From a virus, in UHGV virus genome UHGV-0197549: DNA of 64,000 nucleotides, one strand, 5' to 3'. The notes under the pieces are model-generated. The model was given only the letters and a program-made list of their open reading frames with translations. It was not told the DNA's origin and did not search any database. The translations under genes were made by a program, and so were the position numbers. Every line of letters begins with the position of its first letter. Positions within the stretch are counted from its first letter, which is position 1. Shown here one piece after another: positions 1 to 64,000 of this stretch.

Positions 1-591
1 ATGCATATATTTTCCAAACGACACGCTTTCCGCTTTCAGGAAGGCAAGGGCAGGTTTCTCGTTTCCGGGACGCTCTTTTTACTGTTACTTTTATTCAACC
101 CGTATAGTTCGCAGGCGCAACGCGTGGCTGTAAAGACCAACCTTGTGCAATGGGGCGCCGCTTCACCGAACCTCGGGCTGGAGTTTGCACTGGGAGACAG
201 GTTTTCCCTGGAATGTACCAGCGGAGCAAGCCCTATACGTCTTTTCGACACATGGTATTTCAAGCACCTGCATTTGCAGCCCGAACTCAAATACTGGTTC
301 GGAACGCTGATGGCGGGCCATTATGTCGGCGCTACCGCTTTCTTCTCTACTTTCGACCTTGCGATGGGGAAAAGGGCAGCTTTCGGCGATGCATACGCTT
401 TCGGGGCTACCTACGGTTATCAATGGATTCTCTCACGGCGATGGAATGTGGAACTGGCTGCCGGTCTGGGAGCCATCCGACACCGCACGGTACGTTATGT
501 GCCCGGCACCGGACATGGCGAGCCCAATCAGTCGGGCTGGGCCATCGCGCCCGTCAAGCTGGGAATCTCCTTTGTATATATACTCAAATAA
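1..591 (+). CDS. DUF3575-like outer-membrane beta-barrel protein; may extend upstream of the window
   Basis: ORF with N-terminal signal peptide (LFLLLLLFNPYSSQAQ) and alternating aromatic/Gly beta-strand pattern typical of small Bacteroidales OM beta-barrels; family assignment is from memory. Confidence 0.45.
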   Translation: MHIFSKRHAFRFQEGKGRFLVSGTLFLLLLLFNPYSSQAQRVAVKTNLVQWGAASPNLGLEFALGDRFSLECTSGASPIRLFDTWYFKHLHLQPELKYWFGTLMAGHYVGATAFFSTFDLAMGKRAAFGDAYAFGATYGYQWILSRRWNVELAAGLGAIRHRTVRYVPGTGHGEPNQSGWAIAPVKLGISFVYILK

Positions 592-601
592 AACAAACGA
601 T

Positions 602-3310
602 ATGAAACTGATACAAAGAATAGTATTGGCTGTGGTGTGCTTATTTGCCGCACTGCCTTCATTCTGCCAGAATCCGAAAATGGAAATTACAGGTACGGTG
701 ATGGATGACGACGGGCTGCCCGCCATGTCGATTGTCATCCGGGACAAGACGGAGAACGGGGATGTATATGGTATCACGGACTATGACGGTAACTTTAAGA
801 TCATGGCAGACCCTACCACCAGCCTGCACCTCTCGGGATTGACGTATGCGCCGAAGGTGGTGAAGCTGAAAGGAAAGCAGAAAATCAACGTGGTGATGTC
901 CTTTGATACACAACAGTTGGATGAGGTGGTGATTGTGGCCAAACGTATCACCAACAAGCTGGCGCCGGAACCTACCGATATTGAGATTGTAGGCAACCAG
1001 TATATCATCCGTCCGAAGGTGAAGATACCCAAAGAAATGTTCAAGCCCAACAGCCGGGTAATTGTACAGCCGATGCTGGTGAATATCACAAGGAACACAC
1101 AGAAGCTGTTCCGCCCCGCCGTGGTGACGGGCAAGGAATACGCCATCACGCTGGAACGCATGATGGAATTCGACCTCACGCAAGACCCCCTGCATCCCTA
1201 TTATGAGAAAAGCAAGCGGATTGATGGTAACGAGGTCATCGCTTATGTAGACTCACTGTATCTGGACGATCCCGACGACGAGTGCCGCTGTGACATCTTC
1301 ATGTACTTGGTGAATTACCGCAGGACAACCTATCAGGACACGGTGGTGATAGCCAAAGGTACCATCAACCCGATGCGGTTCTTCGACTTCAATATCGGGG
1401 CACAGAAGATTACGGACGAGAAGTACGTGCCACGACCGAAAAAGCAGTTGCGCGGGGACAAGGGACAGGTGAACCTCACCTTCCTTATCAATACGGCCAA
1501 GATAGACTATGACGACCCGAACAACACGGTGGAACTGGAAAAGATGCAGGGAAAGCTCACCCATGTGGATAATGACCCGAATTCGGAGTTCATGGCATTC
1601 AGCGTTACCGCTATATCATCGCCGGAAGGCCCGTACCAGAGTAATCTCAAACTGGCATGGAAGCGTGTGGCTACCGCCAAAGAAACCATTCTGAAATGCC
1701 TCAATCCGGGTACTGTGCTTGCCATGCAGGACAGTATCAGTTTGGATGCGCGGGTGGATACCTGGGAAAGCGTGGCGGCCCTCATGGAGAGGGATTCGGT
1801 GCCTGCCGAAGGGGTAAGGGAAGCCATAGAACGTAATCCGGGAAATATGGAAGCGCAGTACCGGCAGATAGTACGCCTGCCAAATTACCGTAGTGTCATC
1901 TTCAGCGATTACCTGAAACAACTCAGACGGGTGGAATACAGTTTCAGCTATTCGGTGATGAGACTGCTCAATGATGACGAAATCCGCCAGATGTACAAGA
2001 AGAATTACAAGGACCTTGTACAGTATGAGTTCTGGCGCATGTATGTGAACGCCAAGACGGATGCGGAAAGGGAAAAGATATGCTGGCAGGCACTGGAGGT
2101 TTATCCTAAGTTTATGCTGTTTGCCAACGAGCTGGCAGTGATACTGATAGACCGCAAAGAGGCGGATGTTACCTTATTAGAGCCTTTCATCACCGACAAG
2201 GCACCGCAGGAACTGCTTTGCAACCACATTATAGCCTTGTTGGACGATAAAGACTATGTTCGCGCCGACTCCGTAGCCTCGATGCTGATGGACAGTCCGG
2301 TAACGGCCGACGTGAAGGCGCTTGCCGGAGCGTTCAACGGTAACTTCCAGGCGGCTTACGACCGGTTTGCATCCCGTGGGGGAACAAACGAGGTGGTTCT
2401 TCTTCTGGCACTCAAACGCAACGAGGAAGCTTTTGACAAGACGGACGAATTGCCGGATGAAGCGCTTACCTATTATCTGCGTGCCGTAGCTGCCAACAGG
2501 CTGGACAAGATTACGGATGCTTTTGCTAATTTGAAGAAAGCGTTTGCGGCTGATCCCAAGCTGAAGGATGTGGCACGGATAGACGGGGACGTGACGGATT
2601 TGCTGCAACAGTTGGAGGATGAAGAAAAGGAGAAGGCGGAACAAGCGAAGCTGGCGAAGGAGAAAAAGAAGGAGAAGGAAGATGCGGGCGGTGAAGAACC
2701 GGTTGTCCCTGCAACCACGGAAGAATCCGGAGTTTCGCTGAATATTGAAACGACTGTAACCGATATAAAGGGGAAGGTCAAGAAGGCGAAAGCACCCAAG
2801 GAAAAGAAACCCAAGAAGGAGAAGAAGCCTAAAAAGCAAAAGGTGAAAAAGGATGAGAAGGACGGGAAGGCGGAAGAAGCAACAACGACGGACTTAACGC
2901 CGGAAGCTTTGTCTAATGGTACGGACAGCGTACGCATGGAACTCAAAGCGATCACCGACACCATCAGCCCGATCACTCCTATTGTGATAACAGACACGAT
3001 AAGCAACACCGCTCCGGTTATAGAGGAAGCCATCATCGGGGACACCATCGCCGAGCCGGGAGCGGAAGCACCGGCTGAAAAGGTGGAGAAAGCAAAGAAG
3101 GTGAAAAAGGAGAAGAAGGTGAAAGCCAAGAAAGAAAAGGGCAAGAAAGAAAAGAAAGCCAAGGAACCGGCTCAAACGGAAGGTGAAAGCGATGCGGTTG
3201 CCGCCCAAGCACCGGAACCCAGCCGGGCGGAGATGAAACGCAATAAGGGAGGAAACGGAGAAGAAAATAACGATAAAAAGGAAGATGACAATGAAAACGA
3301 AACCAAATAA
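602..3310 (+). CDS. large secreted or lipoprotein-like protein with C-terminal Lys/Glu-rich low-complexity tail
   Basis: In-frame ATG at 602 followed by signal peptide MKLIQRIVLAVVCLFAALPSFC; long ORF; C-terminal ~250 aa dominated by KEKK/KKEK repeats. Confidence 0.55.
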   Translation: MKLIQRIVLAVVCLFAALPSFCQNPKMEITGTVMDDDGLPAMSIVIRDKTENGDVYGITDYDGNFKIMADPTTSLHLSGLTYAPKVVKLKGKQKINVVMSFDTQQLDEVVIVAKRITNKLAPEPTDIEIVGNQYIIRPKVKIPKEMFKPNSRVIVQPMLVNITRNTQKLFRPAVVTGKEYAITLERMMEFDLTQDPLHPYYEKSKRIDGNEVIAYVDSLYLDDPDDECRCDIFMYLVNYRRTTYQDTVVIAKGTINPMRFFDFNIGAQKITDEKYVPRPKKQLRGDKGQVNLTFLINTAKIDYDDPNNTVELEKMQGKLTHVDNDPNSEFMAFSVTAISSPEGPYQSNLKLAWKRVATAKETILKCLNPGTVLAMQDSISLDARVDTWESVAALMERDSVPAEGVREAIERNPGNMEAQYRQIVRLPNYRSVIFSDYLKQLRRVEYSFSYSVMRLLNDDEIRQMYKKNYKDLVQYEFWRMYVNAKTDAEREKICWQALEVYPKFMLFANELAVILIDRKEADVTLLEPFITDKAPQELLCNHIIALLDDKDYVRADSVASMLMDSPVTADVKALAGAFNGNFQAAYDRFASRGGTNEVVLLLALKRNEEAFDKTDELPDEALTYYLRAVAANRLDKITDAFANLKKAFAADPKLKDVARIDGDVTDLLQQLEDEEKEKAEQAKLAKEKKKEKEDAGGEEPVVPATTEESGVSLNIETTVTDIKGKVKKAKAPKEKKPKKEKKPKKQKVKKDEKDGKAEEATTTDLTPEALSNGTDSVRMELKAITDTISPITPIVITDTISNTAPVIEEAIIGDTIAEPGAEAPAEKVEKAKKVKKEKKVKAKKEKGKKEKKAKEPAQTEGESDAVAAQAPEPSRAEMKRNKGGNGEENNDKKEDDNENETK

Positions 3311-4475
3311 GACTGGGTACCTGTTGATAGCCCTACTGTTTTTGATGTGCCTGCCTGCGGGCATGATGGCGCAAAACCGCCAGAAGAAGGACACCGTTCA
3401 ACGGAAAGAGAACATCAAGGCGTCCGAATACATGATACCCAAACGCCGGGGCGCGGACAAGTTCGCCTCAAAGAAGGGAACGGAACATCTGTTCTTCTCA
3501 GCCGGCGCCGGCATGACGCGGTTATTTGATATGGGAAGTAAATTCGCCGCCCACGGTCCGAGGGCTTCGCTGTATGCGGGCAACTGGATAACACCGGTCA
3601 TCGGTATCCGTGGCGGAGTGGATTACAGCATGTGGCGGGGTGACAAGGCTACCAACCTCGTAGGGGTAAGCGCGGATTACCTGATTAACCTCAGCTCTTT
3701 TGCAGCGAGATATAATCCCAAACGCGTGTTTGAAGTGGTGGCTGTTATAGGCATCAGCTACCAGGCAACCATGATGCCCGGAGTGGAAACCATCCATTCA
3801 TACGGGCTGCATGGGGGATTGCAGGGGAAATTCAATATTTCCCCCGCCTTCAACCTGTTCATCGAGCCGCAGTTAGGGCTGTACCCCGACCGCCTGGACA
3901 ATCATTTCTCATGGAGGCGCTATGACCTGGTTGCCTCCGCTATGGTGGGCATCACTTATAAGCCTTCGGGATTCAGCCAGTCATGGTTGTTGCAGAACGG
4001 CTTCGCCTCGGTTTCAGCCGGAACGGGGAACACGGGGAACATGCTGTTCAATACGGAATTTGCACTGGGCAAATGGCTCGGGAAGTCACGTATAAACGGC
4101 ATCCGCATCTCGGCGGGAAGCAGCACGGCATTTCTGGACAGCGATGACAACGGGGCGGACAAGGATTTCAATGTGAACCTTTGCGCCGATTATCTCTGTA
4201 ACCTCACGACTTTGTTTGCCGACCGCAAGAGCCGGGTGTTCGACCTGATCTTCGCCGGAGGTATCGGAAGTTATTTCCCCGGTGCGGAATCCTCCGCCCC
4301 TATCGTTCTGAACGGACGCATCGGGTTACAGGGACAAATGAGGTTGTCGGAGTTTATGGGCGTATGGATTGAGCCCCGAATCAACATATTCAAGGACAAG
4401 AGCTACCGAGCGGACTTGCAGGAACCCATACGGGGGACGGTAGGCGTAATGATAGGAACCAGTTATAAATTTTAA
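3285..4475 (+). CDS. outer-membrane beta-barrel (porin/OmpA-like) protein
   Basis: Signal peptide LLIALLFLMCLPAGMMAQ; Gly/aromatic-rich alternating pattern; C-terminal aromatic residue (KF). Confidence 0.5.
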   Translation: MTMKTKPNKTGYLLIALLFLMCLPAGMMAQNRQKKDTVQRKENIKASEYMIPKRRGADKFASKKGTEHLFFSAGAGMTRLFDMGSKFAAHGPRASLYAGNWITPVIGIRGGVDYSMWRGDKATNLVGVSADYLINLSSFAARYNPKRVFEVVAVIGISYQATMMPGVETIHSYGLHGGLQGKFNISPAFNLFIEPQLGLYPDRLDNHFSWRRYDLVASAMVGITYKPSGFSQSWLLQNGFASVSAGTGNTGNMLFNTEFALGKWLGKSRINGIRISAGSSTAFLDSDDNGADKDFNVNLCADYLCNLTTLFADRKSRVFDLIFAGGIGSYFPGAESSAPIVLNGRIGLQGQMRLSEFMGVWIEPRINIFKDKSYRADLQEPIRGTVGVMIGTSYKF

Positions 4476-4481
4476 GGATAC

Positions 4482-4808
4482 ATGCGGAAAGGAAAGGCGG
4501 GTCTCTTGAAAAGGGAGATTATTACAGAAGTCTGTAAGCGGGTGAAGTGTATGAGAAAGGAAGCTGATGGCATCATAAATGCTTATACGGATGTGATAAT
4601 CGAAGAGTTGAAGGAGGAACGCTCTTTCAGGATAGAGCGGCTGGGAACGCTGCGATATGTGCGCTCGCAGCCACGGAACGGGTTTAACCCGCTCAAACAA
4701 AAGAAGGAAGTTTTCACAGGTAGAAACAAGATAAAGTTCACTCCCTCGAAGGCGGTGGCAAAGTTGCTCAATCCGCCGGAAGATGCCGGGGAGGATAAAG
4801 AAGATTAA
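4482..4808 (+). CDS. HU-family DNA-binding protein
   Basis: C-terminal segment RLGTLRYVRSQPRNGFNPLKQKKEVFTGRNKIKFTPSKAVAKL matches the HU/IHF arm motif (GFGTF..R.ARNP.TGE...I.A...F). Confidence 0.7.
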   Translation: MRKGKAGLLKREIITEVCKRVKCMRKEADGIINAYTDVIIEELKEERSFRIERLGTLRYVRSQPRNGFNPLKQKKEVFTGRNKIKFTPSKAVAKLLNPPEDAGEDKED

Positions 4809-4929
4809 AAAGACACTATATTTCCCACGAAATATAATTGGGGGCTGTAACGAACTGTTGTGAAACATTCTGCCCCGTTTCTCACTAATAAACGTTCATG
4901 CTGTGAAGCATGGCCTTATTTCCCTAAAA

Positions 4930-4982
4930 GGCGCCCTGCCGTGAATTTCCCTAACCCCAGCGGACGGGGCGCCTTATTTTTT
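4930..4982 (+). terminator. rho-independent terminator after the HU gene
   Basis: GC stem GGCGCCC...GGGCGCC followed by TTATTTTTT. Confidence 0.7.
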
Positions 4983-5123
4983 GAGAATAATACATCATTT
5001 CATATATGACCGGCTGCGTCAGGAGTGGCGATAGCCTTATTGTTTGTTTTGTTTTTAGGCACCTAATGTATTGTGAAATACTTGTGGCTAATAAGCCCTT
5101 CGCCGTAAAAGGCAAGGGCTTTC

Positions 5124-5393
5124 TTACTTCCGGACAGGACGGGCGTGAATCTCCACCCGTTTGTCATCAAGGATACGTTTCATGGCTTTCCAGACGGGCA
5201 TCTCTTCGACACCCGCAATCTTCAAAGCTTCTACAATCATGGTGTTCTCCACGAACCGGAGATATTCGTCTTCAGGAACCGGGATACGCCTGTCTTCCTG
5301 TGTTTTAAGTCTTGCCATAGGGAGTTTTGTTTTAGGAGTGGTAAAGGGAGGACTGCCTATTTTCACAAACCGGACGTCCTTTGGATTAAACAA
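5124..5393 (-). CDS. small basic protein at the left edge of the element (possible Xis/DNA-binding protein)
   Basis: ORF only; basic and small (MARLKTQEDRRIPVPEDEYLRF...); function inferred from position and size alone. Confidence 0.3.
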   Translation of the reverse strand: MFNPKDVRFVKIGSPPFTTPKTKLPMARLKTQEDRRIPVPEDEYLRFVENTMIVEALKIAGVEEMPVWKAMKRILDDKRVEIHARPVRK

Positions 5394-5443
5394 ACAAATA
5401 TAAAAATCTTCTAATTTCTTCTGTACTTGCTAATTTCGACAGT

Positions 5444-5860
5444 TCATTTCCGTCCGAAATCGGCGGGAATTTCTCCCCATTCGTCATTTTTCCAGTGAAT
5501 AATTTGAACAGTAGCCACCTGTGCCGACATGACTTTGAGGAAACATTCGGCACGCAGCAGGTCGGTTACGGGCTTTTTGGATGCCGTCTTCTTGTCACGG
5601 AACCAGGCGATAGCCGTCAAGCTATCGGTGTAAACAGTCCGGGGGTGGTAGTCATGCTCCAATATGTATTTCACCGCCGCGATTACGCCCAGGAACTCAC
5701 CGATATTCACGGTCTTGTTGTCAAGGGAACGGTAGAACAGTTCTTCACCTGTTTTCAGGTCTACGGCACGGTATTCGGTCAGGCCGTTCTTGTGGGAATG
5801 CGCGCAGTCGGTGGCGATGCCCTCTGTAGGGCGGCTACCGGACGTCATAGCCGTCTTCAC
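5444..5860 (-). CDS. ribonuclease HI-like protein
   Basis: Motifs align with E. coli RNase HI: TDCAH (DGS-type Asp), IGEFLGV (Glu48 region), VYTDS (Asp70), KTASKKPVTDLL (cf. KTADKKPVKNVDL), C-terminal HWKNDEWGEIPADF. Confidence 0.7.
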   Translation of the reverse strand: MKTAMTSGSRPTEGIATDCAHSHKNGLTEYRAVDLKTGEELFYRSLDNKTVNIGEFLGVIAAVKYILEHDYHPRTVYTDSLTAIAWFRDKKTASKKPVTDLLRAECFLKVMSAQVATVQIIHWKNDEWGEIPADFGRK

Positions 5861-6341
5861 GCATCTGCCGGATTACCTCTTCCGCACGGTCGAGGAAGTC
5901 GGAAATAACGCCGCTCTGGTTGGAAATATCATTCCTTTTGTTCAGTATTGCCAGCACTCCGGCTTTGGTGCGGCTGGAAGAGGTCTTGCCATTTAAGGGG
6001 TCGAAATAAACAGTCTTGCCACCGAAATGCACAGTCACCTGATATGTTTTTCCGGGCACGACGAAAGATTCAACGGTAGCGTTGAAGAGTACCCGGACGG
6101 CGGATGTGACCACGTATCCGTTTTTTCTGTGCATGGGTTTGAGTTCTACATCATACAGGGTATCGGGGAGAACCACCCCTTCCAGTTCTTCGGAAAGGAT
6201 ACAGATCCTCTTCCGGTAAACGGATTCCTCACGGACACCTTTAAGTATGTTGTCTTTGGTTCTGGAAACAAATCCGACGAGCTTGCCCGTTTTGGGGGAT
6301 TTTACGAATTTCAACTGTGTCTTCTCAGTCCTATCAGTCAT
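5835..6341 (-). CDS. hypothetical protein (168 aa) overlapping the RNase H start by ~26 bp
   Basis: ORF with operon-like overlap; no motif recognised. Confidence 0.45.
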   Translation of the reverse strand: MTDRTEKTQLKFVKSPKTGKLVGFVSRTKDNILKGVREESVYRKRICILSEELEGVVLPDTLYDVELKPMHRKNGYVVTSAVRVLFNATVESFVVPGKTYQVTVHFGGKTVYFDPLNGKTSSSRTKAGVLAILNKRNDISNQSGVISDFLDRAEEVIRQMREDGYDVR

Positions 6342-6510
6342 TATGCCTATGTCATAGGTTCAATATCTTATCAGTCAATTAACAATATGGATTCAATCAA
6401 TTAATGCTTTCCAGCGGAACAAAATTAGGGCTTTGAAACCGGATTTCCAAATAATCGGGATGATTATTTTCCGGCTCCAAAGCCCTGTATTGATAGGGAT
6501 TTAACGCTCC

Positions 6511-7161
6511 TTAACGCAGCCTTTGGGCCTTCGAAAAGTGGGCAAAACGCTCGTCCGTACGGGACGTGTTGAACGGAAATTCACACTTCCAGTAACGGTA
6601 GACTCTATCTTCGGGTGAAGTCCTGTAATACACGTCGTTATGGTCTATCCACTGCACCCCCTGTTCGGTGTTCCTGTCTATATATGTGGGACTGTCCGGA
6701 ATCTTGGGGTTGGGACCTGCATAAAGGTTGCACTTGTCACGGCCTTCCACAAATATACAGTGAATTTCTAAGATCGGATCGACATCATATTTGCGGGCGA
6801 ATGCTGCGAACTCGTAAATATCCGTCTCATACAAGCTACCGCCGAAGTGTTCGGGCGCTTCCTTTTGCAGGCGTTCCATGGCTTCCTGAATGGGTTTGCG
6901 GGATTCGATTTCCTTCAGGCGTGCGGGAGTAACCGCTTTACTTGTCACGTAGGCTATCCGGAACCCGTCACCGCCACTGTCGGTGACATGGAGGTTGCAG
7001 AGGTGTTCCACCCTTTTCCAGGCATCGTCTATCGGGTCGGTGGTATCGGCGCAATCCTTGATGCAGATGATAATGACGCCAAATACCACCATGATGGGTA
7101 CAGAGAACCTTGCTATAAGGATAATCCATACCTGCGTGTTGTCGTTATTCTTCGGGCTCAT
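6511..7161 (-). CDS. hypothetical membrane-anchored protein
   Basis: Start chosen at MSPKNNDNTQVWIILIARFSVPIMVVFGVIIICI (N-terminal TM helix); remainder hydrophilic; no family recognised. Confidence 0.45.
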   Translation of the reverse strand: MSPKNNDNTQVWIILIARFSVPIMVVFGVIIICIKDCADTTDPIDDAWKRVEHLCNLHVTDSGGDGFRIAYVTSKAVTPARLKEIESRKPIQEAMERLQKEAPEHFGGSLYETDIYEFAAFARKYDVDPILEIHCIFVEGRDKCNLYAGPNPKIPDSPTYIDRNTEQGVQWIDHNDVYYRTSPEDRVYRYWKCEFPFNTSRTDERFAHFSKAQRLR

Positions 7162-7495
7162 AGATTTTGAGTATGTGGGTTCCGTCTTCGTCGCGTGTCT
7201 CATTGGTACAGGTGGCATATCCCCGGGCGGTCAGCCTTTTGCGGTAGCTCTCCAGTTCTCCTGCCGGGAAGCGGGTCACATGGATGGCCGCACCGTTCTC
7301 TTCAAGGTAAAGCTCCTGCGGGATTTCCAAAGCCTGGGAGACAAGGGCGGAGTCTTCCAGAAAACACTCGTAATTACCGGCTACATGGAAAAGCACTATC
7401 GCGTCTCTCCCGAACCTTTCTTTCATTACGCCGACGATATGCCTGATATAGTCAGCGTTAATCAGTTGATTGTCTTTCATTTCTTCTTTTATCAA
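7145..7495 (-). CDS. stand-alone MutS domain I (mismatch-binding domain)-like protein
   Basis: YIRHIVGVMKERFGRDAIVLFHVAGNYECFLEDSALVSQALEI aligns to MutS domain I [38 protein letters not shown] (GxFYE to GNYE, Glu retained); HVTRFPAGELESYRKRLTARGYATC aligns to [26 protein letters not shown]. Confidence 0.65.
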   Translation of the reverse strand: MIKEEMKDNQLINADYIRHIVGVMKERFGRDAIVLFHVAGNYECFLEDSALVSQALEIPQELYLEENGAAIHVTRFPAGELESYRKRLTARGYATCTNETRDEDGTHILKIYEPEE

Positions 7496-7512
7496 TTGTT
7501 ATCAGTTAAACT

Positions 7513-7878
7513 TTATTCTATTTTTACCTGCCTGACAAGACACGCGTCGCACAACCCGCCGTAACGGGTGAACTTATACTTGCTCACAGGACTGCCGCAG
7601 CAGGTACAGGCGAATTTCTTATTGGCTTCTTTCTTGTAAATAATCAATTCGATGGCGCTCAGGGATAATCCGTAGGCTTCCGCCAAAGCGCGGGCGATGT
7701 GTCCGCCGTGGTGCCTACCCTGATTTTTGATTTCCATGTACTCGCTGCGGATAATGGCAGCACGGCAGGCGGAGGTGTCCAATACGTCGTGTTCGGAGAG
7801 CTTTTCAATCGTCGGACCGTCAATCTCCAGGATGCGGGATAGTTTCTCTTTTTCCCGGTTGGTCAATGTCTTTTTCAT
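7513..7878 (-). CDS. putative transcriptional regulator (HTH plus C-terminal zinc ribbon)
   Basis: Start at MKKTLTNREKEK; HTH-like IARALAEAYGLSLSAIELII; C-terminal CTCCG...CDAC. Confidence 0.5.
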   Translation of the reverse strand: MKKTLTNREKEKLSRILEIDGPTIEKLSEHDVLDTSACRAAIIRSEYMEIKNQGRHHGGHIARALAEAYGLSLSAIELIIYKKEANKKFACTCCGSPVSKYKFTRYGGLCDACLVRQVKIE

Positions 7879-8163
7879 GCAGTAAAGGTGGTTTGGAATA
7901 TATATAGGGAACGTTACGCACCATATATATAGTCGTTTGGTTAATAAATAGCTGTAAATTAGCCCGTTATTACCGTACCACTTTGCTATGTATAATGACA
8001 AGGCAAATATACGGTTTTCCGGGCGATTTATCGGTAAGGAAACAGGGTAAAAGAGAAGAATGCCCGGCCTTCTGTTCCTGTTCCTGCGGAAGATTAGGGA
8101 AAGCCGGGGAAATGAAGTTTGAAATGAAATAGGGAAGACGGCTCAGGTCCTGTGTTACCGCTA

Positions 8164-8514
8164 TTATCCCATAGTTATCAGGTGGTAACCCATCGAATCG
8201 AATTCGGCAGCTTTGATTAGGCCGCCCTCATAGGCTACTTTTATCTCCGGAAGCAACATGTCCTCATCCACACCGTAACGGTTCATGGTGTTAGTGCATA
8301 AATAGAACTGCACATTTTCACCCGCCAGACGGGTTATATTCTCTTTGAGGGTTTTCATATTCGTACGTTTCAGGCAGGATAGCAAAGCGGTGCCTATGGC
8401 AACGACGGCAATATTTTCTACTTTACCGGACTTCAATAAATTGTCGGCATGTGAGAAGGCTTGTTCCCAGTAGCCGTCTTCACGAATAAGGAATACAAAA
8501 CTGAATTTTTCCAT
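8164..8514 (-). CDS. DsrE/DsrF/TusD-like family protein
   Basis: 116 aa; VVAIGTALLSC...FYLCTNTMNRYGV...GYHLITMG matches the DsrE-fold pattern (GdGv...fyvCtns...Gi...gykvit). Confidence 0.55.
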   Translation of the reverse strand: MEKFSFVFLIREDGYWEQAFSHADNLLKSGKVENIAVVAIGTALLSCLKRTNMKTLKENITRLAGENVQFYLCTNTMNRYGVDEDMLLPEIKVAYEGGLIKAAEFDSMGYHLITMG

Positions 8515-8577
8515 GATATGCGGTTTTTCATGGAGAACAAATGGAAAAACATAATGTTCCGGATTTATGTCAGGATT

Positions 8578-8859
8578 TCATGACGACTCATTAATCCGGT
8601 TAATAAAAGTGGTGTCGGGACGCTGGAATTTGCCGTTGGCATAATCATTTGCCACCCTCTTATAGGTCAGGCCGCAAATGATGCCGCCGTCGGAATCTGC
8701 AAGTCCCATAGAATAGGCTTTATACTCGCCCACAGTCCTGAACTCTCTCACATCGACTGCGCCTCCATGGGCGTTGAGCCACTTGGTTGAAGGAATTTTC
8801 CCTGTCTCGTCATATTCCCTGACGGCTGAACCGCCGCAAATTACTGTTGCTTTTATCAT
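8578..8859 (-). CDS. hypothetical protein
   Basis: ORF; start taken at MIKATVICGG to avoid overlap with the next gene. Confidence 0.35.
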   Translation of the reverse strand: MIKATVICGGSAVREYDETGKIPSTKWLNAHGGAVDVREFRTVGEYKAYSMGLADSDGGIICGLTYKRVANDYANGKFQRPDTTFINRINESS

Positions 8860-8872
8860 GCTATATAAGGTT

Positions 8873-9217
8873 TTATTCGTTATTTCCCAGTTCGTCTTCA
8901 AATGTATCAAGCATATTTTCGTATAATCTGCACAGCCAGTCGAGGTTCTGGCAACCTAAGTCATGGCTGTATAAGGTGGCCGCAAAACCTGTATCTTCAT
9001 CCTCGACATCCAGACTGATACCGTCCTTGTCAAGGGAGACTTTCCTGACCGAAGAATCGTATGCGTTCCCATTATTGTCAAACCAAACGACATAACACAA
9101 GTCGTCCAGATCGTCGTCCAGTTCCAGTTCTTCAAGCCCACGCTCCTTCAGTAGATTGATAATGCTGTTCACAATCTCTTTTCGCAGTCCGTTTACCTTT
9201 TGTTGATAATCTTTCAT
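8873..9217 (-). CDS. small strongly acidic protein (DNA-mimic-like composition)
   Basis: ORF; runs of D/E (LEELELDDDLDDL, DVEDEDTGF). Confidence 0.45.
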   Translation of the reverse strand: MKDYQQKVNGLRKEIVNSIINLLKERGLEELELDDDLDDLCYVVWFDNNGNAYDSSVRKVSLDKDGISLDVEDEDTGFAATLYSHDLGCQNLDWLCRLYENMLDTFEDELGNNE

Positions 9218-9233
9218 AATCTAATTTCTTGGT

Positions 9234-9824
9234 TTAAAATTTAATATATTGATAGATACTGTTGATTTCATCTTTATTCAGTCCGATATATCTTTTGGTA
9301 GTCCGTACGCTTTCATGTACCAGAATCTCATTAAGATACAGCAGGGATTCGGCGCTTCTGCCACATTGTTCGTATAAGAACCTGCCGAACGTCTTCCTGA
9401 AAGAGTGCGTGGAGAAATGCTTGATGGATAACCCGTACTCCCGCTTGAAGTCTTTCAGCTTGTCATTGATGTGCTCCAAAGAATAGGTACGTTTGCGGCG
9501 ATAGTTGTAAATGAGGGGCATATTTTTTTCAGGCTGCCCCATGAGTACGTAAAGCTCCTGCAATTTGGTAGTGACCGACGGGTTCAGGGGGATGCTGCGC
9601 GTCTTCTTTGTCTTATGCTCAATCTTCACCAGTTCGTCAGTGTCGAGCACGTCTATCCAGCGAAGAGTCAGAAGGTCGGATATGCGCAGGGCGGTGCAGA
9701 ACGCCACCCGGCAATAGAGTTCCCATGTATATTGCTTATCTTTTCTCAGGCAATCACACAGGCGGTTGAACTCGTCAATCGGCAGGTAATCTGAGGTAGT
9801 GAGTTGTCCTTTGATGCGTGTCAT
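9234..9824 (-). CDS. minimal tyrosine recombinase (catalytic domain only, 196 aa)
   Basis: Catalytic residues in order: ALRISDL (Arg), HSFRKTF (HxxR), RYIGL (Tyr nucleophile context); no N-terminal core- or arm-binding domain. Confidence 0.8.
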   Translation of the reverse strand: MTRIKGQLTTSDYLPIDEFNRLCDCLRKDKQYTWELYCRVAFCTALRISDLLTLRWIDVLDTDELVKIEHKTKKTRSIPLNPSVTTKLQELYVLMGQPEKNMPLIYNYRRKRTYSLEHINDKLKDFKREYGLSIKHFSTHSFRKTFGRFLYEQCGRSAESLLYLNEILVHESVRTTKRYIGLNKDEINSIYQYIKF

Positions 9825-9825
9825 A

Positions 9826-10593
9826 TTATATTGTAATTTTACTTTTATTCAATTGATTGTTTTGCTTCTCCATATCCGGTTTCAATACTTCCCGAATGGC
9901 GGCTTCCTGCTTACGGCGTTGCCAGAAGTTCCAGAGGGCGGATTCTTCTTTGGGTATTTCACGGACTGAAGGCAGACCGCATTTTCCCAGATGTTCGTTC
10001 ACAAGCCAGCCGCCGTAATAGGTGTCGGGGTTAAGGCTGTCATGCCAGATCACTTCGCCATGGCAACCGTGAATGATAAGGTTACACACTGTCATCATGC
10101 AACAAGTACGGTCAATATCTTCCGCCACCAGATAACTCTTGGGGTGTTCGGCATGTGCGGACAACAAAGTGCGCCCACTGCCACAAGTCGGGTCGGAAAT
10201 CATGCCGTTCTCGTTGACAGCCTTGCCCATAACCATCGTCATCAGCTTGCATACATCATCCGGGGTAAAGTTTTGCCCCAGATTTTTCGTGCGGCTGCTA
10301 CCGCCGGTAAGAGACATGTACAGGTCACCAAATACATCATACCAGCCTTGTATGGCTATTTGTCTTTTCATTATCAGTATCCAGTGGCAGAGTATCTTCC
10401 AGAACACAATGTTGTGTTCCTTTTTATAACTCCATGGTTTAAGGGGTTCGGCTTTCCAAGTGAAGTACCCGATTATGTATCTAAGCATGTCATTGAAGAC
10501 TTCCGTCATGTCATAGCCGTTAGTATACATGAATTGTCTCAATAATTTCTCAATCTCCCGCACTTCGGGGGGAGCTTCGCAGTTTGTACTCAT
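9826..10593 (-). CDS. N6-adenine DNA methyltransferase-like protein with atypical or missing motif IV
   Basis: GQNFTP and DPTCGSGRTLL (motif I) plus the LVAED...NLIIHG region match N6_Mtase; the expected NPPF/NPPY is replaced by a compressed HDSLNPDTYYGGW; stop lies 1 nt before the recombinase ATG. Confidence 0.55.
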   Translation of the reverse strand: MSTNCEAPPEVREIEKLLRQFMYTNGYDMTEVFNDMLRYIIGYFTWKAEPLKPWSYKKEHNIVFWKILCHWILIMKRQIAIQGWYDVFGDLYMSLTGGSSRTKNLGQNFTPDDVCKLMTMVMGKAVNENGMISDPTCGSGRTLLSAHAEHPKSYLVAEDIDRTCCMMTVCNLIIHGCHGEVIWHDSLNPDTYYGGWLVNEHLGKCGLPSVREIPKEESALWNFWQRRKQEAAIREVLKPDMEKQNNQLNKSKITI

Positions 10594-10604
10594 TGGTAGT
10601 AGGG

Positions 10605-10646
10605 TATAAAAAAAGCGGTAGAGTTTTTAGTTCCACCGCTTCATCA
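10605..10646 (-). terminator. rho-independent terminator (minus strand) separating upstream genes from the MTase-like/recombinase pair
   Basis: Minus strand reads AAGCGGT-loop-ACCGCTT followed by TTTTTTT. Confidence 0.55.
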
Positions 10647-10664
10647 GGGTTATTTGTTTTCGCT

Positions 10665-11120
10665 TCATTTCTTTTCTTCGTAGCCTTCAACCTGCTTCAT
10701 CACCATGTTGCAGAAGGTCTGTCCGGCATCCGTGTATTGGCTGAAATACCGTATCATCTTGAAGAAGTTGAATTTAAACTCGCCCCACTTTCCGTAATAG
10801 TGGGCGCCCATCACGTTGCCATAGGATTTCCGGAACAGTTCCGGCGTCAGCCCTTCCGTCGCCCGGACACAATTATAGTCCCAGTTTGCGATCCGGAGCA
10901 TAAGCCGGAAATTCAGCGGTTGGATTTTCCAGGTACCTGAACAGTGTTCCCCGGTTTCTTCTTCGGTAAACTCACCGGAATCGGCATCTTCTGCCAAATT
11001 ATTGAAAATAACCTCCTTCACGGAATCCGGAATAAATTCAAGCTCTTCGCCTTCAGGAGTGGTGGTGAAGTCCACCTGGATAGTGTGGCCGTAATATAGT
11101 TCGGTTAATATTTGTCTCAT
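10665..11120 (-). CDS. hypothetical protein (151 aa)
   Basis: ORF in co-directional tight array. Confidence 0.4.
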   Translation of the reverse strand: MRQILTELYYGHTIQVDFTTTPEGEELEFIPDSVKEVIFNNLAEDADSGEFTEEETGEHCSGTWKIQPLNFRLMLRIANWDYNCVRATEGLTPELFRKSYGNVMGAHYYGKWGEFKFNFFKMIRYFSQYTDAGQTFCNMVMKQVEGYEEKK

Positions 11121-11157
11121 TGTCAGTTGGTTTTAAAAACTTTTTGTTTTTATTTGA

Positions 11158-11568
11158 TTAATCACAAAAATCCGTTGTACAATATGTTTCAAAATAGCTC
11201 TCACAGATAAGTTGATTCCATTCGGCATCACTACCCAAACTATCCCGTAAGTATCCGTAAGTTCGCATTAATTCAAGCCGCTCTTCCTCGTCTATATCGT
11301 CAATATTAATATCACCGGAGCACCAGAGTCGCCCATTGGAGATAAATTCCTTTACTTCCGAGACAACTGAAGATAAACGGATCAGTTCTTCCGGATAGCC
11401 ACCCAATATGTCGTAAATGATTCGCTCGGTAGAGTCCGATTCAGGCAACAGTTTGTCGTGGCAACAGTTCGGCTCGCAATACCAGAACTCCTTATCGGAA
11501 AGTGGCAGGCAGAACTGGAGCGTATCGGGGTCGGTAAATTCGATGTTGGGATTGAGTAGGTTTTTCAT
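11158..11568 (-). CDS. hypothetical acidic protein (136 aa)
   Basis: ORF; acidic stretches (NIDDIDEEERLEL). Confidence 0.4.
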   Translation of the reverse strand: MKNLLNPNIEFTDPDTLQFCLPLSDKEFWYCEPNCCHDKLLPESDSTERIIYDILGGYPEELIRLSSVVSEVKEFISNGRLWCSGDINIDDIDEEERLELMRTYGYLRDSLGSDAEWNQLICESYFETYCTTDFCD

Positions 11569-11601
11569 TTTAGAGTTTCTGTATTTTAAAGCTTTAGAAT
11601 T

Positions 11602-12078
11602 TTAGTGCTCGAATGATTTTTCTGTCAGATAATTAATCTTTAGCTCTTTACATACCATCCAATTGATGTTGTCAAGGCTGTACTGGCAATGGCAGGCCAG
11701 GAAAGTTTCAATCATATCGCTATCGTCAGACATCTTTGTCGTGATAATGTCCACTTCGTTTGTTTCCTGGCACAAGACAGCAATGGTGATTACCTGCTCT
11801 TCCGGGATATTCAGACTTTTGATGAGCAAGCTAATCTCATCCTTGCTCTGTTCATTTGACAGCCATATTTCAAAGGTCTTGTAGGTGACGGCATCTTCCA
11901 GAATAGTTTCATAGTCATCTGAACTTAAACCTACCCAGTCATCGTCATCTCCGTACTCCTTGCACATGATATCAATGTGATGTTTTTCACTGATACTTTG
12001 CTCTCCCTTGTCGGGGTTTAGTAAGTATAGGGCTTCCGTACGTGTAAGGGATATATCAAAGTTTGTTTCTTTAGTCAT
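11602..12078 (-). CDS. hypothetical acidic protein (158 aa)
   Basis: ORF; KEYGDDDDWVGLSSDDYETILED. Confidence 0.4.
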   Translation of the reverse strand: MTKETNFDISLTRTEALYLLNPDKGEQSISEKHHIDIMCKEYGDDDDWVGLSSDDYETILEDAVTYKTFEIWLSNEQSKDEISLLIKSLNIPEEQVITIAVLCQETNEVDIITTKMSDDSDMIETFLACHCQYSLDNINWMVCKELKINYLTEKSFEH

Positions 12079-12212
12079 TTCCTTTGTTTTAAATTTCTTG
12101 TATTACTTTCTTTGCCTTCTTCGCTTTTCTTACTTAAAATTGGTAGTCTACGACTTTGCATACTTCCAGAATCAGACCGTTAATTGACAGCAATTCGCCT
12201 TCAATTATTTCA

Positions 12213-12608
12213 CTACAATAGCTCATCTAATTCTTTCATTATATCAGCTTTGGTAGCATAGGCACGCAAACCAAGTAATTGAATAAACAGCTTGCGGTCA
12301 ATCATTTTAACTCCGCTATATTGGGCAACGTAATTCTGCAACAAACTAATAATAGAAGGTGCCAGCCTATGCCTGTTGTCCTGAACTTGTAAACTACACT
12401 GTATTAACTCGCCTAATTCACCCCTTGCATCATATTCATTAATGACTCCACCTATTCTAATTTGTTCATATATGAACTTTCCTTCATCTATTTCGTCGAC
12501 TTTCTCACATAAGCTTGTAAAAAAGTTTTCGTCAATAATTTGTGATAAAATATCATTCTTTACCATCTCTTTGAAGGATTCTATCTGTTTCGCTGTATAC
12601 CGTTTCAT
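12213..12608 (-). CDS. hypothetical protein (131 aa)
   Basis: ORF. Confidence 0.4.
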   Translation of the reverse strand: MKRYTAKQIESFKEMVKNDILSQIIDENFFTSLCEKVDEIDEGKFIYEQIRIGGVINEYDARGELGELIQCSLQVQDNRHRLAPSIISLLQNYVAQYSGVKMIDRKLFIQLLGLRAYATKADIMKELDELL

Positions 12609-12614
12609 TTGGTT

Positions 12615-13025
12615 TCATTCCTCCGTATTCAGTCTGGCTTCAAAGCCTTTAATCACCTCAGATGCAACGTTGCATAACTCCACCTGCTGCTGGAAATAAC
12701 GTGTCTTGAAACGGCGGTGCAGGAACAGTCTGAAACAACGCCATTTCCAGCGGATTTTCCATGTATGGGGGTACTCTCTTTTCCGGGCATTCAGATAAAA
12801 GGCACGATGGGAACAACTACTAAGAAGGCGCATCAACCTGTAGCGCGTGACACCTTCATTGCCTGTATCGGACATGTGATCCCTGACCAATCCGTAAAGG
12901 AGGTCAAAGTCAGGCGAGGATTTCAGGTAAAACTCCCGGAAAACAGTGTTTTTATTATTCTTCCACTCTTCCGGAGTACTGGGATAAGGCTCTTGCTTGA
13001 AGAGGTTCACTATTTTATTTATCAT
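12615..13025 (-). CDS. hypothetical basic protein (136 aa)
   Basis: ORF. Confidence 0.4.
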   Translation of the reverse strand: MINKIVNLFKQEPYPSTPEEWKNNKNTVFREFYLKSSPDFDLLYGLVRDHMSDTGNEGVTRYRLMRLLSSCSHRAFYLNARKREYPHTWKIRWKWRCFRLFLHRRFKTRYFQQQVELCNVASEVIKGFEARLNTEE

Positions 13026-13327
13026 TGCTGTTTATTGTTACGTTGATATAATTGCCCTTCCTTGGTCACCCTTATGTATCTTTTAGCTCTTGTAAAGGGA
13101 CTGGAGCAACATTTGTTCTTATTCACTTTAGGCTTGTCACATCCACAAGAACTGCCGGAACAACTGCCGAACAGACTGTGGATGCACATGTAGTATCTCT
13201 CGGGGGATTGATTGGCCGGCATAGTATGAAGGTAATTTAATATATTAGTAGGTTCTTGATTCTTAAGATTGTTTAGATTTCGGCAGCTTGCCCGGTTAAC
13301 TGTTGCAGCGAAAACTGGTTTGTCCAA
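13022..13327 (-). CDS. hypothetical Cys-rich small protein
   Basis: ORF; CSGSSCGCDKPKVNKNKCC. Confidence 0.3.
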   Translation of the reverse strand: MDKPVFAATVNRASCRNLNNLKNQEPTNILNYLHTMPANQSPERYYMCIHSLFGSCSGSSCGCDKPKVNKNKCCSSPFTRAKRYIRVTKEGQLYQRNNKQQ

Positions 13328-13737
13328 AATTCCTCGTTTGTATGTTTGCCGAACACTTGGTATATAGCATTGCCATCACGATATATCACGATCTTGAAAA
13401 AGTCCAATCTGTTTTCGGGGGAAGCCAGTTTGTCCAGTTCATCGTCATCCAGTTCCACATATACCCAATCTCTGTCTGCCAACAATTCTTCTATGTTCAG
13501 CTCTTCGACCAGCTCATCGTCCAATCCGGATTGGAAAAATTCTACCGAACCGTCATGAAACCTTATTGACTGGAAATTGTAATCGTCTTTGAAGGGCTTG
13601 ACGGCCTCAAGCCTCGTTGCCTGTAGCCTCCTCCATTCTTCCGACAAATGTATAACTGCGAAATCGCAGCAATCCCACTCGCTGTTCGTTTTTGCCCTGA
13701 TTAGAATTTCTGCTGTCGGCTTGTCTGATACTTTCAT
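13273..13737 (-). CDS. hypothetical acidic protein (154 aa)
   Basis: ORF; ELNIEELLADRDWVYVELDDDELD. Confidence 0.4.
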   Translation of the reverse strand: MKVSDKPTAEILIRAKTNSEWDCCDFAVIHLSEEWRRLQATRLEAVKPFKDDYNFQSIRFHDGSVEFFQSGLDDELVEELNIEELLADRDWVYVELDDDELDKLASPENRLDFFKIVIYRDGNAIYQVFGKHTNEEFWTNQFSLQQLTGQAAEI

Positions 13738-13782
13738 TGATTTGAATTTTAATTGTTTATGGATTAGTATGTAATTGATAGG

Positions 13783-14898
13783 TTATATCCCCTTTAGGTT
13801 TAGTCCTTCCAGCGCTCTTCTGGTGGCATCCACCGCATTGGGCGTTATTATTCGCTGCCATGCCCCACTGGTCGGTGCCCAATTGAATGAAAAGTCACGG
13901 TTGAGCCTGTTGAGCATTGTGTAGTCCGGCTTCTCATCAAAGAAAATCTGGATACGCTTTATCTCATAATTCAGTACTACTTTGCCACCGTCAAAAGGAC
14001 ATTCCTTGTTCCCCATGCCGGCAAGCTTTTCCTGTTGCTCTTTTACCTTGCGTGCCACCTCTGAAAGCTGGAAGAACTTGTGGCGTTCGGTGATGATCGG
14101 TTTCTTTTCCCTTGCGTTCCACTCCCGGATGTATGCCAGCGCCTTGTCTACAATTTCCACCTCACCGTGAGAGGCAAAAGTGCTCACCTTATTATAGATG
14201 CTGGAGACGAACAAGGGTTTGGAAGAACATCTGTTTATACCGGTGTTGATTTCATGGATGGTGGCTGCGCTACTGCCAATAGCATTGCGCAGCCTTTTCC
14301 AGTCTTCGTCCTTCTTCTGCTCTTCCGGTTTCCCTGCTTCGATACGTTTTGCGATAGCTTTCAAAGCACGTTCGCGCCACTCGGTAAACTCTTCCGACCG
14401 TTTCTGGTAAGACTCGTTCGCCTTTTCATTCCTGCGGTGATTGAAGTTTGCAGCACCCGTAACAAATGTGCTTGCACACCGGGAACTGGCGGCAAGCATG
14501 GCGGAGTAATGCTGTTTGAAGTTCTGAATATATTGCTCGCGTTCACCTTCCGGCATCTTCATCAGATCATAATGAAGTGTCTTTTCGTATGCGACAATGG
14601 AGTCTTCGCCGAGTATGTCCGGGTCTTGTGAGGTGTTGCGATACGCATCCTGCGCCTGTTGCCAGTAACATCCCAGATAATCGGGGTAATGGAACCTCAC
14701 GACTTCCCATTGCGGATAGTTATCTTTAGACACCGGAGTGGCGGCATCATCTTCTCCTATGGTATGCAGGTGGTTGCGGAAGCCTAATCGCTGTCCTCTG
14801 TAATTGAACCGGGAAGGCTCGCTTTGCGGGTTATCCACAGGGCGAACGTTTTTAACGCGGTGTGCGTTTTGGGCGGTTAATAAGATAGGTTGATTCAT
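13783..14898 (-). CDS. hypothetical protein (371 aa)
   Basis: Long ORF; no catalytic motif recognised. Confidence 0.5.
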   Translation of the reverse strand: MNQPILLTAQNAHRVKNVRPVDNPQSEPSRFNYRGQRLGFRNHLHTIGEDDAATPVSKDNYPQWEVVRFHYPDYLGCYWQQAQDAYRNTSQDPDILGEDSIVAYEKTLHYDLMKMPEGEREQYIQNFKQHYSAMLAASSRCASTFVTGAANFNHRRNEKANESYQKRSEEFTEWRERALKAIAKRIEAGKPEEQKKDEDWKRLRNAIGSSAATIHEINTGINRCSSKPLFVSSIYNKVSTFASHGEVEIVDKALAYIREWNAREKKPIITERHKFFQLSEVARKVKEQQEKLAGMGNKECPFDGGKVVLNYEIKRIQIFFDEKPDYTMLNRLNRDFSFNWAPTSGAWQRIITPNAVDATRRALEGLNLKGI

Positions 14899-14913
14899 TG
14901 TTGTGCTCTTTGA

Positions 14914-15201
14914 TTATTTTACGTTATTTTTACTTTGAGCCTTTAATGCTTGTCTTGCTTCCCATACTTTTTGTGCTCTTTGTATTCTCTTTTTGGGACT
15001 CAATTTTTTACATGTTTGACAATAGGCGATAACCCTCTGTGAATCATATTCTTCTCTTGTGATAGGTTCACCACAACATTCGCACACATAAGTTACACTC
15101 ATATTCTTAATAATTATATAGTTAATATTTTCTTTACCACACCATACTATGTTGATTGAGGGCGTATGTATTCCCTTGAAATTCAGATGTTTTTTCGGCA
15201 T
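14914..15201 (-). CDS. small zinc-ribbon protein
   Basis: CECCGEP...CQTCKK. Confidence 0.4.
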   Translation of the reverse strand: MPKKHLNFKGIHTPSINIVWCGKENINYIIIKNMSVTYVCECCGEPITREEYDSQRVIAYCQTCKKLSPKKRIQRAQKVWEARQALKAQSKNNVK

Positions 15202-15252
15202 CCAAGAACAATGTGATTACCGGCGGGGGCATGGCTTTATCGGCTTGATTTG

Positions 15253-15303
15253 ATGCCTCCAGCTTGATGGAGGTGCCCTGGCATTTGCAGTGGGCACCTC
15301 CTG
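15253..15303. promoter_or_regulatory. two overlapping, mutually exclusive hairpins sharing the GGAGGTGCC segment
   Basis: GCCTCCA-gcttga-TGGAGGTGC and GGAGGTGCC-15 nt-GGCACCTCC cannot form together; they sit in a 330-bp intergenic region. Confidence 0.3.
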
Positions 15304-15531
15304 AATATATGGAGGCAGCAACTAAATTTCCCGGTCCCTCACATTATGCCTGCCAGGCATAAGAAAGGATGTGACTGACAATCGGGGTATGTCTTTACTG
15401 ATTAGATGCATGGTCTTCTGTTGAATCAGGAGACAACAAGCCTGTAGGCTTTGTATCCTGATTTATTAAAGAAGACGATCTGAAATATATTGGCCCGTCA
15501 CATCGTGCTTACCAAGCAATGAAGATATTTA

Positions 15532-16680
15532 TTATTTCTTCTTACGCCACTCGGCCATCTTCTTCTTGATGTCGATGTTGTTGTCAGCCAGCATCTTCTT
15601 CAGGACTGCCAGCAAACGCCATCCTTCACCGTTCGCATACATCATTGCCTTAATCCGGAGGAAATCCAGAGACTGAGTTTTATCCAGACGGTTTTCTCCA
15701 TCATCGTAAGCTACACACCCATGGAAACGGATAAGGTTTTGCATAGTGAAGTATGCTCCCGAACCCTTGTAGGCGTCTATCCATGCTTTACTTTGCGGAG
15801 TATCGAACGCCATCTTGATGCGAAGGTTATTAAAGATTCTGGCGGCATTATAAAGCTGGGCGGCATTCTTCGCTTGTCTGATGCGTGCCATTGCCATATC
15901 GAGCGGGTAATACAGTTTGATTGCCAAATCCGACACGAAAATATTGCGGCTGCATATACGTTTGTAAGGAATGCCTTTACAATTCCTGACTTTCAAAGCA
16001 TCCACACGCTCTTTAAGCTGTATTGTATAATCTCTTGCCATCGCCTCCACTACATTGGTATTGAACCACCGGTTACGCTCGATGAAGCTCTCCGGGTCCT
16101 TGCTTTCCATCTTCATCTGTGCGTACAACTCGTTCATCAGCATCTTCCACTGGTACTCATAGCCCAGGCGATGTATCATCTCAGTCACACCCAGCGGTTC
16201 TTTGGAACGATATGCTGTCTCGGACATCATGTGGAACATCTTGGACATTACCCAACGGCGGAACAGGTGACCGTTCGGAACCGTCCCCTGGGAGATGATT
16301 ATGTCGAAAAGCGGGTCGTTGTCATTCAGCACGACAAGCTTGCCGCCTTTGTTGGATGCGATACACTCGCCGCCATTCGCTCCCCGCATGGCGAACAGGC
16401 AGCTTACATCCACACCTGCATTGCGTAGCGCCTCGATGCGTTCGTCCGCTTTTTCAGGTAGCTTGGCAGGTGCAGTCTTTTTTTCGACGACTGCGGGAAA
16501 GATTACTCCCAGGCCCGAGTCTTCACCGATCACTGTTGCCACGGTCGTAAATTCGTTCTTCGCAATAGCGAACTCCGTGCCGCACCCGGGGCACAATACC
16601 TTAGTCCCTCTGGTCGCTTTGGTTACTTTCGTTCCTCTGGTCGCTTTCGTTCCTCTTGTTTCTTTTTTCTTACTGTTCAT
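15532..16680 (-). CDS. hypothetical protein with N-terminal TRGTKA/V peptide repeats and a CxxC motif
   Basis: N-terminus ETRGTKATRGTKVTKATRGTKVLCPGCGTEF. Confidence 0.5.
   Translation of the reverse strand: MNSKKKETRGTKATRGTKVTKATRGTKVLCPGCGTEFAIAKNEFTTVATVIGEDSGLGVIFPAVVEKKTAPAKLPEKADERIEALRNAGVDVSCLFAMRGANGGECIASNKGGKLVVLNDNDPLFDIIISQGTVPNGHLFRRWVMSKMFHMMSETAYRSKEPLGVTEMIHRLGYEYQWKMLMNELYAQMKMESKDPESFIERNRWFNTNVVEAMARDYTIQLKERVDALKVRNCKGIPYKRICSRNIFVSDLAIKLYYPLDMAMARIRQAKNAAQLYNAARIFNNLRIKMAFDTPQSKAWIDAYKGSGAYFTMQNLIRFHGCVAYDDGENRLDKTQSLDFLRIKAMMYANGEGWRLLAVLKKMLADNNIDIKKKMAEWRKKK
16600..16665. repeat. tandem ~21-bp DNA repeats encoding the TRGTKA peptide repeats
   Basis: cctctggtcgctttggttactttcgtt / cctctggtcgctttcgtt. 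Confidence 0.55.
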
Positions 16681-16699
16681 TTGTTAAATTATTGATTGG

Positions 16700-17236
16700 T
16701 TAATTGTTATTGGATTCTATCTTTTCTATCCAGTTTCTTAGTATCACAAGGTCTTTATCCTTACTGCTCTGCCAGAACCATTTGCCCATCGTTTCCGGAT
16801 TCCATTTGATTCCACCCAATATCTGGCAGAGGACATATAATTCAAGTTCGACTTGAGCCTTGTCACGGCGTTCACCGAAAAGCATGGCGTCGTCGTTCAG
16901 GCTCTTTTCAGGCAATGCCATGAAGTACCGCCGTGACTTGCTCTCGCTCCGTTCTGAAGGGACTGAGTGCTTGTAGATGCGGTAGAGTTCTTCCACATTG
17001 GCAAGAAACTCGTCCTCGCTGCAACATGGCACGCCCAGTTCGCCCTCGTACTTGCCATCTTGTATGATAGGCTTGCCGTTTAGTTTCAGGCTTCGGGAAC
17101 GGAAATCAATCTTGAAGCTTGTGCCACCCTCGACGGCTTGGATGGCTTTCTGATAGATACACTGACATTGATTGTTGCTGTTATTGTCCATATTTTCTCG
17201 GTTGTCAATTTTATTAATTATTACACTCAAGGTCAC
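16700..17236 (-). CDS. hypothetical protein (178 aa)
   Basis: ORF. Confidence 0.4.
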   Translation of the reverse strand: MTLSVIINKIDNRENMDNNSNNQCQCIYQKAIQAVEGGTSFKIDFRSRSLKLNGKPIIQDGKYEGELGVPCCSEDEFLANVEELYRIYKHSVPSERSESKSRRYFMALPEKSLNDDAMLFGERRDKAQVELELYVLCQILGGIKWNPETMGKWFWQSSKDKDLVILRNWIEKIESNNN

Positions 17237-17621
17237 GGCGCATTACTTTATAATTCTGATGAATACAGGATGTACTGTATCCTGGAACCTCGGTTATAAC
17301 CAGGTGCCAGGATACAAATGAAATACTGTATGCTGAATCTGATCCCTTGTGCAATACTTGGTTGCGCTACCATACCTTTACCTCTTCTTTTTTCAGTCTC
17401 ATTAGGTTGGCACATTACTTTACTGATTTGATATGACCAGCGTGTAAATACTGGCGGACCACGACAATCGGGAGTCGGTCCCCAGTAGTTTTCAGGCTGA
17501 ACCATTAAAGCCCTGATCTTGACTGGTTGCTTTGTGCTAAGCTTACTTTTATTTGCGGTTCTCAAAATACCGGCACATTTCTTTATACATCTGATGTTTG
17601 CCGTGGCTGGGAAGCCGTAAC

Positions 17622-17661
17622 GGCGCCGGCGGAGTGCTCAGTAGAGAGTTCCGCCGGCGCC
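17622..17661. other. perfect 11-bp GC-only stem-loop (GGCGCCGGCGG...CCGCCGGCGCC) inside the non-coding tract 3' of the RT
   Basis: Seen directly; no T-run on either strand, so it is not an intrinsic terminator. Confidence 0.5.
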
Positions 17662-17792
17662 AAGGAGGCTTATTGTACACGGCATACTAAATATTATTCC
17701 TTGAACCATACTTCTTTTCTTATTTTTTTTCTTCTTTTGTGCTAAGAAGAGAAAGCTCTCATAACAGCGACACATTGCTATACGCTCTTGAT

Positions 17793-17888
17793 ATGTCCCG
17801 CGTATTCCAGCTCCATAAAGAGTCTGAAGGCGGTGGATTAACGGCCTTCAAGACTCTGCATGAGCTGGATTCCGCACGCGGGATATTA
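17793..17888. other. ~95-nt compound hairpin (three nested helices), candidate structured RNA
   Basis: tcccgcg/cgcggga, tccagctc/gagctgga and agagtctgaaggc/gccttcaagactct pair as nested arms. Confidence 0.35.
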
Positions 17889-18125
17889 ATTGTTGTTCCT
17901 TGAGCTTCATTGATGTGTTTCAGTATTATTATTTATTATGATGTCAAGCAAGCGACACAATTCTTTAAATTCTTGATATTTACAGGAATGAACCAGAATT
18001 TAACTGAGATCGACCGGGAGCTAAACCGGTTGATCTCGTATGAATTCTGGTATACTAAGCCTGTAACATTAAATGCCTTGCACCTTCATCATCCACCGTG
18101 TGTTCGGTAAGTTCCTATAATGTTC

Positions 18126-19442
18126 CTATAATGATGCGACCAAAGTATTGTACACAGCCCGTCTTGTCAATATGGCATTCTGCATACAGCCAAGGGTCAG
18201 ATACCCCGGGATGCCCCCCACGGTCTTGCCCCGGTTGGCTTTAACGTTACGCCCCAGCCCCCGGACTATGCAACCGTCACTCTTTGTTTTGACGTACCCT
18301 AAGCCGCCCACCTTGCGCTTTCCAGTCTGCACCGCTCTCAGGCAGTCCATCACGAACTTGTTTAATTCGTCGAGGTCTTTCCTCACGTTGCATACCGGAA
18401 GTATCTGCGTAGCCCAGCTAAACTCCCCGTTACCTTTGTAGAGGTAGCGGTTTACAGCGTTAATGGCTTTTGTCAGCGTTATTCCCGGCTTGCGGATTGT
18501 GCGTTTCTCTATTTCATGCTGAAACGTTTTGATACGGCTGGAGGATAAGGAGATCATGCTGCCTTTGATACTGAACCCAAGAAACTTGAACCACTTGTCC
18601 ATAGTCAAATATTCAACCTTCTTCGGGTTTAGCTTCATCGTCTTCTCTTCCAACCGGCTCTGGAGCACGCTCATGGCTTTCCCGTATTCTTCCCCGACAA
18701 ACAACATGTCGTCAGAGTATCGTGTGTAGAAACCATCCATTTGAGACAGTTCTTCGTCAAGGTCATACAGCAATACATCGGCAAGCCAGCTTGCCACAGC
18801 GCACCCTTGCTTGAGGGACTGGTATTGACGCAGGAGGTTGTTATCCTCATCGAAGTATAAATCACAGTGGTAGTATTTCCGCAGCACATCAATCAAAGCG
18901 GAATGACCATGCTGCGCTTCCACCTTGTCGAACGCTTCGTCTATGTATTGAACAGGCACACTATCGAAATATTTGCTGAGGTCTGATTTCCAGCCAAAGT
19001 ATCCGTCTTTTTCAGTGGCTACCATTTTATTACTGACTTCGGTCACAACCTTACCACAACCAATCTTTGTTTGGTAGGATTTACACGAGACATGAACCAT
19101 CTCGGGCATCAGATCGAAAAGCAAGTCATTGGCGATGCTTAATATCACCCGGTCAATGGGTTCATTCACGTAAACCGTGCGGAACTCACCGTTTTCTTTT
19201 GGTATCTGGGCGGTGTGGGGAGGTGAAATCTCATACTTACCCTTCCTCATGGCATCAGCAATCGCTATCCGGGTGTTCTCGCCGGTCAGCAATATAAGCT
19301 GGTCCTTCCGAATGTCCTTACCTACACCTTTCTCTATGGCTTTCGTCCACCGGTCAATATCGAAGAACATCTGTAAAATCTTGTCAATCTTATCTATCTT
19401 GTCTGGCATAATCCGTAGTGTTGGTTTCTTTTGTAATATCAC
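18126..19442 (-). CDS. reverse transcriptase (RT domains 0-7 plus thumb; group II/retron-like; family undetermined)
   Basis: IPKENGEFRTV (motif 1), EPIDRVILSIANDLL (2), DLSKYFDSV (3), LKQGCAVASWLADVLLYDLD (4), YTRYSDD (YxDD, motif 5), LNPKKVEY (6), FKFLGF (7); thumb-like AINAVNRYLYKG. Confidence 0.85.
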   Translation of the reverse strand: MILQKKPTLRIMPDKIDKIDKILQMFFDIDRWTKAIEKGVGKDIRKDQLILLTGENTRIAIADAMRKGKYEISPPHTAQIPKENGEFRTVYVNEPIDRVILSIANDLLFDLMPEMVHVSCKSYQTKIGCGKVVTEVSNKMVATEKDGYFGWKSDLSKYFDSVPVQYIDEAFDKVEAQHGHSALIDVLRKYYHCDLYFDEDNNLLRQYQSLKQGCAVASWLADVLLYDLDEELSQMDGFYTRYSDDMLFVGEEYGKAMSVLQSRLEEKTMKLNPKKVEYLTMDKWFKFLGFSIKGSMISLSSSRIKTFQHEIEKRTIRKPGITLTKAINAVNRYLYKGNGEFSWATQILPVCNVRKDLDELNKFVMDCLRAVQTGKRKVGGLGYVKTKSDGCIVRGLGRNVKANRGKTVGGIPGYLTLGCMQNAILTRRAVYNTLVASL

Positions 19443-19902
19443 TCTTGTCTAAGATTATTCTCACTCCATTGACCATCCCCAAATGCCTTAAATACACTTC
19501 GTCGGGATAAACATGTCTTTCATCGCCGCCGTGTATTTTCATGGTATGGGAGCCGTCTATTTGAATATCGGTCCGGCCATATCCTGACGGAAACTTTTCA
19601 CCAACGAACACAAGCCTCTCAATGTGGGTATGCGCATCCGACACACATACAATATGGCATCCGTCTGTCCGGAGAAGGTGCTTATACTCCGGCTTCATCC
19701 GTTTCTCTCTGCACTCTTCAAGTTCTGCGGCAATATCAACATCACGACCAAAGTTTCTGCCTTTATAAATCGGAAGAGATAATTCATAATATCTTTGGGT
19801 ATTATTGGTTGATACCAATTTTGCTGTAATTTCTTTCATTTTTATTCTTATTTCAGTTCCACAATCTGATTGGCATTGCCACAAAGAGCACTGCGTAACC
19901 AT
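19390..19902 (-). CDS. hypothetical protein with weak metallophosphoesterase C-terminal-like motifs; overlaps the RT start
   Basis: CVSDAHTH...FVGEKFPSGYGR resembles GHTH...iNPGS; N-terminal phosphoesterase motifs absent; 3' end overlaps the RT start codon. Confidence 0.4.
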   Translation of the reverse strand: MVTQCSLWQCQSDCGTEIRIKMKEITAKLVSTNNTQRYYELSLPIYKGRNFGRDVDIAAELEECREKRMKPEYKHLLRTDGCHIVCVSDAHTHIERLVFVGEKFPSGYGRTDIQIDGSHTMKIHGGDERHVYPDEVYLRHLGMVNGVRIILDKSDITKETNTTDYARQDR

Positions 19903-19905
19903 TTT

Positions 19906-20328
19906 TTATGATTCCAATATCCGCTCAAAACTATTTATCTCTGTCACGATGAAATCCTCACACCCAAAAGCTGCCAGCGATTTGAGCCCGTTCAAAGATT
20001 GGCAGTAGAAAAACATGTCGTCATCCTCGCCGGTATCTCCCGAGAGCTGGATTTTTACCTCTTGGCTACCGTCCGTGTCCTTCCACACAATTTCGCAGTT
20101 CGCATAATGTGGCTCCTTGCCGTTATTCTTGACGAACTCATCAAACTTCTTCTGCATTTCCACCTGTATCTCGTCCGTGTCGGATATGATGACTCCCGTT
20201 TTGCAGTTCTCGCACCAACCGTACAGGAATGCTTCATCGGTATAATTCTGAAATTCCTTAGTGTTGGGATTTATCATGGCTTCACAGGAAACATCCGTGC
20301 CGCTGCATCTTGTGCATATTACATTCAT
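19906..20328 (-). CDS. zinc-ribbon protein with acidic C-terminus
   Basis: CTRCSG...WCENC; 4-bp spacing to the downstream gene. Confidence 0.45.
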   Translation of the reverse strand: MNVICTRCSGTDVSCEAMINPNTKEFQNYTDEAFLYGWCENCKTGVIISDTDEIQVEMQKKFDEFVKNNGKEPHYANCEIVWKDTDGSQEVKIQLSGDTGEDDDMFFYCQSLNGLKSLAAFGCEDFIVTEINSFERILES

Positions 20329-20359
20329 ATTCTTTTTCTTTGTGTTATTTGTTTATAAG

Positions 20360-20929
20360 TTAATTACCATTGCTATCATCGCTGCCATCAATCCCTTTCA
20401 GGTATGATTTAGGCAGAATCCTCACTATGCCGATAAGATATTCGATATTTCTATTACCGTAGTAACCGCTCATATCGAAGCGGTAGACAGGCGTTTTAGA
20501 GCGTCCATTTTTACCATCCAGACGAAAACAGGAAGGCAGCTTCTTTTTATCCTTGAATAAAATGCCACAAGCCTCTTGTGCGTCGTAGTTGTAATTTCTC
20601 ATCAGATAATTAATGTCAGACAATACCTGCAAAACCTCTTTGTTTTCTTTCAGGAAGAGCATTACTTTTTGTGTGCTGTTCCCGTTCTGCCACTCTTTAA
20701 ATTTGCAGGGCGTTCCCCTTTGGATAGAGGCGGCACGTTTCAACAGTTCTTCCTTATAGTCTCCCTCAAAATGATACGTACATTTATACCCGTGTTCATT
20801 TACCCTTTCAGCAACATATATATCATGATTGGCCGTATACCGGGTACGTCCAACCTTTCCGCTTCCGGAAATTATGGCAGTGTCTAATATGTTTGCCAGT
20901 TGCTTCTTTAAAGACATTTTACTTTTCAT
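20360..20929 (-). CDS. hypothetical protein (189 aa), first gene of the RT operon
   Basis: ORF; 32-bp gap to the next gene. Confidence 0.45.
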   Translation of the reverse strand: MKSKMSLKKQLANILDTAIISGSGKVGRTRYTANHDIYVAERVNEHGYKCTYHFEGDYKEELLKRAASIQRGTPCKFKEWQNGNSTQKVMLFLKENKEVLQVLSDINYLMRNYNYDAQEACGILFKDKKKLPSCFRLDGKNGRSKTPVYRFDMSGYYGNRNIEYLIGIVRILPKSYLKGIDGSDDSNGN

Positions 20930-20951
20930 GGTCTATTCCTTTCTGCGTTTA

Positions 20952-21161
20952 TCAACAAATTCTTATGTCATAGTCTTTGAAATAGTATTCCAGTTCTTTT
21001 AGCCCTTCCAGACTATGTAGAACATTCTTTCCGGTCACTGAGATATCTACAGATACACAGTATTCTTTTTGTATTTCAACTTCTGAACTATCGAAAACTT
21101 TTTTTACGCAATTGACAATATCAGAGGCGCTTAGTTTGTTTTTTACGATATTAAGTACCAT
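20952..21161 (-). CDS. small hypothetical protein (69 aa)
   Basis: ORF. Confidence 0.3.
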   Translation of the reverse strand: MVLNIVKNKLSASDIVNCVKKVFDSSEVEIQKEYCVSVDISVTGKNVLHSLEGLKELEYYFKDYDIRIC

Positions 21162-21429
21162 TTGTTTAATTTTTTAAGTTCTGATTTATTCGTTGTCACC
21201 CAGCACTCCTTCGCGGACAGACCCATATTTCATGTCATACTGAGGCAGGCGTAACGCAACCCTGCGAGTGAATAAGGTTTCACCAATCCCGTAACCTCTT
21301 TCAGATTTCCTTTCGGCGGCACATTCTCAAAGGGTTTGCATCGAAAACTAAGCCCTGCGCAATATTATCTTCGTGACTGTTTTCAAGATAGAATTAAATT
21401 TGAAGAACTTCCAAATAACTGTTATTTGG

Positions 21430-22539
21430 TTATTTGTTTGCAGTTTTACGCAAGTTGCCATATAAGGGGTGAGTGCTCCGTTTCTTACGACCGGATGCCA
21501 TCTCCTTCATGACCGCCTTGTATATATTGTCGAAGTCTTCTTTCTTCAAGCGTGGGAAGAAGTCCGCATAGATAACCTCGAATACGCTAAGCCTGCCGTC
21601 CGGATTCAAAGAGAAGAAACTTCTCATTCTATCTTTTGCCTCTGCGAGTTGCCTCCGGGTGCAAGCTTCGGCAGCTTCCTTGATTGCCTTGGAGGGTTTG
21701 TTTTGCTTCCGTGTGTTTGGCTCGGCATACCGCTTTTCCGAACGAGGGAGAAAAGCATCGGAGAAAAAATCGGATCTGTAATCCCGACGCTGGGGACGCA
21801 CTTCCTTATGAGTGTATACTTCACGGCAGTTCTCAACGATATGCTCCACAAGTGTGAGGCATTTCTTCAGATCGGCTATGTTTGTCATTTCGTGGGGAGT
21901 GTGCGGGTAATAATAACCGCATGAGATGTTAGCGCATGATATTTCCAGTCCTCTTTGGCGTAAGGTCTGGACATCGGTTTGCATCCCGCGTTCTTCCTTA
22001 TATCCATGCTCCCCGAGGGAAGCATCTTTTATAAACTGGGATGAGCAAAGAGGATTGCCGTAGATGTTGCTGATAAAGTCACTGTTCCCTTTTCGGTCGC
22101 ATTGGAGTACGAACCGGCAGTCATCGAAGAACTTCATGTCCGCCTGATGACTGCCGATACATCCTTGTTCCTCACCAACAAAGAATACACATTTCAGGTT
22201 ATCGAATTTCTCTAAGCATTTCAGACATACCCAGATGCCGTTCTTGTCATCAGCCCCGATACCGTTGAACTCACGTTTCCCGCTGTTGAAGCCGATAATG
22301 AACTCATCCCTGACAACCAGGACTTCGTAACCTTTTTCCCTCGCCTCATGCACTTCGTCCAGATGGGCGGCAATGCACGGGTAAGTATCAGCGTTGCCTT
22401 TGGTGGCATAGATATTACCAGTTTCGTCTACGGTAAAGGTTACGCCGAGGTCTGATAATCTTTGGGAAACGAACGCGATCATGTCTTTTTCCTGATGCGT
22501 GCGGGCTGAGATGCCATATAGTTCTTTCAATAATTCCAT
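21430..22539 (-). CDS. M20/M28/M42-type metallopeptidase-like protein with C-terminal basic extension
   Basis: Metal-ligand pattern AAHLDEV (HxD) ... GADDKNG ... GEEQG. Confidence 0.5.
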   Translation of the reverse strand: MELLKELYGISARTHQEKDMIAFVSQRLSDLGVTFTVDETGNIYATKGNADTYPCIAAHLDEVHEAREKGYEVLVVRDEFIIGFNSGKREFNGIGADDKNGIWVCLKCLEKFDNLKCVFFVGEEQGCIGSHQADMKFFDDCRFVLQCDRKGNSDFISNIYGNPLCSSQFIKDASLGEHGYKEERGMQTDVQTLRQRGLEISCANISCGYYYPHTPHEMTNIADLKKCLTLVEHIVENCREVYTHKEVRPQRRDYRSDFFSDAFLPRSEKRYAEPNTRKQNKPSKAIKEAAEACTRRQLAEAKDRMRSFFSLNPDGRLSVFEVIYADFFPRLKKEDFDNIYKAVMKEMASGRKKRSTHPLYGNLRKTANK

Positions 22540-22597
22540 GATGTATGTTTTTAATTTTTTGTTGGTGAGGATTCTTATATAACTGAACTGTGGGAGA

Positions 22598-23830
22598 CTA
22601 AGCCGTTATAAACAGCTTGGCGATTTGGAGGTTAAGTTCCAGATGTGCGGACGGTCTGCCTTTCTCGAAGAAACTGGCGGGATATTTCACGTCGTTGTAG
22701 CTCTTGACTTTATCCATCAGCATATCACCGAATATGGTTTTTGTGATAAGTCTTTTTTTGCATGTATAACACAAGTATTCACTATCGGTATGCACATCAC
22801 CGCAGTTTGGGCAGATATACCTGCATTGAGTGGCGATACCGGAAGTATTCTGGCACGTAGCTACACATCTTTCTGTTGATTCATTGGACAATTGCACTTT
22901 GCCGTCTTCAGTAATATTCACATAACAGAAGGTATCCAGGTAGGGCGTTCCTTTCTTATGCCATTTGGTGGCAGGTACGCAAATATTCAGGTTTTGGTCT
23001 ATTCTATCGCCTACCTCCATATCCACGCCTTCTATGGGGTTTAACACAGTAAACTGTATTCTGTGGGAGTAATCGTTATGTGTCTTTCTCAGGTTGATGC
23101 CGTTTTTCCGGGCATATTGGTATATCAGCTTCATCACAAAAGAGTGAGAATAGTACACCCGGTCTAATACGGACACTTCTTTTTCTTCCCCATCAAACTT
23201 TCCGACTGCCTTCTTCCAGACAATAGCACGTCCCAGCACATTATTTTCTGAATCTCTGGCGACAAGGACGCTTGCACCGGCAAAGTTGGAGTAGAAATCC
23301 CCCAGTCTGTATACGAGGTTGGAATATCTCATGCAGGAATTATGTAACACGCTGTTGTCACCATATTGGGCGAATGGAACATAGTTGTCGGCAATATAGG
23401 CATCAATGAAATCGTTCATCTTGTCATACAGTTTAATCTCCACCTTGCTGCTGACACAGATAGCGTTTGAGAAGTATTCAATGTCTTCACTGGAATAATC
23501 AGGCAAGTCCTTGAAATAGCTGATGAAAGTGGACGGCTCCAACTTGGTTCTGTTTTCCTCAAACCACGGCGCACGGGGATTCAGTCTGTCCGGGAAGTTC
23601 TCATTGTTCAGGTCTTTGGTACACGCCGACAATATAATCTTCATTTTGGTATATTCACCGGCATTGCTTTTAACTCGTTTGGAGTTGAAGTAGTTGGCTG
23701 TACCACGGATAACTTCCGTCACATCCTTGTTTTGTCTGAGTACTTCCAGAATGTCTGTTGCAATTACACTACCGTTGATTGATGCGAAATTAAGACGTGC
23801 TTTCAGCTCGTCATTTACGATTGTCTTCAT
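22598..23830 (-). CDS. hypothetical protein with C-terminal Cys-cluster zinc finger
   Basis: CRYICPNCG...CYTCKK. Confidence 0.5.
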   Translation of the reverse strand: MKTIVNDELKARLNFASINGSVIATDILEVLRQNKDVTEVIRGTANYFNSKRVKSNAGEYTKMKIILSACTKDLNNENFPDRLNPRAPWFEENRTKLEPSTFISYFKDLPDYSSEDIEYFSNAICVSSKVEIKLYDKMNDFIDAYIADNYVPFAQYGDNSVLHNSCMRYSNLVYRLGDFYSNFAGASVLVARDSENNVLGRAIVWKKAVGKFDGEEKEVSVLDRVYYSHSFVMKLIYQYARKNGINLRKTHNDYSHRIQFTVLNPIEGVDMEVGDRIDQNLNICVPATKWHKKGTPYLDTFCYVNITEDGKVQLSNESTERCVATCQNTSGIATQCRYICPNCGDVHTDSEYLCYTCKKRLITKTIFGDMLMDKVKSYNDVKYPASFFEKGRPSAHLELNLQIAKLFITA

Positions 23831-23887
23831 ACTTGTTTGATTTTAATTATTAATTGGTGATTAGTTATGATTCTTGTTGATTTCTTG

Positions 23888-24688
23888 TTATTTATGATTC
23901 AGTAATTCCTTGAGTAGTTTCGCCTCCGGGGAACGAAGAAGTTTGAGAGCCGCCTTGAGCTTGTCCGGTTTATCCTTGTAATAGTTCGTGAAGTAGCTAA
24001 TCTGCCGCTTCTTCACCAGAGCATATTTCTTCTGGATAATCGCTTCGACGGGGATGTACAGGCTATCACCTTCTTCGTTCACCTCCAGATAAACCTCATA
24101 CCCTTTGCGGTGGTAGCTTATCGGATATATTTTGAACTTCGACTCACACACCACATATTTCTTTTTAGTCGTGATCGGTAAGTCGTACCTTGCCGTGCGG
24201 AACGTCATGTTGCCATACTCCGCGATAATTTGGGCAAGCGTCATGTCCATCACCTGCAACTCAACCGTCCTTTCCGCAGTAAAGTCAGGGTGGAGAAATA
24301 TTTCGGGATAGCGTTTCTCAAGGAAGTAGCGGACAATTTTACTCTCCGCCTCGCCGATACACTGGGATGACACCGCATAGGCTGAGTAGTTGGTAAAGTA
24401 GGCATTGCCGTACTTGTCAAATTCCCTGCGCACCGCCGCATTATCCAGAATGGGCACACCGTAATGGTAGCCTTTGGGGTTAAAGTATTCGATGTCGAAC
24501 AGTTGGTTGTTCTGCAAATTCAACTCGCCGCAAGCCGCAAAATATTCGTCAGGCGTGACGCCAAGCATGTCACCAAGCTCACCGATTGCCGGGAGAACTT
24601 GTACGTACTTCGCCAGTTCAAGGGAGTTGATGTCAATCCCGACATGGCTCTCGAAGTTGCAGCGAGTTGTAGTATCATATAGTTTCAT
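23888..24688 (-). CDS. hypothetical protein (266 aa)
   Basis: ORF. Confidence 0.45.
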   Translation of the reverse strand: MKLYDTTTRCNFESHVGIDINSLELAKYVQVLPAIGELGDMLGVTPDEYFAACGELNLQNNQLFDIEYFNPKGYHYGVPILDNAAVRREFDKYGNAYFTNYSAYAVSSQCIGEAESKIVRYFLEKRYPEIFLHPDFTAERTVELQVMDMTLAQIIAEYGNMTFRTARYDLPITTKKKYVVCESKFKIYPISYHRKGYEVYLEVNEEGDSLYIPVEAIIQKKYALVKKRQISYFTNYYKDKPDKLKAALKLLRSPEAKLLKELLNHK

Positions 24689-24824
24689 ACCGTTGATTTT
24701 TATCGTTGATTACTATTTGTTGGTAATTCGGGTATATTCCATCCGTTTATCAGGTGTAGGCATAACTCGCCATGAAGCGGGTGAAAGCGAACGTGAAGTT
24801 TAAACTTCATTAACATTTTGCGGC

Positions 24825-25076
24825 TTAGAATGGTATATCGTGATAACCTACCCAATTGCCGTCCTTGTCGTAGTTGAGCGGGAACAGCTTCTTTTGGCAC
24901 TCAGGGCACATACCCGATATGATTGTCTCACGCTCAGGCATAGTCAGATACGGGAAGCAGTTCTGCGCCGGACTGCGCCCCTTTACTCGCTTGTTGTAGT
25001 CTTCTTCACGCACATAGATTACAGTGACCTTACCACACTGGTGGCAAAGCCGCTCTACCGGATAATTTCTTTCCAT
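24825..25076 (-). CDS. small zinc-ribbon protein
   Basis: CHQCG...CPECQKK. Confidence 0.4.
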   Translation of the reverse strand: MERNYPVERLCHQCGKVTVIYVREEDYNKRVKGRSPAQNCFPYLTMPERETIISGMCPECQKKLFPLNYDKDGNWVGYHDIPF

Positions 25077-25310
25077 TGCTATATCGTATTAAGTTGTTAC
25101 TCGTTATTGCCACCTATCCTCGCCAAACGGGAGGATAACACCGGGGCATAGCTCACGCAGTTAAGAGTGATTGAAGCGGCCCTGCCGCACTATGCCAGCC
25201 GTGTTATGAAGTGGATGCGGCATCCTCACGACGCCAAGAAGTATATTGAAGTAAATTAGAAGCTAATCGCATTGTAAATATATTTCACAAAACAAGACAC
25301 AAGAATAACG

Positions 25311-25724
25311 TCATCGTGTCCTCATGTGGTATATTTCGCTCTTCACCGTGCAGCCGTGTTTGTCCTGGGTGAAACGGTTTACTTGCAGGAACTTTACCGG
25401 TACAAGCTTCACCACGGTACGTCCGTCCAGTTCACCACACGTGGCTGCTACGTCACCGATGCGGTTAAGGGCGTCACACTTTTGGCGTACCGATTCTATG
25501 TCTTCCCAGCACAATATTCCGACGTAATCCGCCTGGACATCGACGTGGAACACGTCATAGAACAGGACATTATTCACCCTATACTTCACCGTGTTCACGC
25601 CCAGATATTTCTGGCGCGAGTGTATGTTGAATGTATTAGGCTTTGCTTTACACGAACGTTTGACACGTCCAAGCTGGGAGATGTAGTCCACCGGCTTATA
25701 TAGTTGGTATCCCATGATATTCAT
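25311..25724 (-). CDS. hypothetical protein (137 aa)
   Basis: ORF. Confidence 0.4.
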   Translation of the reverse strand: MNIMGYQLYKPVDYISQLGRVKRSCKAKPNTFNIHSRQKYLGVNTVKYRVNNVLFYDVFHVDVQADYVGILCWEDIESVRQKCDALNRIGDVAATCGELDGRTVVKLVPVKFLQVNRFTQDKHGCTVKSEIYHMRTR

Positions 25725-25743
25725 TTGATTTGATTATAATTTG

Positions 25744-25822
25744 CACACACCGGAGGAATCGAACCTCCGGGCTATGCCGCACCACCGGATAAGAGGTATC
25801 CGGTATGTTCACCGTGTGTGGG
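25744..25822 (-). ncRNA. non-canonical tRNA-like element (acceptor-like terminal helix plus canonical T-arm, no D-arm)
   Basis: Minus strand: CACACAC...GGAGG-TTCGATT-CCTCC-G-GTGTGTG; T-loop TTCGATT is canonical; the second hairpin CCGGATA-cctct-TATCCGG is not a valid anticodon arm. Confidence 0.4.
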
Positions 25823-25831
25823 TAGGTTACA

Positions 25832-26554
25832 TTATGCCACTTCCGCAAGTACTTGAACTTGTTCCGTTTTCGCCTTAGCTTCCGCCGTGGTTTTCGTCGT
25901 AGGTTTCGCCTTAGTCTTGGTTTTCTTAGCTCCGGTTACCCTGACATTCTTAGCTTCCTTAGCTTCGGTGTTCTCTTTATCAGCATCCACCAAAGCTTTA
26001 GAAATCAGCGTATCAATATTTAACAATTTCCATGCGCTTTCAGCCACTTTATAGCAATGCGCTTTCAGTTCCTTGTTTGTTGTGAAATCTTCACGCACCT
26101 TTGACTTTGGGGTAAGTCCGACTTTCCCCTCAACCAAATCCAAATTGTATTCGGCTGTATCAAAGACTTTTTTTCCTGCAAGGTACATAGCGACGTCGAA
26201 GCGGTCTAAGTTTCTGAACAAGTTACCGCTTTTCAAGCTCTCATGCGAACATTTCTCAATCTCAAACTTCATTTTCCACGTGTTGAAATACATGGATTTC
26301 CAAGCGTTAAGAAGCTCGTCCTTTGTGGGGATAGCTTTTGCGGCAAACAATTCTACTCGTTTGAGCACAATAAACCTGTCGGATTTCTTGTCACGTAAAA
26401 CTACGTTGGATAACGGCATAGCTTCGATTAATCCCAGGAATTGTACTGTGGTTAATACACTTACATTCTGAGAATCCACGTTGTTAGTAACGGTTGAAGT
26501 TGGAGCGATTACTGAGAAATTAGACGCTGCTGTTGATGTTGTTGTTGCTTTCAT
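25832..26554 (-). CDS. hypothetical protein with histone H1-like Lys/Ala/Thr-rich C-terminal tail
   Basis: C-terminus AKKTKTKAKPTTKTTAEAKAKTE. Confidence 0.5.
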   Translation of the reverse strand: MKATTTSTAASNFSVIAPTSTVTNNVDSQNVSVLTTVQFLGLIEAMPLSNVVLRDKKSDRFIVLKRVELFAAKAIPTKDELLNAWKSMYFNTWKMKFEIEKCSHESLKSGNLFRNLDRFDVAMYLAGKKVFDTAEYNLDLVEGKVGLTPKSKVREDFTTNKELKAHCYKVAESAWKLLNIDTLISKALVDADKENTEAKEAKNVRVTGAKKTKTKAKPTTKTTAEAKAKTEQVQVLAEVA

Positions 26555-26704
26555 AATAGTACAGTTTTTACTTTGGCGACATTACCAAAGCATATTTGTT
26601 CATAAGGAAAGAGTCGAACTTTCCTCATGAATCGTCGTACTATGTACGTTGTATCAGGATAGCGTAAATTATGATACTCTGCAATTGAAAACTGAAATAT
26701 ATTT

Positions 26705-27021
26705 TACGTTCGTTTACAGAGTAACGGAAAAACGAACGTATAAAAATACATTCAGCCAAACGAAACGGATTATTCAATAAGCGAACGTTTCGTTTTATGT
26801 GAGTGAAATTTAATTCAGCTTACTACGGTTTCAGCCTCACAATGCAAAGTACTTATCTTTGCGGGTGACTTTCTACAAAGTTCTTTATTTGTTCCGTTTC
26901 GTTTCCGTTTGCGGATAAAGAACCTTTTCAAGTCGATAGTAAAAATTTGAAAGAACGATTTTTGCTTTTGCTTTTGTCCTCTCTCGTTTCCGTTTGAGAA
27001 CACAACAACAAAACGAAATAT
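26705..27021. repeat. iteron-like array of at least 7 AAACGAA(A)CG / CGTTTCGTTT motifs in both orientations
   Basis: TACGTTCGTTT-14 nt-AAACGAACGTA; AAACGAAACGG; GAACGTTTCGTTTT; TCCGTTTCGTTTCCGTTTG; CGTTTCCGTTTG repeated as an exact 12-mer; all in an AT-rich gene-free stretch. Confidence 0.6.
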
Positions 27022-27369
27022 TTATAGAACAACCAAATAAAAAGAGAAATATTTTCTATCAATATCGAAGGTAAACCCCTTAAAATCAATTCTGTACGCC
27101 TACGCGCGTAGGCAAAAGGATAAATAACTGTAAATCAATCAATTAGAACAAATGAAAATTTCTTTGATTTTTTTTGTTTTTGCCAATTAATAGTTTTTGA
27201 ACGAAAATAAGCTTACAACAAATTGTAACATAATGATACAAATTGATACAATTAATTGTTAATCAATGATTTAACACTGGTTAATATGAATGATAGTAGT
27301 TTCTAAAACAGTGATTTTAAGGTTGTTTTTTAGTTTTTGCTTTCAAATTGATAGTAGTCAATCAATTCA

Positions 27370-27398
27370 ATCCTTACTTTGTGATAAAGTAAGGATTA
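27370..27398. repeat. perfect 12-bp inverted repeat AATCCTTACTTT-gtgat-AAAGTAAGGATT
   Basis: Seen directly. Confidence 0.55.
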
Positions 27399-27652
27399 TA
27401 ACTATATGATTATCAATGATATAATAAATTTAAAAAGAACAGGGTGGGTGTTTGGGCGACTGCGGATGCCATACGCGCCCTATGGGGAATTTCCCAAGTC
27501 CGACTTTAGTAATAATTTTAAGAAGATAGACGGAAAATGAAGTGTTAAACCGTATCAATACTGAAGGGGTAAACAGTAGGTGCCGGAAAATGATACAATC
27601 GTTATAGAAAGCCATTTATAGTTTGACAAGAAATAAACTGTCTATCCCGGCA

Positions 27653-27670
27653 CTATCTATTTGGAAGCTA
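27653..27670. promoter_or_regulatory. half-site copy of the recurrent TTCCAAATAG motif (CTATTTGGAAG)
   Basis: Sequence match. Confidence 0.4.
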
Positions 27671-28140
27671 ATAATCCGGCTCTTAATTATTGATAGAACT
27701 GAAAGTGGGAGTTGAGATACTAAAATACTCTGCCAAAGCGGTGTTGAGTAAGGCGTAAGAGAAGAGAAGCCTTTACAGAAAGAGAAAGTTATGCTTCTAT
27801 ATATATAAATAGGTGTAAAGCTATCAATTCAATACTACCTGTTACATTGCAAGGAAATGGCTGCGAAGTATTGATAGGCGCGTGAATGTCCCTTTCTCGT
27901 AGTGTTTAACCATTTATTAATATTAAGTGGTGCAACTGTTAAACCGAACCTGATTTTTCAAAGAGGGCTGGAAGGGGGAGCTATATTTTTCTTTGTTCCT
28001 TATTTTCTGTTGTTCAATATATTGCCACTTGTCTATCTATCAATACTCCGCAAATCCGGAGCGCTCTCGTCTATAAGGTTCATTAACATTTGTGACGCAA
28101 GAAGCTTATGTGCGTGTTATCCGGGAACATTAATATTGCA

Positions 28141-28167
28141 AAACTTCCAAATAGCACCTATATAGTT
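28141..28167. promoter_or_regulatory. copy 1 of the recurrent palindromic motif AAACTTCCAAATAGCACCTATAT
   Basis: Sequence match to the copies at 29715, 32469 and 59812. Confidence 0.5.
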
Positions 28168-28234
28168 ATAAGGGATAAAAAAAGGAAGACTTACCGCTAT
28201 GGCAGCCTTCCTTCCGGTTGGTTTTATCAAGCCG

Positions 28235-29056
28235 TTAATTACGCTTGAATAATGTTGACTTTCTTACAGCCTTTTTTCTTTCGATGAAGGCTTCGATCAT
28301 CCCTTTTCTTCTCAGGAAATACTTGATTCCTTTTGGTGTCACATAAACGGTCGGGCCGAACTCTGTGGTTGAACTGGGATAACGTGTCTCAAGTATCCGC
28401 ATTTGAGTTGATCTTCTCGTCGGGAAGTTGCGATCAGTTTCTCCTTTCTTATGCACGTAGCCGTTTTCACGGAAAAACTCATAGAGCTGATTTCTGCCGA
28501 TGTTGCATCCGTTGCTTACCAGGAAGTCTGAAAACATGGTAACCGGGATGCTGTCTGAATTGTGGCGAACGGATTTTCCAAATTCGGCATCGGGCGTGAG
28601 TTCTTCCACTTTAACCTCAAACTTTTTGGTTTCAGCTTCAAGCTCTTTATTCGTATTTTTCAGTTCGCTTATTTCTCCCGTCAGCGTATTATAGGCCTGT
28701 TCACTTATTGAAACCTTGCCTTCATTCAAAAGCTCTTCTATTCTGTCATCACACCAAACGGCAAAAGCAGGTGACAGCCATCGGGAAAAATTGATTACCA
28801 AGTCACGACGCATCCATGTACCAAACTCTTTACCGCCATTTACGACATTCAGGATGTCTGTCGGTATACTATTATGTGCCAAACACAATGCTTTAATATA
28901 CTCTTGAGCTTGTTTCGTTCTTAACCAGAGCGCCGGTCTTTTTTTTCGTCCAAAGGGTTTCGCCATTTCTGTGGCGTTAATCATCACACTCTCACCTTCT
29001 TTGTGGAATGTAATACTTGTGTTTTCATACTTGAGAATCACTCCGTCTGTAGTCAT
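28235..29056 (-). CDS. KilA-N domain protein (antirepressor-like) with C-terminal extension
   Basis: VMINATEMAKPFGRK...GGKEFGTWMRRDLVINFSRWLSPAFAVW matches the KilA-N pattern. Confidence 0.6.
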   Translation of the reverse strand: MTTDGVILKYENTSITFHKEGESVMINATEMAKPFGRKKRPALWLRTKQAQEYIKALCLAHNSIPTDILNVVNGGKEFGTWMRRDLVINFSRWLSPAFAVWCDDRIEELLNEGKVSISEQAYNTLTGEISELKNTNKELEAETKKFEVKVEELTPDAEFGKSVRHNSDSIPVTMFSDFLVSNGCNIGRNQLYEFFRENGYVHKKGETDRNFPTRRSTQMRILETRYPSSTTEFGPTVYVTPKGIKYFLRRKGMIEAFIERKKAVRKSTLFKRN

Positions 29057-29134
29057 AATAAAATTTATTTTGATGTTATACTATAGAATATGCGTTATGG
29101 GCGATAATACGCCCACAACTGTCAATCAATTAAT

Positions 29135-29344
29135 TTAGCTTTCTGAACCGGCAGTTTCTACTCTCTTGCCGATGCTGGCGTTCACATAGAAAAACAGTTT
29201 CTTGCCGTCGATGTAAGGGGTGTAAACCTCGAACCCGATTTGCTTTGCATACTTGCCAACTCCCGATTTGGTTGCCAGTTTCCCGGTTTCAAACTCGAAA
29301 TACTCTGCCATTTCCTCATACGTCATTCTTTTTTTCAGTTCCAT
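29135..29344 (-). CDS. small hypothetical protein (69 aa)
   Basis: ORF. Confidence 0.35.
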   Translation of the reverse strand: MELKKRMTYEEMAEYFEFETGKLATKSGVGKYAKQIGFEVYTPYIDGKKLFFYVNASIGKRVETAGSES

Positions 29345-29365
29345 TTTCTTCTTCTTTATTTAAGT

Positions 29366-29642
29366 TACTAATAAGGGTTTCTTAGGTATAGGAGTGCGGA
29401 TTATGGGAAAGTTGATTTTAGGTTGAACTTTATTGTTAATAAACACTAATGCTTTTGTTTGCCCGTTACACCTTCCACTATCTCTGATTCCACACCTATT
29501 ATTATATAGTGCTACCACTTTAGCTTCTTATTGCAAGTCATCCCTTACATCAGGTTGCTACTAAGTGTTTATCAGGTATAGGAAAGCGGGCTGCGGGAAA
29601 GTTGATTTACGGGTGAAGTTTTATAGTTAATAAATGCTAATG
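29366..29642. repeat. pair of imperfect ~90-bp direct repeats (29366-29452 and 29553-29642, ~78% identity)
   Basis: GGTATAGGAGTGCGG...GGGAAAGTTGATTT...GTTAATAAACACTAATG vs GGTATAGGAAAGCGGG...GGGAAAGTTGATTT...GTTAATAAATGCTAATG. Confidence 0.55.
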
Positions 29643-29714
29643 AAAATTAGGTACGGAGCCGGGAAGCTTACCGTGTCATTTTCAGAGGTGCTATTCCGAA
29701 TTAATCTTTTATCG

Positions 29715-29743
29715 AAACTTCCAAATAGCACCTATATGGAAGT
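29715..29743. promoter_or_regulatory. copy 2 (most complete) of the palindromic motif: AAACTTCCAAATAG-CACC-CTATATGGAAGT
   Basis: 11/12-bp inverted arms around CACC. Confidence 0.5.
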
Positions 29744-30679
29744 AACTTATATAGTGATGAGCTTTTATTTGTGCTGTGTATTCTTCTCTTTTGAGACACA
29801 CCGCAAACTTGTGAATGGTGCCAATTTTGAATTATTTATACATTTTCCCTGTTCTTGCTGTCAATACTGCAACAGGCAATTCTATATCAATATCCTATCA
29901 TTCCGGCTTATCGTCTCAATCTGGATTACTCTCGCCGCTTTCCCTCGTCGAAGATCAGAGCGAATACGGTTGGTTTCGGTTGGATACATTCAAGCTTTCC
30001 CGGTCGATTTCCTGCGTTTTTAGGGGGCGGCGCTTTAAAGGGTGAAACTGATGCTTAGTTGCTCTTGGAATCCTCCAGAATCTTACTTTTGGGGAGTATT
30101 TCTTTCGGGTATTGATAATGGAATCTCATTTAATTCTCTGAAAATAAGCCTTGTATTCTTGCTTTTGCGGATTCTTTTCAATATCTTTGCTTCCACTTCG
30201 AGGACATAAGCCTTTATGCCCTTAAATTGTCGCATTCTCTATTCAACTATTTTAAAGCTCACATTTCAACTTTACACCCTGGGTGGATAACTTTATCGTT
30301 TCGTGGATTAAAATTCAACCACGGACTTTAAAAGTGGCAAATTCGGCATATTAATCTCCATTTATGCTTCCTGTGTTTTCTACTTACCCTTAAATCCACT
30401 TTTTTGCTTCATATCGGGACTTTCTCCGGTTATACCTAACGGATGGTTTGGTGTCTTATAGCGCCCCTAACGATTATCTTCGGGGTACTTGCCGGGATTT
30501 TATGCTTCAATACCCTTTGTTGCAGGTATGTGTCATGGCTTCAATCATAAACGTAATCCTTTCAGAACAGGCTGGCATAACCCCAGTAATATGCCAATAC
30601 TCTAAGAACCTCCTAATATCCCTTAATACCCTTAAATATTAAACGAAAATACGCGGAGCGTATTTTCCAAAGAGCGGAT

Positions 30680-30716
30680 TGGGTAATTAAACGAGCTTTA
30701 GCGAGTTTAATTACCC
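30680..30716. repeat. perfect 12-bp inverted repeat GGGTAATTAAAC-13 nt-GTTTAATTACCC
   Basis: Seen directly in the gene-poor region. Confidence 0.5.
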
Positions 30717-31245
30717 AAGTAGCCAAAGACAACACATAGCCTCATTCTTTTTATTATTATATATATACATCGCATCCTTCCTTTTGTTTCAAACGGGTCA
30801 AAAAGTACCTGAAATGTGAAGGTTAAGAACCTAATTTCCCAGTAAATCTCTTTTCTTTTTTCTTCCTCCAAAAGAGCAGAACAAAGGGTAAAAGGGTTTT
30901 GAAGGTAAGGGTGATAATAACAGTTCCTTCCAGTTAACTCCTGTTTTTTTAGTATTGCTACCTTAACCTTCAGTAATTCAAAATAATGAGGTAAAGTTCT
31001 GGTATTCCAAGTAGCCTTGAAGTGACATTATTGCCCCTTTAAGAACATCAAAGCGCCGATAGGATTCCCCTTCCTCCCAGCTAAAACCACTAATTCGTCT
31101 TTTTGCAAGAAAAGGCGAGAAAATATAGCCGCGCCCCTGCCTCTCTCATGCCCTCATAGTCTGAAAAGCAAAAGGGGCGCCCTGCAAGCTTCAACCTGTC
31201 AGGACACCCCTTAAAAAGAGTCTTAACCCCAATAGTTACGGTTTA

Positions 31246-32151
31246 TTATTCATCTTCCTCTTCAGCCGGTAGCTCGGAAAAGGGAAATTCCATCCCGCTA
31301 TAATGGTTTCCATATTCCTCCAACGCTTCAAAATGCCAGTGTCTTACATCCCAAAGCGTCCGGTTCCCTTTGACGATAAGCCAGTCAAAGTATTCCTTCA
31401 ACGCCTTGTAGTTGTAGGTAGCGCCGCAAACTTTTACGAGATTGCTATATCCAGCGTAACTGTGCTTATAAATAGTCCCGGCAGTATCATCCGTAGTTTT
31501 CATTATAAGGTGCAGGCGGTGCAAATTATTTACAGCTTTATCAAAAGCATCCGGTTCCATGTTCGTCTTGTCCAAGAAATCCCGCTTCGTCCGGAAACTA
31601 CAAATGCTGTATTTGGCCAGGTATTCAATCTCAAAGATGTGCATCAACAGGCAAATCTCATCGGGTGTCAGCAAGTAAGAGAAACCCGGGTAGAACTTCA
31701 CGTATGGAGCCTCTGAATAATTCGATTTGGAATACCCCTTGACTGTGGAAATCTCATAATCGCTAACATCCCGTATCAAACGTCCTTCAGCTTTCAACTT
31801 TGTCAGGAAATCCTTGATGCGGTCATAATGAATCGTGGCAGCACAGACTTTGAGTAACTTCCTGTATGCCATCTGATTCAGCGTATATGTTAAACCATTT
31901 CCGTTTATTCTTCTTGTAACTTTTAACAGTCCCAGTGTTTCCAATTCAGTTACACATCTGTTGAATTGTTTCACTTTCATATTCATTCTGCGGACATATT
32001 CCCCTTTGAACCACCGGTGGGTATTGTAGTTCCCTTTGCGCAAGAACTCAATATCTGCCATGTGCATCATAAAATAAACGGCCTCGTTGCTCATCAAATA
32101 AGCAAATTTGGGATAGCCTTTTATAAAACGTATTGTTTTTTCTGTTGTCAT
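31246..32151 (-). CDS. protein with an internally duplicated ~150-aa module (tandem winged-helix-like; replication-initiator/DNA-binding candidate)
   Basis: Two homologous halves: FAYLMSNEAVYFMMHMADIEFLRKG... and FSYLLTPDEICLLMHIFEIEYLAKY... Confidence 0.45.
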   Translation of the reverse strand: MTTEKTIRFIKGYPKFAYLMSNEAVYFMMHMADIEFLRKGNYNTHRWFKGEYVRRMNMKVKQFNRCVTELETLGLLKVTRRINGNGLTYTLNQMAYRKLLKVCAATIHYDRIKDFLTKLKAEGRLIRDVSDYEISTVKGYSKSNYSEAPYVKFYPGFSYLLTPDEICLLMHIFEIEYLAKYSICSFRTKRDFLDKTNMEPDAFDKAVNNLHRLHLIMKTTDDTAGTIYKHSYAGYSNLVKVCGATYNYKALKEYFDWLIVKGNRTLWDVRHWHFEALEEYGNHYSGMEFPFSELPAEEEDE

Positions 32152-32204
32152 TTTCTTATTGTCATTTAATTAAGTTTGAAACCATGTTATTCGTTTTTAG
32201 TTAT

Positions 32205-32426
32205 TTAGATTTCCTTCCTTTTGGTTCTGATTAAGTGCGACTGCCTGATTATTGCCCGTCTGGTAGGAATGCAGCTTCCTTCACCCAACCCCGAATGAAG
32301 TAATGTACTTTCCTTTATACCGACAATATTCTCATCCAGCGTATCATAAATAGCGGATATGCTGCCGAAATAATAATCCCGCTTCTCAAAAATCAGATGC
32401 ACGTGTATGACCTTTATTATCCTCAT
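32205..32426 (-). CDS. small hypothetical protein (73 aa)
   Basis: ORF; palindromic motif copy 3 lies ~45 bp upstream. Confidence 0.35.
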   Translation of the reverse strand: MRIIKVIHVHLIFEKRDYYFGSISAIYDTLDENIVGIKESTLLHSGLGEGSCIPTRRAIIRQSHLIRTKRKEI

Positions 32427-32468
32427 CTTTTCTTGATTGAGCAGCTAATTGGAAAAAATATTTTCGCG

Positions 32469-32493
32469 AAACTTCCAAATAGCAGCTATTTGG
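32469..32493. promoter_or_regulatory. copy 3 of the palindromic motif (AAACTTCCAAATAGC-A-GCTATTTGG)
   Basis: 9-bp perfect arms. Confidence 0.5.
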
Positions 32494-32833
32494 TGATTTC
32501 CCCTCTCATTATCTCCTTAACTCTGGCACCACACCATTCACCCGCTTCGGGAGAGAGCCACGCGGCATACGCCACCGCCACTTCCGAATACATCCACGTA
32601 CCGTTAATGACACCGCCCCGGCGTACGATGACAAGCGATTCCATGCGTATCCTCCTTGTTCCGGAAACCTGCCTGACAAGCTCCTTCGCCTTTTGGGTAG
32701 CCAGCCAGCGGCACGGTTGCCAGGCTCTGCCGAAGGTTTTGCCTATTTCACTGACGCATACCAGCACGGTTCTTTCACCGACCACCATCGGGACCCGTGT
32801 CCCGTTGAAGTCCAATATCCTTAGTTCAGCCAT
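32486..32833 (-). CDS. KilA-N domain protein
   Basis: VLVCVSEIGKTFGRA...GGVINGTWMYSEVAVAYAAWLSPEAGEW. Confidence 0.6.
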   Translation of the reverse strand: MAELRILDFNGTRVPMVVGERTVLVCVSEIGKTFGRAWQPCRWLATQKAKELVRQVSGTRRIRMESLVIVRRGGVINGTWMYSEVAVAYAAWLSPEAGEWCGARVKEIMRGEITK

Positions 32834-32836
32834 GGT

Positions 32837-33190
32837 CTAATCACATGATATGGTTCCGTCACTGATAAGTTCGTTCAGCTTTTCCGCGAACCAGTTCGCC
32901 AATCTTTCGTTTGCCCATCTCAGGTATTCCATCGCCACAAAGGCTTCGAGCCATAGTTCGATTGACCCGTCCACCTTGCGTACCTCATGAATGAGCTTGT
33001 CCGGCCTGCATCCCATCTGTTTGCAGGTAAGGTCAAGAAATTCCTTCACGCTTCTCTTGTTCATCCATACTTTCGGCTGCACATCCTTTCTTAATGATTC
33101 AGCCACCTTTGCCACGTCCAGCATCAGCTTGTTATCTTCGATGTCCATTTCAAAACGGACACCGTTGTCTTCTATCAAATTCAGTTTCAT
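32837..33190 (-). CDS. hypothetical protein (117 aa)
   Basis: ORF; 4-bp spacing to the next gene. Confidence 0.4.
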   Translation of the reverse strand: MKLNLIEDNGVRFEMDIEDNKLMLDVAKVAESLRKDVQPKVWMNKRSVKEFLDLTCKQMGCRPDKLIHEVRKVDGSIELWLEAFVAMEYLRWANERLANWFAEKLNELISDGTISCD

Positions 33191-33260
33191 ATTCCTATAT
33201 ATATAATGTGTTGATAATAGGATACCCCGCAGCCCTTAAAAGACCACAGGGTACCCTTGT

Positions 33261-33728
33261 TTATTTCCCGATGATGCCGAACTTATCGAATATCCTTAAA
33301 ATCAAGGGTACATTCTTCCCGTTCAGCCATTCACGGGCTACGTTCCAGGCAAGCGACTTTGAAAAGTCGAAGCTCTCTTCCGTCAGGGTATGATGGGAAA
33401 GCCGCCCTTCCGTCGGCTTGAGTCCCCGGTCATGCAATTCACAAAGCCCGTCCTGAAAGAAGACACAGCCGTCTGAGGTATGTATCACCTGTACCATGGG
33501 AATGGGAAACGGCAACTTTCCCACTGCCATTCCCACGCACCATGCGGTCACTGCCAGCTTGTCCTCATATCCGGCTTCGATCAGCGCCCAGATGTCCTGC
33601 GGCGTACCCAGGCATGGAGCACGCTTGCATTGGTTCCGGCAGGAAGCGCAGCGGCAAGCCACGGGTTCACGTCCGGTTATCCGGATGATTTTCTCCGTCG
33701 TTGTTTCCGATATATCATTCATAGCCAT
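33261..33728 (-). CDS. hypothetical Cys-rich protein (155 aa)
   Basis: CRCASCRNQCKRAPC. Confidence 0.4.
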   Translation of the reverse strand: MAMNDISETTTEKIIRITGREPVACRCASCRNQCKRAPCLGTPQDIWALIEAGYEDKLAVTAWCVGMAVGKLPFPIPMVQVIHTSDGCVFFQDGLCELHDRGLKPTEGRLSHHTLTEESFDFSKSLAWNVAREWLNGKNVPLILRIFDKFGIIGK

Positions 33729-34844
33729 TTATTTAAGATGTTTCCTGTTCCAAAGCTCGATGATAAACTCCCGTCCGTCCTGTGTCCAGCGGCGTGCACC
33801 ACCCATCTTGTACGACTTACCCTTGGCATTCGTCCAATAGTACGGTACTTCACACTGGAGTGCGGAGTGGAACCCCGGTACTACCCATTGTCCTTTCTCC
33901 TTGCGGATAATCCCTTCATCCTCAAGGAACCGGTTGAGCATACTGGGTGTCACCTGCAACTCATCGGCAATAGTAGTTGTCTTGAACCAGTCACGGTCTT
34001 CGATGAAACGGTTGTAGAACTCCACCTTGTGCCGGCTCTCCGCCAGTTGTTTCTGCTGGTTGGCAGCGAGCAACAGGGCTTCCTCGAAAGTCTTTGGAAC
34101 CGGGAAGTTCTCCGCAGGCACATCGGTCTGTTCACCATGTGGATGATGAGCGGACGGTGCTTCATGCAGTGAAACGGCTCCATGTGTCATCAGGTCACCG
34201 ATACGCTCGTTGCACCAGATAGAGAACTCCGGGGATAGCTCCCGGGCATATTCGACGGCCAGCTCTTCCTGCATCCATGTCCCGCCGGCTGTTCCCCGGT
34301 TGGTAATCACCTGTTCATCCAGAGAAACTGACTTCCCTTCATTGACAAGGGAGTGGCGGAAGCGTTTCGTGGAAGCCTTATGCAACCATTCAGCCGGCTG
34401 TACGTCGAAGCATCTTGCCATGTTGGTGGCATTTATCATCGCCTTGCCGTTCGCCGTCTTGAAGGTTACCGGGTGATCCCCGTAGTTGAACACCACCGGC
34501 ACCTCTTTCAGAACAGCTTCGATATCACTGTTCAGTCTGCCTGCCCATGTCTCCAGTTCCCCGCAAAGCTTTCTCATCTGCGAGTTTTCCTTCTTCACCA
34601 GATGCACGAGCTTGCGTATGTCACGGGGGACGATAGCCCACAGCGGCTTGACACCCGTCAGGAAGACAATCTTCGTAGCGGACGGGCACAGGCTCATTGC
34701 CTCCTTCGTCTCCATCATAACGGGACGCTTGATAATCTTGCACAGGTCATACAGGCAAAGCCAGACACGCCCGTCTTCTCTCGTTATTCTGACGGGGCGG
34801 TTTTTGAACTCAACCTCGTCGTATTTCAGTTGTTTGTCATTCAT
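33729..34844 (-). CDS. Bro-N plus KilA-N domain antirepressor-like protein
   Basis: N-terminal NRPVRITREDGRVWLCLYDLCKII (Bro-N-like); central VVFNYGDHPVTFKTANGKAMINATNMARCF...GGTWMQEELAVEYARELSPEFSIW (KilA-N). Confidence 0.65.
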   Translation of the reverse strand: MNDKQLKYDEVEFKNRPVRITREDGRVWLCLYDLCKIIKRPVMMETKEAMSLCPSATKIVFLTGVKPLWAIVPRDIRKLVHLVKKENSQMRKLCGELETWAGRLNSDIEAVLKEVPVVFNYGDHPVTFKTANGKAMINATNMARCFDVQPAEWLHKASTKRFRHSLVNEGKSVSLDEQVITNRGTAGGTWMQEELAVEYARELSPEFSIWCNERIGDLMTHGAVSLHEAPSAHHPHGEQTDVPAENFPVPKTFEEALLLAANQQKQLAESRHKVEFYNRFIEDRDWFKTTTIADELQVTPSMLNRFLEDEGIIRKEKGQWVVPGFHSALQCEVPYYWTNAKGKSYKMGGARRWTQDGREFIIELWNRKHLK

Positions 34845-35200
34845 TTCTTTTGTCCTTTCTTCTTTGGTTTGGGGGGATTTAGTTTATCTGCAATGGCCTG
34901 ATATTTTTTCGCCATCACTTTACGGCTGTGATAAGTTCTTTTCTCACCGCACAGTTTGTCATACTCGGTCAGCCTAAGATTATTCCAGTCTTCCTCTTCC
35001 AGCTTGACGTTACTGTTTTCGCGTCTGTAATAAAAACCTCCTGCGGAGATATACTTGCCTGAACAGGCGAACGAAACTGACTGTGGCTTGACGAAACTTA
35101 ATTTGGACGCAGCCTGCATGGAGCCGACTCTGGACACAAATCTTCCGGTCCCGTCGAAAATCAGCACTCTTTGAGCAGACTTAAACGAGTTATTACTCAT
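34841..35200 (-). CDS. small protein resembling the C-terminal DNA-binding module of HNH/GIY-YIG homing endonucleases (NUMOD-like); no nuclease domain
   Basis: RVGSMQAASKLSFVKPQSVSFACSGKYISAGGFYYRRE (cf. SISEAARALGIS...ISKVC.GKRKTAGGFHWEY). Confidence 0.4.
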   Translation of the reverse strand: MSNNSFKSAQRVLIFDGTGRFVSRVGSMQAASKLSFVKPQSVSFACSGKYISAGGFYYRRENSNVKLEEEDWNNLRLTEYDKLCGEKRTYHSRKVMAKKYQAIADKLNPPKPKKKGQKK

Positions 35201-35216
35201 TTTCTTTTCTATTAAA

Positions 35217-35633
35217 TTATAGTTGTTCCTTCGATAATCGGTCCTTAGCCATCAGGATTAAGAAGGTATCCGATAGGACGATACCCCTGAGTAACATGTC
35301 TGACATACGCTCCATCATATACACCCCGAAGGCGGGGTCGATGTAAGCGACGAACAGCAGGGCTAAGGCATAATCAATTAATTGGTGCCCGTTCGGGGCG
35401 GTGATGAACATATCTTCATCGGAAAGTGAATATGCGTCACGGACGGCATCAATCCAATGTGCGAACGCCATCCTGAAACCTTGTACGGAGTGTACGCCGG
35501 GATCGCCTTTGTTCTTGATGTAAAGAAACGCGTCAAAATACTCGCATCCGTCTCCCCGCACCGTAAACAACAGTTCGGGAAATTCCCGGTAGCGAATTTC
35601 ATACCGGGAAAAGTCTGATTTTACATTACTCAT
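35217..35633 (-). CDS. hypothetical protein (138 aa)
   Basis: ORF. Confidence 0.4.
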   Translation of the reverse strand: MSNVKSDFSRYEIRYREFPELLFTVRGDGCEYFDAFLYIKNKGDPGVHSVQGFRMAFAHWIDAVRDAYSLSDEDMFITAPNGHQLIDYALALLFVAYIDPAFGVYMMERMSDMLLRGIVLSDTFLILMAKDRLSKEQL

Positions 35634-35897
35634 AATTGTTAAAATTATTATTAAAAAATAACATCCTACAAATATATCTCTTTACCCGCTAAAAAAATCA
35701 CCTTATAAATTGCCGGATTCTGATTACAAAGGTATTTTAAGCGATATTTCCGGACTTTCAAACGCCATTTTCACATCTTATTTACTGTAAATATTATTTT
35801 TCACTTAAAACATTGATTTACCTGTCGTATTTACGAAATCTGCCTATCAATACTCATTTTGTAAAGAAAACTTTCAAAACGGTTCTTCCCCTATACC

Positions 35898-37238
35898 TTG
35901 TTAAATAACTCTAAATCTATGCATGTAAACACAGAAGGCTCGTTTAACCGCGAGTTATTGGAAAGCATCTTCCGCACCTCGAAGAAAACCATTCAGGAAT
36001 ATGTGCGCGAAATCGAGCGCAACAACCGGTACAAGTCCGTCCGGGGAAACGTGGTGCAGGGCACGGTGCTGGATGACCGCAGTCGTTTGATTGACCTTTA
36101 CGACGCCTGCCTGCAACAGGACGCCCATATCCGCTCGGTACTGGAAACGCTGGAGTCGCAAATCCTCGGCGACCGCTATATGCTGGCCCGCATGAATGAA
36201 AAAGGAAAGTACGTCAAGGACGTGGAAGAGACACGTAAAATCCAGGGCACCCAGTTCGACAAGATCATCCGGGGCATCGTGGAAGCCAAACTCTACGGCT
36301 ACACCTTGCTTGAAATCATGCCGGAGGTTGATTCCCGCACGGGAAAGCTGGCGGAGGTGAACATCGTCGAGAGACGTAATGTGCTTCCGGAGCAACGTAC
36401 GGTCGTCAAGCGCCAGGGTATCTGGCTCCCGAACTGGAACCTGGACTCCAAGACCTACCGGAGAAACTACATCCTTATCAACTCCGGGGATTTAGGGCTG
36501 TTCTCGGCAACTACGCCCCTGATACTTGCCAAGAAGTTCACCGTGGCGAACTACGTGAATTTCAGCCACACCTACGGGCAGCCTATCATTGTAGGAAAGA
36601 GTGTGTCGGAAAGCAACACCGACCGCAAGAGGCTTGCGAATGAGATAGCCAATGCCGCCCAGAACAAGGTCGTCGTTACAGGGTTGGAAGACGAAATCGA
36701 AATCAAGGCTTTCACCATGTCCAACTCAGAGAAGATTTACACCAGCCTGATTGAGTTTGTCAATAAAGAGGTAGCCAATCTAATTCTGGGTTCTGAATCC
36801 ATGGCGGGCGGGATGCAGAGCTATGTCGGTTCCACCAAGGCGCATCAGGATATTTTCCGGGAGCGCATCGAGGTATACCGCCGCTACATCGAAAACATAT
36901 TCAACGAAGAGGTGTTGCCGCGCCTGGTGGCAATGGGCTATATCAGGGACGGACTGGAGTTCAAGTACTCCAACCGCATCGAGATGAACAATGAGGACCG
37001 TATCAAGCTCTACGGGCTGATTACCGACAAGTACGAGGTGGCTCCGGACGAAATAGAGAAAGAGTTCGGCATCATCGTGGGCAAACAACTGAACCTGCTG
37101 GAAATGGATATGGGAATGGACAAGGAGAAGAAAGGCAATACCCACGACAGGCACATCATGTCCGAGGAAGAGTATTATCGCAGGTACGGTCACGGGCGGA
37201 GCAGCAACGTGGCGTCTTTTCTGATGGGGAGCGACTAA
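35898..37238 (+). CDS. phage portal protein (Mu gp29/DUF935-like)
   Basis: 446 aa; first gene of the head module, directly followed by an F-like gene as in Mu-like phages. Confidence 0.6.
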   Translation: MLNNSKSMHVNTEGSFNRELLESIFRTSKKTIQEYVREIERNNRYKSVRGNVVQGTVLDDRSRLIDLYDACLQQDAHIRSVLETLESQILGDRYMLARMNEKGKYVKDVEETRKIQGTQFDKIIRGIVEAKLYGYTLLEIMPEVDSRTGKLAEVNIVERRNVLPEQRTVVKRQGIWLPNWNLDSKTYRRNYILINSGDLGLFSATTPLILAKKFTVANYVNFSHTYGQPIIVGKSVSESNTDRKRLANEIANAAQNKVVVTGLEDEIEIKAFTMSNSEKIYTSLIEFVNKEVANLILGSESMAGGMQSYVGSTKAHQDIFRERIEVYRRYIENIFNEEVLPRLVAMGYIRDGLEFKYSNRIEMNNEDRIKLYGLITDKYEVAPDEIEKEFGIIVGKQLNLLEMDMGMDKEKKGNTHDRHIMSEEEYYRRYGHGRSSNVASFLMGSD

Positions 37239-37258
37239 GCGGGAACCCGCTCCCCGAC

Positions 37259-38086
37259 ATGGAGAACGTATCCGCCGCCCGGACCCGGTTGAAAGAAGAC
37301 GGGGCAAAGGAGGAATACCCGCTTGTCCTTGCCGCCTTCCGCCGCCTGATGGACTCGCTGGAAGACAGCGCCGAATCATGGCATATCATGGAAGAAATCA
37401 TCCTACTGCGTACCGCTTCCCTTTATTCCCGTGTACTGGAAGGTCTGAAAATGGACTTTGACACAGCGCTGGAACTATTGAGGAACCATAACGACTTCAC
37501 CACTTTACGGGAAAAAGAGGAACGGGACATATTGGTAGCCGCCATCGACAACCTCGTGGAGTTTGCCGCCGCAGAAGAATATGCCATGATGGATGATGTC
37601 CGGGAACATTCGGAAGATGAAGGCTTTGAGGATTACGAAGGCATCTGTGAAAAGTATAACCTGACGTATGGGGAAACGGAAAACGAACAGGTGTTGTATG
37701 CCGCCGGGATAACCGGATGGTGGATAAACCGGTCTTCCGATACATTGATTACCTATATGACACAGGGTGACGAGCGTGTAAGGGACTCTCATCAGGCCCT
37801 CGAAGGACTTACCTTCACTAAAAGCAACTTCCCTTCAGACCTTATCCCGCCTATTGACTGGAGATGCCGGTGCTACCTGCTTTCAGACGGTAATGAAGCT
37901 TTCATTTCCGCTTCCCTGAAAACTGATTACCGAAAGAAGGTGAATCCGGTCTTTGCGGAAAGCCTGGCGATGAAAGGCAGAATCTTCTCGGAAGCCCACC
38001 CTTATTTTACTTCCGCCTTCAGAAAGAACCGGAAGGTGCAGACAATCATACGAAAACTAAAAAACAAACTCCTATGTCGGAAATAA
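37259..38086 (+). CDS. phage head morphogenesis protein (Mu F / SPP1 gp7 family)
   Basis: YMTQGDERVRDSHQALEGLTF matches the family signature (DERVR.SH). Confidence 0.7.
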   Translation: MENVSAARTRLKEDGAKEEYPLVLAAFRRLMDSLEDSAESWHIMEEIILLRTASLYSRVLEGLKMDFDTALELLRNHNDFTTLREKEERDILVAAIDNLVEFAAAEEYAMMDDVREHSEDEGFEDYEGICEKYNLTYGETENEQVLYAAGITGWWINRSSDTLITYMTQGDERVRDSHQALEGLTFTKSNFPSDLIPPIDWRCRCYLLSDGNEAFISASLKTDYRKKVNPVFAESLAMKGRIFSEAHPYFTSAFRKNRKVQTIIRKLKNKLLCRK

Positions 38087-38643
38087 GCCTTGCAGAATTT
38101 TGTGCGCAGTGGGTCCCGGCGCCCGGCAGACAATCCCTGACGAGCCGGTTGGCTTACAACGCTTCGGAGTTCGCCACCACAGCCGGTGCCTTCTCCCGGC
38201 GTTTCTTCCGGATGTCCTTCGCGCAGGGTGGGTTCTATGCCAGCGGCAACTGTTGGCAGACACGTACCTCCAAATGGGGCAAGAAATTCACCCACCCCGT
38301 TATGATTGACACGGGCAAGCTGAAAGGCGGTATCAAGGACGTTTTGATAGACAAAGACCACGGCTCCCTGATGAAGATGCATGAGTTCGGCTTCAAAAGG
38401 CAGTATGTTTATGAGATTAAAACCGATGAAGAAAGCTTCGTGGAGAAAGGAAAGAGAGGGCGCAACAGTAAGGGCAAAGGGTATGCGGCCATTCACAACA
38501 CCGATGAGAAGCTCACCCCTTATACCGTGAACCAATACTCCACCCGCAAGCCCGTCCAGCGGCAGTTCATCGGTTTTTCCGACAGGCTGGATGACTATAT
38601 CCATGAACATTACGTATCTATCATCTTCAAGAAATTCCCATGA
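38074..38643 (+). CDS. Mu G-like virion morphogenesis protein (putative)
   Basis: Position after the F-like gene; size ~189 aa. Confidence 0.4.
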   Translation: MSEISLAEFCAQWVPAPGRQSLTSRLAYNASEFATTAGAFSRRFFRMSFAQGGFYASGNCWQTRTSKWGKKFTHPVMIDTGKLKGGIKDVLIDKDHGSLMKMHEFGFKRQYVYEIKTDEESFVEKGKRGRNSKGKGYAAIHNTDEKLTPYTVNQYSTRKPVQRQFIGFSDRLDDYIHEHYVSIIFKKFP

Positions 38644-39347
38644 TAAAAGACAAAGAAACCAAGAAAGACACCACAGAGGTTATTTCCGTCGGAAAAGAGG
38701 TCATTATACCGGAAGAGGTATCGGAAAACCCTTTTGTGAACATGTACGAGGCGGTACGCCGGACTTTGCTCACTCTGCGTGAGAACCCGGAAAACCCTTT
38801 GACTCCCCCTTACTTCAAGACAATCCGGATGGACAACGGGCAGTTTGAACGGATCATCCGCTCGGACAATATGGAATACGAGACGGCGTTCCCGGCTGTA
38901 TTCATCCATTTTACCAACGTCCGCTATCTGGTGCAACAGCAACGGCTCGGGGAAGGCAGGGCGACGATGCGTATCCGGTTCATCCTGAATAACCTGAACA
39001 ACGGCGATGACGGGATGGAGTGCGAGCCCTTCCGGGTCTTCCAGCGTATCAACGTGGCTATCCAGGACGCTAAAAGTTACGAGCCTGCCCTGAACGAACG
39101 TTGCAACCTCCTGTACTTCGATATGCCTACCACCTCGAATATGCTGCAAGCCTACTGGGTGGATTACGAAGTGTGGTTCAGGGAATCTTCCGCCTGGAAA
39201 TACCGCAAATGGGTGGAGAGGTACGTAGTCATGCCGCCATTCACCAACCACGATGACGCACCGAAGCACGATGAAGAGAACCACGGTAACCACAAGGCAC
39301 CCGGCTACGGCGAGGTTTCCGGCTTTACAGGTGCCGGTGAAGGGTAG
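38640..39347 (+). CDS. hypothetical phage protein (235 aa)
   Basis: ORF overlapping the previous stop by 4 bp. Confidence 0.45.
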   Translation: MIKDKETKKDTTEVISVGKEVIIPEEVSENPFVNMYEAVRRTLLTLRENPENPLTPPYFKTIRMDNGQFERIIRSDNMEYETAFPAVFIHFTNVRYLVQQQRLGEGRATMRIRFILNNLNNGDDGMECEPFRVFQRINVAIQDAKSYEPALNERCNLLYFDMPTTSNMLQAYWVDYEVWFRESSAWKYRKWVERYVVMPPFTNHDDAPKHDEENHGNHKAPGYGEVSGFTGAGEG

Positions 39348-39426
39348 GAAAACAGAAAATAAACTCTTTGTGCCTAATACTCCTATACTTGGAAAAAGCC
39401 TAACTAAACCGACCTTAACCTGAACT

Positions 39427-40665
39427 ATGAATATCAACGACCTTCAACTTGTTACCGGAGAAGCCAGGCCCGGCGAGGCGGCATCCATCCGGTTCTTCGG
39501 CAAGGTGACCGCCCAGTCCACGGCGCGGTTCAATGAAGAGTTCGAGTACCTCGAAACGGTCATCCGCCCGTCGCTTATCAGAGTGCTGATTAACAGCGAG
39601 GGCGGCTCCGTTTTGCACGGCATGACAACTTACGCGACCATCCAGAACTCCACCATAGACACCGAGTGTGTCATCGAGGGCATGGCGGCGAGCATGGGCT
39701 CGGTACTCTGGGCAGCCGGAAAACGCTCCCTGATGCGCGACTACTCCATCCTGATGATACACAATCCCTTCTTGCCGTCAGCGGAAGAAGGGGAAGCCTC
39801 GGAGCTTGTCAAAGCGTTCACCCGGCAGATTGAAACGATTTACCGCAAACGTTTTTCCCTGACTGCCGAACAAGTGCAAAGTATCATGGCGGGGGAAACC
39901 GGGAAGGACGGTACCTACTTTGATGCATCACTGGCAGTCAGTGCCGGTATCATACCGGAAAAGAACATCCTGCACACCAGCCCCCAACTCTGTGAGATGG
40001 TAAAGAACAGCATTTCGGGACTGGAAGATGCAGGCGATATACAGAATGTAATGAGCAAAATAACCGCAGAAGCCGGTAACCATCCTACTCCTGCACAACA
40101 GAACATTAACCTGAATACTATGAACGAAGAAAGAACCATTCCTTTTGAACTGGGTGCGGTGGCGGCAAGCCTGGGCATCAAGGACAAATTCGAGGTAACG
40201 GATGTCATGTCGCGTATCTCCGCGCTGATGAACGTGGAGGCGTCCCTTACCGAAGCCAACCGTAAACTGACGGACGCGCAGACAGTGATTGCCGGCAAGG
40301 ACGCCAGCATCGGCAACCTGCAAAAAGACCTGGCCGAGACGGTAGCCAAACTGAGCGTATTTGAAAAGAAAGAGGCCGATGAAAAGAAAGCGCGTATCGA
40401 CAAGCTTGTCGAAGATGCCGTCACAGCGGGCAAGATTGAAAAAGAGAACAAGGAGCAATGGGTGGAAATGGCGGGCTCCAATTACGAACTGGCCGAAAAG
40501 ACACTGGCATCCATCCCCGCCCGTGAGAAGATCACCCATGAGATTGCCACCGACCCGGACAATGTGCAGGCAGCCAGGACGGCAGCCAGGACGGCAGAAG
40601 AGAAGATGGCGGAAAAAGTGAACGCCGTTGTCGGTGAGAGCTTCGAGTTCAAGAAGATGTCCTGA
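39427..40665 (+). CDS. head maturation protease (ClpP-like) fused to scaffold-like C-terminal domain
   Basis: LINSEGGSVLHGMTTYATIQ...EGMAASMGSVLWAAGKRSLMRDYSILMIHNP is ClpP/S14-like; C-terminal half is Ala/Glu/Lys-rich and coiled-coil-like. Confidence 0.7.
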   Translation: MNINDLQLVTGEARPGEAASIRFFGKVTAQSTARFNEEFEYLETVIRPSLIRVLINSEGGSVLHGMTTYATIQNSTIDTECVIEGMAASMGSVLWAAGKRSLMRDYSILMIHNPFLPSAEEGEASELVKAFTRQIETIYRKRFSLTAEQVQSIMAGETGKDGTYFDASLAVSAGIIPEKNILHTSPQLCEMVKNSISGLEDAGDIQNVMSKITAEAGNHPTPAQQNINLNTMNEERTIPFELGAVAASLGIKDKFEVTDVMSRISALMNVEASLTEANRKLTDAQTVIAGKDASIGNLQKDLAETVAKLSVFEKKEADEKKARIDKLVEDAVTAGKIEKENKEQWVEMAGSNYELAEKTLASIPAREKITHEIATDPDNVQAARTAARTAEEKMAEKVNAVVGESFEFKKMS

Positions 40666-40707
40666 CAACCCATTATCCCATTAACCTAAACCTTAAAACT
40701 ATAAAAC

Positions 40708-41772
40708 ATGGCAGAAGCAGCTAATACGGTTTCCTTTCTCCAGAACGGCTATAACGGTGAAGTCCTTGAAGACTTGCTCACTTATACCGCGCAGGGAAAC
40801 GACACCTTTAAAGAAGGACTGATTCATATTAAGTCAGGCATCCAGCACAAATACACCTTGCCGGCCATCCGTCTGGGCGATATCATCCAGGACAACGTTC
40901 CCACCCCCACCAGCAGCCACGGTGCCAAAGGCGAAAACGGAGAAAACGAGTACGAATTTACAGAGCGCTACCTGATTCCGCAGGATTTCATGGTGTACCT
41001 CGAATTTAACCCCCGCGACTACGAGAAGTATTGGAAATTCGCACAACCCGAAGGCAACCTCGTCTTCCGTGAGCTCGACCCGAAGATTCAGGCCACGATG
41101 TTGCGTTTGCTAATGGACAAGAAAAATGAGTATATCGGCAATGCTATCTGGACCAGCGCCAAGGGAGGTTCAGCGGCAGCGGGGATTACATGTCCGGCAG
41201 ATTCCATCATCATCGGCAGGAACAAGGAGAAGTACTTTGACGGAGTGGTCAAGCGCATCATCGACAACATCAACGCCACTGACAGGGAAACCATCGCGGG
41301 TGGTCAGTGTGTGCTTGCAGGCAATACCGAACTTCCGGACGGGGCAGCCGTGGAAAAGGCACTTTACGGTATGTGGAAGAAATGTCCCAAGCAAATCCGC
41401 AAGAAAGCCGGACTTACATTCGTAATGAATTTCGAGCAGTGGGACGCATACGACCAGTATGTCAGTGACAAGATGGTGAAGTACTCCGAAAATACGGAAA
41501 TCAACCGCTACCGCTTCAAAGGAAAACGCATCCTTCCGCTGGTAGGCATCCCCGAGCATACGATTGTCCTAGGTGAATTTACCACCGGCATGGACTCTAA
41601 CCTCTGGATGGGCGTGGATTACGCAAACGACACGGAAGTGCTGAAAGTGGACCGCCTGCAAAGCAACTCGGAGCTGTTCTTCTTCCAGATGCGTATGAAA
41701 ATGGACGTGAATATCGTCCGTCCCGCTGAAATCGTGGTACACACCGCTTACAAGAAGGCACCCACCACCTGA
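40708..41772 (+). CDS. major head (capsid) protein, Mu T-like (putative)
   Basis: 354 aa immediately after the protease/scaffold gene. Confidence 0.55.
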   Translation: MAEAANTVSFLQNGYNGEVLEDLLTYTAQGNDTFKEGLIHIKSGIQHKYTLPAIRLGDIIQDNVPTPTSSHGAKGENGENEYEFTERYLIPQDFMVYLEFNPRDYEKYWKFAQPEGNLVFRELDPKIQATMLRLLMDKKNEYIGNAIWTSAKGGSAAAGITCPADSIIIGRNKEKYFDGVVKRIIDNINATDRETIAGGQCVLAGNTELPDGAAVEKALYGMWKKCPKQIRKKAGLTFVMNFEQWDAYDQYVSDKMVKYSENTEINRYRFKGKRILPLVGIPEHTIVLGEFTTGMDSNLWMGVDYANDTEVLKVDRLQSNSELFFFQMRMKMDVNIVRPAEIVVHTAYKKAPTT

Positions 41773-41847
41773 CAACCTTACTCTTAACTCTATGGCAGGG
41801 GAATAGGAATGACCTGTTCCCCTTTTTTAAAACCTTAAACCTTACCC

Positions 41848-42123
41848 TTGACTATGGCAAAACAAATCAAAACGGAAGGAGAACTTACCGCCGTACAGGA
41901 GCCGGAAGTAACCACTGCTGAAACCAAGACGGAAACCGTAACTAAAAACGAACCCAAAACCGAACCCAAACCGGAGGCATACGTACTTTCCGTATTGCAG
42001 GCGTTTCCGAATTATGAGCAACTGTATGTAGACAAACAGGGCGGCGTCTATGCCCCGGACACACCGAAGCACCTGCGCGAAATGGCCACCCTCTACAAGA
42101 ATCCTTATTTCATCCAACCTTAA
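41848..42123 (+). CDS. small structural or decoration protein (91 aa)
   Basis: ORF; Thr/Glu/Pro/Lys-rich N-terminus. Confidence 0.4.
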   Translation: MTMAKQIKTEGELTAVQEPEVTTAETKTETVTKNEPKTEPKPEAYVLSVLQAFPNYEQLYVDKQGGVYAPDTPKHLREMATLYKNPYFIQP

Positions 42124-42142
42124 CCCTTAAATCTGAACATCC

Positions 42143-43483
42143 ATGTTAGGAAACGTATATATCAAGGACACGGACGGCAATATCTCTTACACGGGGGCAA
42201 CCGGCAACGAGAAAGTTACAGGGTTGCTGTTTGACGTGTCCCTGCAACCGGAACTCTTTACTGCCGGTTACGGGAAAAATAACGAGAACAATGTCAAACT
42301 CAACGACGTGCTTTATGTCACTAACCGTAAATCCGCCATCAAGGACTTCGGTATAATCCAGCGAGTGAAGGCCACCGAAGACGAAGAGAACAACGTGAAC
42401 TTCTTCCACGGCATCCCGTACTACCATATCTCCGAGTTCTTCCGCTTGTCCGGCAACATCGACGGCAACGGCAGGCTGTACGTGATGTTCGCCGACTGTT
42501 CAGCCGGCTGGGATGCGGTGGATATCATGCAGCGTGCGGCAGGCGGTACTATCAACCAGCTTGGCATCTGGACGGAACAGCCGCAATGGAAGCTTAACGG
42601 CGCCGAGGAAAAGTACAACCTGAACCTCGTCAAAGGTATCAATGACAAGGTGGTGGCTTTGGCAGAGCAGAACCAGCCGCTTTCCGTCATCCTGGCAGCC
42701 AACTGTTCCAACACCGGAGCCGATACGGCGGAAGGCCTGAAAGTGGACCTGAATAAAATCCCGACCGCTATCTGTGAATCCAGCCGTACATCGGTCGTTT
42801 TCGGGCAGGCACATTCGGAACTCGTGTCCACCATGCAGAAATACAATAAGAACCATACGCCCGTAGGAGTTCTCGGCGCGGCACTCGGCTGCCTGGCACG
42901 CGCCAACGTACATGAGTCAATCGCCTGGGTGAAGCAGTTCAACCTCTTTAGTGACGACTTCCAGGCCATTGAGCTGGGCTTCGGTGACATCAACCAGACG
43001 GCGCAGGAAGAGTTCATCAGTACGAACCTGTATGAATCACTGTCCCCCACACTGCTGGATGACCTGGACGAGAAAGGATACATCTTCCCGATCAAGTATG
43101 CCGGGCTGGAGAACGGGATTTACCTCTCCAAAGACCAGACCTGTTCCACGGGTGATTACCGGACGATTGCCCGGAACCGTACCATCAACAAGTCCCGCCG
43201 TGCCGTCCGTGCCGCCCTGCTGCCTTATGTGAACGCTCCCCTGATGGTGAATCCCGCTACCGGCTTGCTTGCACCTTCCAAGATTACCGCCTTCAGGACA
43301 TTGATTTCCGACGTGCTTGCCAAGATGCAGACCTCACAGGAGATTTCCGGCTATGCGGTAACGATTGACGCCAACCAGAACGTACTTCTCAATGACACGT
43401 TGCGTATTGGATATGTGCTGGTCCCCGTGGGCGTAGCTACTAAAATCTATGTGGAAGAAGGCTTGTCCCTGACGACGAAATAA
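42143..43483 (+). CDS. tail sheath protein (putative)
   Basis: 446 aa preceding a 147-aa tube-like gene. Confidence 0.45.
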   Translation: MLGNVYIKDTDGNISYTGATGNEKVTGLLFDVSLQPELFTAGYGKNNENNVKLNDVLYVTNRKSAIKDFGIIQRVKATEDEENNVNFFHGIPYYHISEFFRLSGNIDGNGRLYVMFADCSAGWDAVDIMQRAAGGTINQLGIWTEQPQWKLNGAEEKYNLNLVKGINDKVVALAEQNQPLSVILAANCSNTGADTAEGLKVDLNKIPTAICESSRTSVVFGQAHSELVSTMQKYNKNHTPVGVLGAALGCLARANVHESIAWVKQFNLFSDDFQAIELGFGDINQTAQEEFISTNLYESLSPTLLDDLDEKGYIFPIKYAGLENGIYLSKDQTCSTGDYRTIARNRTINKSRRAVRAALLPYVNAPLMVNPATGLLAPSKITAFRTLISDVLAKMQTSQEISGYAVTIDANQNVLLNDTLRIGYVLVPVGVATKIYVEEGLSLTTK

Positions 43484-43505
43484 CCTAACCTGAAAAACAA
43501 ATACT

Positions 43506-43949
43506 ATGGCAATAATCAATAACGTAGCCTATTCCTGGAGCATGATTACGCTCGCTTCAACCGCCCTTGGGATTGACGAGGGAAGCACGACACTCGAAGG
43601 CGTCTCCGGTATCAAGTGGAACAAGAAACGAAAGATTGAGAGCAACTACGGCATGGGCGGGCGGCCCGTGTCCCGTGGTTTCGGGAACCTTACCTATACG
43701 GCATCCATCACGATGGATTATGCTACCCAACAGATGTTACGCTCGACTTACGGCAGTTTGATGGACATCGGCGAGTTCGACCTTATCATCTCTTTCGCCA
43801 ACCCGATGGCATCGGATGACTGGACGACCACCACCGTGACGCTGAAGGGCTGCATTTTCTCCGAGGACGCGATGGAAAGTCAGCAGGACGATACCAACAT
43901 CACACATGAGTACGATCTGAATCCTTTCGATATCGTTATCGGTTCGTGA
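43506..43949 (+). CDS. tail tube protein (putative)
   Basis: 147 aa following the sheath candidate. Confidence 0.45.
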   Translation: MAIINNVAYSWSMITLASTALGIDEGSTTLEGVSGIKWNKKRKIESNYGMGGRPVSRGFGNLTYTASITMDYATQQMLRSTYGSLMDIGEFDLIISFANPMASDDWTTTTVTLKGCIFSEDAMESQQDDTNITHEYDLNPFDIVIGS

Positions 43950-43960
43950 AGTCCCTTTAA

Positions 43961-43975
43961 TTCCTATTTGGAAAT
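43961..43975. promoter_or_regulatory. half-site of the recurrent motif (CCTATTTGGAAAT) at the moron boundary
   Basis: Sequence match (reverse complement of TTCCAAATAGG). Confidence 0.4.
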
Positions 43976-44800
43976 CGCATCCTTTCGGTGCGGTTTCTTT
44001 TTTTTATGATGAAGCACTCTTCCTCTAAATTTATGCAGTTCAGTGCTTTTAACCCAAATACCATTAAACTTAGGATGAACCAAAACAAAAAAAATGAATA
44101 TTAGGACACATAAAAATGATAAGATTATAAAGCCAGGGACATACTTTTCAAACCAAACTTCATCCAATTGAAACTTATTTATATGCATAAAACAATGGAT
44201 TATAAAAGCAACGCACCATATAACAAACGAAATTTGGCCTATTGCAATATTTATTTTGGATGGAGAGTAAGCTCCACCTTGGCACTTAAAAATACAATCA
44301 TTTATATCTGTGGCATTGTATCCTTTTAAAAGCTGATACTGAAATCCTCCTATAGGTAATTTGTTTATTCCGGAATTAAGAACTTCGCCATTTACCAAAC
44401 TTTCATCACATTCAAAAGCATCAATAGCATGTTCATACCTCTCATACCAAGCTTTCGAACCTTTGGCCATCATAATCCAAAGAGAAGAAAATATAATATT
44501 AACTAAACATAGTACGAGAGCTATATTATTTAATATATAGGCTGACGGTGACACTACATATTCTACATTATCAAATAGTTTTATTGTAACAACTCCATAT
44601 CCGGTAAAACATAAAACAAGTATAGTCGTTAGAAATATAGAGCGTTGCCAAAGATGTGACAATTCAAAATCCCGACATCTCCATAAAGAATCTCTTATAT
44701 CCTTAGTTGTTATCTCAGAATTAAGAACAATATTATCAGTATTAATGGTGTATTTCAGTTTGCTTTTACTGCATTTTTCTCTTTTACTTCTTTTCCTCAT
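43964..44800 (-). CDS. low-GC multi-pass membrane protein (4 predicted TM helices), moron
   Basis: Hydrophobic segments IFLTTILVLCFTGYGVV, ILNNIALVLCLVNIIFSSLWI, ISFVIWCVAFIIHCF, GFIILSFLCVLIFIFFVLV; local GC far below the flanking structural genes. Confidence 0.6.
   Translation of the reverse strand: MRKRSKREKCSKSKLKYTINTDNIVLNSEITTKDIRDSLWRCRDFELSHLWQRSIFLTTILVLCFTGYGVVTIKLFDNVEYVVSPSAYILNNIALVLCLVNIIFSSLWIMMAKGSKAWYERYEHAIDAFECDESLVNGEVLNSGINKLPIGGFQYQLLKGYNATDINDCIFKCQGGAYSPSKINIAIGQISFVIWCVAFIIHCFMHINKFQLDEVWFEKYVPGFIILSFLCVLIFIFFVLVHPKFNGIWVKSTELHKFRGRVLHHKKKKPHRKDAISK
43976..44006 (+). terminator. rho-independent terminator after the tail tube gene
   Basis: CGCATC-cttt-GGTGCG followed by GTTTCTTTTTTTT. 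Confidence 0.55.
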
Positions 44801-44857
44801 ATTATTTATGATATATATTTTTACAAATGTAAATATATACCATTTTTATTAGAACAG

Positions 44858-46117
44858 CTAATAAATTTCAATAAAATCATCCGGATTCGTTGTATATTGC
44901 TTTGACAAATACTCACTTTTCAGTGCCCATTTCTTCCCGGTTCCCTGTGCCGCTACCTTCAATATTCTCGTACCATATTTCTTATGCACCATATCCAGTA
45001 CTTCAAGTACCTTCTCATGTTTTAATCTGTCACGTTCATCAAACAGATTCAGTTGGACGCTGTTTTGTGGTTCAATATCCATTACGATCACTCCTGCCTT
45101 TTTATACTGATACCCTTCCTTATATATATTCTTCAGTGCCAATCTTGCATAATGGATCAACTCTGCCACGTCATTAGTCGGTGTCGGCAAGGTTATCATC
45201 AGACTATTATAATACTGGGGTAAATCCTCCCGGAACCGGTTGGTATAAATAAAGACCTGGAGCATTCCGGTGCAGGAACGTTGCGCACGGAGTTTCCTGG
45301 CACAGGACGCCATGAAATTAGCTACGGATTCCATCAGAGTATCAAAGTCTTCTATCATCTCCCCGAAGCTCCGGGAAGTGCAGATGGTTTGTTTGGCAGG
45401 AGCGACAGGTTCCAATTCAAATGCCGGGATGCCTCTTAACTCTTTCCATGTCCTGACACCTACCACAGTCATTTGCTTTCTTACCCATTCTTCACTTTTT
45501 TGTGTCAGGTCATAAGCGGTTTTAACACCGTAATATTCAAGTTTCTTCTGGTAACGGCGTCCAATCCCCCAGACATCGGCGATATCAAATTGTTTGAGAG
45601 CCTTTATCCGCTTTTCTTCGCTGTCAATTACACATACGCCTTTATAACCTCTGTATTTCTTTGCAAATTTCGACGCCACTTTCGCCAATGTTTTTGTTGG
45701 TGCTATGCCCATTGATACGGGTATGCCGGTACCTTTTGTTACAGCCTTAACTATCTTGCTTCCATATTCGCCCAGATCATAGTTTTCAAATCCTTTTAGA
45801 GAAAGGAAACTTTCATCTATCGAATATATTTCCATATCTTCAACGAACTGGCTTAGAATCGTCATAACCCTGTGCGACATGTCCCCATATAACGCATAAT
45901 TACTGGAGAAAACGGCAATTCCATGTTCCTCTATCAGTTTAACCAGTTTGAATACCGGTTCGCCCATAGGTATACCAAGCGCCTTTGCCTCATTGCTTCT
46001 CGCTACGACGCATCCATCGTTATTACTTAATACGATAATTGGTACATCCTTCAAATTCGGTTGGAACACCCTTTCGCAAGATGCAAAAAAGTTATTGCAA
46101 TCGACTAATGAATACAT
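44858..46117 (-). CDS. umuC: Y-family translesion DNA polymerase, UmuC-like
   Basis: MYSLVDCNNFFASCERVFQPNLKDVPIIVLSNNDGCVVARSNEAKALGIPMGEP closely matches the UmuC N-terminus. Confidence 0.85.
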   Translation of the reverse strand: MYSLVDCNNFFASCERVFQPNLKDVPIIVLSNNDGCVVARSNEAKALGIPMGEPVFKLVKLIEEHGIAVFSSNYALYGDMSHRVMTILSQFVEDMEIYSIDESFLSLKGFENYDLGEYGSKIVKAVTKGTGIPVSMGIAPTKTLAKVASKFAKKYRGYKGVCVIDSEEKRIKALKQFDIADVWGIGRRYQKKLEYYGVKTAYDLTQKSEEWVRKQMTVVGVRTWKELRGIPAFELEPVAPAKQTICTSRSFGEMIEDFDTLMESVANFMASCARKLRAQRSCTGMLQVFIYTNRFREDLPQYYNSLMITLPTPTNDVAELIHYARLALKNIYKEGYQYKKAGVIVMDIEPQNSVQLNLFDERDRLKHEKVLEVLDMVHKKYGTRILKVAAQGTGKKWALKSEYLSKQYTTNPDDFIEIY

Positions 46118-46120
46118 ATT

Positions 46121-46573
46121 TTATCCCCTTTTCTTTCTTCTGTTTTCCTTGATCGTATGAGTTACGATACCCCAAACAATAAATTGATTATTCTCCGTTA
46201 CCTTTATCGAAGGATAATCGGGATTGGAAGGTACCAGCCATACAGTTTTCTTTCTTCTGTCTATTTTGACCCGTTTGAGTGTAAACTCTCCGTCCAGAAA
46301 GCAAACACATAAATCACCATCCTCCAAATCCAGCGATTTATCTATTATTAATAAATCACCCGGCTCTATCCCTTCGTCTTTCATCGAAAACCCTTTCACT
46401 CTCCCGATAAAGCTGGATGCAGGATTCTTTATAAGTTCCCTGTTCAGATCATAGCTTAGCTCCATGTAATCCTGCGCCGGTGAGGGGAATCCCGCTTGAA
46501 TCCCATCATCAGCGTAAGGTAATAATTGTTTGCTTGAAGCATCAATCCTGAATATTTCGAGCCAATTCTTCAT
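46121..46573 (-). CDS. umuD: UmuD-like S24 peptidase
   Basis: GFPSPAQDY motif; Ser (GFSMKDEG) and Lys (TLKRVK) catalytic dyad context; 3-bp spacing to umuC. Confidence 0.8.
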   Translation of the reverse strand: MKNWLEIFRIDASSKQLLPYADDGIQAGFPSPAQDYMELSYDLNRELIKNPASSFIGRVKGFSMKDEGIEPGDLLIIDKSLDLEDGDLCVCFLDGEFTLKRVKIDRRKKTVWLVPSNPDYPSIKVTENNQFIVWGIVTHTIKENRRKKRG

Positions 46574-46826
46574 CTGAAAGTGTTTTCGAAGATAACAATC
46601 CGGATTGAAATTTGATTCATGCTTAGGTATTATTGTGCTTCATTTACGAAATATTGATAAACGTTTCCTTCCAACTCTTAAAGGATTATCTGCATACACT
46701 AATACATTCGGGTATGAACTTACCAACAACCGCATCGGGAAGGAATCGAAAGTCCGATTCAACCTTTTCTGATTTGTTCCCCTATACTTGGAAAAGAACA
46801 TTAACCAATCTACAACCAACTTTTAT

Positions 46827-47184
46827 TATGGAAGACAAATCACTCACGCTCGAACTGGAAGCGCAGATCAAGGAAACAGCCGGCAAGCTCAAAGCGGAAA
46901 AGAAACTGAGAAAAATCTATCCGCTGGTCGTGTTCGGTGACACCTCCTGCGGTGAAAAAGAGGTATACGTTGCCTATATGTCGGAGCCTACCTTCCCCCA
47001 GTTCTCCAAGTTTATGGTCGCCTCCCGCAAGGACGAGGTGATGGCGATGAAGACGCTTGCCAAGGACTGTTTCGTCGATGGAGACAAGGAACTGGTGGAT
47101 AACGAAAGCCTGTTCCTGTTCGGCCTGATGGGGCAGCTCACGGAAATCATCTCCACCCGCCAGAGCACGCTGGTAAATTTATAA
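46827..47184 (+). CDS. tail assembly chaperone (G-like); a -1 frameshift would extend the product to 47367
   Basis: Start MEDKSLTLELEAQ; lies just upstream of the tape-measure gene; -1 frame stays open to a TAA at 47365-47367 encoding ...TIDDEEFAILSEEALWLHNQMMITKAANAALSV. Confidence 0.55.
47175..47181 (+). other. programmed -1 ribosomal frameshift slippery heptamer A_AAT_TTA at the chaperone stop codon
   Basis: Canonical X_XXY_YYZ heptamer in the zero frame, immediately 5' of the TAA. Confidence 0.6.
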
Positions 47185-47429
47185 CCCGCTGGGAAGTACG
47201 TGACGACCACCGTATCCGGCAACGGCTGATTTATGTGCGTCACTACTTTCCCGGCGTGAACCTGGAAACCATTGATGACGAAGAGTTCGCCATTTTATCG
47301 GAAGAAGCCCTCTGGCTGCATAACCAGATGATGATAACCAAAGCCGCCAATGCCGCGCTATCCGTTTAACCGGCTTTTCATTCTTTATTACTTTCATTCA
47401 TTTTTCATTCTTTCATTTCCTTTGTTTTC

Positions 47430-47466
47430 CCCTGCCGCCACACAAGCGGCAGGGTTTTTCTTTTTT
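47430..47466 (+). terminator. rho-independent terminator between chaperone and tape-measure genes
   Basis: CCCTGCCGC-cacacaa-GCGGCAGGG followed by TTTTTCTTTTTT. Confidence 0.6.
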
Positions 47467-47523
47467 AATCATACGCTCTCCTTTTCACCTATTCTTACCC
47501 GAACCTAACCTTGCATCCGTATT

Positions 47524-50500
47524 ATGACCCAAATCAAAGATTACCAGGTAAATTACAGCATTAACGTCACCGCTACCGAAGGCGTGCAGGAAGTCGAGAA
47601 ATTCGCCAAGGCGATGAAACAGCTCAGTGACGCCCGCAGCAACTTCATGCCGGCAGTCAATAGCGTCAATGACATGATGCAGCACATCGACAAAGTGTTC
47701 CGCCCCAAGGGCAGGAAGCGGGAATATACCTATAAGTTCGACATCGACACCGGTAAAAGCGAGAAGAAGCTGGAAAGCATCAAGGCGCTACTGACGGATA
47801 TCAAGGAGCTCACAACCGGTATCAACGTGGTCATCAACGCCGGGCAGAAGCTCGACACCAACACCATCCGCTCACAGGCAAAGGCGCTGGTGGGCAAGAA
47901 AGAACTGGAAGCGCAGAAGAGAAGCATCCGCAAGACCGCCTCCCAGTCCCTGAAAACGGTCAATGAGAAACAGCGCGAGGTTACCGGTGTGATCGGCAAA
48001 ATCAACTCCGCCCTTACCAGCCTGGAAGCCGGACGTGAAATCAATATCAGGACCGACGCGGCCAAAAACCGCCTGACGGAAATACTCGGCCTTCTCAGGC
48101 AGATAAAGACGGCATCCGATATCAATATGCCCTTCCGGATGGGTAGCGGCAAAGGAACATCTCCCGCCACTACACCCTTCCAGACCGGCTCCATCCTGAC
48201 GGACAAGGTATGGCAGCGGCAGCAGAAACAGGTTGCCAAAGCCGGTGAAGCCCGCACGATGCGGGAGATAGAAGCCCGGCAGGAAGCGGAATACCAACAG
48301 AACATACAGAAGAAGAAGGATGCCTTCAGGCGTACGAACGAGTGGCTGGAGCGCAGGGCAAAAAATTACGAATACTACGAACGGGCGAAGGTGGAACGTG
48401 TCCTGAAACAGGAACGGGAAGAGGAACGCCGGCAAAAGCGTGAAGCCGCCGGGGCCGCCCGCCGCAAACGGGAACAGGAACGGGAAGAGAAGCGGAACGT
48501 CATGAACTCCGTGCGGAACATGCAGAGGCAGGCCGCCGCAGGTGAAAGCGCCTATGGCGGCAAACGGCGTGCGGCCATCAACCGCCTTCAGTACTCCCGC
48601 CGCCCGTCCATCCGCAGCCTGCCGTTGGTGAACATGTTCAATGCCTACATGGCATACGGGTTCATCAAGTCCGAACTTTCCTCCGCCGTGGATTACAGCA
48701 ATATCATGGAGTCCGCCCGCAGCATCCTCAAGGTGGCTGACAGCGACCTCTCCACATTTGAGACACGCTTCCAACAGATGTCCTATAACGTGCGGAAGAT
48801 CGGTGTGGACACCAAGTTCACCGCCTTGGAGATTGCTTCGGCAGCGAAGTTCCTCGCCATGGCGGGCATGGACATCGCCACCATCAACGCTTCCATGCGC
48901 CCCATCAGCAACCTGGCGCTCATAGGCGACAACGATGTGGGGCTTATCGCCGACTTGACAACGAACATCATGTCCGGCTATAATATCCAAAGCGGCAGCA
49001 TGGGCACCGTGGCCGATATTATCACCTCCACCATCTCCCGTGCGAACGTGAACGTGGTCGAGATGGCGGAAAGCTTCAAGATGGCGTCGGGATACCTGAA
49101 GCTCTCCGGCGTGGACTTTTCCGAAGCAGCGGCGGCTATCGGTATCTTAGGCAATGCGGGCATGAAAGGCACCATGGCGGGAACCGCCCTGCGTGCGATG
49201 TCCACCCGCTTCGCCAAGCCTACCAAACAGGCGGAAGCCACACTGGACAGGCTCGGTGTCAAGTTTACCCGATTCACGGAGATAGCGGGCAAGAAAGTGG
49301 AAAAGCTCCGTCCGCTGGCAGAGATTTTCAAAGACCTTCACGATGCCGGGGCGAGTCTGGAAGATATGATTGCTATTTTCTCAAAGATCGGCGGCAACGC
49401 GGCGATGCAATTCGTGGTGAACTACGACAAGCTCCGGGTACTCACCACGCAGAACCGCGCTTCACACGGCATCTCCGACGAGCTGGCGCTTGTCAAGCAG
49501 AATACGACCAAGGGGCTTTGGGCACAGGTGACATCCACCCTGACGGAAAGCTTCATGCAGGCGTATGAGGTCGTAGAGCCCGTTATCAAAAGCATATTGA
49601 AGGACTTCCTGAGTAAGTTCAAGGCTCCGGAGTTTGCACGGGGCATCGCCTCTATCGGGCGGGCACTGCTGGATGTCTGTTCCGTGCTGGCTAACCTGGG
49701 TACATGGATGGCCCGTAACTTCCACTGGATAGAGCCGCTATTGTTCACCGGCTTTGTCGCTACGAAGATATTCAAACTGGCGGGCGCGGTAACGAACCTG
49801 GGTGTGGCCATCGGCTTTATCGGCAAACAGTCCGTCGCGTCTTCCACGCTCCAGCTTATCGCTTCCCTGACAGGCGGCGGTATCAATGTCAAAGCTTTGT
49901 CCTTCGCCAACAAGCGCAACATTGTCACCGCCCTGCGCGGGGCGGGAATCACGGGTAAAGGGGCCATGATGCAGGCGCTCGCCTCTACCGGCATGGCGGG
50001 GATGGGCGGTCTGACCGCACGCAGCGCCTTTACCTCCCTTTTTGCCAACCAGGTGGTGACCGGAACAGGCATCACAGGAGCCGCCGCCTCGTTGTCCGCC
50101 ATGGGTGCGGGCGCGGTGGCGGCTACCGCAGGCATTGCCGCACTGGTCGGCGCGTTGGGATGGGTCGCTTACAAGACCTGGCAGGTGAAGAAAGCCAAGG
50201 ATGCCGTACTGGAAGAGGTCAATGCCAACGAGAAGTACCGCTATCCTTCCATAGAAGCCCTGCACAACTCGCTACGGGATACATACCTCCAGGCTATCAA
50301 GACCAAGGAGGCGGTGGCGAACGTGACGGAAGGCAAGACGCTGGAAGAGGAATCCGGACAGAAAATCGGCGCGTTCACCGGTGAATGGTGGAGGGCGATG
50401 CTCTCCGGAATGGCAGCCGCCCAGACACATTCGGCACCCGATTATACCTATGATGACGCCTACCAGAAGAATGCGAAGGATGCTATCAACATCATCGCAC

Positions 50501-51351
50501 GCAAGAGCGGGCAGCAGCAGATCATTTCCGCCTATGCGGAGTTAGGCAAGCTCTCCAGCGCTGTGGAAGTAAGCGCATTTATAAAGAACATCGACCATAA
50601 CTACAGGTATAACACCAAGCTGTTGGACAAAAGCCTGTACACGGTAAGAAACGGGCGGGTGTTTTACAATCCCGGCATGGACAGGATTACCGCCCGCCAG
50701 GCCGCGCAGACCCCGCACTTTGCGGGCTACCAGAACACCGAGGTCGTGCGTTCCATCCGTGTCGGTGCGGAAAGCTACCTGGACGCCATACGGTCACAAC
50801 CGGGTGCCATGAAAAGGCTGCGGGAGAGCGGGTTCAGCTTTACCGAGCTGGGCAAGGAGGGGTTCTATATGAAGGACGGGAAATGGCAGCAGAAAGAAGC
50901 CGGAAAAGACGCGACGGAGGAAGAGGTCAGCAACCTGTTAGCCGCCAAAAGGCGTGTACGGGGCAGGCTTATCGAAATGATGAAGACGCTCCGGGAGAAG
51001 TATGGCGGCAGCGAGCAGATGGCGGAGAACATCATCAAAAAAGCGGGGTTCGACACGTCTCTCTATTCCAATGAACCGGGGTATAACGACAATCCCCTGG
51101 ATGCCCTGCGGGTGACTACCGACGGGGCGGATGACGGGATGGCCGGCGGTAACTATTCAGGGACAGGCAAGCTTTCATCCGCCGCACCCAAGCAGGTCAT
51201 CGTACAAATCACCAACCTTCTGAGCGTGGGAACCATCGACCTGATGAAGTCCCCTGAAGGACAGCAGGGGGAGATAAAAGACCTGAAAGAACAACTGGCG
51301 CAGGCACTGATCGACGTGGCGCATGACTTTGACGCATCATGGAATGCATAA
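47524..51351 (+). CDS. tail tape measure protein
   Basis: 1275 aa; coiled-coil N-terminus; central TMP-like segment; C-terminal Gly/Ala-rich hydrophobic stretches. Confidence 0.8.
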   Translation: MTQIKDYQVNYSINVTATEGVQEVEKFAKAMKQLSDARSNFMPAVNSVNDMMQHIDKVFRPKGRKREYTYKFDIDTGKSEKKLESIKALLTDIKELTTGINVVINAGQKLDTNTIRSQAKALVGKKELEAQKRSIRKTASQSLKTVNEKQREVTGVIGKINSALTSLEAGREINIRTDAAKNRLTEILGLLRQIKTASDINMPFRMGSGKGTSPATTPFQTGSILTDKVWQRQQKQVAKAGEARTMREIEARQEAEYQQNIQKKKDAFRRTNEWLERRAKNYEYYERAKVERVLKQEREEERRQKREAAGAARRKREQEREEKRNVMNSVRNMQRQAAAGESAYGGKRRAAINRLQYSRRPSIRSLPLVNMFNAYMAYGFIKSELSSAVDYSNIMESARSILKVADSDLSTFETRFQQMSYNVRKIGVDTKFTALEIASAAKFLAMAGMDIATINASMRPISNLALIGDNDVGLIADLTTNIMSGYNIQSGSMGTVADIITSTISRANVNVVEMAESFKMASGYLKLSGVDFSEAAAAIGILGNAGMKGTMAGTALRAMSTRFAKPTKQAEATLDRLGVKFTRFTEIAGKKVEKLRPLAEIFKDLHDAGASLEDMIAIFSKIGGNAAMQFVVNYDKLRVLTTQNRASHGISDELALVKQNTTKGLWAQVTSTLTESFMQAYEVVEPVIKSILKDFLSKFKAPEFARGIASIGRALLDVCSVLANLGTWMARNFHWIEPLLFTGFVATKIFKLAGAVTNLGVAIGFIGKQSVASSTLQLIASLTGGGINVKALSFANKRNIVTALRGAGITGKGAMMQALASTGMAGMGGLTARSAFTSLFANQVVTGTGITGAAASLSAMGAGAVAATAGIAALVGALGWVAYKTWQVKKAKDAVLEEVNANEKYRYPSIEALHNSLRDTYLQAIKTKEAVANVTEGKTLEEESGQKIGAFTGEWWRAMLSGMAAAQTHSAPDYTYDDAYQKNAKDAINIIARKSGQQQIISAYAELGKLSSAVEVSAFIKNIDHNYRYNTKLLDKSLYTVRNGRVFYNPGMDRITARQAAQTPHFAGYQNTEVVRSIRVGAESYLDAIRSQPGAMKRLRESGFSFTELGKEGFYMKDGKWQQKEAGKDATEEEVSNLLAAKRRVRGRLIEMMKTLREKYGGSEQMAENIIKKAGFDTSLYSNEPGYNDNPLDALRVTTDGADDGMAGGNYSGTGKLSSAAPKQVIVQITNLLSVGTIDLMKSPEGQQGEIKDLKEQLAQALIDVAHDFDASWNA

Positions 51352-51381
51352 TTATTCATATATCAAAAAAACTAACTAATA

Positions 51382-52359
51382 ATGAGCAGACTTATCAATA
51401 TCGGTGTAAGCACCCTGCTGAGCGGCGGCATCATCGGCAGCGGCAGCGCGGAGAACTATGTCAGTGACGCCGCCTGCCATGCCTTGGGCATGGGCTTGTC
51501 ACAGTTTGCCGACGGGCAGGTGCAATACTTCAGCAAGGACAGGCAGATACTTAAACGGGCGCTGGTCCAGACCACCTCGCAGCTTGCCTACGGGATGCTG
51601 CGCTCTTATCCCAGGTACCTGAAATACTGGGAGCAGAAAGAGAGGGACAAATACCTGCAAACCATGTCGCAGACCAGCATCGCCAACAAGACGGGGCAAT
51701 ATTACCAGCTTATCAGCGAGCAGCAGGCGGTCGCCAAAAAGAAGAACTATTCGGATACCGTTGCCGGCAACATCGTTCCGGACTATCTGGAGCTTTCCAT
51801 CAGTGCCGAGGGAATGTATTTTGATACGGAAACCATGAAGATAGAAACCAATTCCAAATACGGTCTGGTCACGTTTGCCGACCTACAGCCGCAGGTACAG
51901 GTCAGCAGCAAGAACAACATCGTCCTGACGACCGTTCAGGGACGGGATTATACCCGGAAGGAATTTATTTCCGGAGGCGACCTGGAAGTAAATATCAGCG
52001 GCAAGATTACAAGCAAATATCCCGATGTGTACCCGGAAGCCGAAGTCAGCAAGTTCCTCAAGCTGATGCAGTACAAGGGGGTGATAGAGTGTGACAACAC
52101 CATCCTGCGCCAGTTCAGAATCGAAAAGCTGATTGTGCTCAACTACTCCTTCCCGGCAAGCGACTGCCGTAACATCCAGCCTTATACGCTTTCCTGCGTG
52201 GCGGTGGAGCCTTCGGAGGCGGTGGAACTGAAACTGGCATCCCAAGAGAAGGTGGACACTGCCATCAAACATACGAACAAATGGATTAAGCTCGCGCAGT
52301 TCGGGACAAAGGTAGTAGATCCTTCCTCACTCTTAACACTTACCAAACAATGGCTGTAA
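51382..52359 (+). CDS. tail or baseplate protein (putative)
   Basis: Position directly after the tape measure gene. Confidence 0.45.
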   Translation: MSRLINIGVSTLLSGGIIGSGSAENYVSDAACHALGMGLSQFADGQVQYFSKDRQILKRALVQTTSQLAYGMLRSYPRYLKYWEQKERDKYLQTMSQTSIANKTGQYYQLISEQQAVAKKKNYSDTVAGNIVPDYLELSISAEGMYFDTETMKIETNSKYGLVTFADLQPQVQVSSKNNIVLTTVQGRDYTRKEFISGGDLEVNISGKITSKYPDVYPEAEVSKFLKLMQYKGVIECDNTILRQFRIEKLIVLNYSFPASDCRNIQPYTLSCVAVEPSEAVELKLASQEKVDTAIKHTNKWIKLAQFGTKVVDPSSLLTLTKQWL

Positions 52360-53669
52360 ATACACTGGACGTACTATGCTGTAAAATAACCATCGGGGAT
52401 GCGGACCCGGCTAACCCGATGGCGATTCAGGACCCGGTTGTCCTGACCGAGGTGCAGGAGATAGAGATCGTGGAAACCTATAAGAAGCTGACAGGAACCG
52501 CCAGGGTAATACTTCCCAAAGGGACGGTTTACCAAAGCACCATCATCGGCAATGCGACGTTGGAAGGCAACGACGCCTCACGCATCACCACGGAAGTGAT
52601 GGAAGACGGGGTAATCATTGAAAAGAGAAGTTCACAGGCGGCTGTGGGGAAGGATACCTTTCATACCGGGCAGAGAATCAACATCAAGCTGGGCTACAAC
52701 GGCATCCTGAAGAATATGTTTGACGGCTATGTCACCGCCTATAATTCCGACAGCCTGTTCGAACTCCGGTGCGAGAACATGGCTTACAAGCTTAAACTCA
52801 AACAGGCTCCCAAGTTCGAGACACCGCTATCCACCAAGGTGAATGATGTATTGGGAGACAAATACAACCTGCTTAAAGATACGGGCTTTGAGATACACAG
52901 CGAAACCAGGCGGTTCGACATCAACATCGGCAAGGTCAAGATTACGGATAACTTCACGGTCGCCGACGTGCTGAACGACTGGAGCAAGTACAGGGTGTAT
53001 TGCTTTTTGAAGTATGATGAGAACTCGCCCGATGCGATGCCCCGGATTGCCGTAGGGCGTCCCTATTCATCTTCAAAGGCGCAACCGTCCTTTCCGGGAA
53101 GCGACAATACGATGCCTTACAGGATATGCTTCAACTACCATGTGGCGGAAAGCAACCTGAAAGTCTTGAAGGTGGACCCGAAGTTCCTGGCCGTTACCGC
53201 CAAGGCATTGGGAACGGACGAGAAGTTCTTCGAAGTGACGGTACGCCTGAATCCCGACTATGACGCGGGCAAAGCCGGAAGCAAGGAGTTCCAGACCATC
53301 AATGCCACGCAGATCAGTAAAAAGACGCATAAGGTAACCGGCAATACGACGGCATCGGGAGCCGCTACCAAAACAAAAGTGGACTTGAGCACCTATACGG
53401 TAGTGCCTTATATGTCACCGAACATGAGGATAGATTCGGATAAACTGGTGGAGGAAGCCATTGAATATTTCAAGAACTACAACCTGAACGGGATAACCGG
53501 AAGCGTGACAATCTTCGGTGACTTCGGGCTGCCTTCCGCCGTTCAGGTGGAACTGATAGACGATCTGAACCCGAGCAAAAACGGGGTGTATATCGTGGAA
53601 GAGGTAAAAACGATCTTCGGAACCAAGGGGTACAGGCAGGTTGTAAAGTTGCCTTACAAAGTAAAATAA
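52350..53669 (+). CDS. baseplate hub / late control D-like protein (putative)
   Basis: 439 aa; position in module; overlaps the upstream stop. Confidence 0.4.
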   Translation: MAVNTLDVLCCKITIGDADPANPMAIQDPVVLTEVQEIEIVETYKKLTGTARVILPKGTVYQSTIIGNATLEGNDASRITTEVMEDGVIIEKRSSQAAVGKDTFHTGQRINIKLGYNGILKNMFDGYVTAYNSDSLFELRCENMAYKLKLKQAPKFETPLSTKVNDVLGDKYNLLKDTGFEIHSETRRFDINIGKVKITDNFTVADVLNDWSKYRVYCFLKYDENSPDAMPRIAVGRPYSSSKAQPSFPGSDNTMPYRICFNYHVAESNLKVLKVDPKFLAVTAKALGTDEKFFEVTVRLNPDYDAGKAGSKEFQTINATQISKKTHKVTGNTTASGAATKTKVDLSTYTVVPYMSPNMRIDSDKLVEEAIEYFKNYNLNGITGSVTIFGDFGLPSAVQVELIDDLNPSKNGVYIVEEVKTIFGTKGYRQVVKLPYKVK

Positions 53670-53687
53670 ACAGAAAAAGACAAAACA

Positions 53688-54581
53688 ATGGAAAACACAA
53701 GTAACGGCAGCCGGCAAGTGATAACCGAAGCTATCCGTAAGATAGCATTAGGACGGAGCATGGAACGTATCGACATGGCTCCCGGAGGGACAAGCGGTAT
53801 CGGAACCGCACGTATGATTCACGGCTATGTCGCCAAAGTACATGACAATCCGGGTGACAGTGAATACGAAGAGTATGCCGGAACGGTTGATGTGGGCGAG
53901 TTTCCCGACGAGACGGCATCTTCCGAACCGGTCATCCACAAAGGTGTATTGCTTGCCGGGCTTAAAGACAACTCCGGCGGGTTCCTGATAATCCCGACCT
54001 TATTCTCGGACGTAACCATCGTAACGGATGCGGCGACGAAGTATGCTTATGTGCTGAACTATTCCCACGCAAAGGTTATCCAACTTAGTTCCCACGACGA
54101 AACGGTTATCGGCGTGACAGAAACGGAAGAACTGGACACGGGAAGCAATGACTCTCCCGATTATGACGAGCTGGAGAAGACGGGAAATGAAAGCTCCACC
54201 CGGTACACGGCGGAAAAGATAACCACCACCGTAAAGAACAAGAACGGAAAGGAAGCCAGCCGGACGATAGAGCCGGAGCTAATCAGTACAAAGGTAGACA
54301 AATCCGAAGTAACGCAGACAACGGATAAGATACAGCAGAAAGTGGGAAGTACGACTGTTACCCTTGCCGACAAGAAAGTGGCACTCGGAGATGAGAACGC
54401 TACCGAACCGTTGGTATTGGGCAACCAGCTTGCACAGTTGATGCTGGAGTTCCTGACCGAGTGCAGCAAGATAACGACCCCTACACTGATGGGAACCATG
54501 CCCGCCGTCAATGTGCCGAACTTCGCTTCACTCATTTCCAAGATACAGAATTTTCTCTCTAAAACCTCCTATACCCAATGA
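53688..54581 (+). CDS. baseplate or spike protein (putative)
   Basis: ORF in module; 4-bp overlap with the next gene. Confidence 0.4.
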   Translation: MENTSNGSRQVITEAIRKIALGRSMERIDMAPGGTSGIGTARMIHGYVAKVHDNPGDSEYEEYAGTVDVGEFPDETASSEPVIHKGVLLAGLKDNSGGFLIIPTLFSDVTIVTDAATKYAYVLNYSHAKVIQLSSHDETVIGVTETEELDTGSNDSPDYDELEKTGNESSTRYTAEKITTTVKNKNGKEASRTIEPELISTKVDKSEVTQTTDKIQQKVGSTTVTLADKKVALGDENATEPLVLGNQLAQLMLEFLTECSKITTPTLMGTMPAVNVPNFASLISKIQNFLSKTSYTQ

Positions 54582-56218
54582 CAGAACTCTTACCCGGCAT
54601 CAGGGAACTGGACAAGGACAGCCTTTGTCACGCCATCTATTCCCAGCTTTACCATAACTTTTTCAATGCACAGGATGCCGGAACCGTCACCGAAGGCGAC
54701 CAGACTTCCATTCGCTTGCGCAATACGGCTTATAACTTTGCCAGTGCCATCGCTTCGGGCGTCACCGGTGAAGGCGGTGGTGAGAGTGGCGGTGTCCTTT
54801 TGGCTTTCCTGAAGAAAAGCGGTGGCGATATGAGCGGGTTGTTACGTGCGGGCAACGGTTTTGAAGCTGGCATAGCCAATGAACGCATCCTACATATATA
54901 TAAGGTAGGACAAGAACGGGGCGTTGCCGTTTCCGGCAACCTGAAAATCGGTGGGAATCTGTACCTGAACGGTAAACAGGTGCTCTCTTATGATTCCGGT
55001 ACCCATACCGCAACATTGGAAAGCACACGGGTTGATTTCGGAAGCTCCCTTCTCAGGGGAGCCGGTGAGCTTCTTATCGGAGAGGATAAGGAGACGGGCA
55101 TCTACATGACACCGGCACTGTTGCAGGTAGGTGGCAGGAATGTGTATCATGCGGGCAATGCCAACCGGACGGACATTTCATGGAGTATGCTGGACGCCTC
55201 TGTTTCGGGAAAACTTCAGGTAACGGGTACTGCGGACATACAAGGCGTCCTGACAGCGGAACAGGGGGTCAATCTGGGCGCAGCCGGTAAGACGGTACTT
55301 TCCATCCATTCCGATACGGCTGACCTTAGCGGCTATCTTTCCTTTTCCCAAGGGCATGGCATCAAAATCGGCGGTTCTCCCGTCCTTATCCGGCTGGATG
55401 ACAAGGATATCCAGCTTGCGGCAGCGGGTGGAGACTTACTTTTGGGTAATGAATCCACTAATAAAATCCGTTTGCAATCGGACTTATGGGATATTGACGG
55501 AGATACGATGCTAATCAGCAAGTACGGCTCTGCCTGTTTTCCCGGTTCACTTACCGTCAGGCATAATTACGGGGATAATCTGCTCACATCCTATCACAAG
55601 GATAAACAGGATGAAGGGATTGTCATTCATAAACGGTTGCGCTGGGGAAACTCTTCGGGTGCTTACCTGTATGGCAAAGACGATGCGCTTCATTTCGCTT
55701 CAAGGGTTTACCGCACGGACAGCGCGAACGGCCAGACGAGCCCTTACCCTTATGAGACTGCCTTCTCGTTTGTCCCTTCCACCAGCCTTTACAAACGGCA
55801 GGACCGGCACTCCGACACTTTTTGTCTCCATACGGACGCTGATTTCTTCGGTTTTAATAAACCGCTCGAAGCATCCGGACATATCGGCATTGACGGTTCA
55901 TTCACCCGGCTGGCGGACAAGACGCTATTCTTCAGCGCAGAGAGTTATCTGCTTTCCGTGTCAAACGGCATCCGGCATTATGGGGATGCTTACTTCATGG
56001 GCGGTATCAGCAGTGAGTTTTTCTCTTCGGGCTTTGCGGGCTCCGGCTGGGCCATCCTGAAGAACAAGGCTACGGGCAGCATACAGGCTACCTTTGACGA
56101 GGTGGTCGTCCGCAGGAAAATGCGCGTCTATGAGCTGGAAGTCCAGAAAAACACCGCTACCAACGGCTCCCTATGGGTAACGGACAGTTGCAGCGGTGAT
56201 ATGGTCATACCACTTTAA
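54578..56218 (+). CDS. baseplate protein (putative)
   Basis: 546 aa ORF in module. Confidence 0.45.
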   Translation: MTELLPGIRELDKDSLCHAIYSQLYHNFFNAQDAGTVTEGDQTSIRLRNTAYNFASAIASGVTGEGGGESGGVLLAFLKKSGGDMSGLLRAGNGFEAGIANERILHIYKVGQERGVAVSGNLKIGGNLYLNGKQVLSYDSGTHTATLESTRVDFGSSLLRGAGELLIGEDKETGIYMTPALLQVGGRNVYHAGNANRTDISWSMLDASVSGKLQVTGTADIQGVLTAEQGVNLGAAGKTVLSIHSDTADLSGYLSFSQGHGIKIGGSPVLIRLDDKDIQLAAAGGDLLLGNESTNKIRLQSDLWDIDGDTMLISKYGSACFPGSLTVRHNYGDNLLTSYHKDKQDEGIVIHKRLRWGNSSGAYLYGKDDALHFASRVYRTDSANGQTSPYPYETAFSFVPSTSLYKRQDRHSDTFCLHTDADFFGFNKPLEASGHIGIDGSFTRLADKTLFFSAESYLLSVSNGIRHYGDAYFMGGISSEFFSSGFAGSGWAILKNKATGSIQATFDEVVVRRKMRVYELEVQKNTATNGSLWVTDSCSGDMVIPL

Positions 56219-56232
56219 TTTAACCTTAAACG

Positions 56233-58494
56233 ATGTCTCTACTTAATTACAACCGATATAAGATATGTATCTCCCCCAAGTCCGCCAAAAGGCAGGGACT
56301 CCGTACGGGTGATGTGGTAAGGCGGCAGTATTTCGACGGAAAGAATGTCGTCTACTCCCTGATGGCCGTACTGGAAACAGGCATTGACCGAATAACCACA
56401 TTGGAAGGGGAAGAACAGGAGTCTCCTTACTTTATAGGAGCGTTACTGGATGGGGATGTGCCCCAAAACGGGCAGATACTCGACTTTGTACGGGTAACCA
56501 ATCTTTTCGATGAAGACCGCAGCGGTGCCATGTACCTGACTGCATCGGACAGCCAGTCCCCTTACATGGACGTGATTGACGGCATGGCGCAGGAGAAGTC
56601 CCTGTGTTATCCCCGGGGTGACAACGGCTGCCGGTATACGCTCACGACCGGAGGAAGACTTTCCGGAGAATACCTGCCATACAAGGACGGTTGCAGCCGG
56701 GTGTTCAGCATCCTCTGTAACGGAATCCCGTTACAAGGTAAATGCGGACTGGAGCAAACGATTGGCAAAGGATTGGAGAACCCGGAAAGGATTCTCATTT
56801 CTTATAAGATACGCGCTTCCAGGGATTTTCCGTCACTTCCCTTCTCTTTAGGATATGCTGACGGCACTGAAACAGACGGAAGCGGTATGGTGGCGGTATC
56901 AACCCTCTGGCAGTACAAGCTTGCTATCATCACCATAGACTATCTTCCCGAATACGAACGGAGTTTCAGGTTGGATTTATCCGACCTGGAACCGGGCGAC
57001 CGGTGCGAGATAGCCGAACTGAACATCATCCGGCTTTCGGACATAGCCACCTTCGCAGACTCAACGAAGGCCCGTGTGGGCAAAGTCCAGGGAATTATCG
57101 ACCCGACCTTCGGACGATTGGAAGGTTACGGCGCTTACTTCCAACGGCTCTATGCGACACGGGATGTAAACATAGCCGGCACCTTGACCGCCGGTGACGA
57201 AACGGGCTTTGCCAGCACTTTCTATGTAGGACGCATCCATAAGAATTGCCTGATAAACTCGCTGTACGGCAACTTTCTGCATCCGGTAGAAAGGGCTATC
57301 GGTGAACAACCGCCTGCCGGTATCGGGGATGTCTTTCTGATTCCGGCTGACGGTGTTATGTTGGTCGCCCAAACACAAAGCTGGGCGGAGACGCATCAGG
57401 GAGAAAAGTATTGCTTCTCCTTTTGGGCAAAAGGGATATCCGGTACTTTGACAGTCTCCCGGAACGGGCACCCGCTACAGGAGATAGAAATAGAGAATCA
57501 GTGGAAACGTTATCACATACCGTTTGTTATCGGCTATGAAGAGCCGGAAGATTTGCTGATAGAAATTACGACGGATACCACCGGAGTCCTGTTCTGCTGC
57601 GCCCAACTTGAAAAAGGGGAACGGGCAACGCTCTACCAGGCAACAGACGGCAAGCTGGCGGATACGGACGGGTACGGGGCGTGGTTTGCAAGGGGCGGCA
57701 TCGGCGGCACGATACAGAACCCGCTCCTTAAACTCAATGCGGACGGCTCCATCTCTGCCGGTGACGGTTCATTCGTTATCAACCGCGACGGTACGGGCTA
57801 CTTTGCGGAAGGACGGTTCAAGTGGACAAAGGACACCATCACTTTACAGGATGTTACTATCCGTTGGGAAGACTTTGACGACCAGGCAAAAGAAAACCTG
57901 CTTACCAAATATGTAACAATCACCGGGACGAACCTCTTCCATTACACGGACGCCCTTCAGGAAGATGCCTGCGAACCCAAGGAAATCACCCTCTTTGCCA
58001 CTGAATACAACTTCACGGCGACGGCAAGGAGATGGCAGTACATGGGAAGTGAGGGGAACTGGAAGGACATGCCGGGAACTGATTCGGACTATCTTAAATT
58101 ACTACCTGCTTCACATTTCTGGGAAGACAGGGATGTATTGACCCTTAGATACATCGCTACGCTGGATGAATCCGAATATGTTGAGTCCTTCACCATTTCT
58201 AAACAATATGACGGTGCGGACAGCTATTCCGTCTATATCGCTTCTACTGGTGGGAACGTATTCCGCAACGGTATCATTTCAACCACCTTGTCTGCCCGCG
58301 TACTCAAAGGTGGCGAGGACATTACGGAACGGATACCGGAAAAGAACTTTCTCTGGACACGTACCGGCAATGATGCGGCGGACGACGACCTCTGGAACTC
58401 CGTTACCCATACCGGCAAGACACTGGAGATAACCGGTGAGGACGTCTATCGCAAGGCGGTATTTGACTGTGAAGTAATTATCTCAACCCAATAA
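56233..58494 (+). CDS. large baseplate or tail-fibre-associated protein (753 aa)
   Basis: ORF in module. Confidence 0.45.
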   Translation: MSLLNYNRYKICISPKSAKRQGLRTGDVVRRQYFDGKNVVYSLMAVLETGIDRITTLEGEEQESPYFIGALLDGDVPQNGQILDFVRVTNLFDEDRSGAMYLTASDSQSPYMDVIDGMAQEKSLCYPRGDNGCRYTLTTGGRLSGEYLPYKDGCSRVFSILCNGIPLQGKCGLEQTIGKGLENPERILISYKIRASRDFPSLPFSLGYADGTETDGSGMVAVSTLWQYKLAIITIDYLPEYERSFRLDLSDLEPGDRCEIAELNIIRLSDIATFADSTKARVGKVQGIIDPTFGRLEGYGAYFQRLYATRDVNIAGTLTAGDETGFASTFYVGRIHKNCLINSLYGNFLHPVERAIGEQPPAGIGDVFLIPADGVMLVAQTQSWAETHQGEKYCFSFWAKGISGTLTVSRNGHPLQEIEIENQWKRYHIPFVIGYEEPEDLLIEITTDTTGVLFCCAQLEKGERATLYQATDGKLADTDGYGAWFARGGIGGTIQNPLLKLNADGSISAGDGSFVINRDGTGYFAEGRFKWTKDTITLQDVTIRWEDFDDQAKENLLTKYVTITGTNLFHYTDALQEDACEPKEITLFATEYNFTATARRWQYMGSEGNWKDMPGTDSDYLKLLPASHFWEDRDVLTLRYIATLDESEYVESFTISKQYDGADSYSVYIASTGGNVFRNGIISTTLSARVLKGGEDITERIPEKNFLWTRTGNDAADDDLWNSVTHTGKTLEITGEDVYRKAVFDCEVIISTQ

Positions 58495-58512
58495 CTTAAA
58501 CCTAAATCAACT

Positions 58513-59823
58513 ATGGCCATTAAAGTAGCAAGAGGACAGGTCACCATCATCGACCAGAACGATGCCGTCTCCCTTCAGGCGTTTGTCGGTTCCAACCAAC
58601 CTCTCACACAAGTTTTTAACAAGGACACGGGCGCTTTTGCCCCGAACTGGACGGCATCCCCGTATCTGGTGCTGACCCCTTCCTTATTTGTCAGTGGCAA
58701 GGGCGCCGCTGACCAGATTACCACCGTAGGAAATGCGGCGGTTCTGACTCCCGGTGTAAAATCCGGCTCCGCCAAATGGTACAAGAACGGTACGGCTATA
58801 ACCACGGGCGCGGACGGATGTACAATTGGGGCGGCATCCGCCAAGTATGCGCTGACCGTCAAGACGAACCACATGAGTGTGAGTGTCCCGCAGGTACGCT
58901 ATACCTTTGAGGCCGTTTACATAGACGCCAACGGGCTGGAGATTCCCTTCCGCTCGGATATCCAGTTCACGCAGCACCTGAACGCGGGCGCGACCATCGT
59001 GGCGGTGGCTTATGCACCTAACGGTGTGGTTTTCCGTAACGATGAAGTGACCGCCCTCAAGGCGCACTGTGACCTGTGGCGCGGGGCGACCATCGACAAT
59101 ACGAATATCACCTATGCCTGGGGCATCAAGGATTCCTCCGTGTTCGCGCCGACCACCCTTACCGCAGCAGCGGCATCCGGAGCCACCACGATAACGGTTG
59201 CCAATGTCGCCAATATGGAAGCGGGCGGAAAGATAACGGTCGGCTCGGCGCAATACACCATTTCCGCTATAAATGCCAGCACCAAAGTGGTGACGCTGAC
59301 TTCCGCATTGAGTGCCGCAGCCGCTTCAGGAGCGTCCGTTTCCTGCCCGTATTATAATTCCATGCTGGGGGTGAGCTGGTCCTGCCTGACATCGGCAAAC
59401 CCTAAAGGCGTTACAGCCGGATGGACGACCAATGAGATTACGATCACGGCGGATGCGGTACTGAACTTCGAGACATTCAAGTGCGCCATCAAGGACACGG
59501 ACACTTCCGCAGGCAACGCTTCGGCCAACAAGGTGGTCTGCGACATCATTTCCTTCTCGGACATGTCAGACCCCATCACCGTGCATATCGTCAGCCAGAA
59601 AGGGTTCACCATCAAGAACAACCTGAACGACGTGGACGCCAAAGCCATCCTCTACCGGGGAGGCGACGAGCTGGACAGTGCCGGGACATCTTATACTTAT
59701 ACCTGGAAACTCTGGAACGCGGCGGGCACGACGGTCGTAAGGACCTACACCGGAAAGTCCGTAACAGTGTCCAAGGCGGATGTGACGGGAAGGGGTGTCC
59801 TTATGTGTGAAATTTCCAAATAG
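58513..59823 (+). CDS. tail fibre-associated protein (436 aa, Thr/Ala/Gly-rich)
   Basis: ORF in module. Confidence 0.45.
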   Translation: MAIKVARGQVTIIDQNDAVSLQAFVGSNQPLTQVFNKDTGAFAPNWTASPYLVLTPSLFVSGKGAADQITTVGNAAVLTPGVKSGSAKWYKNGTAITTGADGCTIGAASAKYALTVKTNHMSVSVPQVRYTFEAVYIDANGLEIPFRSDIQFTQHLNAGATIVAVAYAPNGVVFRNDEVTALKAHCDLWRGATIDNTNITYAWGIKDSSVFAPTTLTAAAASGATTITVANVANMEAGGKITVGSAQYTISAINASTKVVTLTSALSAAAASGASVSCPYYNSMLGVSWSCLTSANPKGVTAGWTTNEITITADAVLNFETFKCAIKDTDTSAGNASANKVVCDIISFSDMSDPITVHIVSQKGFTIKNNLNDVDAKAILYRGGDELDSAGTSYTYTWKLWNAAGTTVVRTYTGKSVTVSKADVTGRGVLMCEISK

Positions 59824-59840
59824 GTGCTATATGGAAGTTT
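59812..59840. promoter_or_regulatory. copy 4 of the palindromic motif (reverse orientation), overlapping the stop of the previous gene and ~80 bp upstream of the tail-fibre ATG
   Basis: TTCCAAATAG-GTGC-TATATGGAAGTTT. Confidence 0.5.
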
Positions 59841-59851
59841 GATGTTTTTTT

Positions 59852-59885
59852 AAGGCGGTGTCATACCGCCTTTTCCCGTTTATTC
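59852..59885 (+). terminator. candidate terminator hairpin AAGGCGGT-gtcat-ACCGCCTT followed by TTTTCCCGTTTATT
   Basis: 8-bp stem; the T-run is interrupted. Confidence 0.4.
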
Positions 59886-59915
59886 CCTATTCTACCTTAG
59901 ACTAAACCTTAACCA

Positions 59916-62900
59916 ATGGAAAAACAACTGATCGCACGGGGACAGGCGACCATCCTCGTACAAAAAGACTCCTACACGATTCACCAGTCGGTAGGTGAAT
60001 ATATCTTTCCGGCAAATAATAACGGCTCCCTCTCACAGGCGGTCACCTTCAGTTCCACCATCAAGGTGACGCTGGGCGACGACAACCTGACGAACTTCAC
60101 GATTGGCGCCGTTACCAGACCTGCCGGGTTCTCCGCCATCACCGTGAACAACACGAACAAGACGGTTAGCTACTCGGTTGCCGCCGGTACGACTACCATG
60201 GCGGACAGCGGGCTGGTGACGATTCCGGTAACCATTGCCGGACAGACATATACTATTACCTTCTCTTATGCCAAGGCGAAGACCGGTGCGGCAGGCGTCG
60301 ATTCCAATATGCTCGACTGGGTAAGCGACTGGAACAGTGCCAAAACGGTGATCGGTTCCCAGTCGGTCATCACTCCCAAACTGTTTGCCGGGACAAAGAA
60401 CGCGAACGGGACGATAACGGGTATTGCTATCGGCAAGTTCCCGCTAAGTACCGTAAACGCTTCCGGAGCGGTTGCCACCGAGACAATCAACGGCATCTAC
60501 GGGTTCAAGGACGGATACAAGACATTCGCCATTGATACTACGGGAAGTGTGTTGCTGGGCAAGGGCAACCAGTTCATCCGTTATAACCCGGCAAACGGGA
60601 AGATAGAGTTCGGATCGGAAGTGACGCTGAACTGGGTGAACGCCATCAACACCGCCAAGACCGAAGCAATCAATTCCGCGGCGGCAACGGCGCAGGCGAA
60701 AGCGGATGCCGCGAAGAAAGGAGCTGTGGATGCGGTAAGAAACGATATCGCTGATGCCAAGAAAGCCGGAACGGATGCAAAGGCGGTTGCCGATGCCATC
60801 ACTAACAAGGCGAATACGGAAGGTTGGGCGACCAAACTCACCTATATAGGCTCTACGGGCATCTATACGGGAACGCTCTCTGCCAATACGGTGAACGCCG
60901 TCCGTATCAACGCTTCCCAGATTAGCGCCGGAACCATTGACGCGGCACGTATCAACGTAGCCGCCCTGAAAACATCACTGATAACGGCAGGCAATATCGA
61001 AGCATTAACACTGAACGTTACTAAAGGGAAAGTCGGCGGCTGGAGCATTGATGCGGACTCAATTTACCGTAGCACCAAGAACAACACTTCCGGAGCATAT
61101 ACGGGGGCTTCGGGTTCGGTTTGCATCGGCTCGAACGGCATCCGGGGCTTTAAATGGCGGCTGGACGCGACAGGTGCGGGTGCCGTAGCGGGTGGCAATA
61201 TTGCATGGGACGCGGCAGGGAATGTCACGTTCGGTGCTTCGGTAACCCTGAACTGGACAAATGCTGCCAATACAGCCGCCAATAACGGTAAACTATTTAT
61301 ACGTGGTACAGGATTGAACCATTCCGCCACCCGTTATATCTTACTGAACGGCACGAAAATCCACGAATCCTCTTCCCGGGGACTGGTACTGAGTGTAATC
61401 AACCGGAGCGACCTGAAAGCGGTGAGCCATACGCATTACGACGTTTATGCCAGCGATGCCAACTGTAATAGCCTGGCAACGGCAATGAACGCCCTCGACA
61501 GTACCAAAATTGTCATCCTGACCTCCTATGACGCTATCCGTATCAATGCGACGCTATCCGCGGCTATCCAGCGCTGTGGCGGCTCTGATTATATGGTAAC
61601 CGATGCCAGGACCCCTTACGCCCTGATAGGTATTCCGGGGATAGGCAGGAATATGGGGCTGACCTCCATATACGGTCTGGAAGCCACCGCCCCGTTCGCT
61701 GAAATCTCCACCGTCATAGTGAACGGTATTCCCCAGGGAGTCAATGCGGACGGAAAACTGAAAACCTACCTGAGCGGCAACGGCATCTATACCGGCACGC
61801 TGACTGCCGCACAAGTGAATGCGGTCGCTATCAATGCCGGAAGTATCACTGCGGGTACCCTTAGTGCTGACAGAATAGGCGCCAAGGCAATTACTGCCGC
61901 CAAGATTGCCGCCGGTACGATCACTGCCACAGAAATCAATGTATCCAGCATTCAGGCATCCGTCGTTACGGCAACGGCAGTCAACGGTCTGACCTGTACG
62001 TTCAACAAGGGAACGATAGCCGGATGGACGATTAACTCCACACAAATATTCAAGAACAGTGTTTATCTCGGTGCGGACGGTTCCATCACGAACTCTACCA
62101 AATGGAAATTTAATAACGACGGTTCGGGACAAATAGCAAATGGTAATATCAGTTGGAACGCTGCGGGAGCGGTGACGTTTTCTTCCGCGGTTTCATTGAA
62201 TTGGACGGACGCAATCGAAAAAATTCAGATAGGCGGAAATAACTTGTTGAATAATTCCGGAGACTGGAGAACTGCCGGCTGGAATGGCGGATACACAACC
62301 AATGGCGGTGGTTATACAATAGACTCATCCGTGCTTTTCAAAGGAAGACCTACGCTGAAAACCGATGCCGGAAACGGGGTCGTTCACTCGTCATGGATAA
62401 AATTGGAAAATAATGCCGAGTATACTTATTCGGCAATGGTAAGATGTAATAAAACAATTACAGGTAATGGAAATACCCCCTTGCATTATTGGGCGGGAAA
62501 GGATAACAACAGCCAGTCCAAAATTACCGTTTTGAAATATGATACGTCTGTTGTTGCCAACACTTGGAAAAGGATATATGTAGTCTTCAAGCTAAATTCT
62601 GACGGAGATAGTTTCCGTCCGTTCCTTTACAGGGGAAGTAACGAATCAACATTCTATAATGTAGCTTACTTCAAACTGGAAAGAGGGAACAGACCGACTG
62701 ACTGGAGCCAGTCAGACGGTGACGCCAACAAGCTTTCAATTGATGCCCAGAACGCTGCAAATGCAATTATTGCAGCCTTGGGAGGTTCCGGCTATCCAAA
62801 AATGACAAAAATATCTTCCACTGGAATCTATACGGGAACACTGACGGCAGCACAGGTGAATGCGGTGGCCATCAATGCGGGCAGCATCAATGCGGGCACA

Positions 62901-64000
62901 CTGAGTGCCGACAGGATAGCCGCCGGCAGCATCACTTCCACGAAACTGGACGCGGCAAGCATCAAAGCCAATATCATCAATACCGGCTATATAAACGGAT
63001 TAACCTGTACGTTTGTACGGGGAACCATCGGCGGGTGGACGATTAATTCTACACAGATATATAAGAACAGTGTCTATCTGGGTTCGGACGGTTCCATCAC
63101 GAACTCTACGAAATGGAAATTAAATAATGACGGTTCGGGACAGGTGGCAAACGGAAACATCAGTTGGAACGCCGCGGGAGCCGTAACTTTCGCTTCCTCC
63201 GTGTCCCTGAACTGGACCAATGCAGCAACGAATGCCTTGAACTCCGCAAAGAGTTACGCCGATACCAAGAAAACGGAAGCCGTCAATGCAGCGGCTTCTG
63301 ATGCGACAGCCAAAACCAATGCCGCCAAGGAACTGGCTCTGGCCATGGCTTTCGGCAAGATGATGTACCGTGACCCGGAGTTTCGGAATGACAATAACAG
63401 TATCACCGTATATAACACCAATAGCAACGGTACGGTAACGATTGCCCGGACGGGGCTTTCCAGTGCACCCAATGACAGCAAGACGGTACTGGAGATCAAA
63501 ACGGCCGGCAGCGCGACACCGGGTATAGGCGGCTTTTGCTTTGCCACTCCCTGTTCCAACCGAAAAGTGTTTATCGTCAGGATTATAGCCAAAATACCTG
63601 TGGGAAGGAATATCCAGTGGACAAGCAATGCCATCGGCGCTTCGGGCAGCAGCAAATGGCTGACACCGAACGCCGGCACAGGAGACTGGGCGGAGTACAT
63701 ATACAAGGTGACGTGCGGTACTTCGGGCTTCTCTTCGACGAACTTCTTCTATCTGGACGGCGCGCAGGGAACCGCGGCGGCTCCCGTCATCTGGCATGTC
63801 GCCTACGCAACCGTGTTCGACACGACTTCTTCCGAAAGGTATACCACCACCATTGACGCCAACGGCATTTATACCGGCACGGTACGGGCGGGTCAGGTGC
63901 TCGTTGACAGCGCGCTGGTAGTGGGCGGCAGCACGTATAACGGCAGCATCTCGGTAAGGGATGCGGGCAACAATGTGAAGGCGACGCTCGACCGCACGGG
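59916..64000 (+). CDS. tail fibre / receptor-binding protein, 3'-truncated by the window end (>1360 aa)
   Basis: ATG at 59916 opens a frame translated by eye to the window end without a stop; supported indirectly by the ORF track listing no terminated plus-strand ORF in 59.9-64.0 kb; reiterated GIYTGTLTAAQVNAVAINAGSI...GTLSADRI and NSTKWKxNNDGSGQxANGNISWNAAGAVTF modules. Confidence 0.7.
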   Translation, partial: MEKQLIARGQATILVQKDSYTIHQSVGEYIFPANNNGSLSQAVTFSSTIKVTLGDDNLTNFTIGAVTRPAGFSAITVNNTNKTVSYSVAAGTTTMADSGLVTIPVTIAGQTYTITFSYAKAKTGAAGVDSNMLDWVSDWNSAKTVIGSQSVITPKLFAGTKNANGTITGIAIGKFPLSTVNASGAVATETINGIYGFKDGYKTFAIDTTGSVLLGKGNQFIRYNPANGKIEFGSEVTLNWVNAINTAKTEAINSAAATAQAKADAAKKGAVDAVRNDIADAKKAGTDAKAVADAITNKANTEGWATKLTYIGSTGIYTGTLSANTVNAVRINASQISAGTIDAARINVAALKTSLITAGNIEALTLNVTKGKVGGWSIDADSIYRSTKNNTSGAYTGASGSVCIGSNGIRGFKWRLDATGAGAVAGGNIAWDAAGNVTFGASVTLNWTNAANTAANNGKLFIRGTGLNHSATRYILLNGTKIHESSSRGLVLSVINRSDLKAVSHTHYDVYASDANCNSLATAMNALDSTKIVILTSYDAIRINATLSAAIQRCGGSDYMVTDARTPYALIGIPGIGRNMGLTSIYGLEATAPFAEISTVIVNGIPQGVNADGKLKTYLSGNGIYTGTLTAAQVNAVAINAGSITAGTLSADRIGAKAITAAKIAAGTITATEINVSSIQASVVTATAVNGLTCTFNKGTIAGWTINSTQIFKNSVYLGADGSITNSTKWKFNNDGSGQIANGNISWNAAGAVTFSSAVSLNWTDAIEKIQIGGNNLLNNSGDWRTAGWNGGYTTNGGGYTIDSSVLFKGRPTLKTDAGNGVVHSSWIKLENNAEYTYSAMVRCNKTITGNGNTPLHYWAGKDNNSQSKITVLKYDTSVVANTWKRIYVVFKLNSDGDSFRPFLYRGSNESTFYNVAYFKLERGNRPTDWSQSDGDANKLSIDAQNAANAIIAALGGSGYPKMTKISSTGIYTGTLTAAQVNAVAINAGSINAGTLSADRIAAGSITSTKLDAASIKANIINTGYINGLTCTFVRGTIGGWTINSTQIYKNSVYLGSDGSITNSTKWKLNNDGSGQVANGNISWNAAGAVTFASSVSLNWTNAATNALNSAKSYADTKKTEAVNAAASDATAKTNAAKELALAMAFGKMMYRDPEFRNDNNSITVYNTNSNGTVTIARTGLSSAPNDSKTVLEIKTAGSATPGIGGFCFATPCSNRKVFIVRIIAKIPVGRNIQWTSNAIGASGSSKWLTPNAGTGDWAEYIYKVTCGTSGFSSTNFFYLDGAQGTAAAPVIWHVAYATVFDTTSSERYTTTIDANGIYTGTVRAGQVLVDSALVVGGSTYNGSISVRDAGNNVKATLDRT
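61770..63235 (+). repeat. large intragenic direct repeats in the tail-fibre gene (61770-62215 vs 62810-63235, ~80-85% identity; related copy near 60850-61270)
   Basis: Nucleotide-level similarity seen directly. Confidence 0.6.

What the first reader, a model, noticed from the sequence alone, without database searches (positions are those of the whole stretch)
7145..7495. Stand-alone MutS mismatch-binding domain (domain I) gene in the mobile-element early region
A 116-aa protein aligns residue-for-residue with MutS domain I but lacks connector, clamp and ATPase domains. The mismatch-intercalating Phe of GxFYE is replaced by Tyr while the Glu is kept. An isolated mismatch-binding module could act as a competitive inhibitor of host mismatch repair. 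That would favour homeologous recombination or escape of the element's DNA from MMR, in the manner of anti-repair or anti-defence proteins.
Basis: partly seen in the sequence, partly recalled or inferred. Interest (0 to 1): 0.6.

Follow-up and report, generated by a model that had tools for sequence, protein, structure and literature searches.

The report
Stand-alone MutS domain I phage protein
A gut Bacteroides prophage encodes a 111-residue protein with the fold of the mismatch-binding domain of the repair protein MutS, but it lacks the phenylalanine that MutS uses to recognise mismatches, so it is probably a nucleic-acid-binding accessory protein and not a proven blocker of host mismatch repair.

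Summary
Window 7145-7495 (-) is a real gene under purifying selection; its likely start is the ATG at 7480, giving 111 aa. It matches Pfam MutS_I above the curated cut-off. Its AlphaFold model matches only MutS/MSH domain I among solved structures.

One detail is wrong. The alignment is ungapped: MutS G-D-F36-Y37-E38 corresponds to A-G-N-Y-E here. The intercalating Phe is therefore replaced by Asn, not Tyr. That position varies across 135 family clusters, while Glu is kept in 130 of them.

The element is a ~95-110 kb Bacteroides prophage related to phage BS-TP1, not a conjugative element.

The gene belongs to a family of ~130 small proteins found only in Bacteroidales prophages. They always sit in one syntenic cassette at the prophage end: HTH/zinc-ribbon protein, MutS-I, membrane protein, 168-aa protein, RNase H1, small protein.

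MutS-I domains outside MutS were already described in mobile-element polyvalent proteins (Iyer et al. 2017) and predicted to bind DNA.

My best reading is a solo, Phe-less, structure-specific nucleic-acid binder serving the phage. The mismatch-repair decoy idea is not excluded but has no positive support. I rate it a new variant of a known kind, of moderate interest.

The parts
7145..7480 (-). Stand-alone MutS domain I-like protein. It is 111 aa from the ATG at 7480; the mechanical ORF extends to a TTG at 7495 (116 aa).
   Evidence: ORF. Pfam MutS_I above the cut-off. Fold match to MutS/MSH domain I. Homologues are 111-112 aa and start MK[DE]. dN/dS 0.06-0.27.
7367..7381 (-). Codons for A-G-N-Y-E, the equivalent of MutS G-D-F36-Y37-E38. 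The Asn codon at 7373-7375 replaces the intercalating Phe; Tyr and Glu are retained.
   Evidence: Sequence read directly. Ungapped alignments to MutS. Family-wide counts at the three positions.
7513..7881 (-). Upstream cassette gene of 122 aa with a probable helix-turn-helix and a C-terminal CxxC...CxxC zinc ribbon. It ends 32 nt before the MutS-I ATG.
   Evidence: ORF and sequence. Syntenic in all related loci at 37-98% identity. No Pfam, NCBIfam or PADLOC hit. The HTH and zinc-ribbon reading comes from inspecting the sequence only.
6511..7161 (-). 216-aa protein with one N-terminal transmembrane helix and a globular domain of unknown fold. Its ATG overlaps the MutS-I stop by 17 nt, which suggests translational coupling.
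   Evidence: Sequence. 45 homologue clusters of ~216-220 aa. AF2 model with pLDDT 85 and a long helix at residues 7-37. No significant PDB fold match, best E=0.4. Syntenic everywhere except in BS-TP1.
5835..6341 (-). 168-aa protein of unknown function. It overlaps the start of the RNase H ORF by 26 nt.
   Evidence: 52-98% identity in related loci. Homologue in BS-TP1 is gp108. No family or PDB match.
5444..5860 (-). RNase H1 catalytic domain without a hybrid-binding domain; the D-E-D-D catalytic residues are present.
   Evidence: PDB Bacillus halodurans RNase H (1ZBF and others) at E=6e-20. NCBIfam RNase H at 2.3e-24 over model positions 79-211 only. PHROG 'Rnase H'. Catalytic residues read from the translation.
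5124..5393 (-). Last small cassette gene (89-aa ORF; called as 64-68 aa in relatives). Homology to related prophages stops at about 5104-5134, which marks the prophage end.
   Evidence: Boundary mapped by blastn.

Best explanation
The gene encodes a solo, highly diverged MutS domain I module. It belongs to a family of about 130 small proteins (87-157 aa) found only in large temperate phages of Bacteroidales.

Shown:
- It has the MutS-I fold.
- It has lost the Phe wedge but keeps the adjacent aromatic residue and the Glu on the same beta-hairpin.
- It is under purifying selection.
- It is always the second gene of a fixed cassette at the prophage end: HTH/zinc-ribbon protein, MutS-I, membrane protein, 168-aa protein, RNase H1, small protein. 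In distant relatives an HU-like protein follows.

Inferred: it works as a non-catalytic, structure-specific nucleic-acid binder, as proposed for the MutS-I domains of mobile-element polyvalent proteins. The conserved Tyr/Phe-Glu hairpin would recognise an irregular feature of the phage's own DNA, such as an unpaired or extrahelical base, a single-strand/duplex junction, a loop or an RNA:DNA hybrid end. It would do this without the Phe stacking that defines base-mismatch recognition. It would serve replication, processing or protection of phage DNA together with the neighbouring RNase H1. It may be held at the membrane through the translationally coupled 216-aa membrane protein.

The confidence given (0.45) is for the inferred mechanism. 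The identity of the protein as a solo MutS-I-fold family member is close to certain.
For: - Fold and homology.
- Distinct family signature: LFH[VN]Gxx[YF]E[AC][YF] against the canonical LFR[VM]GDFYE[TF].
- Motif conservation: Glu in 130 of 135 clusters and Tyr/Phe in 128 of 135, while the Phe position varies. The hairpin is therefore still under selection as a site.
- Family size: an exhaustive profile search of 1.84 billion representatives found only 70 proteins, mostly 80-136 aa. Full-length MutS appears only at E around 3e-4.
- Synteny: the cassette order is kept at 25-37% MutS-I identity on ~70-140 kb viral contigs, 2-6 kb from the contig end, and in prophages directly next to host genes.
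- RNase H1 identity.
- HU gene at the cassette end in relatives.
- Precedent: MutS-I domains occur in mobile-element polyvalent proteins of Bacteroidetes and Firmicutes, about 80% with ArdC-N, and were predicted to bind DNA (PMC5512222). I re-found such architectures: P0079 is DUF285 + 4 x MutS_I + ArdC-N, and P0116 is RadC-JAB + 2 x MutS_I. A stand-alone LPD28, another polyvalent-protein domain, lies four genes upstream in distant relatives.
- Purifying selection.
Against: - No binding data exist, and the ligand is pure inference.
- The window clade is acidic (net charge -8, pI about 5), and family pI ranges from 4.5 to 9.6. There is no consistently basic surface.
- The stretch that aligns with MutS 'LTKRGASAG' is 'PQELYLEENG' here, which does not look like a DNA-backbone contact.
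- RNase H is truncated in two relatives that keep MutS-I (L010 and L011). The membrane protein is missing in BS-TP1. The partners are therefore not obligatory.
- MutS-I is the fastest-diverging cassette member together with the HTH protein. That pattern also fits a host-protein binder.
Confidence: 0.45

Rival explanations
1. Mismatch-repair decoy or inhibitor. The isolated domain occupies mismatches or loops, or binds host MutS or MutL, and so lowers host mismatch repair. That would favour homeologous recombination or fix errors made on phage DNA.
For: - True MutS-I fold.
- Glu38 equivalent almost invariant.
- 19 of 135 clusters keep Phe or Tyr at the wedge position.
- MSH3 lacks the Phe-X-Glu motif and is known from the literature to recognise loops (recalled, not checked here).
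- Somewhat faster evolution than its neighbours.
- The same phage carries a UmuD/UmuC-like error-prone polymerase pair and a reverse transcriptase. Both could generate mispairs.
Against: - The Phe wedge is Asn here and is variable in the family. F36A abolishes specific binding in MutS.
- A lone domain lacks the clamp domains and the second subunit that supply most of the DNA interface.
- Identity to MutS is only 17-24%, so mimicry of host MutS surfaces is unlikely.
- The UmuDC pair and the reverse transcriptase lie 11-38 kb away. The distance from the reverse transcriptase to MutS-I is 12-28 kb in relatives.
- No phage protein family that inhibits MutS turned up in the literature searches.
Confidence: 0.12
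2. Protein-binding adaptor with no nucleic-acid role. The MutS-I fold has been reused as a scaffold that binds the co-translated membrane protein or a host protein.
For: - Acidic protein with an acidic loop where MutS is basic.
- 17-nt overlap with the membrane-protein gene.
- Fastest-evolving cassette member.
- Family-specific invariant residues (the His of LFH and the C-terminal GxHILKIYE) have no counterpart in MutS.
Against: - The Tyr/Phe-Glu hairpin, the nucleic-acid contact site in MutS, is the most conserved element of the family.
- Family members range up to pI 9.6.
- The membrane protein is absent in BS-TP1, where a MutS-I-like gene may persist.
Confidence: 0.2
3. Prophage-encoded defence or superinfection-exclusion cassette. 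MutS-I would sense incoming foreign DNA and the membrane protein would act as the effector.
For: - The cassette lies at the very end of the prophage, a common place for defence genes.
- It contains a membrane protein and nucleic-acid-binding proteins.
Against: - No PADLOC match for any cassette protein.
- The cassette is strictly syntenic and vertically conserved down to 25% identity, in the same orientation as the long operon. That is unlike swappable defence islands.
- An active RNase H1 and an HU protein are not typical defence effectors.
Confidence: 0.1
4. Decaying fragment of a captured mutS gene with no function.
For: Only the first domain of MutS is present.
Against: - dN/dS is 0.06-0.27.
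- About 130 clusters have a conserved length and their own invariant motifs.
- Synteny is fixed.
- The AF2 fold is confident.
Confidence: 0.01

Closest known systems
MutS-I domains of mobile-element polyvalent proteins (Iyer, Burroughs, Anand, de Souza, Aravind 2017, J Bacteriol; PMC5512222)
   Same: Both are MutS domain I used outside MutS by a mobile element of Bacteroidetes, with no ATPase attached. The polyvalent-protein domains were predicted to be non-catalytic DNA binders acting on the element's own DNA. I found examples in the profile search: P0079 and P0116.
   Different: This is a single-domain protein, not part of a polypeptide of 2-15 domains. No ArdC-N is fused or found among the roughly 50 window ORFs I scanned. 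It sits in a phage, not a conjugative element. It forms a separate sequence family with the signature LFH[VN]G..[YF]E and has lost the Phe. The 2017 paper stated that polyvalent proteins were the only occurrence of the domain outside MutS, so the solo family is not covered there.
Bacterial MutS (MutS1) mismatch-binding domain, e.g. E. coli MutS residues 2-115 (PDB 1E3M)
   Same: Same fold (TM about 0.67). Same beta-hairpin carrying Tyr37 and Glu38. Same core positions: the Lys of helix 1, the LF of strand 1, the D[AS] that starts helix 2, and the Gly before strand 4.
   Different: Identity is 17-24%. Phe36 is replaced by Asn. There are no connector, core, clamp or ATPase domains and no dimer. 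The loop aligning with MutS 'TKRG' is acidic. The C-terminal motif GxHILKIYE is specific to this family.
MSH2 and MSH3 domain I (eukaryotic MutS homologues lacking Phe-X-Glu)
   Same: These are MutS-I folds without the Phe wedge. MSH3 chains are among the best structural matches, at 22-24% identity. Some relatives carry Lys at the Phe position (motif ADKYECF); from memory MSH3 has Lys at the same place (G-Y-K-Y-R).
   Different: MSH3 also lacks the Glu, whereas this family keeps it. MSH2 and MSH3 act only within full-length heterodimers. The residue comparison with MSH3 rests on recalled sequence, not on a test done here.
Other automatically annotated solo viral MutS-I proteins (UniProt A0A8S5PPT8, 153 aa, Siphoviridae sp.; A0A8S5PL02, 74 aa, Myoviridae sp.; Klosneuvirus A0A1V0SJ64, 135 aa). 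NCBI names a Bacteroides ovatus homologue, WP_211480569.1, 'MutS N-terminal domain-containing protein'.
   Same: They are short stand-alone proteins with the MutS-I fold encoded by viruses. The B. ovatus entry belongs to this very family.
   Different: None has been studied; the names are automatic. I did not examine whether the other viral proteins share the Phe loss or the cassette.

Membership tests
MutS domain I superfamily (Pfam PF01624) | Profile match above the curated gathering score | tested here: met
   30.8 bits against a cut-off of 20.6, E=3.8e-7. A MutS-only profile built here gives 42 bits.
MutS domain I superfamily (Pfam PF01624) | Three-dimensional fold of MutS domain I | tested here: met
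   AF2 model with pLDDT 81. Its top 50 PDB hits are all MutS/MSH domain I, with E down to 6e-7.
Mismatch-recognising MutS-I (MutS1 / MSH6 type) | Phe of the Phe-X-Glu motif, which stacks on the mismatched base | tested here: not met
   Asn at this position. Across the family it is N 62, S 25, Y 11, K 10, F 8 and others, of 135 clusters.
Mismatch-recognising MutS-I (MutS1 / MSH6 type) | Glu of the Phe-X-Glu motif | tested here: met
   Glu is retained (E43 in 116-aa numbering, E38 in 111-aa numbering). It is Glu in 130 of 135 clusters.
MutS mismatch-repair protein | Connector, core/lever, clamp and ABC ATPase domains (MutS_II to MutS_V) in the same polypeptide | tested here: not met
   The protein is 111 aa and only MutS_I matches. 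The neighbouring genes have no MutS_II-V matches.
Polyvalent-protein MutS-I (Iyer et al. 2017) | MutS-I domain encoded by a phage or conjugative element of Bacteroidetes or Firmicutes | tested here: met
   The surroundings are a phage: portal, protease/scaffold, tape measure, KilA-N/ANT. Hosts are Bacteroides, Parabacteroides and Tannerellaceae.
Polyvalent-protein MutS-I (Iyer et al. 2017) | Embedded in a multidomain polypeptide of 2-15 domains | tested here: not met
   Single-domain protein of 111 aa. All ~130 family clusters are 87-157 aa.
Polyvalent-protein MutS-I (Iyer et al. 2017) | Co-occurrence with an ArdC-N domain (about 80% of cases) | tested here: not met
   No ArdC-N hit in any of the roughly 50 window ORFs scanned against Pfam. 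Not every small ORF was scanned.
Structure-specific nucleic-acid-binding protein (functional class) | Direct binding to DNA or RNA:DNA substrates | not testable with these tools
   Needs purified protein and gel-shift or anisotropy assays.
Inhibitor of host mismatch repair (functional class; no defined family) | Raises host mutation or homeologous recombination rate, or binds MutS or MutL | not testable with these tools
   Needs expression in a host and a fluctuation assay. The literature searches found no such phage protein family.

The most novel reading that the evidence does not exclude
The family is a minimal MutS-I module that gut Bacteroides phages use on mispaired or hybrid intermediates. 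It would either hide them from host MutS (a first viral anti-mismatch-repair protein) or hand them to the adjacent RNase H1. It could also mark products of the phage's own error-prone enzymes, the UG27 reverse transcriptase and the UmuDC-like polymerase. In any of these cases, Glu without Phe would define a recognition mode not seen in cellular MutS proteins.
Probability: 0.1. Interest if true: 0.8.

Novelty: new variant of a known kind. Interest (0 to 1): 0.42.

Why it matters
MutS domain I is the textbook mismatch sensor. This is a compact, naturally isolated version that has discarded the Phe wedge yet keeps the Glu under strong selection. It could show what the domain can recognise on its own.

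The family and its six-gene terminal cassette are conserved across a large, abundant and almost uncharacterised lineage of ~100 kb temperate Bacteroides phages of the human gut. Knowing its role would annotate part of that dark matter.

If the decoy reading were true, it would be the first phage protein known to tamper with mismatch repair. That would matter for mutation and recombination rates of gut commensals and for recombineering tools in Bacteroides.

A cultured relative, phage BS-TP1 on B. salyersiae, has the syntenic region, so the question can be tested experimentally.

Tried and rejected
- **Conjugative-transposon context.** Rejected. The window encodes a Mu-type portal, a ClpP-like protease/scaffold, a tape measure and KilA-N/ANT proteins. 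Relatives are ~70-140 kb IMG/VR viral contigs.
- **Link to a diversity-generating retroelement.** The idea was that MutS-I might protect mutagenised cDNA heteroduplexes. Rejected. The reverse transcriptase at 18126-19442 has a group-II-like QG...S motif and is UG27 class (E=7e-234). An exhaustive search for adenine-specific TR/VR repeats in the window found none. The distance from the reverse transcriptase to MutS-I varies from 12 to 28 kb among phages.
- **Second MutS-I paralogue in the window.** None was found with a family profile over all six frames. One does exist in locus L007.
- **Function of the coupled membrane protein.** The AF2 model is confident (pLDDT 85), but no PDB fold match is significant; the best is E=0.4, stomatin-like. 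Sequence searches were empty.
- **The 168-aa protein.** No family or PDB hit.
- **Near-identical DNA in reference phages or plasmids.** None.
- **Promoter and terminator scan of 4000-11000.** Counts were about two standard deviations or less above the shuffled mean, and the sigma-70 consensus does not apply to Bacteroides.
- **Pairwise BLASTP against E. coli MutS domain I.** Uninformative. phmmer against PDB sequences gave only E around 0.7. Homology is visible only to profiles and structure.
- **Viral-contig searches with three other distant members (P0055, P0059, P0060).** Nothing found.
- **Net charge as a proxy for DNA binding.** Inconsistent across the family.
Full report
**1. The observation**

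Window 7145-7495 on the minus strand is an ORF of 116 codons starting at a TTG. All 51 close homologue clusters are 111-112 aa and begin MK[DE]. The real start is therefore most likely the ATG at 7480, giving 111 aa.

The evidence for a MutS domain I homologue is as follows.
- The protein matches Pfam MutS_I (PF01624) at E=3.8e-7 and 30.8 bits, above the curated cut-off of 20.6.
- It matches the first ~80 positions of NCBI's full-length MutS models and nothing further along them.
- Single-sequence searches fail: phmmer against PDB gives E around 0.7 and BLASTP against E. coli MutS finds nothing useful.
- An AlphaFold2 model built on 23 family sequences is confident, with mean pLDDT 81 and the core at 84-97.
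- The model's 50 best Foldseek matches among solved structures are all domain I of MutS, MSH2 or MSH3 (E down to 6e-7, TM about 0.67).
- Against relatives, dN/dS is 0.06-0.27.

So a real, selected, stand-alone MutS domain I homologue lies at the stated coordinates.

**2. The motif**

Three independent alignments are ungapped through this region: MAFFT with genuine MutS sequences, a family profile and a profile built only from canonical MutS domain I (high posterior probability). All place MutS [15 protein letters not shown] against LFHVAGNYECFLEDS.

With the ATG start the residues are N36-Y37-E38, the same numbers as E. coli F36-Y37-E38. The Tyr is the ordinary Tyr of the motif. The intercalating Phe is replaced by Asn (codon 7373-7375, read). 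The Glu is kept.

Across 135 family clusters:

| MutS position | Residues found |
|---|---|
| Phe36 | N 62, S 25, Y 11, K 10, F 8, H 6, others 13 |
| Tyr37 | Y or F in 128 |
| Glu38 | E in 130 |

A review of the mismatch-repair field states that F36A abolishes specific DNA binding by MutS. It also states that MSH2 and MSH3 lack the motif (PMC3848065).

**3. What the element is**

It is a prophage, not a conjugative element.
- The plus strand from about 35.9 kb encodes a Mu-type portal, a MuF-like protein, a ClpP-like protease/scaffold and a tape-measure protein. KilA-N/ANT antirepressor-like genes lie nearby on the minus strand (28-35 kb).
- The minus strand from about 35.6 kb down to 5.1 kb is a long run of small genes. 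It includes a primase-like protein, an orphan N6-methylase, a catalytic-domain-only tyrosine recombinase and a reverse transcriptase.
- The portal is 61% identical to that of the cultured temperate Bacteroides phage BS-TP1 (111.7 kb) and 77% identical to a 99.8 kb faecal phage contig (PMC12694917).
- Family members occur on ~70-140 kb IMG/VR contigs. They also occur in a Bacteroides MAG, in B. ovatus, where NCBI names the protein 'MutS N-terminal domain-containing protein', and in Parabacteroides and Tannerellaceae.
- Homology to related prophages stops at window 5104-5134. The gene is therefore about 2 kb from the prophage end.

**4. The family and its cassette**

An exhaustive profile search of 1.84 billion representative proteins found only 70 hits. 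Most are 80-136 aa, and full-length MutS appears only near E=3e-4. The hits fall into two classes:
- canonical LFR[VM]GDFYE[TF], from MutS, its fragments and mobile-element fusions;
- a small-protein class, LFH[VN]Gxx[YF]E[AC][YF].

A second search with an alignment of the small class returned 128 clusters, all 87-157 aa.

In every locus examined the gene order is the same, including members only 25-37% identical. The order is a 122-149 aa protein (probable HTH plus zinc ribbon), MutS-I, a ~216-233 aa protein with one transmembrane helix, a ~168-184 aa protein, an RNase H1 catalytic domain and a ~64-89 aa protein. In the most distant relatives an HU-like protein follows, and then host genes.

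Details of the cassette in this window:
- The start of the membrane-protein gene overlaps the MutS-I stop by 17 nt.
- The 168-aa gene overlaps the RNase H ORF.
- The RNase H is a true one: E=6e-20 to Bacillus halodurans RNase H structures, with the D-E-D-D residues present.

MutS-I and the HTH protein are the fastest-diverging members. They are 29-41% identical in loci where the 168-aa protein and RNase H are 52-61% identical, and MutS-I dN/dS reaches higher values than its neighbours'.

The partners are not obligatory. RNase H is truncated in L010 and L011, where MutS-I is intact.

In cultured phage BS-TP1 the syntenic region is gp106 (HTH/zinc ribbon), gp107, gp108 (168-aa homologue) and gp109 (RNase H). 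It has no membrane protein. Its gp107 is only marginally MutS-I-like (E around 3e-5 in a ten-sequence search, motif P-G-R-Y-I).

**5. Comparison with what is known**

Iyer et al. [quoted passage not shown] About 80% occur together with the ssDNA-binding ArdC-N domain. The authors predicted that these domains bind features of the element's DNA soon after entry. They called this the only occurrence of the domain outside MutS (PMC5512222).

My profile search recovered such proteins: P0079 is DUF285 + 4 x MutS_I + ArdC-N, and P0116 is RadC-JAB + 2 x MutS_I. Another polyvalent-protein domain, LPD28, occurs as a stand-alone gene four genes upstream of MutS-I in distant relatives.

Solo viral MutS-I proteins also exist in UniProt with automatic names. 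Literature searches found no study of a solo MutS-I protein and no phage inhibitor of MutS.

The present gene is thus a solo, Phe-less subfamily of an already noted mobile-element use of the domain. It fails the membership tests for a mismatch-recognising MutS-I (no Phe), for MutS proper (no other domains) and for polyvalent proteins (single domain, no ArdC-N).

**6. Mechanism**

Shown: the fold, loss of the wedge, strong retention of the Tyr/Phe-Glu hairpin, purifying selection, and fixed neighbourhood with RNase H1 (and HU in relatives) at the prophage end.

Inferred: the protein is a non-catalytic binder of an irregular nucleic-acid structure on phage DNA and uses the conserved hairpin without base stacking. 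It probably acts with the cassette's other nucleic-acid proteins. It may be tethered by the co-translated membrane protein. I give this about 0.45.

Three observations count against it. The window clade is acidic (net -8). The loop aligned with the basic TKRG of MutS is acidic. No binding data exist.

Rival explanations:

| Rival | Confidence | Main point |
|---|---|---|
| Pure protein-binding adaptor | 0.2 | Fits the acidity, the gene overlap and the fast divergence |
| Prophage defence cassette | 0.1 | No PADLOC hit; vertical conservation argues against it |
| Dead gene fragment | 0.01 | Refuted by selection and conservation |

**7. Dead ends**

- The reverse transcriptase is UG27 class, not DGR type. 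No TR/VR pair exists in the window, and the gene is not linked in distance to MutS-I.
- The membrane protein folds confidently but matches no solved fold.
- The window has no second MutS-I paralogue.

**8. Verdict**

Novelty is a new variant of a known kind. Interest is moderate (0.42). The family is conserved, uncharacterised, testable in a cultured relative, and asks what MutS domain I can do alone. Nothing here shows an anti-repair activity.

Noticed in passing
window 18126-19442 (-): A reverse transcriptase of the 'unknown group' UG27 class (PADLOC RT_UG27, E=7e-234, full-length match). It is not DGR type. Homologues at 77-97% identity occur on 165 IMG/VR viral contigs. It is far more conserved than the surrounding phage genes, for example 85% identity where MutS-I is 29%. 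This suggests strong constraint or recent horizontal spread among Bacteroides phages.
   Followed up: partly
window 43964-46573 (-): A UmuD-like (Peptidase_S24, 46121-46573) plus UmuC-like (IMS Y-family polymerase, 44858-46117) pair, with an 8xMP membrane protein (43964-44800). They lie in a low-GC island (GC 0.37 against about 0.52 on either side) inserted on the opposite strand within the late structural genes. This is a phage-borne error-prone polymerase module.
   Followed up: partly
window 21393-21433, 28111-28169, 29685-29739, 32439-32497: A repeated motif of ~20 nt, AACTTCCAAATAGCAnCTAT(a/t)T(a/g)G, with partial dyad symmetry, at four intergenic places in the leftward region near the KilA-N/ANT genes. 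These are candidate operator or regulatory sites (repeat families D5 and D6).
   Followed up: no
L007 (MT836406.1) 3884-4360 (+): A related faecal phage contig carries a second, different MutS-I-like gene of 158 aa (motif YIFRNGESCELYEDDA, with both Phe and Tyr replaced and Glu kept). It lies 3.5 kb upstream of its cassette copy. The family profile scores it at 53 bits. No such second copy exists in the window.
   Followed up: partly
window 9234-9824 (-) and 9826-10593 (-): A 196-aa tyrosine recombinase consisting only of the catalytic domain (Phage_integrase, E=2.5e-20) lies directly downstream of an orphan N6-adenine methylase fragment-like gene. The recombinase is 82-99% identical across related prophages, much more conserved than its neighbours.
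   Followed up: no
window 8164-8514 (-): A DsrE/DsrF-like protein (sulfur-relay fold, E=3e-8) is encoded among the small phage genes just upstream of the cassette. In relatives a GP88-family protein occupies this position instead.
   Followed up: no
L019-L024 (distant relatives), about 2.3 kb downstream of MutS-I: In the most distant prophages the cassette ends with an HU-like gene (Bac_DNA_binding, 97-106 aa) directly next to host genes (IF2/NusA, a GH65 glycosidase, a TraQ-family (PF12988) gene). The flanking host genes differ between prophages, so integration is not at one fixed site. A stand-alone LPD28 domain gene lies four genes upstream of MutS-I in L019 and L020, and a PAPS-reductase-like gene lies upstream in L021 and L023-L024.
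   Followed up: partly
window 60858-63224 (+): Diverged direct repeats of 159-231 nt (72-81% identity, spacing about 1 kb; families D1, D2 and D4) lie in the distal late region. They look like duplicated tail-fibre or receptor-binding modules. Mismatches are not adenine-specific, so this is not a DGR target pair.
   Followed up: partly
window 323-3310 (+), repeats at 2768-3178: A 995-aa ORF outside the conserved prophage end has a CarboxypepD_reg-like domain and a lysine-rich, low-complexity KEKK-type repeat region. It was not established whether it belongs to the host or to a variable phage arm. Window 3291-5503 is shared with two IMG/VR contigs (L010 and L011) but not with the others.
   Followed up: no
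L105 (Bacteroides phage BS-TP1, PQ571274.1) 95153-97073: The cultured phage BS-TP1 has the syntenic block gp106 (HTH/zinc ribbon), gp107 (101 aa, annotated hypothetical, marginally MutS-I-like), gp108 and gp109 (RNase H). It lacks the membrane protein. This gives an experimental handle on the cassette.
   Followed up: partly

Follow-up and report, generated by a model that had tools for sequence, protein, structure and literature searches.

Two adjacent genes in a Bacteroides prophage, one encoding a 196-aa tyrosine recombinase (the mini-recombinase) and the other a short methyltransferase-like (MT-like) protein, are both real and conserved, and in all likelihood they are neither a switch, nor a functional pair, nor an integration module. 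The best overall explanation, which we consider probable, is that they are independent accessory neighbours: a spare mini-recombinase and a non-methylating protein derived from HsdM, in a prophage with a separate integrase. The window, by which we mean the whole stretch of 64,000 nucleotides analysed (UHGV virus genome UHGV-0197549), represents an integrated, BS-TP1-like Bacteroides prophage of ∼95 kb. Its phage genes encode a Mu-like portal, MuF, a ClpP-type protease and giant tail proteins, resembling the content of the related phage BS-TP1, which shares the portal, MuF and giant tail proteins and has been cultured on B. salyersiae BG8 (PMC12694917). No near nucleotide match was found in INPHARED; a locus from a 315-kb contig (L204) is 100% identical to window positions 48513–64000, which we counted as support for the prophage context.

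The two genes lie within the long leftward ‘early’ arm of the prophage, where the relevant features are as follows.

10605..10642, minus strand: intrinsic-terminator-like hairpin followed by U7 (11-bp stem, 9-nt loop; from RNA folding)
9826..10593, minus strand: MT-like (HsdM-like) ORF, 255 aa (from the ORF list)
9234..9824, minus strand: tyrosine recombinase ORF (mini-recombinase), 196 aa (from the ORF list)
8873..9217, minus strand: gene for an acidic 114-aa protein (pI 4.06), next in the same-strand run (from the ORF list)

Direct reading of the letters bore out the 1-nt spacing noticed in an earlier, sequence-only reading of this DNA: the MT-like stop codon TAA (9828–9826) and the recombinase ATG (9824–9822) are separated by the single base 9825. 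The same reading had given the pair a transcription unit of its own behind a terminator, and half of that claim stands. The hairpin, with its stem at 10642–10612 and U7 tract at 10611–10605, is placed between the upstream gene (10665..11120), which stops 22 nt before it, and the MT-like ATG, which follows after 11 nt; it folds with an energy of −15.2 kcal/mol (z = −4.77), a stability that none of 200 shuffled sequences equalled. The other boundary is missing, because the 8873..9217 gene starts only 16 nt past the recombinase stop with no terminator-like site between them on the minus strand, so that the transcription unit extends beyond the pair. The 71 nt that precede the MT-like gene show no promoter motif of the Bacteroides type.

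The 196-aa protein is an intact tyrosine recombinase that has no domain other than the catalytic one, and its family is large and uniform in length. The Pfam Phage_integrase profile (PF00589) matches residues 14–184 over profile positions 3–170 of 172, with an E value of 2.5e-20 and a score of 73.4 bits, the curated cut-off being 27.1 bits; a catalytic-domain match of this span leaves no space for an arm-binding or core-binding domain. The R-K-H-R-H/W pentad and the tyrosine nucleophile are all present, and R47, K71/K74, H140-x-x-R143, H170 and Y179 are invariant in an alignment of 27 family members. The Pfam span and this alignment confirm the earlier assignment of the R, HxxR and Y residues to a protein without N-terminal DNA-binding domains. 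The family, which is assigned to PHROG phrog_216, exceeds 414 clusters, and nearly all of its members are 195–197 aa long. An AF2 model shows a single domain (pLDDT 90.7), which in structure most resembles the XerA and XerH catalytic domains (TM 0.69–0.72), the alignment to XerA covering residues 138–311.

Such a protein might be the prophage integrase, whether sole, alternative or auxiliary, or the decayed remnant of one, and its position lends some weight to this idea. The prophage/host junction at the early-gene end could be placed as follows.

5100..5124, no strand assigned: prophage/host junction, early-gene end, where the homology of relatives stops
4482..4808, left of the junction: host HU gene (Pfam)
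3285..4475, left of the junction: host OMP gene (Pfam)

Homology ends at ∼5107 in one relative (L081) and at the stop codon at 5124 in another (L097), a third contig (L105) itself ends at 5124, and the short contigs L091–L095 break at 5069–5137; a DUF3575 locus, identified by Pfam, also lies on the host side, left of the junction. Searches for an empty integration site (attB), in reference genomes by means of the host OMP protein and in metagenomes by means of a host-side DNA pattern, returned only occupied sites. A junction-like 100-nt element is present inside relatives. Just 4.1 kb separates the recombinase gene from the junction, in the direction in which the gene is transcribed. Among 80 viral contigs, at least 24 end no more than 10 kb downstream of the gene, with hardly any ending on its upstream side, and databases label the protein ‘integrase’. 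Eight to nine genes nevertheless part it from the junction, and a better candidate occupies the opposite end of the prophage. In the closest relative (contig 186220), the far end carries TerL, an HU-like gene and a canonical 427-aa integrase of a family containing PF13102 (SAM_5) as well as PF00589, which directly abuts host genes; because the window's own contig stops at 64 kb, this integrase is known from that 92–96% identical relative and from other relatives. BS-TP1 likewise carries both enzymes, the mini-recombinase gp51 and a 426-aa integrase, gp119, as do three provirus contigs, and gp119 homologues stand at the ends of provirus contigs that hold the mini-recombinase 40–66 kb inside.

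The mini-recombinase is thus an additional recombinase, separate from the enzyme for integration. It is not the sole integrase, since the closest relative encodes a distinct 427-aa enzyme of that kind at the far end of the prophage, and an integrase role of any kind seems improbable to us. The degenerate integration module that the sequence-only reading had entertained fares no better, given catalytic residues that are all invariant, a length fixed at 195–197 aa and a family of this size. Integration is instead assigned to the 427-aa integrase at the opposite end, which has SAM_5 and catalytic domains and an HU-like gene next to it. Two host-flank integrases, of 403 aa (L088) and 399 aa (L081), were considered as the phage integrase and rejected, because pilus/OMP host genes, conserved in B. 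faecalis, intervene between them and the phage; they are 33% identical to each other and each is 26–29% identical to gp119. Related prophages do sit beside pilus/OMP loci having their own recombinases. Mu-like transposition, which the presence of Mu-type head genes and of several different flanks had suggested, was also rejected, as no transposase occurs among the ORFs scanned and a tyrosine integrase stands at the prophage end. A link to a DGR was dismissed because the reverse transcriptase is of the UG27/DRT type rather than the DGR type and a 231-nt repeat shows no A-biased mismatches.

A small recombinase with this architecture also brings to mind FimB and FimE of the E. coli type 1 fimbrial switch, which are likewise of ∼200 aa and consist of the catalytic domain only. 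The resemblance in size and architecture, as opposed to that of a phage integrase, holds up: the 196-aa protein is collinear with FimB from end to end, family residues 12–193 corresponding to FimB residues 9–188, and, like FimB/FimE, it presumably needs DNA-bending accessory proteins. To our knowledge, the characterised recombinases of catalytic-domain-only architecture (FimB/FimE, MrpI) are invertases. Host loci next to the prophage, moreover, encode 400-aa recombinases of their own, and a Fim-like invertase might drive a switch either within the phage or, in trans, at phase-variable loci of the host, for instance the pilus/OMP locus nearby. Sequence affinity specific to FimB is, however, absent, with 21% identity, a non-significant BLASTP E value of 0.55 and an hhalign probability of 30%, whereas the nearest curated families are Xer-type (the best NCBIfam matches being XerA, XerC and XerD). 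In further contrast to FimB/FimE, the mini-recombinase has no adjacent invertible element bearing short inverted repeats, and the phage encoding it possesses a full-length integrase as well.

The DNA around the pair gives a recombinase-controlled invertible switch no more encouragement. The flanking inverted repeats that the earlier reading proposed to look for were sought in whole-window and local scans, which returned only chance-level pairs in the 4.5–13.5 kb region. A strict palindrome scan of 7.9–11.7 kb found no palindrome with arms of 10 nt or longer apart from the terminator hairpin, and no dif/lox-like site, with inverted arms around a 6–8-bp spacer, was found by palindrome scanning of the same interval, although more degenerate or more distant sites may exist. 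All of the related loci examined (more than 10, as assembled sequences only) are colinear, with no orientation variants among them. One inverted repeat alone stands out statistically in the window, at 22169–22186/22554–22571 (17 of 18 positions matching; expected chance count ∼0.03 by our own estimate); it was tried as a candidate inverton and rejected, because relatives do not conserve its upstream arm and four related contigs remain colinear across it. We therefore regard a Fim-like invertase, in cis or in trans, as unlikely.

If the mini-recombinase neither integrates the phage nor drives a nearby switch, its affinities offer another suggestion. Members of the Xer/Cre group (XerA, 5hxy; XerH, 5jjv; XerD; Cre) are the best sequence and structure matches of its catalytic domain, and Cre in phage P1 provides an analogue for the proposed resolving or cyclising of a replicating circular genome. 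The likeness has its limits: simple tyrosine recombinases are defined by a core-binding domain (PMC8138268), which the mini-recombinase lacks, and the palindrome scan brought up no dif/lox-like site near its gene. It differs still further from the heterobivalent phage integrases, as it has no N-terminal arm-binding/core-binding (SAM-like) domain and its gene is not beside an att site. By analogy with Cre/Xer, the most likely single role might be the resolution of replicative multimers or the cyclisation of the phage genome, a suggestion that we make tentatively; since no target site was found, it is reached by exclusion and analogy. The enzyme would then carry out a simple intramolecular reaction on a putative short site. 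Inversion of a segment at a distant site is a less likely role, and we give it a fairly small chance.

The neighbouring gene belongs to a family that derives from the N-terminal half of a Type I HsdM and has kept the AdoMet pocket but lost the catalytic PP-aromatic motif. Pfam N6_Mtase (PF02384) matches over profile positions 3–118 of 311 only. The AdoMet-binding motifs X, I, II and III are present, as GQNFTP (106–111), DPTCGSG (134–140), AEDID (157–161) and WHDSL (183–187), respectively. The NPPF/Y of motif IV, (D/N)PP(Y/F/W), is absent, and an hhalign profile alignment with EcoKI HsdM ends at residue 183, short of motif IV; in place of that motif stands a degenerate V198-N199-E-H-L, of which only N199 is conserved in the family alignment while the following residues vary. 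The invariant positions are Q107, F109-T110-P111, G138-S139-G140 and N199, together with E158/D159. The motif reading and the Pfam and HsdM alignments thus uphold the earlier observation of a retained motif I and a missing canonical motif IV, and profile alignment disclosed no intact NPPF/Y further along the protein. In the AF2 model (pLDDT 85), an N-terminal helical domain precedes motifs X and I–III, and only strands β1–β5 form, followed by a long C-terminal helix; strands β6–7, motifs V–VIII and a target-recognition domain are lacking. The best PDB match is the S. thermophilus HsdM 3lkd, with a TM-score of only 0.37.

Compared with HsdM (EcoKI; S. thermophilus 3lkd), the MT-like protein therefore shares motif X (GQxFTP), motif I (DPxCGSG), the acidic residue of motif II, motif III and the helical N-terminal region, but is about half as long, has neither NPPF/Y nor motifs V–VIII, and lacks the C-terminal HsdS-binding region as well as any hsdS or hsdR partner. 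It matches phrog_5696 (function not assigned) over profile positions 74–243 of 250 with an E value of 2e-23, and so belongs to a phage family that is catalogued but uncharacterised; phrog_1071, a short ‘DNA methyltransferase’, is another of its closest known counterparts. In metagenomes the family is far larger: clustering at 50% identity gives at least 412 clusters, every one of them of short proteins (∼250 aa).

An active methyltransferase, whose substrate might be a small molecule, RNA, protein or, given a partner that contributes the absent half, DNA, would account for the strong constraint on the AdoMet-binding motifs (GSG, Q-x-F-T-P and E158/D159) and on N199 in a family that is both large and old. 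It would not readily account for a predicted structure of five strands only, for the variability past N199 or for a similarity to the HsdM profile that ends ahead of motif IV, and neighbour clustering of 80 loci revealed no conserved partner of the split-methyltransferase kind. We judge this explanation to have only a slight chance of being right. The protein may be a decoy or otherwise non-catalytic methyltransferase, and it would bind SAM or Type I R-M partners without methylating DNA on its own. Its role would probably be that of a counter-defence or host-takeover factor.

We can now ask whether the two genes belong together, as parts of one functional module, such as a recombinase-regulated or phase-variable methyltransferase, or a Ronin-like decoy whose HsdM scaffold is linked to an integrase. 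For the latter there is a precedent in Ronin decoy immunity, in which HsdMS, with RonA, can serve as a decoy without relying on catalysis and is in some cases linked to an integrase (bioRxiv 10.1101/2023.04.06.535777); it illustrates how an HsdM scaffold can work without methyl transfer in a restriction/anti-restriction conflict. Ronin, however, is host-encoded and has a full-length HsdM with intact NPPF, an HsdS and a 61-aa toxin, whereas no HsdS domain (Methylase_S) was detected in the ten ORFs flanking the pair here, nor in the larger ORFs scanned elsewhere in the window. A phase-variable methyltransferase finds no support, there being no hsdS gene and no repeats; the hallmark of an hsdS shufflon, multiple hsdS copies with inverted repeats beside a recombinase, is not seen here.

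The close spacing of stop and start codons would suit a module, as would adjacency not only in the close clade but also in a second one (L183/L184), in which the recombinase is only 54% identical. The order of the two genes is once reversed (L110), and this, with the recurrence in the second clade, means that a loose functional link may exist. Across loci, though, the association is rare: the recombinase is present in 2 of 80 MT-centred loci and the MT-like gene in 5 of 80 recombinase-centred ones. The gap between the two varies among relatives (1, 4, 19, 25, 97 or −4 nt), one close relative (L106/L098) keeps the recombinase and lacks the MT-like gene, and the largest neighbour cluster shared by the MT-like family (22 of 80 loci) is a putative large terminase, so read from its sequence without Pfam confirmation. 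The homologue in BS-TP1, gp51 (‘integrase’, PQ571274.1 60415–61032; 52% identical and of the same length class), has a gene for an NAD-dependent ligase as its neighbour, close to where the early arm begins, and no MT-like gene beside it. The co-occurrence and the spacing together speak against functional coupling, and a single module appears very unlikely. In the explanation that we prefer, the two would be independent accessory genes that are neighbours by chance, the 1-nt gap reflecting compact phage gene packing rather than an obligate module.

The value of these results is mainly corrective. Members of the 196-aa family are routinely annotated ‘integrase’, yet here the protein is a second recombinase apart from the integration enzyme; that label may have helped BS-TP1 to be called temperate, although a full-length integrase is also present there. 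Short HsdM-like proteins are, similarly, annotated ‘N-6 DNA methylase’ despite missing the catalytic motif and half of the fold. Either family, or both, might conceal a new mechanism: the mini-recombinases could be trans-acting, phage-borne invertases or resolvases that rewire phase-variable loci of the host (Bacteroides) or of the phage, and the half-methyltransferases could be widespread SAM-binding mimics of HsdM that interfere with the methyltransferase complexes of Type I R-M or BREX-like systems by poisoning or titrating them, which would make them anti-restriction factors of a new class. We hold this to be a long shot, and nothing that we found requires a trans-acting invertase or an anti-restriction half-methyltransferase. 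Both of these uncharacterised families abound in the phages of gut Bacteroidales; the cultured relative BS-TP1, with its host B. salyersiae BG8, makes their roles directly testable.

The pair under study, an HsdM-like half-methyltransferase gene (MT-like) and a gene for a tyrosine recombinase consisting of a catalytic domain only (the mini-recombinase), lies in the following arrangement:

10642-10612, minus strand: terminator-like hairpin (11-bp stem) followed by U7 at 10611-10605, upstream of the pair
9826..10593, minus strand: MT-like ORF, 255 aa
9234..9824, minus strand: recombinase ORF, 196 aa
8873..9217, minus strand: next ORF, starting 16 nt past the recombinase stop

Direct reading of the bases confirmed the 1-nt spacing given by the sequence-only reading, with the MT-like stop codon TAA at 9828-9826, the single base 9825 and the recombinase ATG at 9824-9822. 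The same reading made the pair its own transcription unit behind a terminator, of which the terminator stands and the boundary does not. The upstream hairpin is real (-15.2 kcal/mol, z = -4.8; no shuffled sequence out of 200 reached this stability), and was missed by a simple terminator scanner, whose 8-nt limit on loops probably excluded its loop of 9 nt. The terminator scan found no terminator-like site on the same strand between the recombinase and ORF 8873..9217; the unit runs on into this ORF, and the recombinase is not its final gene. Small, very acidic proteins (pI 4.06-4.21) are encoded around the pair at 8873-9217, 11158-11568 and 11602-12078 (minus strand), and could be DNA mimics; the first has the motif VWFDNNGNAYDS...VSLD..GISLDVEDED, shared by numerous paralogues whose genes lie downstream of the mini-recombinase gene in related phages.

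The Pfam Phage_integrase catalytic domain matches recombinase residues 14-184 (profile positions 3-170 of 172; E 2.5e-20), and the NCBIfam models that the protein matches best are XerA, XerC and XerD, through their C-terminal halves. The AF2 model is a single catalytic domain (pLDDT 90.7), closest in structure to those of XerA and XerH (TM 0.69-0.72). The family comprises more than 414 clusters at 90% identity, nearly all with a length of 195-197 aa, and R47, K71/K74, H140, R143, H170 and Y179 are invariant across its alignment. Because of this family size, fixed length, set of invariant residues and intact model, the enzyme is neither degenerate nor truncated by accident, and the idea of a degenerate integration module is not supported. 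The recombinase is collinear with Escherichia coli FimB from end to end, but at 21% identity, with a BLASTP E value of 0.55 and an hhalign probability of 30%; comparison at this level points to the architecture of FimB and not to membership of its family.

A recombinase-controlled invertible switch had also been proposed. When inverted repeats flanking nearby segments were sought, whole-window and local scans gave only chance-level pairs near the genes, the terminator hairpin was the only hit of a strict palindrome search between 7.9 and 11.7 kb, and no inverted arrangement was seen among the related loci compared. These results speak against the switch, and we consider it unlikely that the recombinase is an inversion enzyme, a role we favour less than resolution or cyclisation of the phage genome. 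The sole statistically notable inverted repeat in the window (22169-22186/22554-22571; 18 nt, 17/18 complementary, arms 367 nt apart) looks like an inverton that straddles the 5' end of an M42/M28 peptidase-like gene; since the relatives are all colinear at this place and the upstream arm lacks conservation, it is probably a chance occurrence. A palindromic motif of ~26 nt, GAAACTTCCAAATAGCACCTATATGG, recurs between genes at 21393, 28129, 29685, 32439 and 59809, with an inverted copy at 43952, and might serve as a promoter element, an operator or a terminator.

Rather than a conjugative element or an ordinary chromosomal locus, the window represents an integrated prophage. It encodes KilA-N/ANT antirepressors, a Mu-type portal, MuF, a ClpP-type protease, a tape-measure protein, DUF6046, a UmuC-like moron and a reverse transcriptase, and the prophage continues past the right end, inside a 1655-aa tail-protein gene. 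The left end is host DNA:

1-5100: host flank, encoding a DUF3575 protein, a 995-aa surface protein, a 396-aa OMP and an HU-family gene

Homology with related prophages stops at ~5107-5124, one viral contig terminates exactly at 5124, and five short metagenome contigs break at 5069-5137. In the genus Bacteroides, to which the host is assigned, the orthologous host locus of B. faecalis is occupied at the same place by a more distant phage relative, and window 48513-64000 is 100% identical to a locus on a 315-kb contig.

Several other features of the prophage were recorded. The reverse transcriptase (18126-19442, minus strand) matches PADLOC RT_UG27, a defence-associated class, almost perfectly and over its full length (E 6.7e-234); it is not of the DGR type, and its surroundings yielded no template/variable repeat pair. 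The 1655-aa ILEI-domain tail-protein gene contains a 231-nt direct repeat (61983-62213 and 62994-63224; 81% identical); because its mismatches show no A bias, it represents a repeated internal domain and not such a pair. Genes for a UmuC/ImpB-type translesion polymerase and an 8xMP membrane protein (43964-46117, minus strand) lie on the opposite strand within the structural module; this low-GC insert (0.37) looks like a moron. The terminal accessory region encodes two stand-alone domain proteins, each of 116 aa: one consists of MutS domain I only, and the other is DsrE-like (7145-7495 and 8164-8514, minus strand).

As far as the evidence reaches, the mini-recombinase is not the integration enzyme of the phage. 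The cultured Bacteroides phage BS-TP1 (111.7 kb; PMC12694917) encodes a mini-recombinase, gp51, which is 52% identical to that of the window and adjoins an NAD-dependent ligase gene; an integrase distinct from gp51, gp119 (426 aa), is encoded close to the terminase. Provirus contigs of IMG/VR have gp119 homologues at their very ends, and in three of these contigs a mini-recombinase gene also lies 40-66 kb inward. The closest relative, contig 186220, was walked along its length (92-96% identical to the window), and genes for TerL, an HU-family protein and a tyrosine integrase lie at its far end, the last represented by its C-terminal part and running toward the contig start. The family of this integrase (427 aa; Phage_int_SAM_5 plus catalytic domain) directly adjoins host genes in other assemblies (rplQ/mutS2-like, HU-HIG, ECF sigma factor). 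The presence of a separate integrase in these relatives argues against the mini-recombinase as sole integrase, and even an auxiliary part in integration seems very improbable beside resolution or cyclisation.

At the integrase end (loci L352-L355), identical or near-identical phages lie beside at least three host flanks (rplQ/mutS2-like, HU-HIG, ECF sigma factor), and the early-gene end (window ~5100, L081 15372, L097 13130) likewise has at least three (HU/OMP, AraC-integrase-FimA, a GerE-like gene); because of this variety at each end, the 427-aa integrase appears to have low target specificity. Searches of reference genomes and metagenomes recovered neither an empty integration site nor both junctions of one insertion. 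On the host side of the junction (5017-5120) a hairpin is followed by ACAAGTATTTCNCAATACAT...AAACAAAACAAACAATAAG, and related phages have a second, direct copy of this element inside, ~750 nt downstream of the recombinase gene (L001 8131-8235; L099 9276 and 13103); it could be att-like, or a moron of host-DNA origin. A 1.7-kb deletion relative to L001 removed the internal copy from the window together with a 108-aa secreted-protein gene, and gave rise to an ORF (8578-8910, minus strand) that fuses the N-terminus of one gene to the C-terminus of another. In two independent insertions, the host DNA at the early-gene end encodes a CTnDOT-type recombinase of ~400 aa beside pilus/OMP genes (L088 3474-4685; L081 16949-18148); the two are only 33% identical to each other, and their position may reflect coincidence or target preference.

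The MT-like protein matches Pfam N6_Mtase over profile positions 3-118 of 311 only (E 5.8e-11), and PADLOC likewise recognizes the N-terminal methyltransferase half alone. Its profile alignment with EcoKI HsdM covers residues 112-240 and ends before the NPPF of that enzyme, which we take to lie at 266-269; no intact NPPF occurs further along, and the earlier description of the protein as lacking the canonical motif was upheld. The family (119 clusters at 90% identity) is catalogued in PHROGs as phrog_5696, function unknown; at 50% identity there are at least 412 clusters with E <= 1e-30, the best 150 of which are all 140-326 aa long, and the gene is no pseudogene of recent origin. Conserved positions are Q107, F109-T110-P111 (motif X), G138-S139-G140 (motif I), the E158/D159 region (motif II), H184 (motif III region) and N199, after which positions vary up to a variable C-terminus. 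In the AF2 model (pLDDT 85), strands beta1-beta5 are followed by a long C-terminal helix with no beta6-7 hairpin, and N199 closes beta4, at the position expected for NPPY; the best solved-structure matches are to HsdM, at a low TM (0.37). The AdoMet pocket is thus present, and the catalytic and target-recognition parts are absent.

The two genes had been read as one translationally coupled module, which the comparisons do not support. A recombinase lies within 6 kb in only 2 of 80 MT-centred viral loci, both closest relatives, and an MT-like gene within 10 kb in 5 of 80 recombinase-centred loci (four adjacent upstream, one downstream). The adjacency is found again in a clade with a 54%-identical recombinase, and the MT-like gene is missing from one 82%-identical relative that has the recombinase. 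Across relatives the gap is 1, 4, 19, 25, 97 or -4 nt. By these counts adjacency recurs, yet both families can do without it, and conservation does not extend to the translational coupling. Neighbour clustering of 80 loci gave no conserved partner of the MT-like family; the largest shared cluster (22/80 loci) looks large-terminase-like by sequence reading.

The mini-recombinase is therefore an intact, catalytic-domain-only enzyme separate from the integration enzyme, and would carry out a simple intramolecular reaction at a putative short site. By analogy with Cre and Xer, we tentatively favour a role in resolving multimers of the replicating genome or in cyclising it. The MT-like protein would not methylate DNA but would bind SAM or Type I partners; a decoy methyltransferase, as first suggested, is possible, and Ronin offers a precedent for catalysis-independent HsdM function (bioRxiv 10.1101/2023.04.06.535777). 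A putative counter-defence role would fit an arm that encodes many small acidic proteins (pI ~4) and has other accessory genes. Both proteins are members of phage families that are already catalogued but uncharacterised.

Follow-up and report, generated by a model that had tools for sequence, protein, structure and literature searches.

Gene content of the locus and classification of the reverse transcriptase

The window, i.e., the whole 64-kb stretch of DNA that was analyzed, is a tailed phage coding for a portal, a prohead protease, a tail sheath, a tape measure, and a tail fiber. On its minus strand, positions 18126 to 19442 hold a reverse transcriptase (RT) gene, for which the open reading frame (438 aa counted from GTG 19442, with the first ATG at 19409), the Pfam domain RVT_1 (E value of 1.4e-19), and the YSDD active-site box read in the translation agree, as an earlier note on this DNA had described. 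Profile classification, which that note had put forward as a check, placed the RT in UG27 ahead of all other RT groups: the PADLOC profile RT_UG27 matched with an E value of 6.7e-234 and 774 bits, RT residues 19 to 438 aligning to profile positions 2 to 420 of 420 (full length), with UG26 as the runner-up (2.8e-37, 126 bits), followed by UG17 (83 bits) and Drt9 (80 bits). The RT is a full-length member of UG27, Class 2 UG/Abi, and copies 77 to 97% identical were collected from 80 IMG/VR contigs and 29 genome contigs.

Other assignments of the RT were rejected. As a group II intron maturase it scored 87.3 bits against a cutoff of 300 (NCBIfam TIGR04416), and Rfam matched no group II intron RNA domain (D1 to D6, DV/DVI) at gathering score in the whole 64-kb window and no group II intron RNA at E values of up to 5 across 16600 to 21200. 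Likewise, the best retron profile in PADLOC, RT_Ec107-like, gave 2.6e-11 versus 7e-234 for UG27, and NCBIfam retron_St85_RT gave 44.5 bits against a cutoff of 235. A DGR was not supported either: no TR/VR-type repeat pair was found in 11000 to 25000, where direct repeats of at least 40 nt were absent bar one 47-nt pair; this lone pair is 70% identical and lies in unrelated DNA. Thus, the earlier exclusion of the group II and DGR types holds, while of the accompanying proposal, a defense-type or anti-defense RT with its own noncoding RNA (ncRNA), the UG/Abi (DRT-like) lineage and the cis-encoded structured ncRNA stand and the RT profiles (~1e-11) speak against the retron option.

Although described as an orphan, the RT has two partner genes beyond the noncoding tract that lies 3' of it, both on the minus strand. 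The first encodes the UG27-associated cluster 346 protein (as346) at 16700 to 17191 (163 aa from the probable start, ATG 17191; the mechanically listed start is GTG 17236), the ORF at 16700 to 17236 being matched by PADLOC RTas346 at 2e-70. The second encodes the UG27-associated cluster 337 protein (as337) at 15532 to 16680 (382 aa; PADLOC RTas337, 2.1e-150), whose N terminus carries a basic repeat and a CxxC motif and whose C-terminal domain is helical. UG27 membership also holds for both of these proteins, for which fold and family searches returned no match apart from RTas346 and RTas337. The earlier statement that the neighbors match no effector class is true for the ORFs upstream of the RT and overlooked the downstream partners, and the lower boundary drawn at 17250 cuts the last module of the ncRNA array (module 5) and leaves out both partner genes. 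Of the 80 related viral loci (IMG/VR), 75 combine RT, tract, as346, and as337, the remaining five being contigs that stop just past the RT; among the 29 genome loci, 19 reach past the tract, and all 19 have both downstream genes.

The functional system could also be sought on the other side of the RT, as an operon of four genes (the RT together with the 189-aa, zinc-ribbon, and 170-aa ORFs) with the ncRNA trailing, which is the unit that the earlier note had proposed. In the window, the four ORFs follow each other closely on the same strand, and the 170-aa ORF does overlap the RT start (stop at 19390; 53 nt from GTG 19442 or 20 nt from ATG 19409), an arrangement shared by the closest relatives (L001 to L003 and L081). 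However, only 4 to 6 of the 80 loci keeping RT, array, as346, and as337 have the three upstream ORFs, and the sequence upstream of the RT in other loci is unrelated. Moreover, the three ORFs are without family matches, and the metallophosphoesterase motifs read in the 170-aa ORF are not borne out by Pfam, NCBIfam, PADLOC, or PHROGs. The operon as a unit is therefore largely refuted by synteny and is very improbable; the three upstream ORFs are lineage-specific phage cargo. Considering the same strand, the tight spacing, and the lack of terminator or promoter signals above chance, RT, array, as346, and as337 are probably cotranscribed.

A tandem array of modules in the noncoding tract

The tract spans ~930 nt, from 18125 down to the probable ATG of the cluster 346 gene at 17191, and contains no convincing coding ORF, in line with the long gene-free stretch reported earlier. 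It holds an ncRNA array of five tandem modules in the RT sense (minus strand, 17221 to 18108), delineated by repeat families D1 to D3, nhmmer, an independent hidden Markov model (HMM), and covariation. The modules are ~150 to 190 nt long, with approximate limits and a repeat spacing of about 170, and each has a mini-hairpin (P0), a long hairpin (P2), and a conserved 3' motif. Module 1 (18108 to 17937) has P0 at 18108 to 18095 with the loop AACACA, P2 at ~18066 to 17980, and the 3' motif ATCAAGAATTTAAAGAATTGTGTC; module 2 (17922 to 17752) has P0 at 17922 to 17911 with the same loop, AACACA, P2 at ~17883 to 17796, and the motif ATCAAGAGCGTATAGCAATGTGTC; and module 3 (17748 to 17556) has P0 at 17748 to 17732 with the loop AGCACAA, P2 at ~17687 to 17596, and the motif ATCAGATGTATAAAGAAATGTGCC. 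Module 4 (17542 to 17394) follows with P0 at 17542 to 17529 (loop AGCACA), P2 at ~17499 to 17438, and the motif ATCAAATCAGTAAAGTAATGTGCC, and module 5 (17372 to 17221) with P0 at 17372 to 17359 (loop AGCGCA), P2 at ~17331 to 17263, and the motif ATCAGAATTATAAAGTAATGCGCC. In module 5, the P0 loop and the 3' motif are joined by a compensatory G-C pair; this module overlaps the listed GTG start (17236) of the cluster 346 ORF and ends ~30 nt ahead of its ATG.

The three hairpins pointed out in the earlier note are present, but they are not isolated elements, being the P2 hairpins of modules 1 to 3. The hairpin at 18007 to 18038 is the apex of module 1 P2 and the inner part of inverted repeat I1, with 11 of 12 positions pairing; the compound hairpin at ~17793 to 17888 is module 2 P2 (inverted repeats I3, I8, I9, and I10); and the 11-bp all-GC stem at 17622 to 17661 (GGCGCCGGCGG/CCGCCGGCGCC) is the apex of module 3 P2. 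The earlier note had missed modules 4 and 5, as well as the flanking motifs that recur along the array.

An independent 3'-motif HMM, trained on loci with RTs at most ~87% identical and with the window and its close relatives left out, found exactly five modules in the 64-kb window, all on the minus strand (E values of 9e-13 to 3e-6). In 18 of the 19 genome loci that reach past the tract, modules were detected with a 3'-motif HMM, those of L103 being recovered only by a pattern-based finder. With nhmmer, 255 modules were detected in 49 distinct intergenic regions, at 5 to 7 per locus. Conservation of the tract, on which the earlier reading had been made to depend, extends to every complete related locus, with an RT-to-as346 spacer of 840 to 1,560 nt and 5 to 7 modules in each; the positional identity of the modules (1-2-3-4-5) is kept across relatives, the extra copies being duplicates of types 3 and 4. 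Furthermore, two divergent module-like units (m6 and m7) lie on the minus strand directly 3' of the cluster 337 gene, at 15202 to 15531 (RNA fold z-score of −4.58), with a weak 3'-motif match (15249 to 15230, E value of 0.04) and module-like helices that were recognized by eye only. One or two units after as337 occur in many loci, with 73 to 99% nucleotide identity.

Module fold and covariation

Each module folds around a pseudoknot, in which the loop of P0 (3 to 5 bp, loop typically GCACA) pairs with UGUGC in the conserved 3' strand. Closing helices P1 and P1' flank a conserved AA/GA internal loop; P2 is a hairpin of 58 to 113 nt with a sequence specific to its position in the array; and an invariant single-stranded stretch (AUC, ~7 nt, UA(A)AG) separates P2 from the pseudoknot helix. 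The loop-to-3'-strand pairing was recovered unprompted by RNAalifold, and at three pseudoknot positions the pair counts were GC45/AU22/GU3, AU57/GC13, and AU65/GC5. Over the whole structure, 84.6% of cells were paired versus 61.7% in shuffles (0 of 500 shuffles reaching the observed value) and 30 to 44% in slid controls, with a covariation score of 0.565 versus 0.188 and both-side changes at 26 of 29 pairs. These values refer to a mixed set of paralogous and orthologous modules, aligned as mini-modules with the distal P2 taken out and with the P2-base pairs from single-sequence folds. The pseudoknot helix was 98.9% paired, while P1' reached 67% of cells in a single register, since its register differs between module types; the P2 hairpins were 91 to 97% paired, with 3 to 8 compensatory pairs per module position. 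Covariation of P0, the pseudoknot, P1, P1', and the base of P2 thus supports the fold, and the five modules appear to be tandem, autonomously folding, pseudoknotted units.

Long inverted repeats and regular repeats of ~170 bp, such as those in the tract, might also work as DNA, in the form of origin iterons, recombination sites, or protein-binding palindromes, and a gene resembling a primase lies nearby, at 13783 to 14898. The conserved property is nevertheless pairing and not sequence, and the conserved pairs include numerous G·U pairs as well as those of a long-range pseudoknot. For instance, the first P1' pair is GU in 49 of 71 sequences, and such frequent G·U pairs argue for RNA on the RT-sense strand and not for a DNA element, because a G·U pair becomes A·C on the opposite strand. 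Orientation tells the same way: a strict motif-plus-pseudoknot signature, covering sixteen different pseudoknot 5-mers, had 296 matches in RT-to-as346 spacers, always oriented as the RT, against 11 elsewhere on that strand and 7 in reverse (0.76 Mb searched). A DNA-level role is therefore extremely unlikely.

The modules could instead be combined msr/msd ncRNAs of a retron, which they recall in size, in their closing inverted repeats (P1, recalling a1/a2), and in the long hairpin; a retron likewise joins an RT to an adjacent structured ncRNA of 150 to 200 nt and to accessory proteins. In retrons, however, the msr is placed 5' of the msd, while here the long hairpin comes first and the conserved motif after it, so that the motif order is reversed, and the UG27 ncRNA is a tandem array, whereas we know of no retrons with tandem ncRNAs. 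The RT belongs to another clade (774 bits for UG27 versus the E value of ~1e-11 and the 44.5 bits against 235 given above for retron profiles), no Rfam family reached gathering score in the window, and across the locus no match up to an E value of 5 resembled a retron RNA. A retron is thus hardly credible.

Rearranged loci and phage setting

In other clades, the same components occur in altered arrangements. In L100 and L104, the genes interrupt the array, and such split arrays have up to nine modules; L103 and nine IMG/VR contigs encode a fusion of the RT with the C-terminal half of as346 (43% identity across residues 66 to 156 of as346, E value of 9e-21); and nine loci have the gene order as346-as337-RT, with module-like motifs 3' of the RT in all four that were inspected. 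RT, array, as346, and as337 stay together despite permuted order or RT fusion. The same system was found in the chromosomes of cultured Bacteroides, Phocaeicola, and Alistipes.

The UG27 system itself is already known, having been described in 2022 (Mestre et al., Nucleic Acids Res 50:6084; PMC9226505), and the RT, cluster 346, and cluster 337 profiles of that description all match here. So do the conserved noncoding tract between RT and cluster 346, the occurrence in gut phages of Bacteroidetes, and the accessory proteins without identifiable domain; the expected carriers of the family, gut phages and prophages from Bacteroidetes or Firmicutes, agree with the structural genes of the window, the IMG/VR contigs, and the Bacteroides, Phocaeicola, and Alistipes chromosomes. 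The locus itself has no feature that sets it apart from the family, and only the description of the RNA differs: that study reported one putative ncRNA with "three long stem-loops," whereas we observed 5 to 7 tandem pseudoknotted modules, split arrays of up to nine elsewhere, and, behind cluster 337, variant units. In some loci, the gene order was also found permuted or the RT fused to cluster 346. Considering all of this, we regard it as probable that the locus is a UG27 system that resides in a temperate tailed phage of Bacteroidales and is composed of the RT, a five-module ncRNA, clusters 346 and 337, and, past the last gene, one or two variant modules.

Possible function and relation to other Class 2 RTs

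Class 2 UG RTs have cis-encoded ncRNAs in which two anchoring stem-loops enclose a short template (bioRxiv 10.64898/2026.06.29.735271). By analogy with DRT2, DRT3, DRT9, and DRT10, each UG27 module might dock an RT via its conserved core and provide an internal template for cDNA in a short single-stranded segment between two helices, the best candidate being the single-stranded stretch between P2 and the pseudoknot helix. Module-templated cDNA synthesis would follow from this analogy. The cluster 346 protein could, as a guess, be an RT cofactor and the cluster 337 protein a product handler or effector, and the outcome for the phage may be superinfection exclusion, anti-defense, or life-cycle control.

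Alternatively, the modules may be structured RNAs not used as template, serving as protein scaffolds or decoys or as leaders that regulate clusters 346 and 337 in cis, in which case the RT would use some other substrate or work untemplated. In keeping with this, the candidate template stretch showed no A-B-A' microhomology that is conserved across modules and relatives (AAGAATT-TA-AAGAATT occurs in module 1 of the window only and is not common to relatives), the position-specific P2 keeps sequence as well as structure, which fits protein recognition, and the array directly precedes as346, with the end of module 5 ~30 nt from the ATG. However, all characterized Class 2 UG RTs template on a cis-encoded ncRNA, the array follows the RT also in the permuted order as346-as337-RT (four loci inspected), and 5 to 9 copies would be unnecessary for a regulatory leader. 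We thus consider a nontemplate role unlikely, though less so than the operon, DNA-level, and retron readings.

The module-templated reading can be set beside DRT9 (UG28) and DRT10 (UG17), whose RT profiles are the nearest after that of the uncharacterized UG26 (80 and 83 bits, respectively). Both share with UG27 a cis-encoded structured ncRNA, an RT without fused extra domain, and a plausible template in a short single-stranded segment with a helix on either side, which in UG27 is a candidate. In contrast, their ncRNAs are single units, DRT9 assembling 6:6 and DRT10 2:1 with the RT, whereas UG27 joins several nonidentical units covalently in one tract. Their accessory genes are different too (SLATT in DRT10, clusters 346 and 337 in UG27), and DRT9 and DRT10 are host defense systems, whereas UG27 is phage borne and not enriched in defense islands, an addiction or anti-defense role having been proposed for it (PMC9226505). 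DRT2 (UG2) also belongs to Class 2, and the structure of its cis-encoded ncRNA sets the template, but that ncRNA is a single unit 5' of the RT that undergoes rolling-circle reverse transcription into a gene (neo), of which no sign was seen in the window, and the DRT2 RT is only distantly similar to the window RT (E value of 1e-12, C-terminal part only).

Neighboring modules differ in pseudoknot sequence, and the long hairpin changes from one position to the next. Were every module to recruit an RT, the outcome would be either a multi-RT particle put together in cis or a set of distinct cDNAs. A preprint of September 2026 (10.64898/2026.09.22.753630) treats UG27, its terms including UG27 (74 times), cDNA (24 times), and pseudoknot (12 times), and to judge from these terms it may cover the modular UG27 RNA already. 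That the UG27 ncRNA is a covalent array of 5 to 9 autonomous pseudoknotted modules, forming a multi-RT particle or cDNA set, and that this is not already in that preprint, is put forward tentatively and is rather doubtful. If true, it would represent an RNA organization unreported for DRT2, DRT3, DRT9, or DRT10 and a phage use of a Class 2 UG RT outside host defense.

RT Family and Conserved Gene Unit

All genes between ~13.7 and 24.7 kb of the window are carried on the minus strand, including the reverse transcriptase (RT) ORF (18126-19442, 438 amino acids [aa]), which contains an RVT_1 domain (E 1.4e-19) with a YSDD box. Classification with PADLOC profiles identified the protein as a full-length RT of UG27 (E 6.7e-234, 774 bits), a Class 2 UG/Abi group, with UG26 (126 bits), UG17 (DRT10; 83 bits), and Drt9 (UG28; 80 bits) as the runner-up profiles. 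No DGR-type repeat pair was found around the RT, the protein scored 87 bits against a cutoff of 300 for group II intron maturases (NCBIfam), and an Rfam search of the whole window gave no match at the gathering score, in agreement with the earlier note, which had set both classes aside. Among the defense types proposed there, the retron was also disfavored (44.5 bits against a cutoff of 235 for retron RTs in NCBIfam), and the classification came down on the DRT-like side. An E-value scan of 16600-21200 with Rfam returned only chance-level matches (mir-1011 and CyaR), and megablast of 15500-21000 against GenBank phages returned no match. In addition, 11 nt are perfectly duplicated in tandem (GTTCCTATAAT, plus strand, 2.1 copies) at 18111-18133, across the RT stop and just upstream of the first RNA module.

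The RT had been described as an orphan, closing a four-gene operon with three ORFs upstream of it. The two ORFs beyond the noncoding tract (16700-17191 and 15532-16680, minus strand) matched the PADLOC profiles RTas346 (2e-70) and RTas337 (2.1e-150), the protein clusters defining the UG27 system, and the RT is thus no orphan. The as346 gene probably starts at ATG 17191, not at GTG 17236, since the profile aligns only from residue 26 onward of the ORF as it was mechanically called. An IMG/VR scan yielded 80 loci with RTs of 77 to 97% identity, against which every window protein was then searched by tblastn. Both as346 and as337 were detected in 75 of these loci, the other five being contigs that end just after the RT, whereas the three upstream ORFs (19390-19902, 19906-20328, and 20360-20929, minus strand) were confined to 6, 6, and 4 loci, all of them close relatives, indicating that the conserved unit consists of the RT, the tract, as346, and as337 rather than the proposed operon. 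Moreover, searches of the upstream ORFs against Pfam, NCBIfam, PADLOC, and PHROGs produced nothing convincing beyond a subthreshold Pfam CGGC match (E 0.0018) for the 140-aa ORF, which leaves the metallophosphoesterase motifs assigned to one of them unsupported. The earlier observation was confirmed in part, and its interpretation was likewise supported in part: a DRT-like RT with its own noncoding RNA was borne out, while the partner genes named for it were the wrong ones.

No convincing coding ORF was found between the RT stop and as346. We infer solely from their shared strand and spacing that the RT, the array in the tract, and both downstream genes are presumably cotranscribed; scans for sigma-70 promoters, intrinsic terminators, and the Bacteroides -7 element (TAnnTTTG) all gave chance-level results. 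As for the cluster 337 protein, an 18-nt tandem repeat (2.6 copies) at 16620-16665 encodes basic TRGTKA/TKATRGTKV repeats at its N terminus, and its homologs span 352 to 382 aa. Some homologs in Bacteroides xylanisolvens and Phocaeicola dorei (our P0103 and P0108) are named "ubiquitin carboxyl-hydrolase" by NCBI, a name that received no support from a Pfam scan or a fold search.

Modular Array in the Noncoding Tract

The tract was resolved into an array of five modules of ~170 nt (17221-18108, minus strand). A repeat search revealed four to five copies of a 36- to 47-nt motif, 160 to 200 nt apart, together with a second repeated motif; Tandem Repeats Finder missed the array, whose copies have diverged too far for it. 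All three hairpins previously reported in the tract are present where they had been placed, and they represent the long P2 hairpins of modules 1 to 3. With a hidden Markov model (HMM) of the conserved 3' motif, 255 copies were detected across 49 distinct RT-to-as346 spacers, and another HMM, whose training set excluded both the window and its close relatives, recovered exactly the five window modules on the minus strand (E 9e-13 to 3e-6). Most loci contain five modules and some contain six or seven, while in the few with four detected, the gap fits one missed module. The order 1-2-3-4-5 is kept, and extra modules are duplicates, giving 1-2-3-4-4-5 or 1-2-3-4-3-4-5; the locus whose RT is 97% identical to that of the window carries six modules versus five in the window. 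A model of the short 5' motif was of low sensitivity in nhmmer searches, ad hoc regular-expression typing of modules was unsuccessful, and divergent clades lay out of reach of iterated nhmmer.

The structure of the RNA was addressed with HMMs, RNAalifold, and pair counts. For an alignment of 71 nonredundant modules, in which the distal part of P2 was replaced by GAAA, RNAalifold proposed, unprompted, that the loop of the P0 mini-hairpin (GCACA) forms 5 bp with UGUGC of the 3' motif. This pairing crosses the closing helices P1 and P1' and is therefore a pseudoknot. Its pair counts reveal compensatory change (GC45/AU22/GU3, AU57/GC13, and AU65/GC5). When pairs were counted for a five-helix model (P0, pseudoknot, P1, P1', and P2 base), 84.6% of cells were paired versus 61.7% in shuffles (0 of 500 reached the observed value), with 30 to 44% paired in controls in which partners were slid by 1 to 3 columns. 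The covariation score was 0.565 versus 0.188, with changes on both sides in 26 of 29 pairs, in a set that mixes paralogs and orthologs, was trimmed by us, and takes its P2-base pairs from single-sequence folds. This evidence is strongest in the slid controls and in the fact that the pseudoknot emerged unprompted. The pseudoknot helix was 98.9% paired and P1' only 67%, the latter because module types differ slightly in register. G·U pairs were frequent, with GU in 49 of the 71 sequences at one position, which points to an RNA in the RT sense.

A strict signature, requiring the 3' motif together with an upstream hairpin that contains a 5-mer of perfect complementarity, matched 296 times in the spacers of 73 distinct loci, compared with 11 matches on this strand outside the spacers and 7 on the opposite strand, and involved sixteen different pseudoknot 5-mers. 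The alternative that the P0 loop pairs with the motif of the previous module was rejected, as perfect complementarity occurred in only 38 of 161 cases; the pairing is therefore within the module, and neighboring modules usually differ in pseudoknot sequence. The P2 hairpins range from 58 to 113 nt, are 91 to 97% paired with 3 to 8 compensatory pairs at each module position, and also keep conserved sequence particular to that position. As possible copies of other sequence, they had only chance matches of 9 to 15 nt elsewhere in the window (E ≥0.2). Unpaired AUC and UA(A)AG are invariant in the ~20 nt that separate P2 from the pseudoknot helix. A pairing of the 5' junction (AUUYAAY) with UAAAG was considered and dropped, as no covariation was visible by eye.

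Variant Units and Rearranged Relatives

The 330 nt following as337 (15202-15531, minus strand) fold well (z -4.58), and in many loci as337 is followed by one or two such units with 73 to 99% nucleotide identity. By eye, this stretch comprises two divergent module-like units, only one of which has a motif match, and a weak one (E 0.04). In the second unit, the 5' hairpin has GGCAU in its 3' arm, for which two partners are conceivable, the 5' arm of the hairpin itself and AUGCC of the 3' motif, an alternative that might constitute a switch. In two loci with more distant RTs (L100 and L104, 69 to 71% identical), arrays occur both before as346 and after as337, with nine motif matches in all in L100. 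Furthermore, in ten contigs (L103, at 3995-5611, and nine independent IMG/VR contigs, L110 to L118) a single ORF of ~535 aa joins the RT with the as346 C-terminal half (43% identity, E 9e-21), and in most loci of this clade those modules that were detected flank as337 on both sides.

The gene order is changed to as346-as337-RT in nine loci (L126, L129, L130, L132, L133, L136, L145, L152, and L153), where, in the four loci inspected, module-like motifs with a diverged 3' motif then follow the RT; L129 and L133 have two module candidates only, and ORFs are called across the region after their RTs. In another group, that of L119, the motif is a variant one, and six or more modules are present. 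That the four parts co-occur even where they are rearranged, and that two of them are fused in one clade, suggests that they would all work together and that the cluster 346 protein probably contacts the RT.

Phage Context and Host Distribution

PHROGs annotation of the window revealed a portal, a prohead protease, a capsid-like protein, a tail sheath, a tape measure, a tail fiber, an anti-repressor-like protein, and, near the RT block, a primase-like protein. In a scan of representative genomes, chromosomal UG27 was detected in Bacteroides thetaiotaomicron, B. oleiciplenus, B. neonati, B. gallinarum (twice), B. graminisolvens, B. ndongoniae, Phocaeicola coprophilus, and Alistipes, and cultured carriers include B. 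oleiciplenus YIT 12058, P. coprophilus DSM 18228, and B. gallinarum DSM 18171. Given the phage structural genes and the chromosomal copies, the element is a temperate tailed phage of Bacteroidales. The primase-like gene (13783-14898, minus strand, 371 aa; PHROG "primase," 7e-21) has relatives in 51 of the 80 UG27 loci, usually upstream of the RT, though downstream in the window, and is probably a phage replication gene rather than part of UG27. Between the tail sheath and tape-measure genes, a low-GC island (44000-47000; 31 to 43% versus ~52% in the flanks) contains a DNA polymerase gene on the minus strand (phrog_1268, 6e-150) and has the look of an inserted cargo segment.

Possible Mechanism and Significance

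UG27 membership, synteny, and the RNA fold are established, and the mechanism can be considered by analogy. DRT2, DRT3, DRT9, and DRT10 all copy a short single-stranded template in a cis-encoded noncoding RNA, and the template of Class 2 UG RTs is framed by two anchoring stem-loops (bioRxiv 10.64898/2026.06.29.735271). In each UG27 module, a comparable geometry is seen in the conserved strand that links P2 to the pseudoknot helix, which is, on that ground, a candidate docking and template site for the RT. At the junction of window module 1 (17977-17954, minus strand), ATC-AAGAATT-TA-AAGAATT-GTGTC contains a direct repeat of 7 nt, reminiscent of the A-B-A' arrangement of the DRT10 template. This microhomology was seen in window module 1 alone and is not shared with module 1 elsewhere, and no conserved A-B-A' pattern was found in the candidate strand. 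The array could gather several RTs on one RNA, or it could specify several products, and the role of UG27 could be exclusion of other phages, anti-defense, or control of the phage life cycle.

UG27 was defined, and linked to clusters 346 and 337, by Mestre et al. (2022; PMC9226505), who counted 1,447 dereplicated gut phage genomes carrying it, saw no enrichment in defense islands, and described one putative noncoding RNA with "three long stem-loops." The window locus is an ordinary member of a system already known, while the tandem pseudoknotted modules, the units after as337, the fusion clade, and the permuted orders exceed that description. A preprint on UG27 of 24 September 2026 (10.64898/2026.09.22.753630), of which word counts were available, has counts of 74 for UG27, 24 for cDNA, 12 for pseudoknot, 5 for ssDNA, and 8 for Bacteroides, and given this source we make no claim to novelty for the RNA architecture. 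The readable literature assigns no function to UG27.

More generally, a seemingly orphan RT accompanied by hairpins should be compared with UG/DRT profiles, and both sides of its noncoding tract should be inspected. As cultured carriers are identified and the module RNA is described with defined helices and invariant nucleotides, compensatory mutants of the pseudoknot, module deletions, and cDNA sequencing can be designed directly. Among the large UG/Abi groups, UG27 alone resides in phages instead of host defense islands, and its parts list is now precise (RT, modular pseudoknotted RNA, clusters 346 and 337, and variant modules), which makes the system testable.
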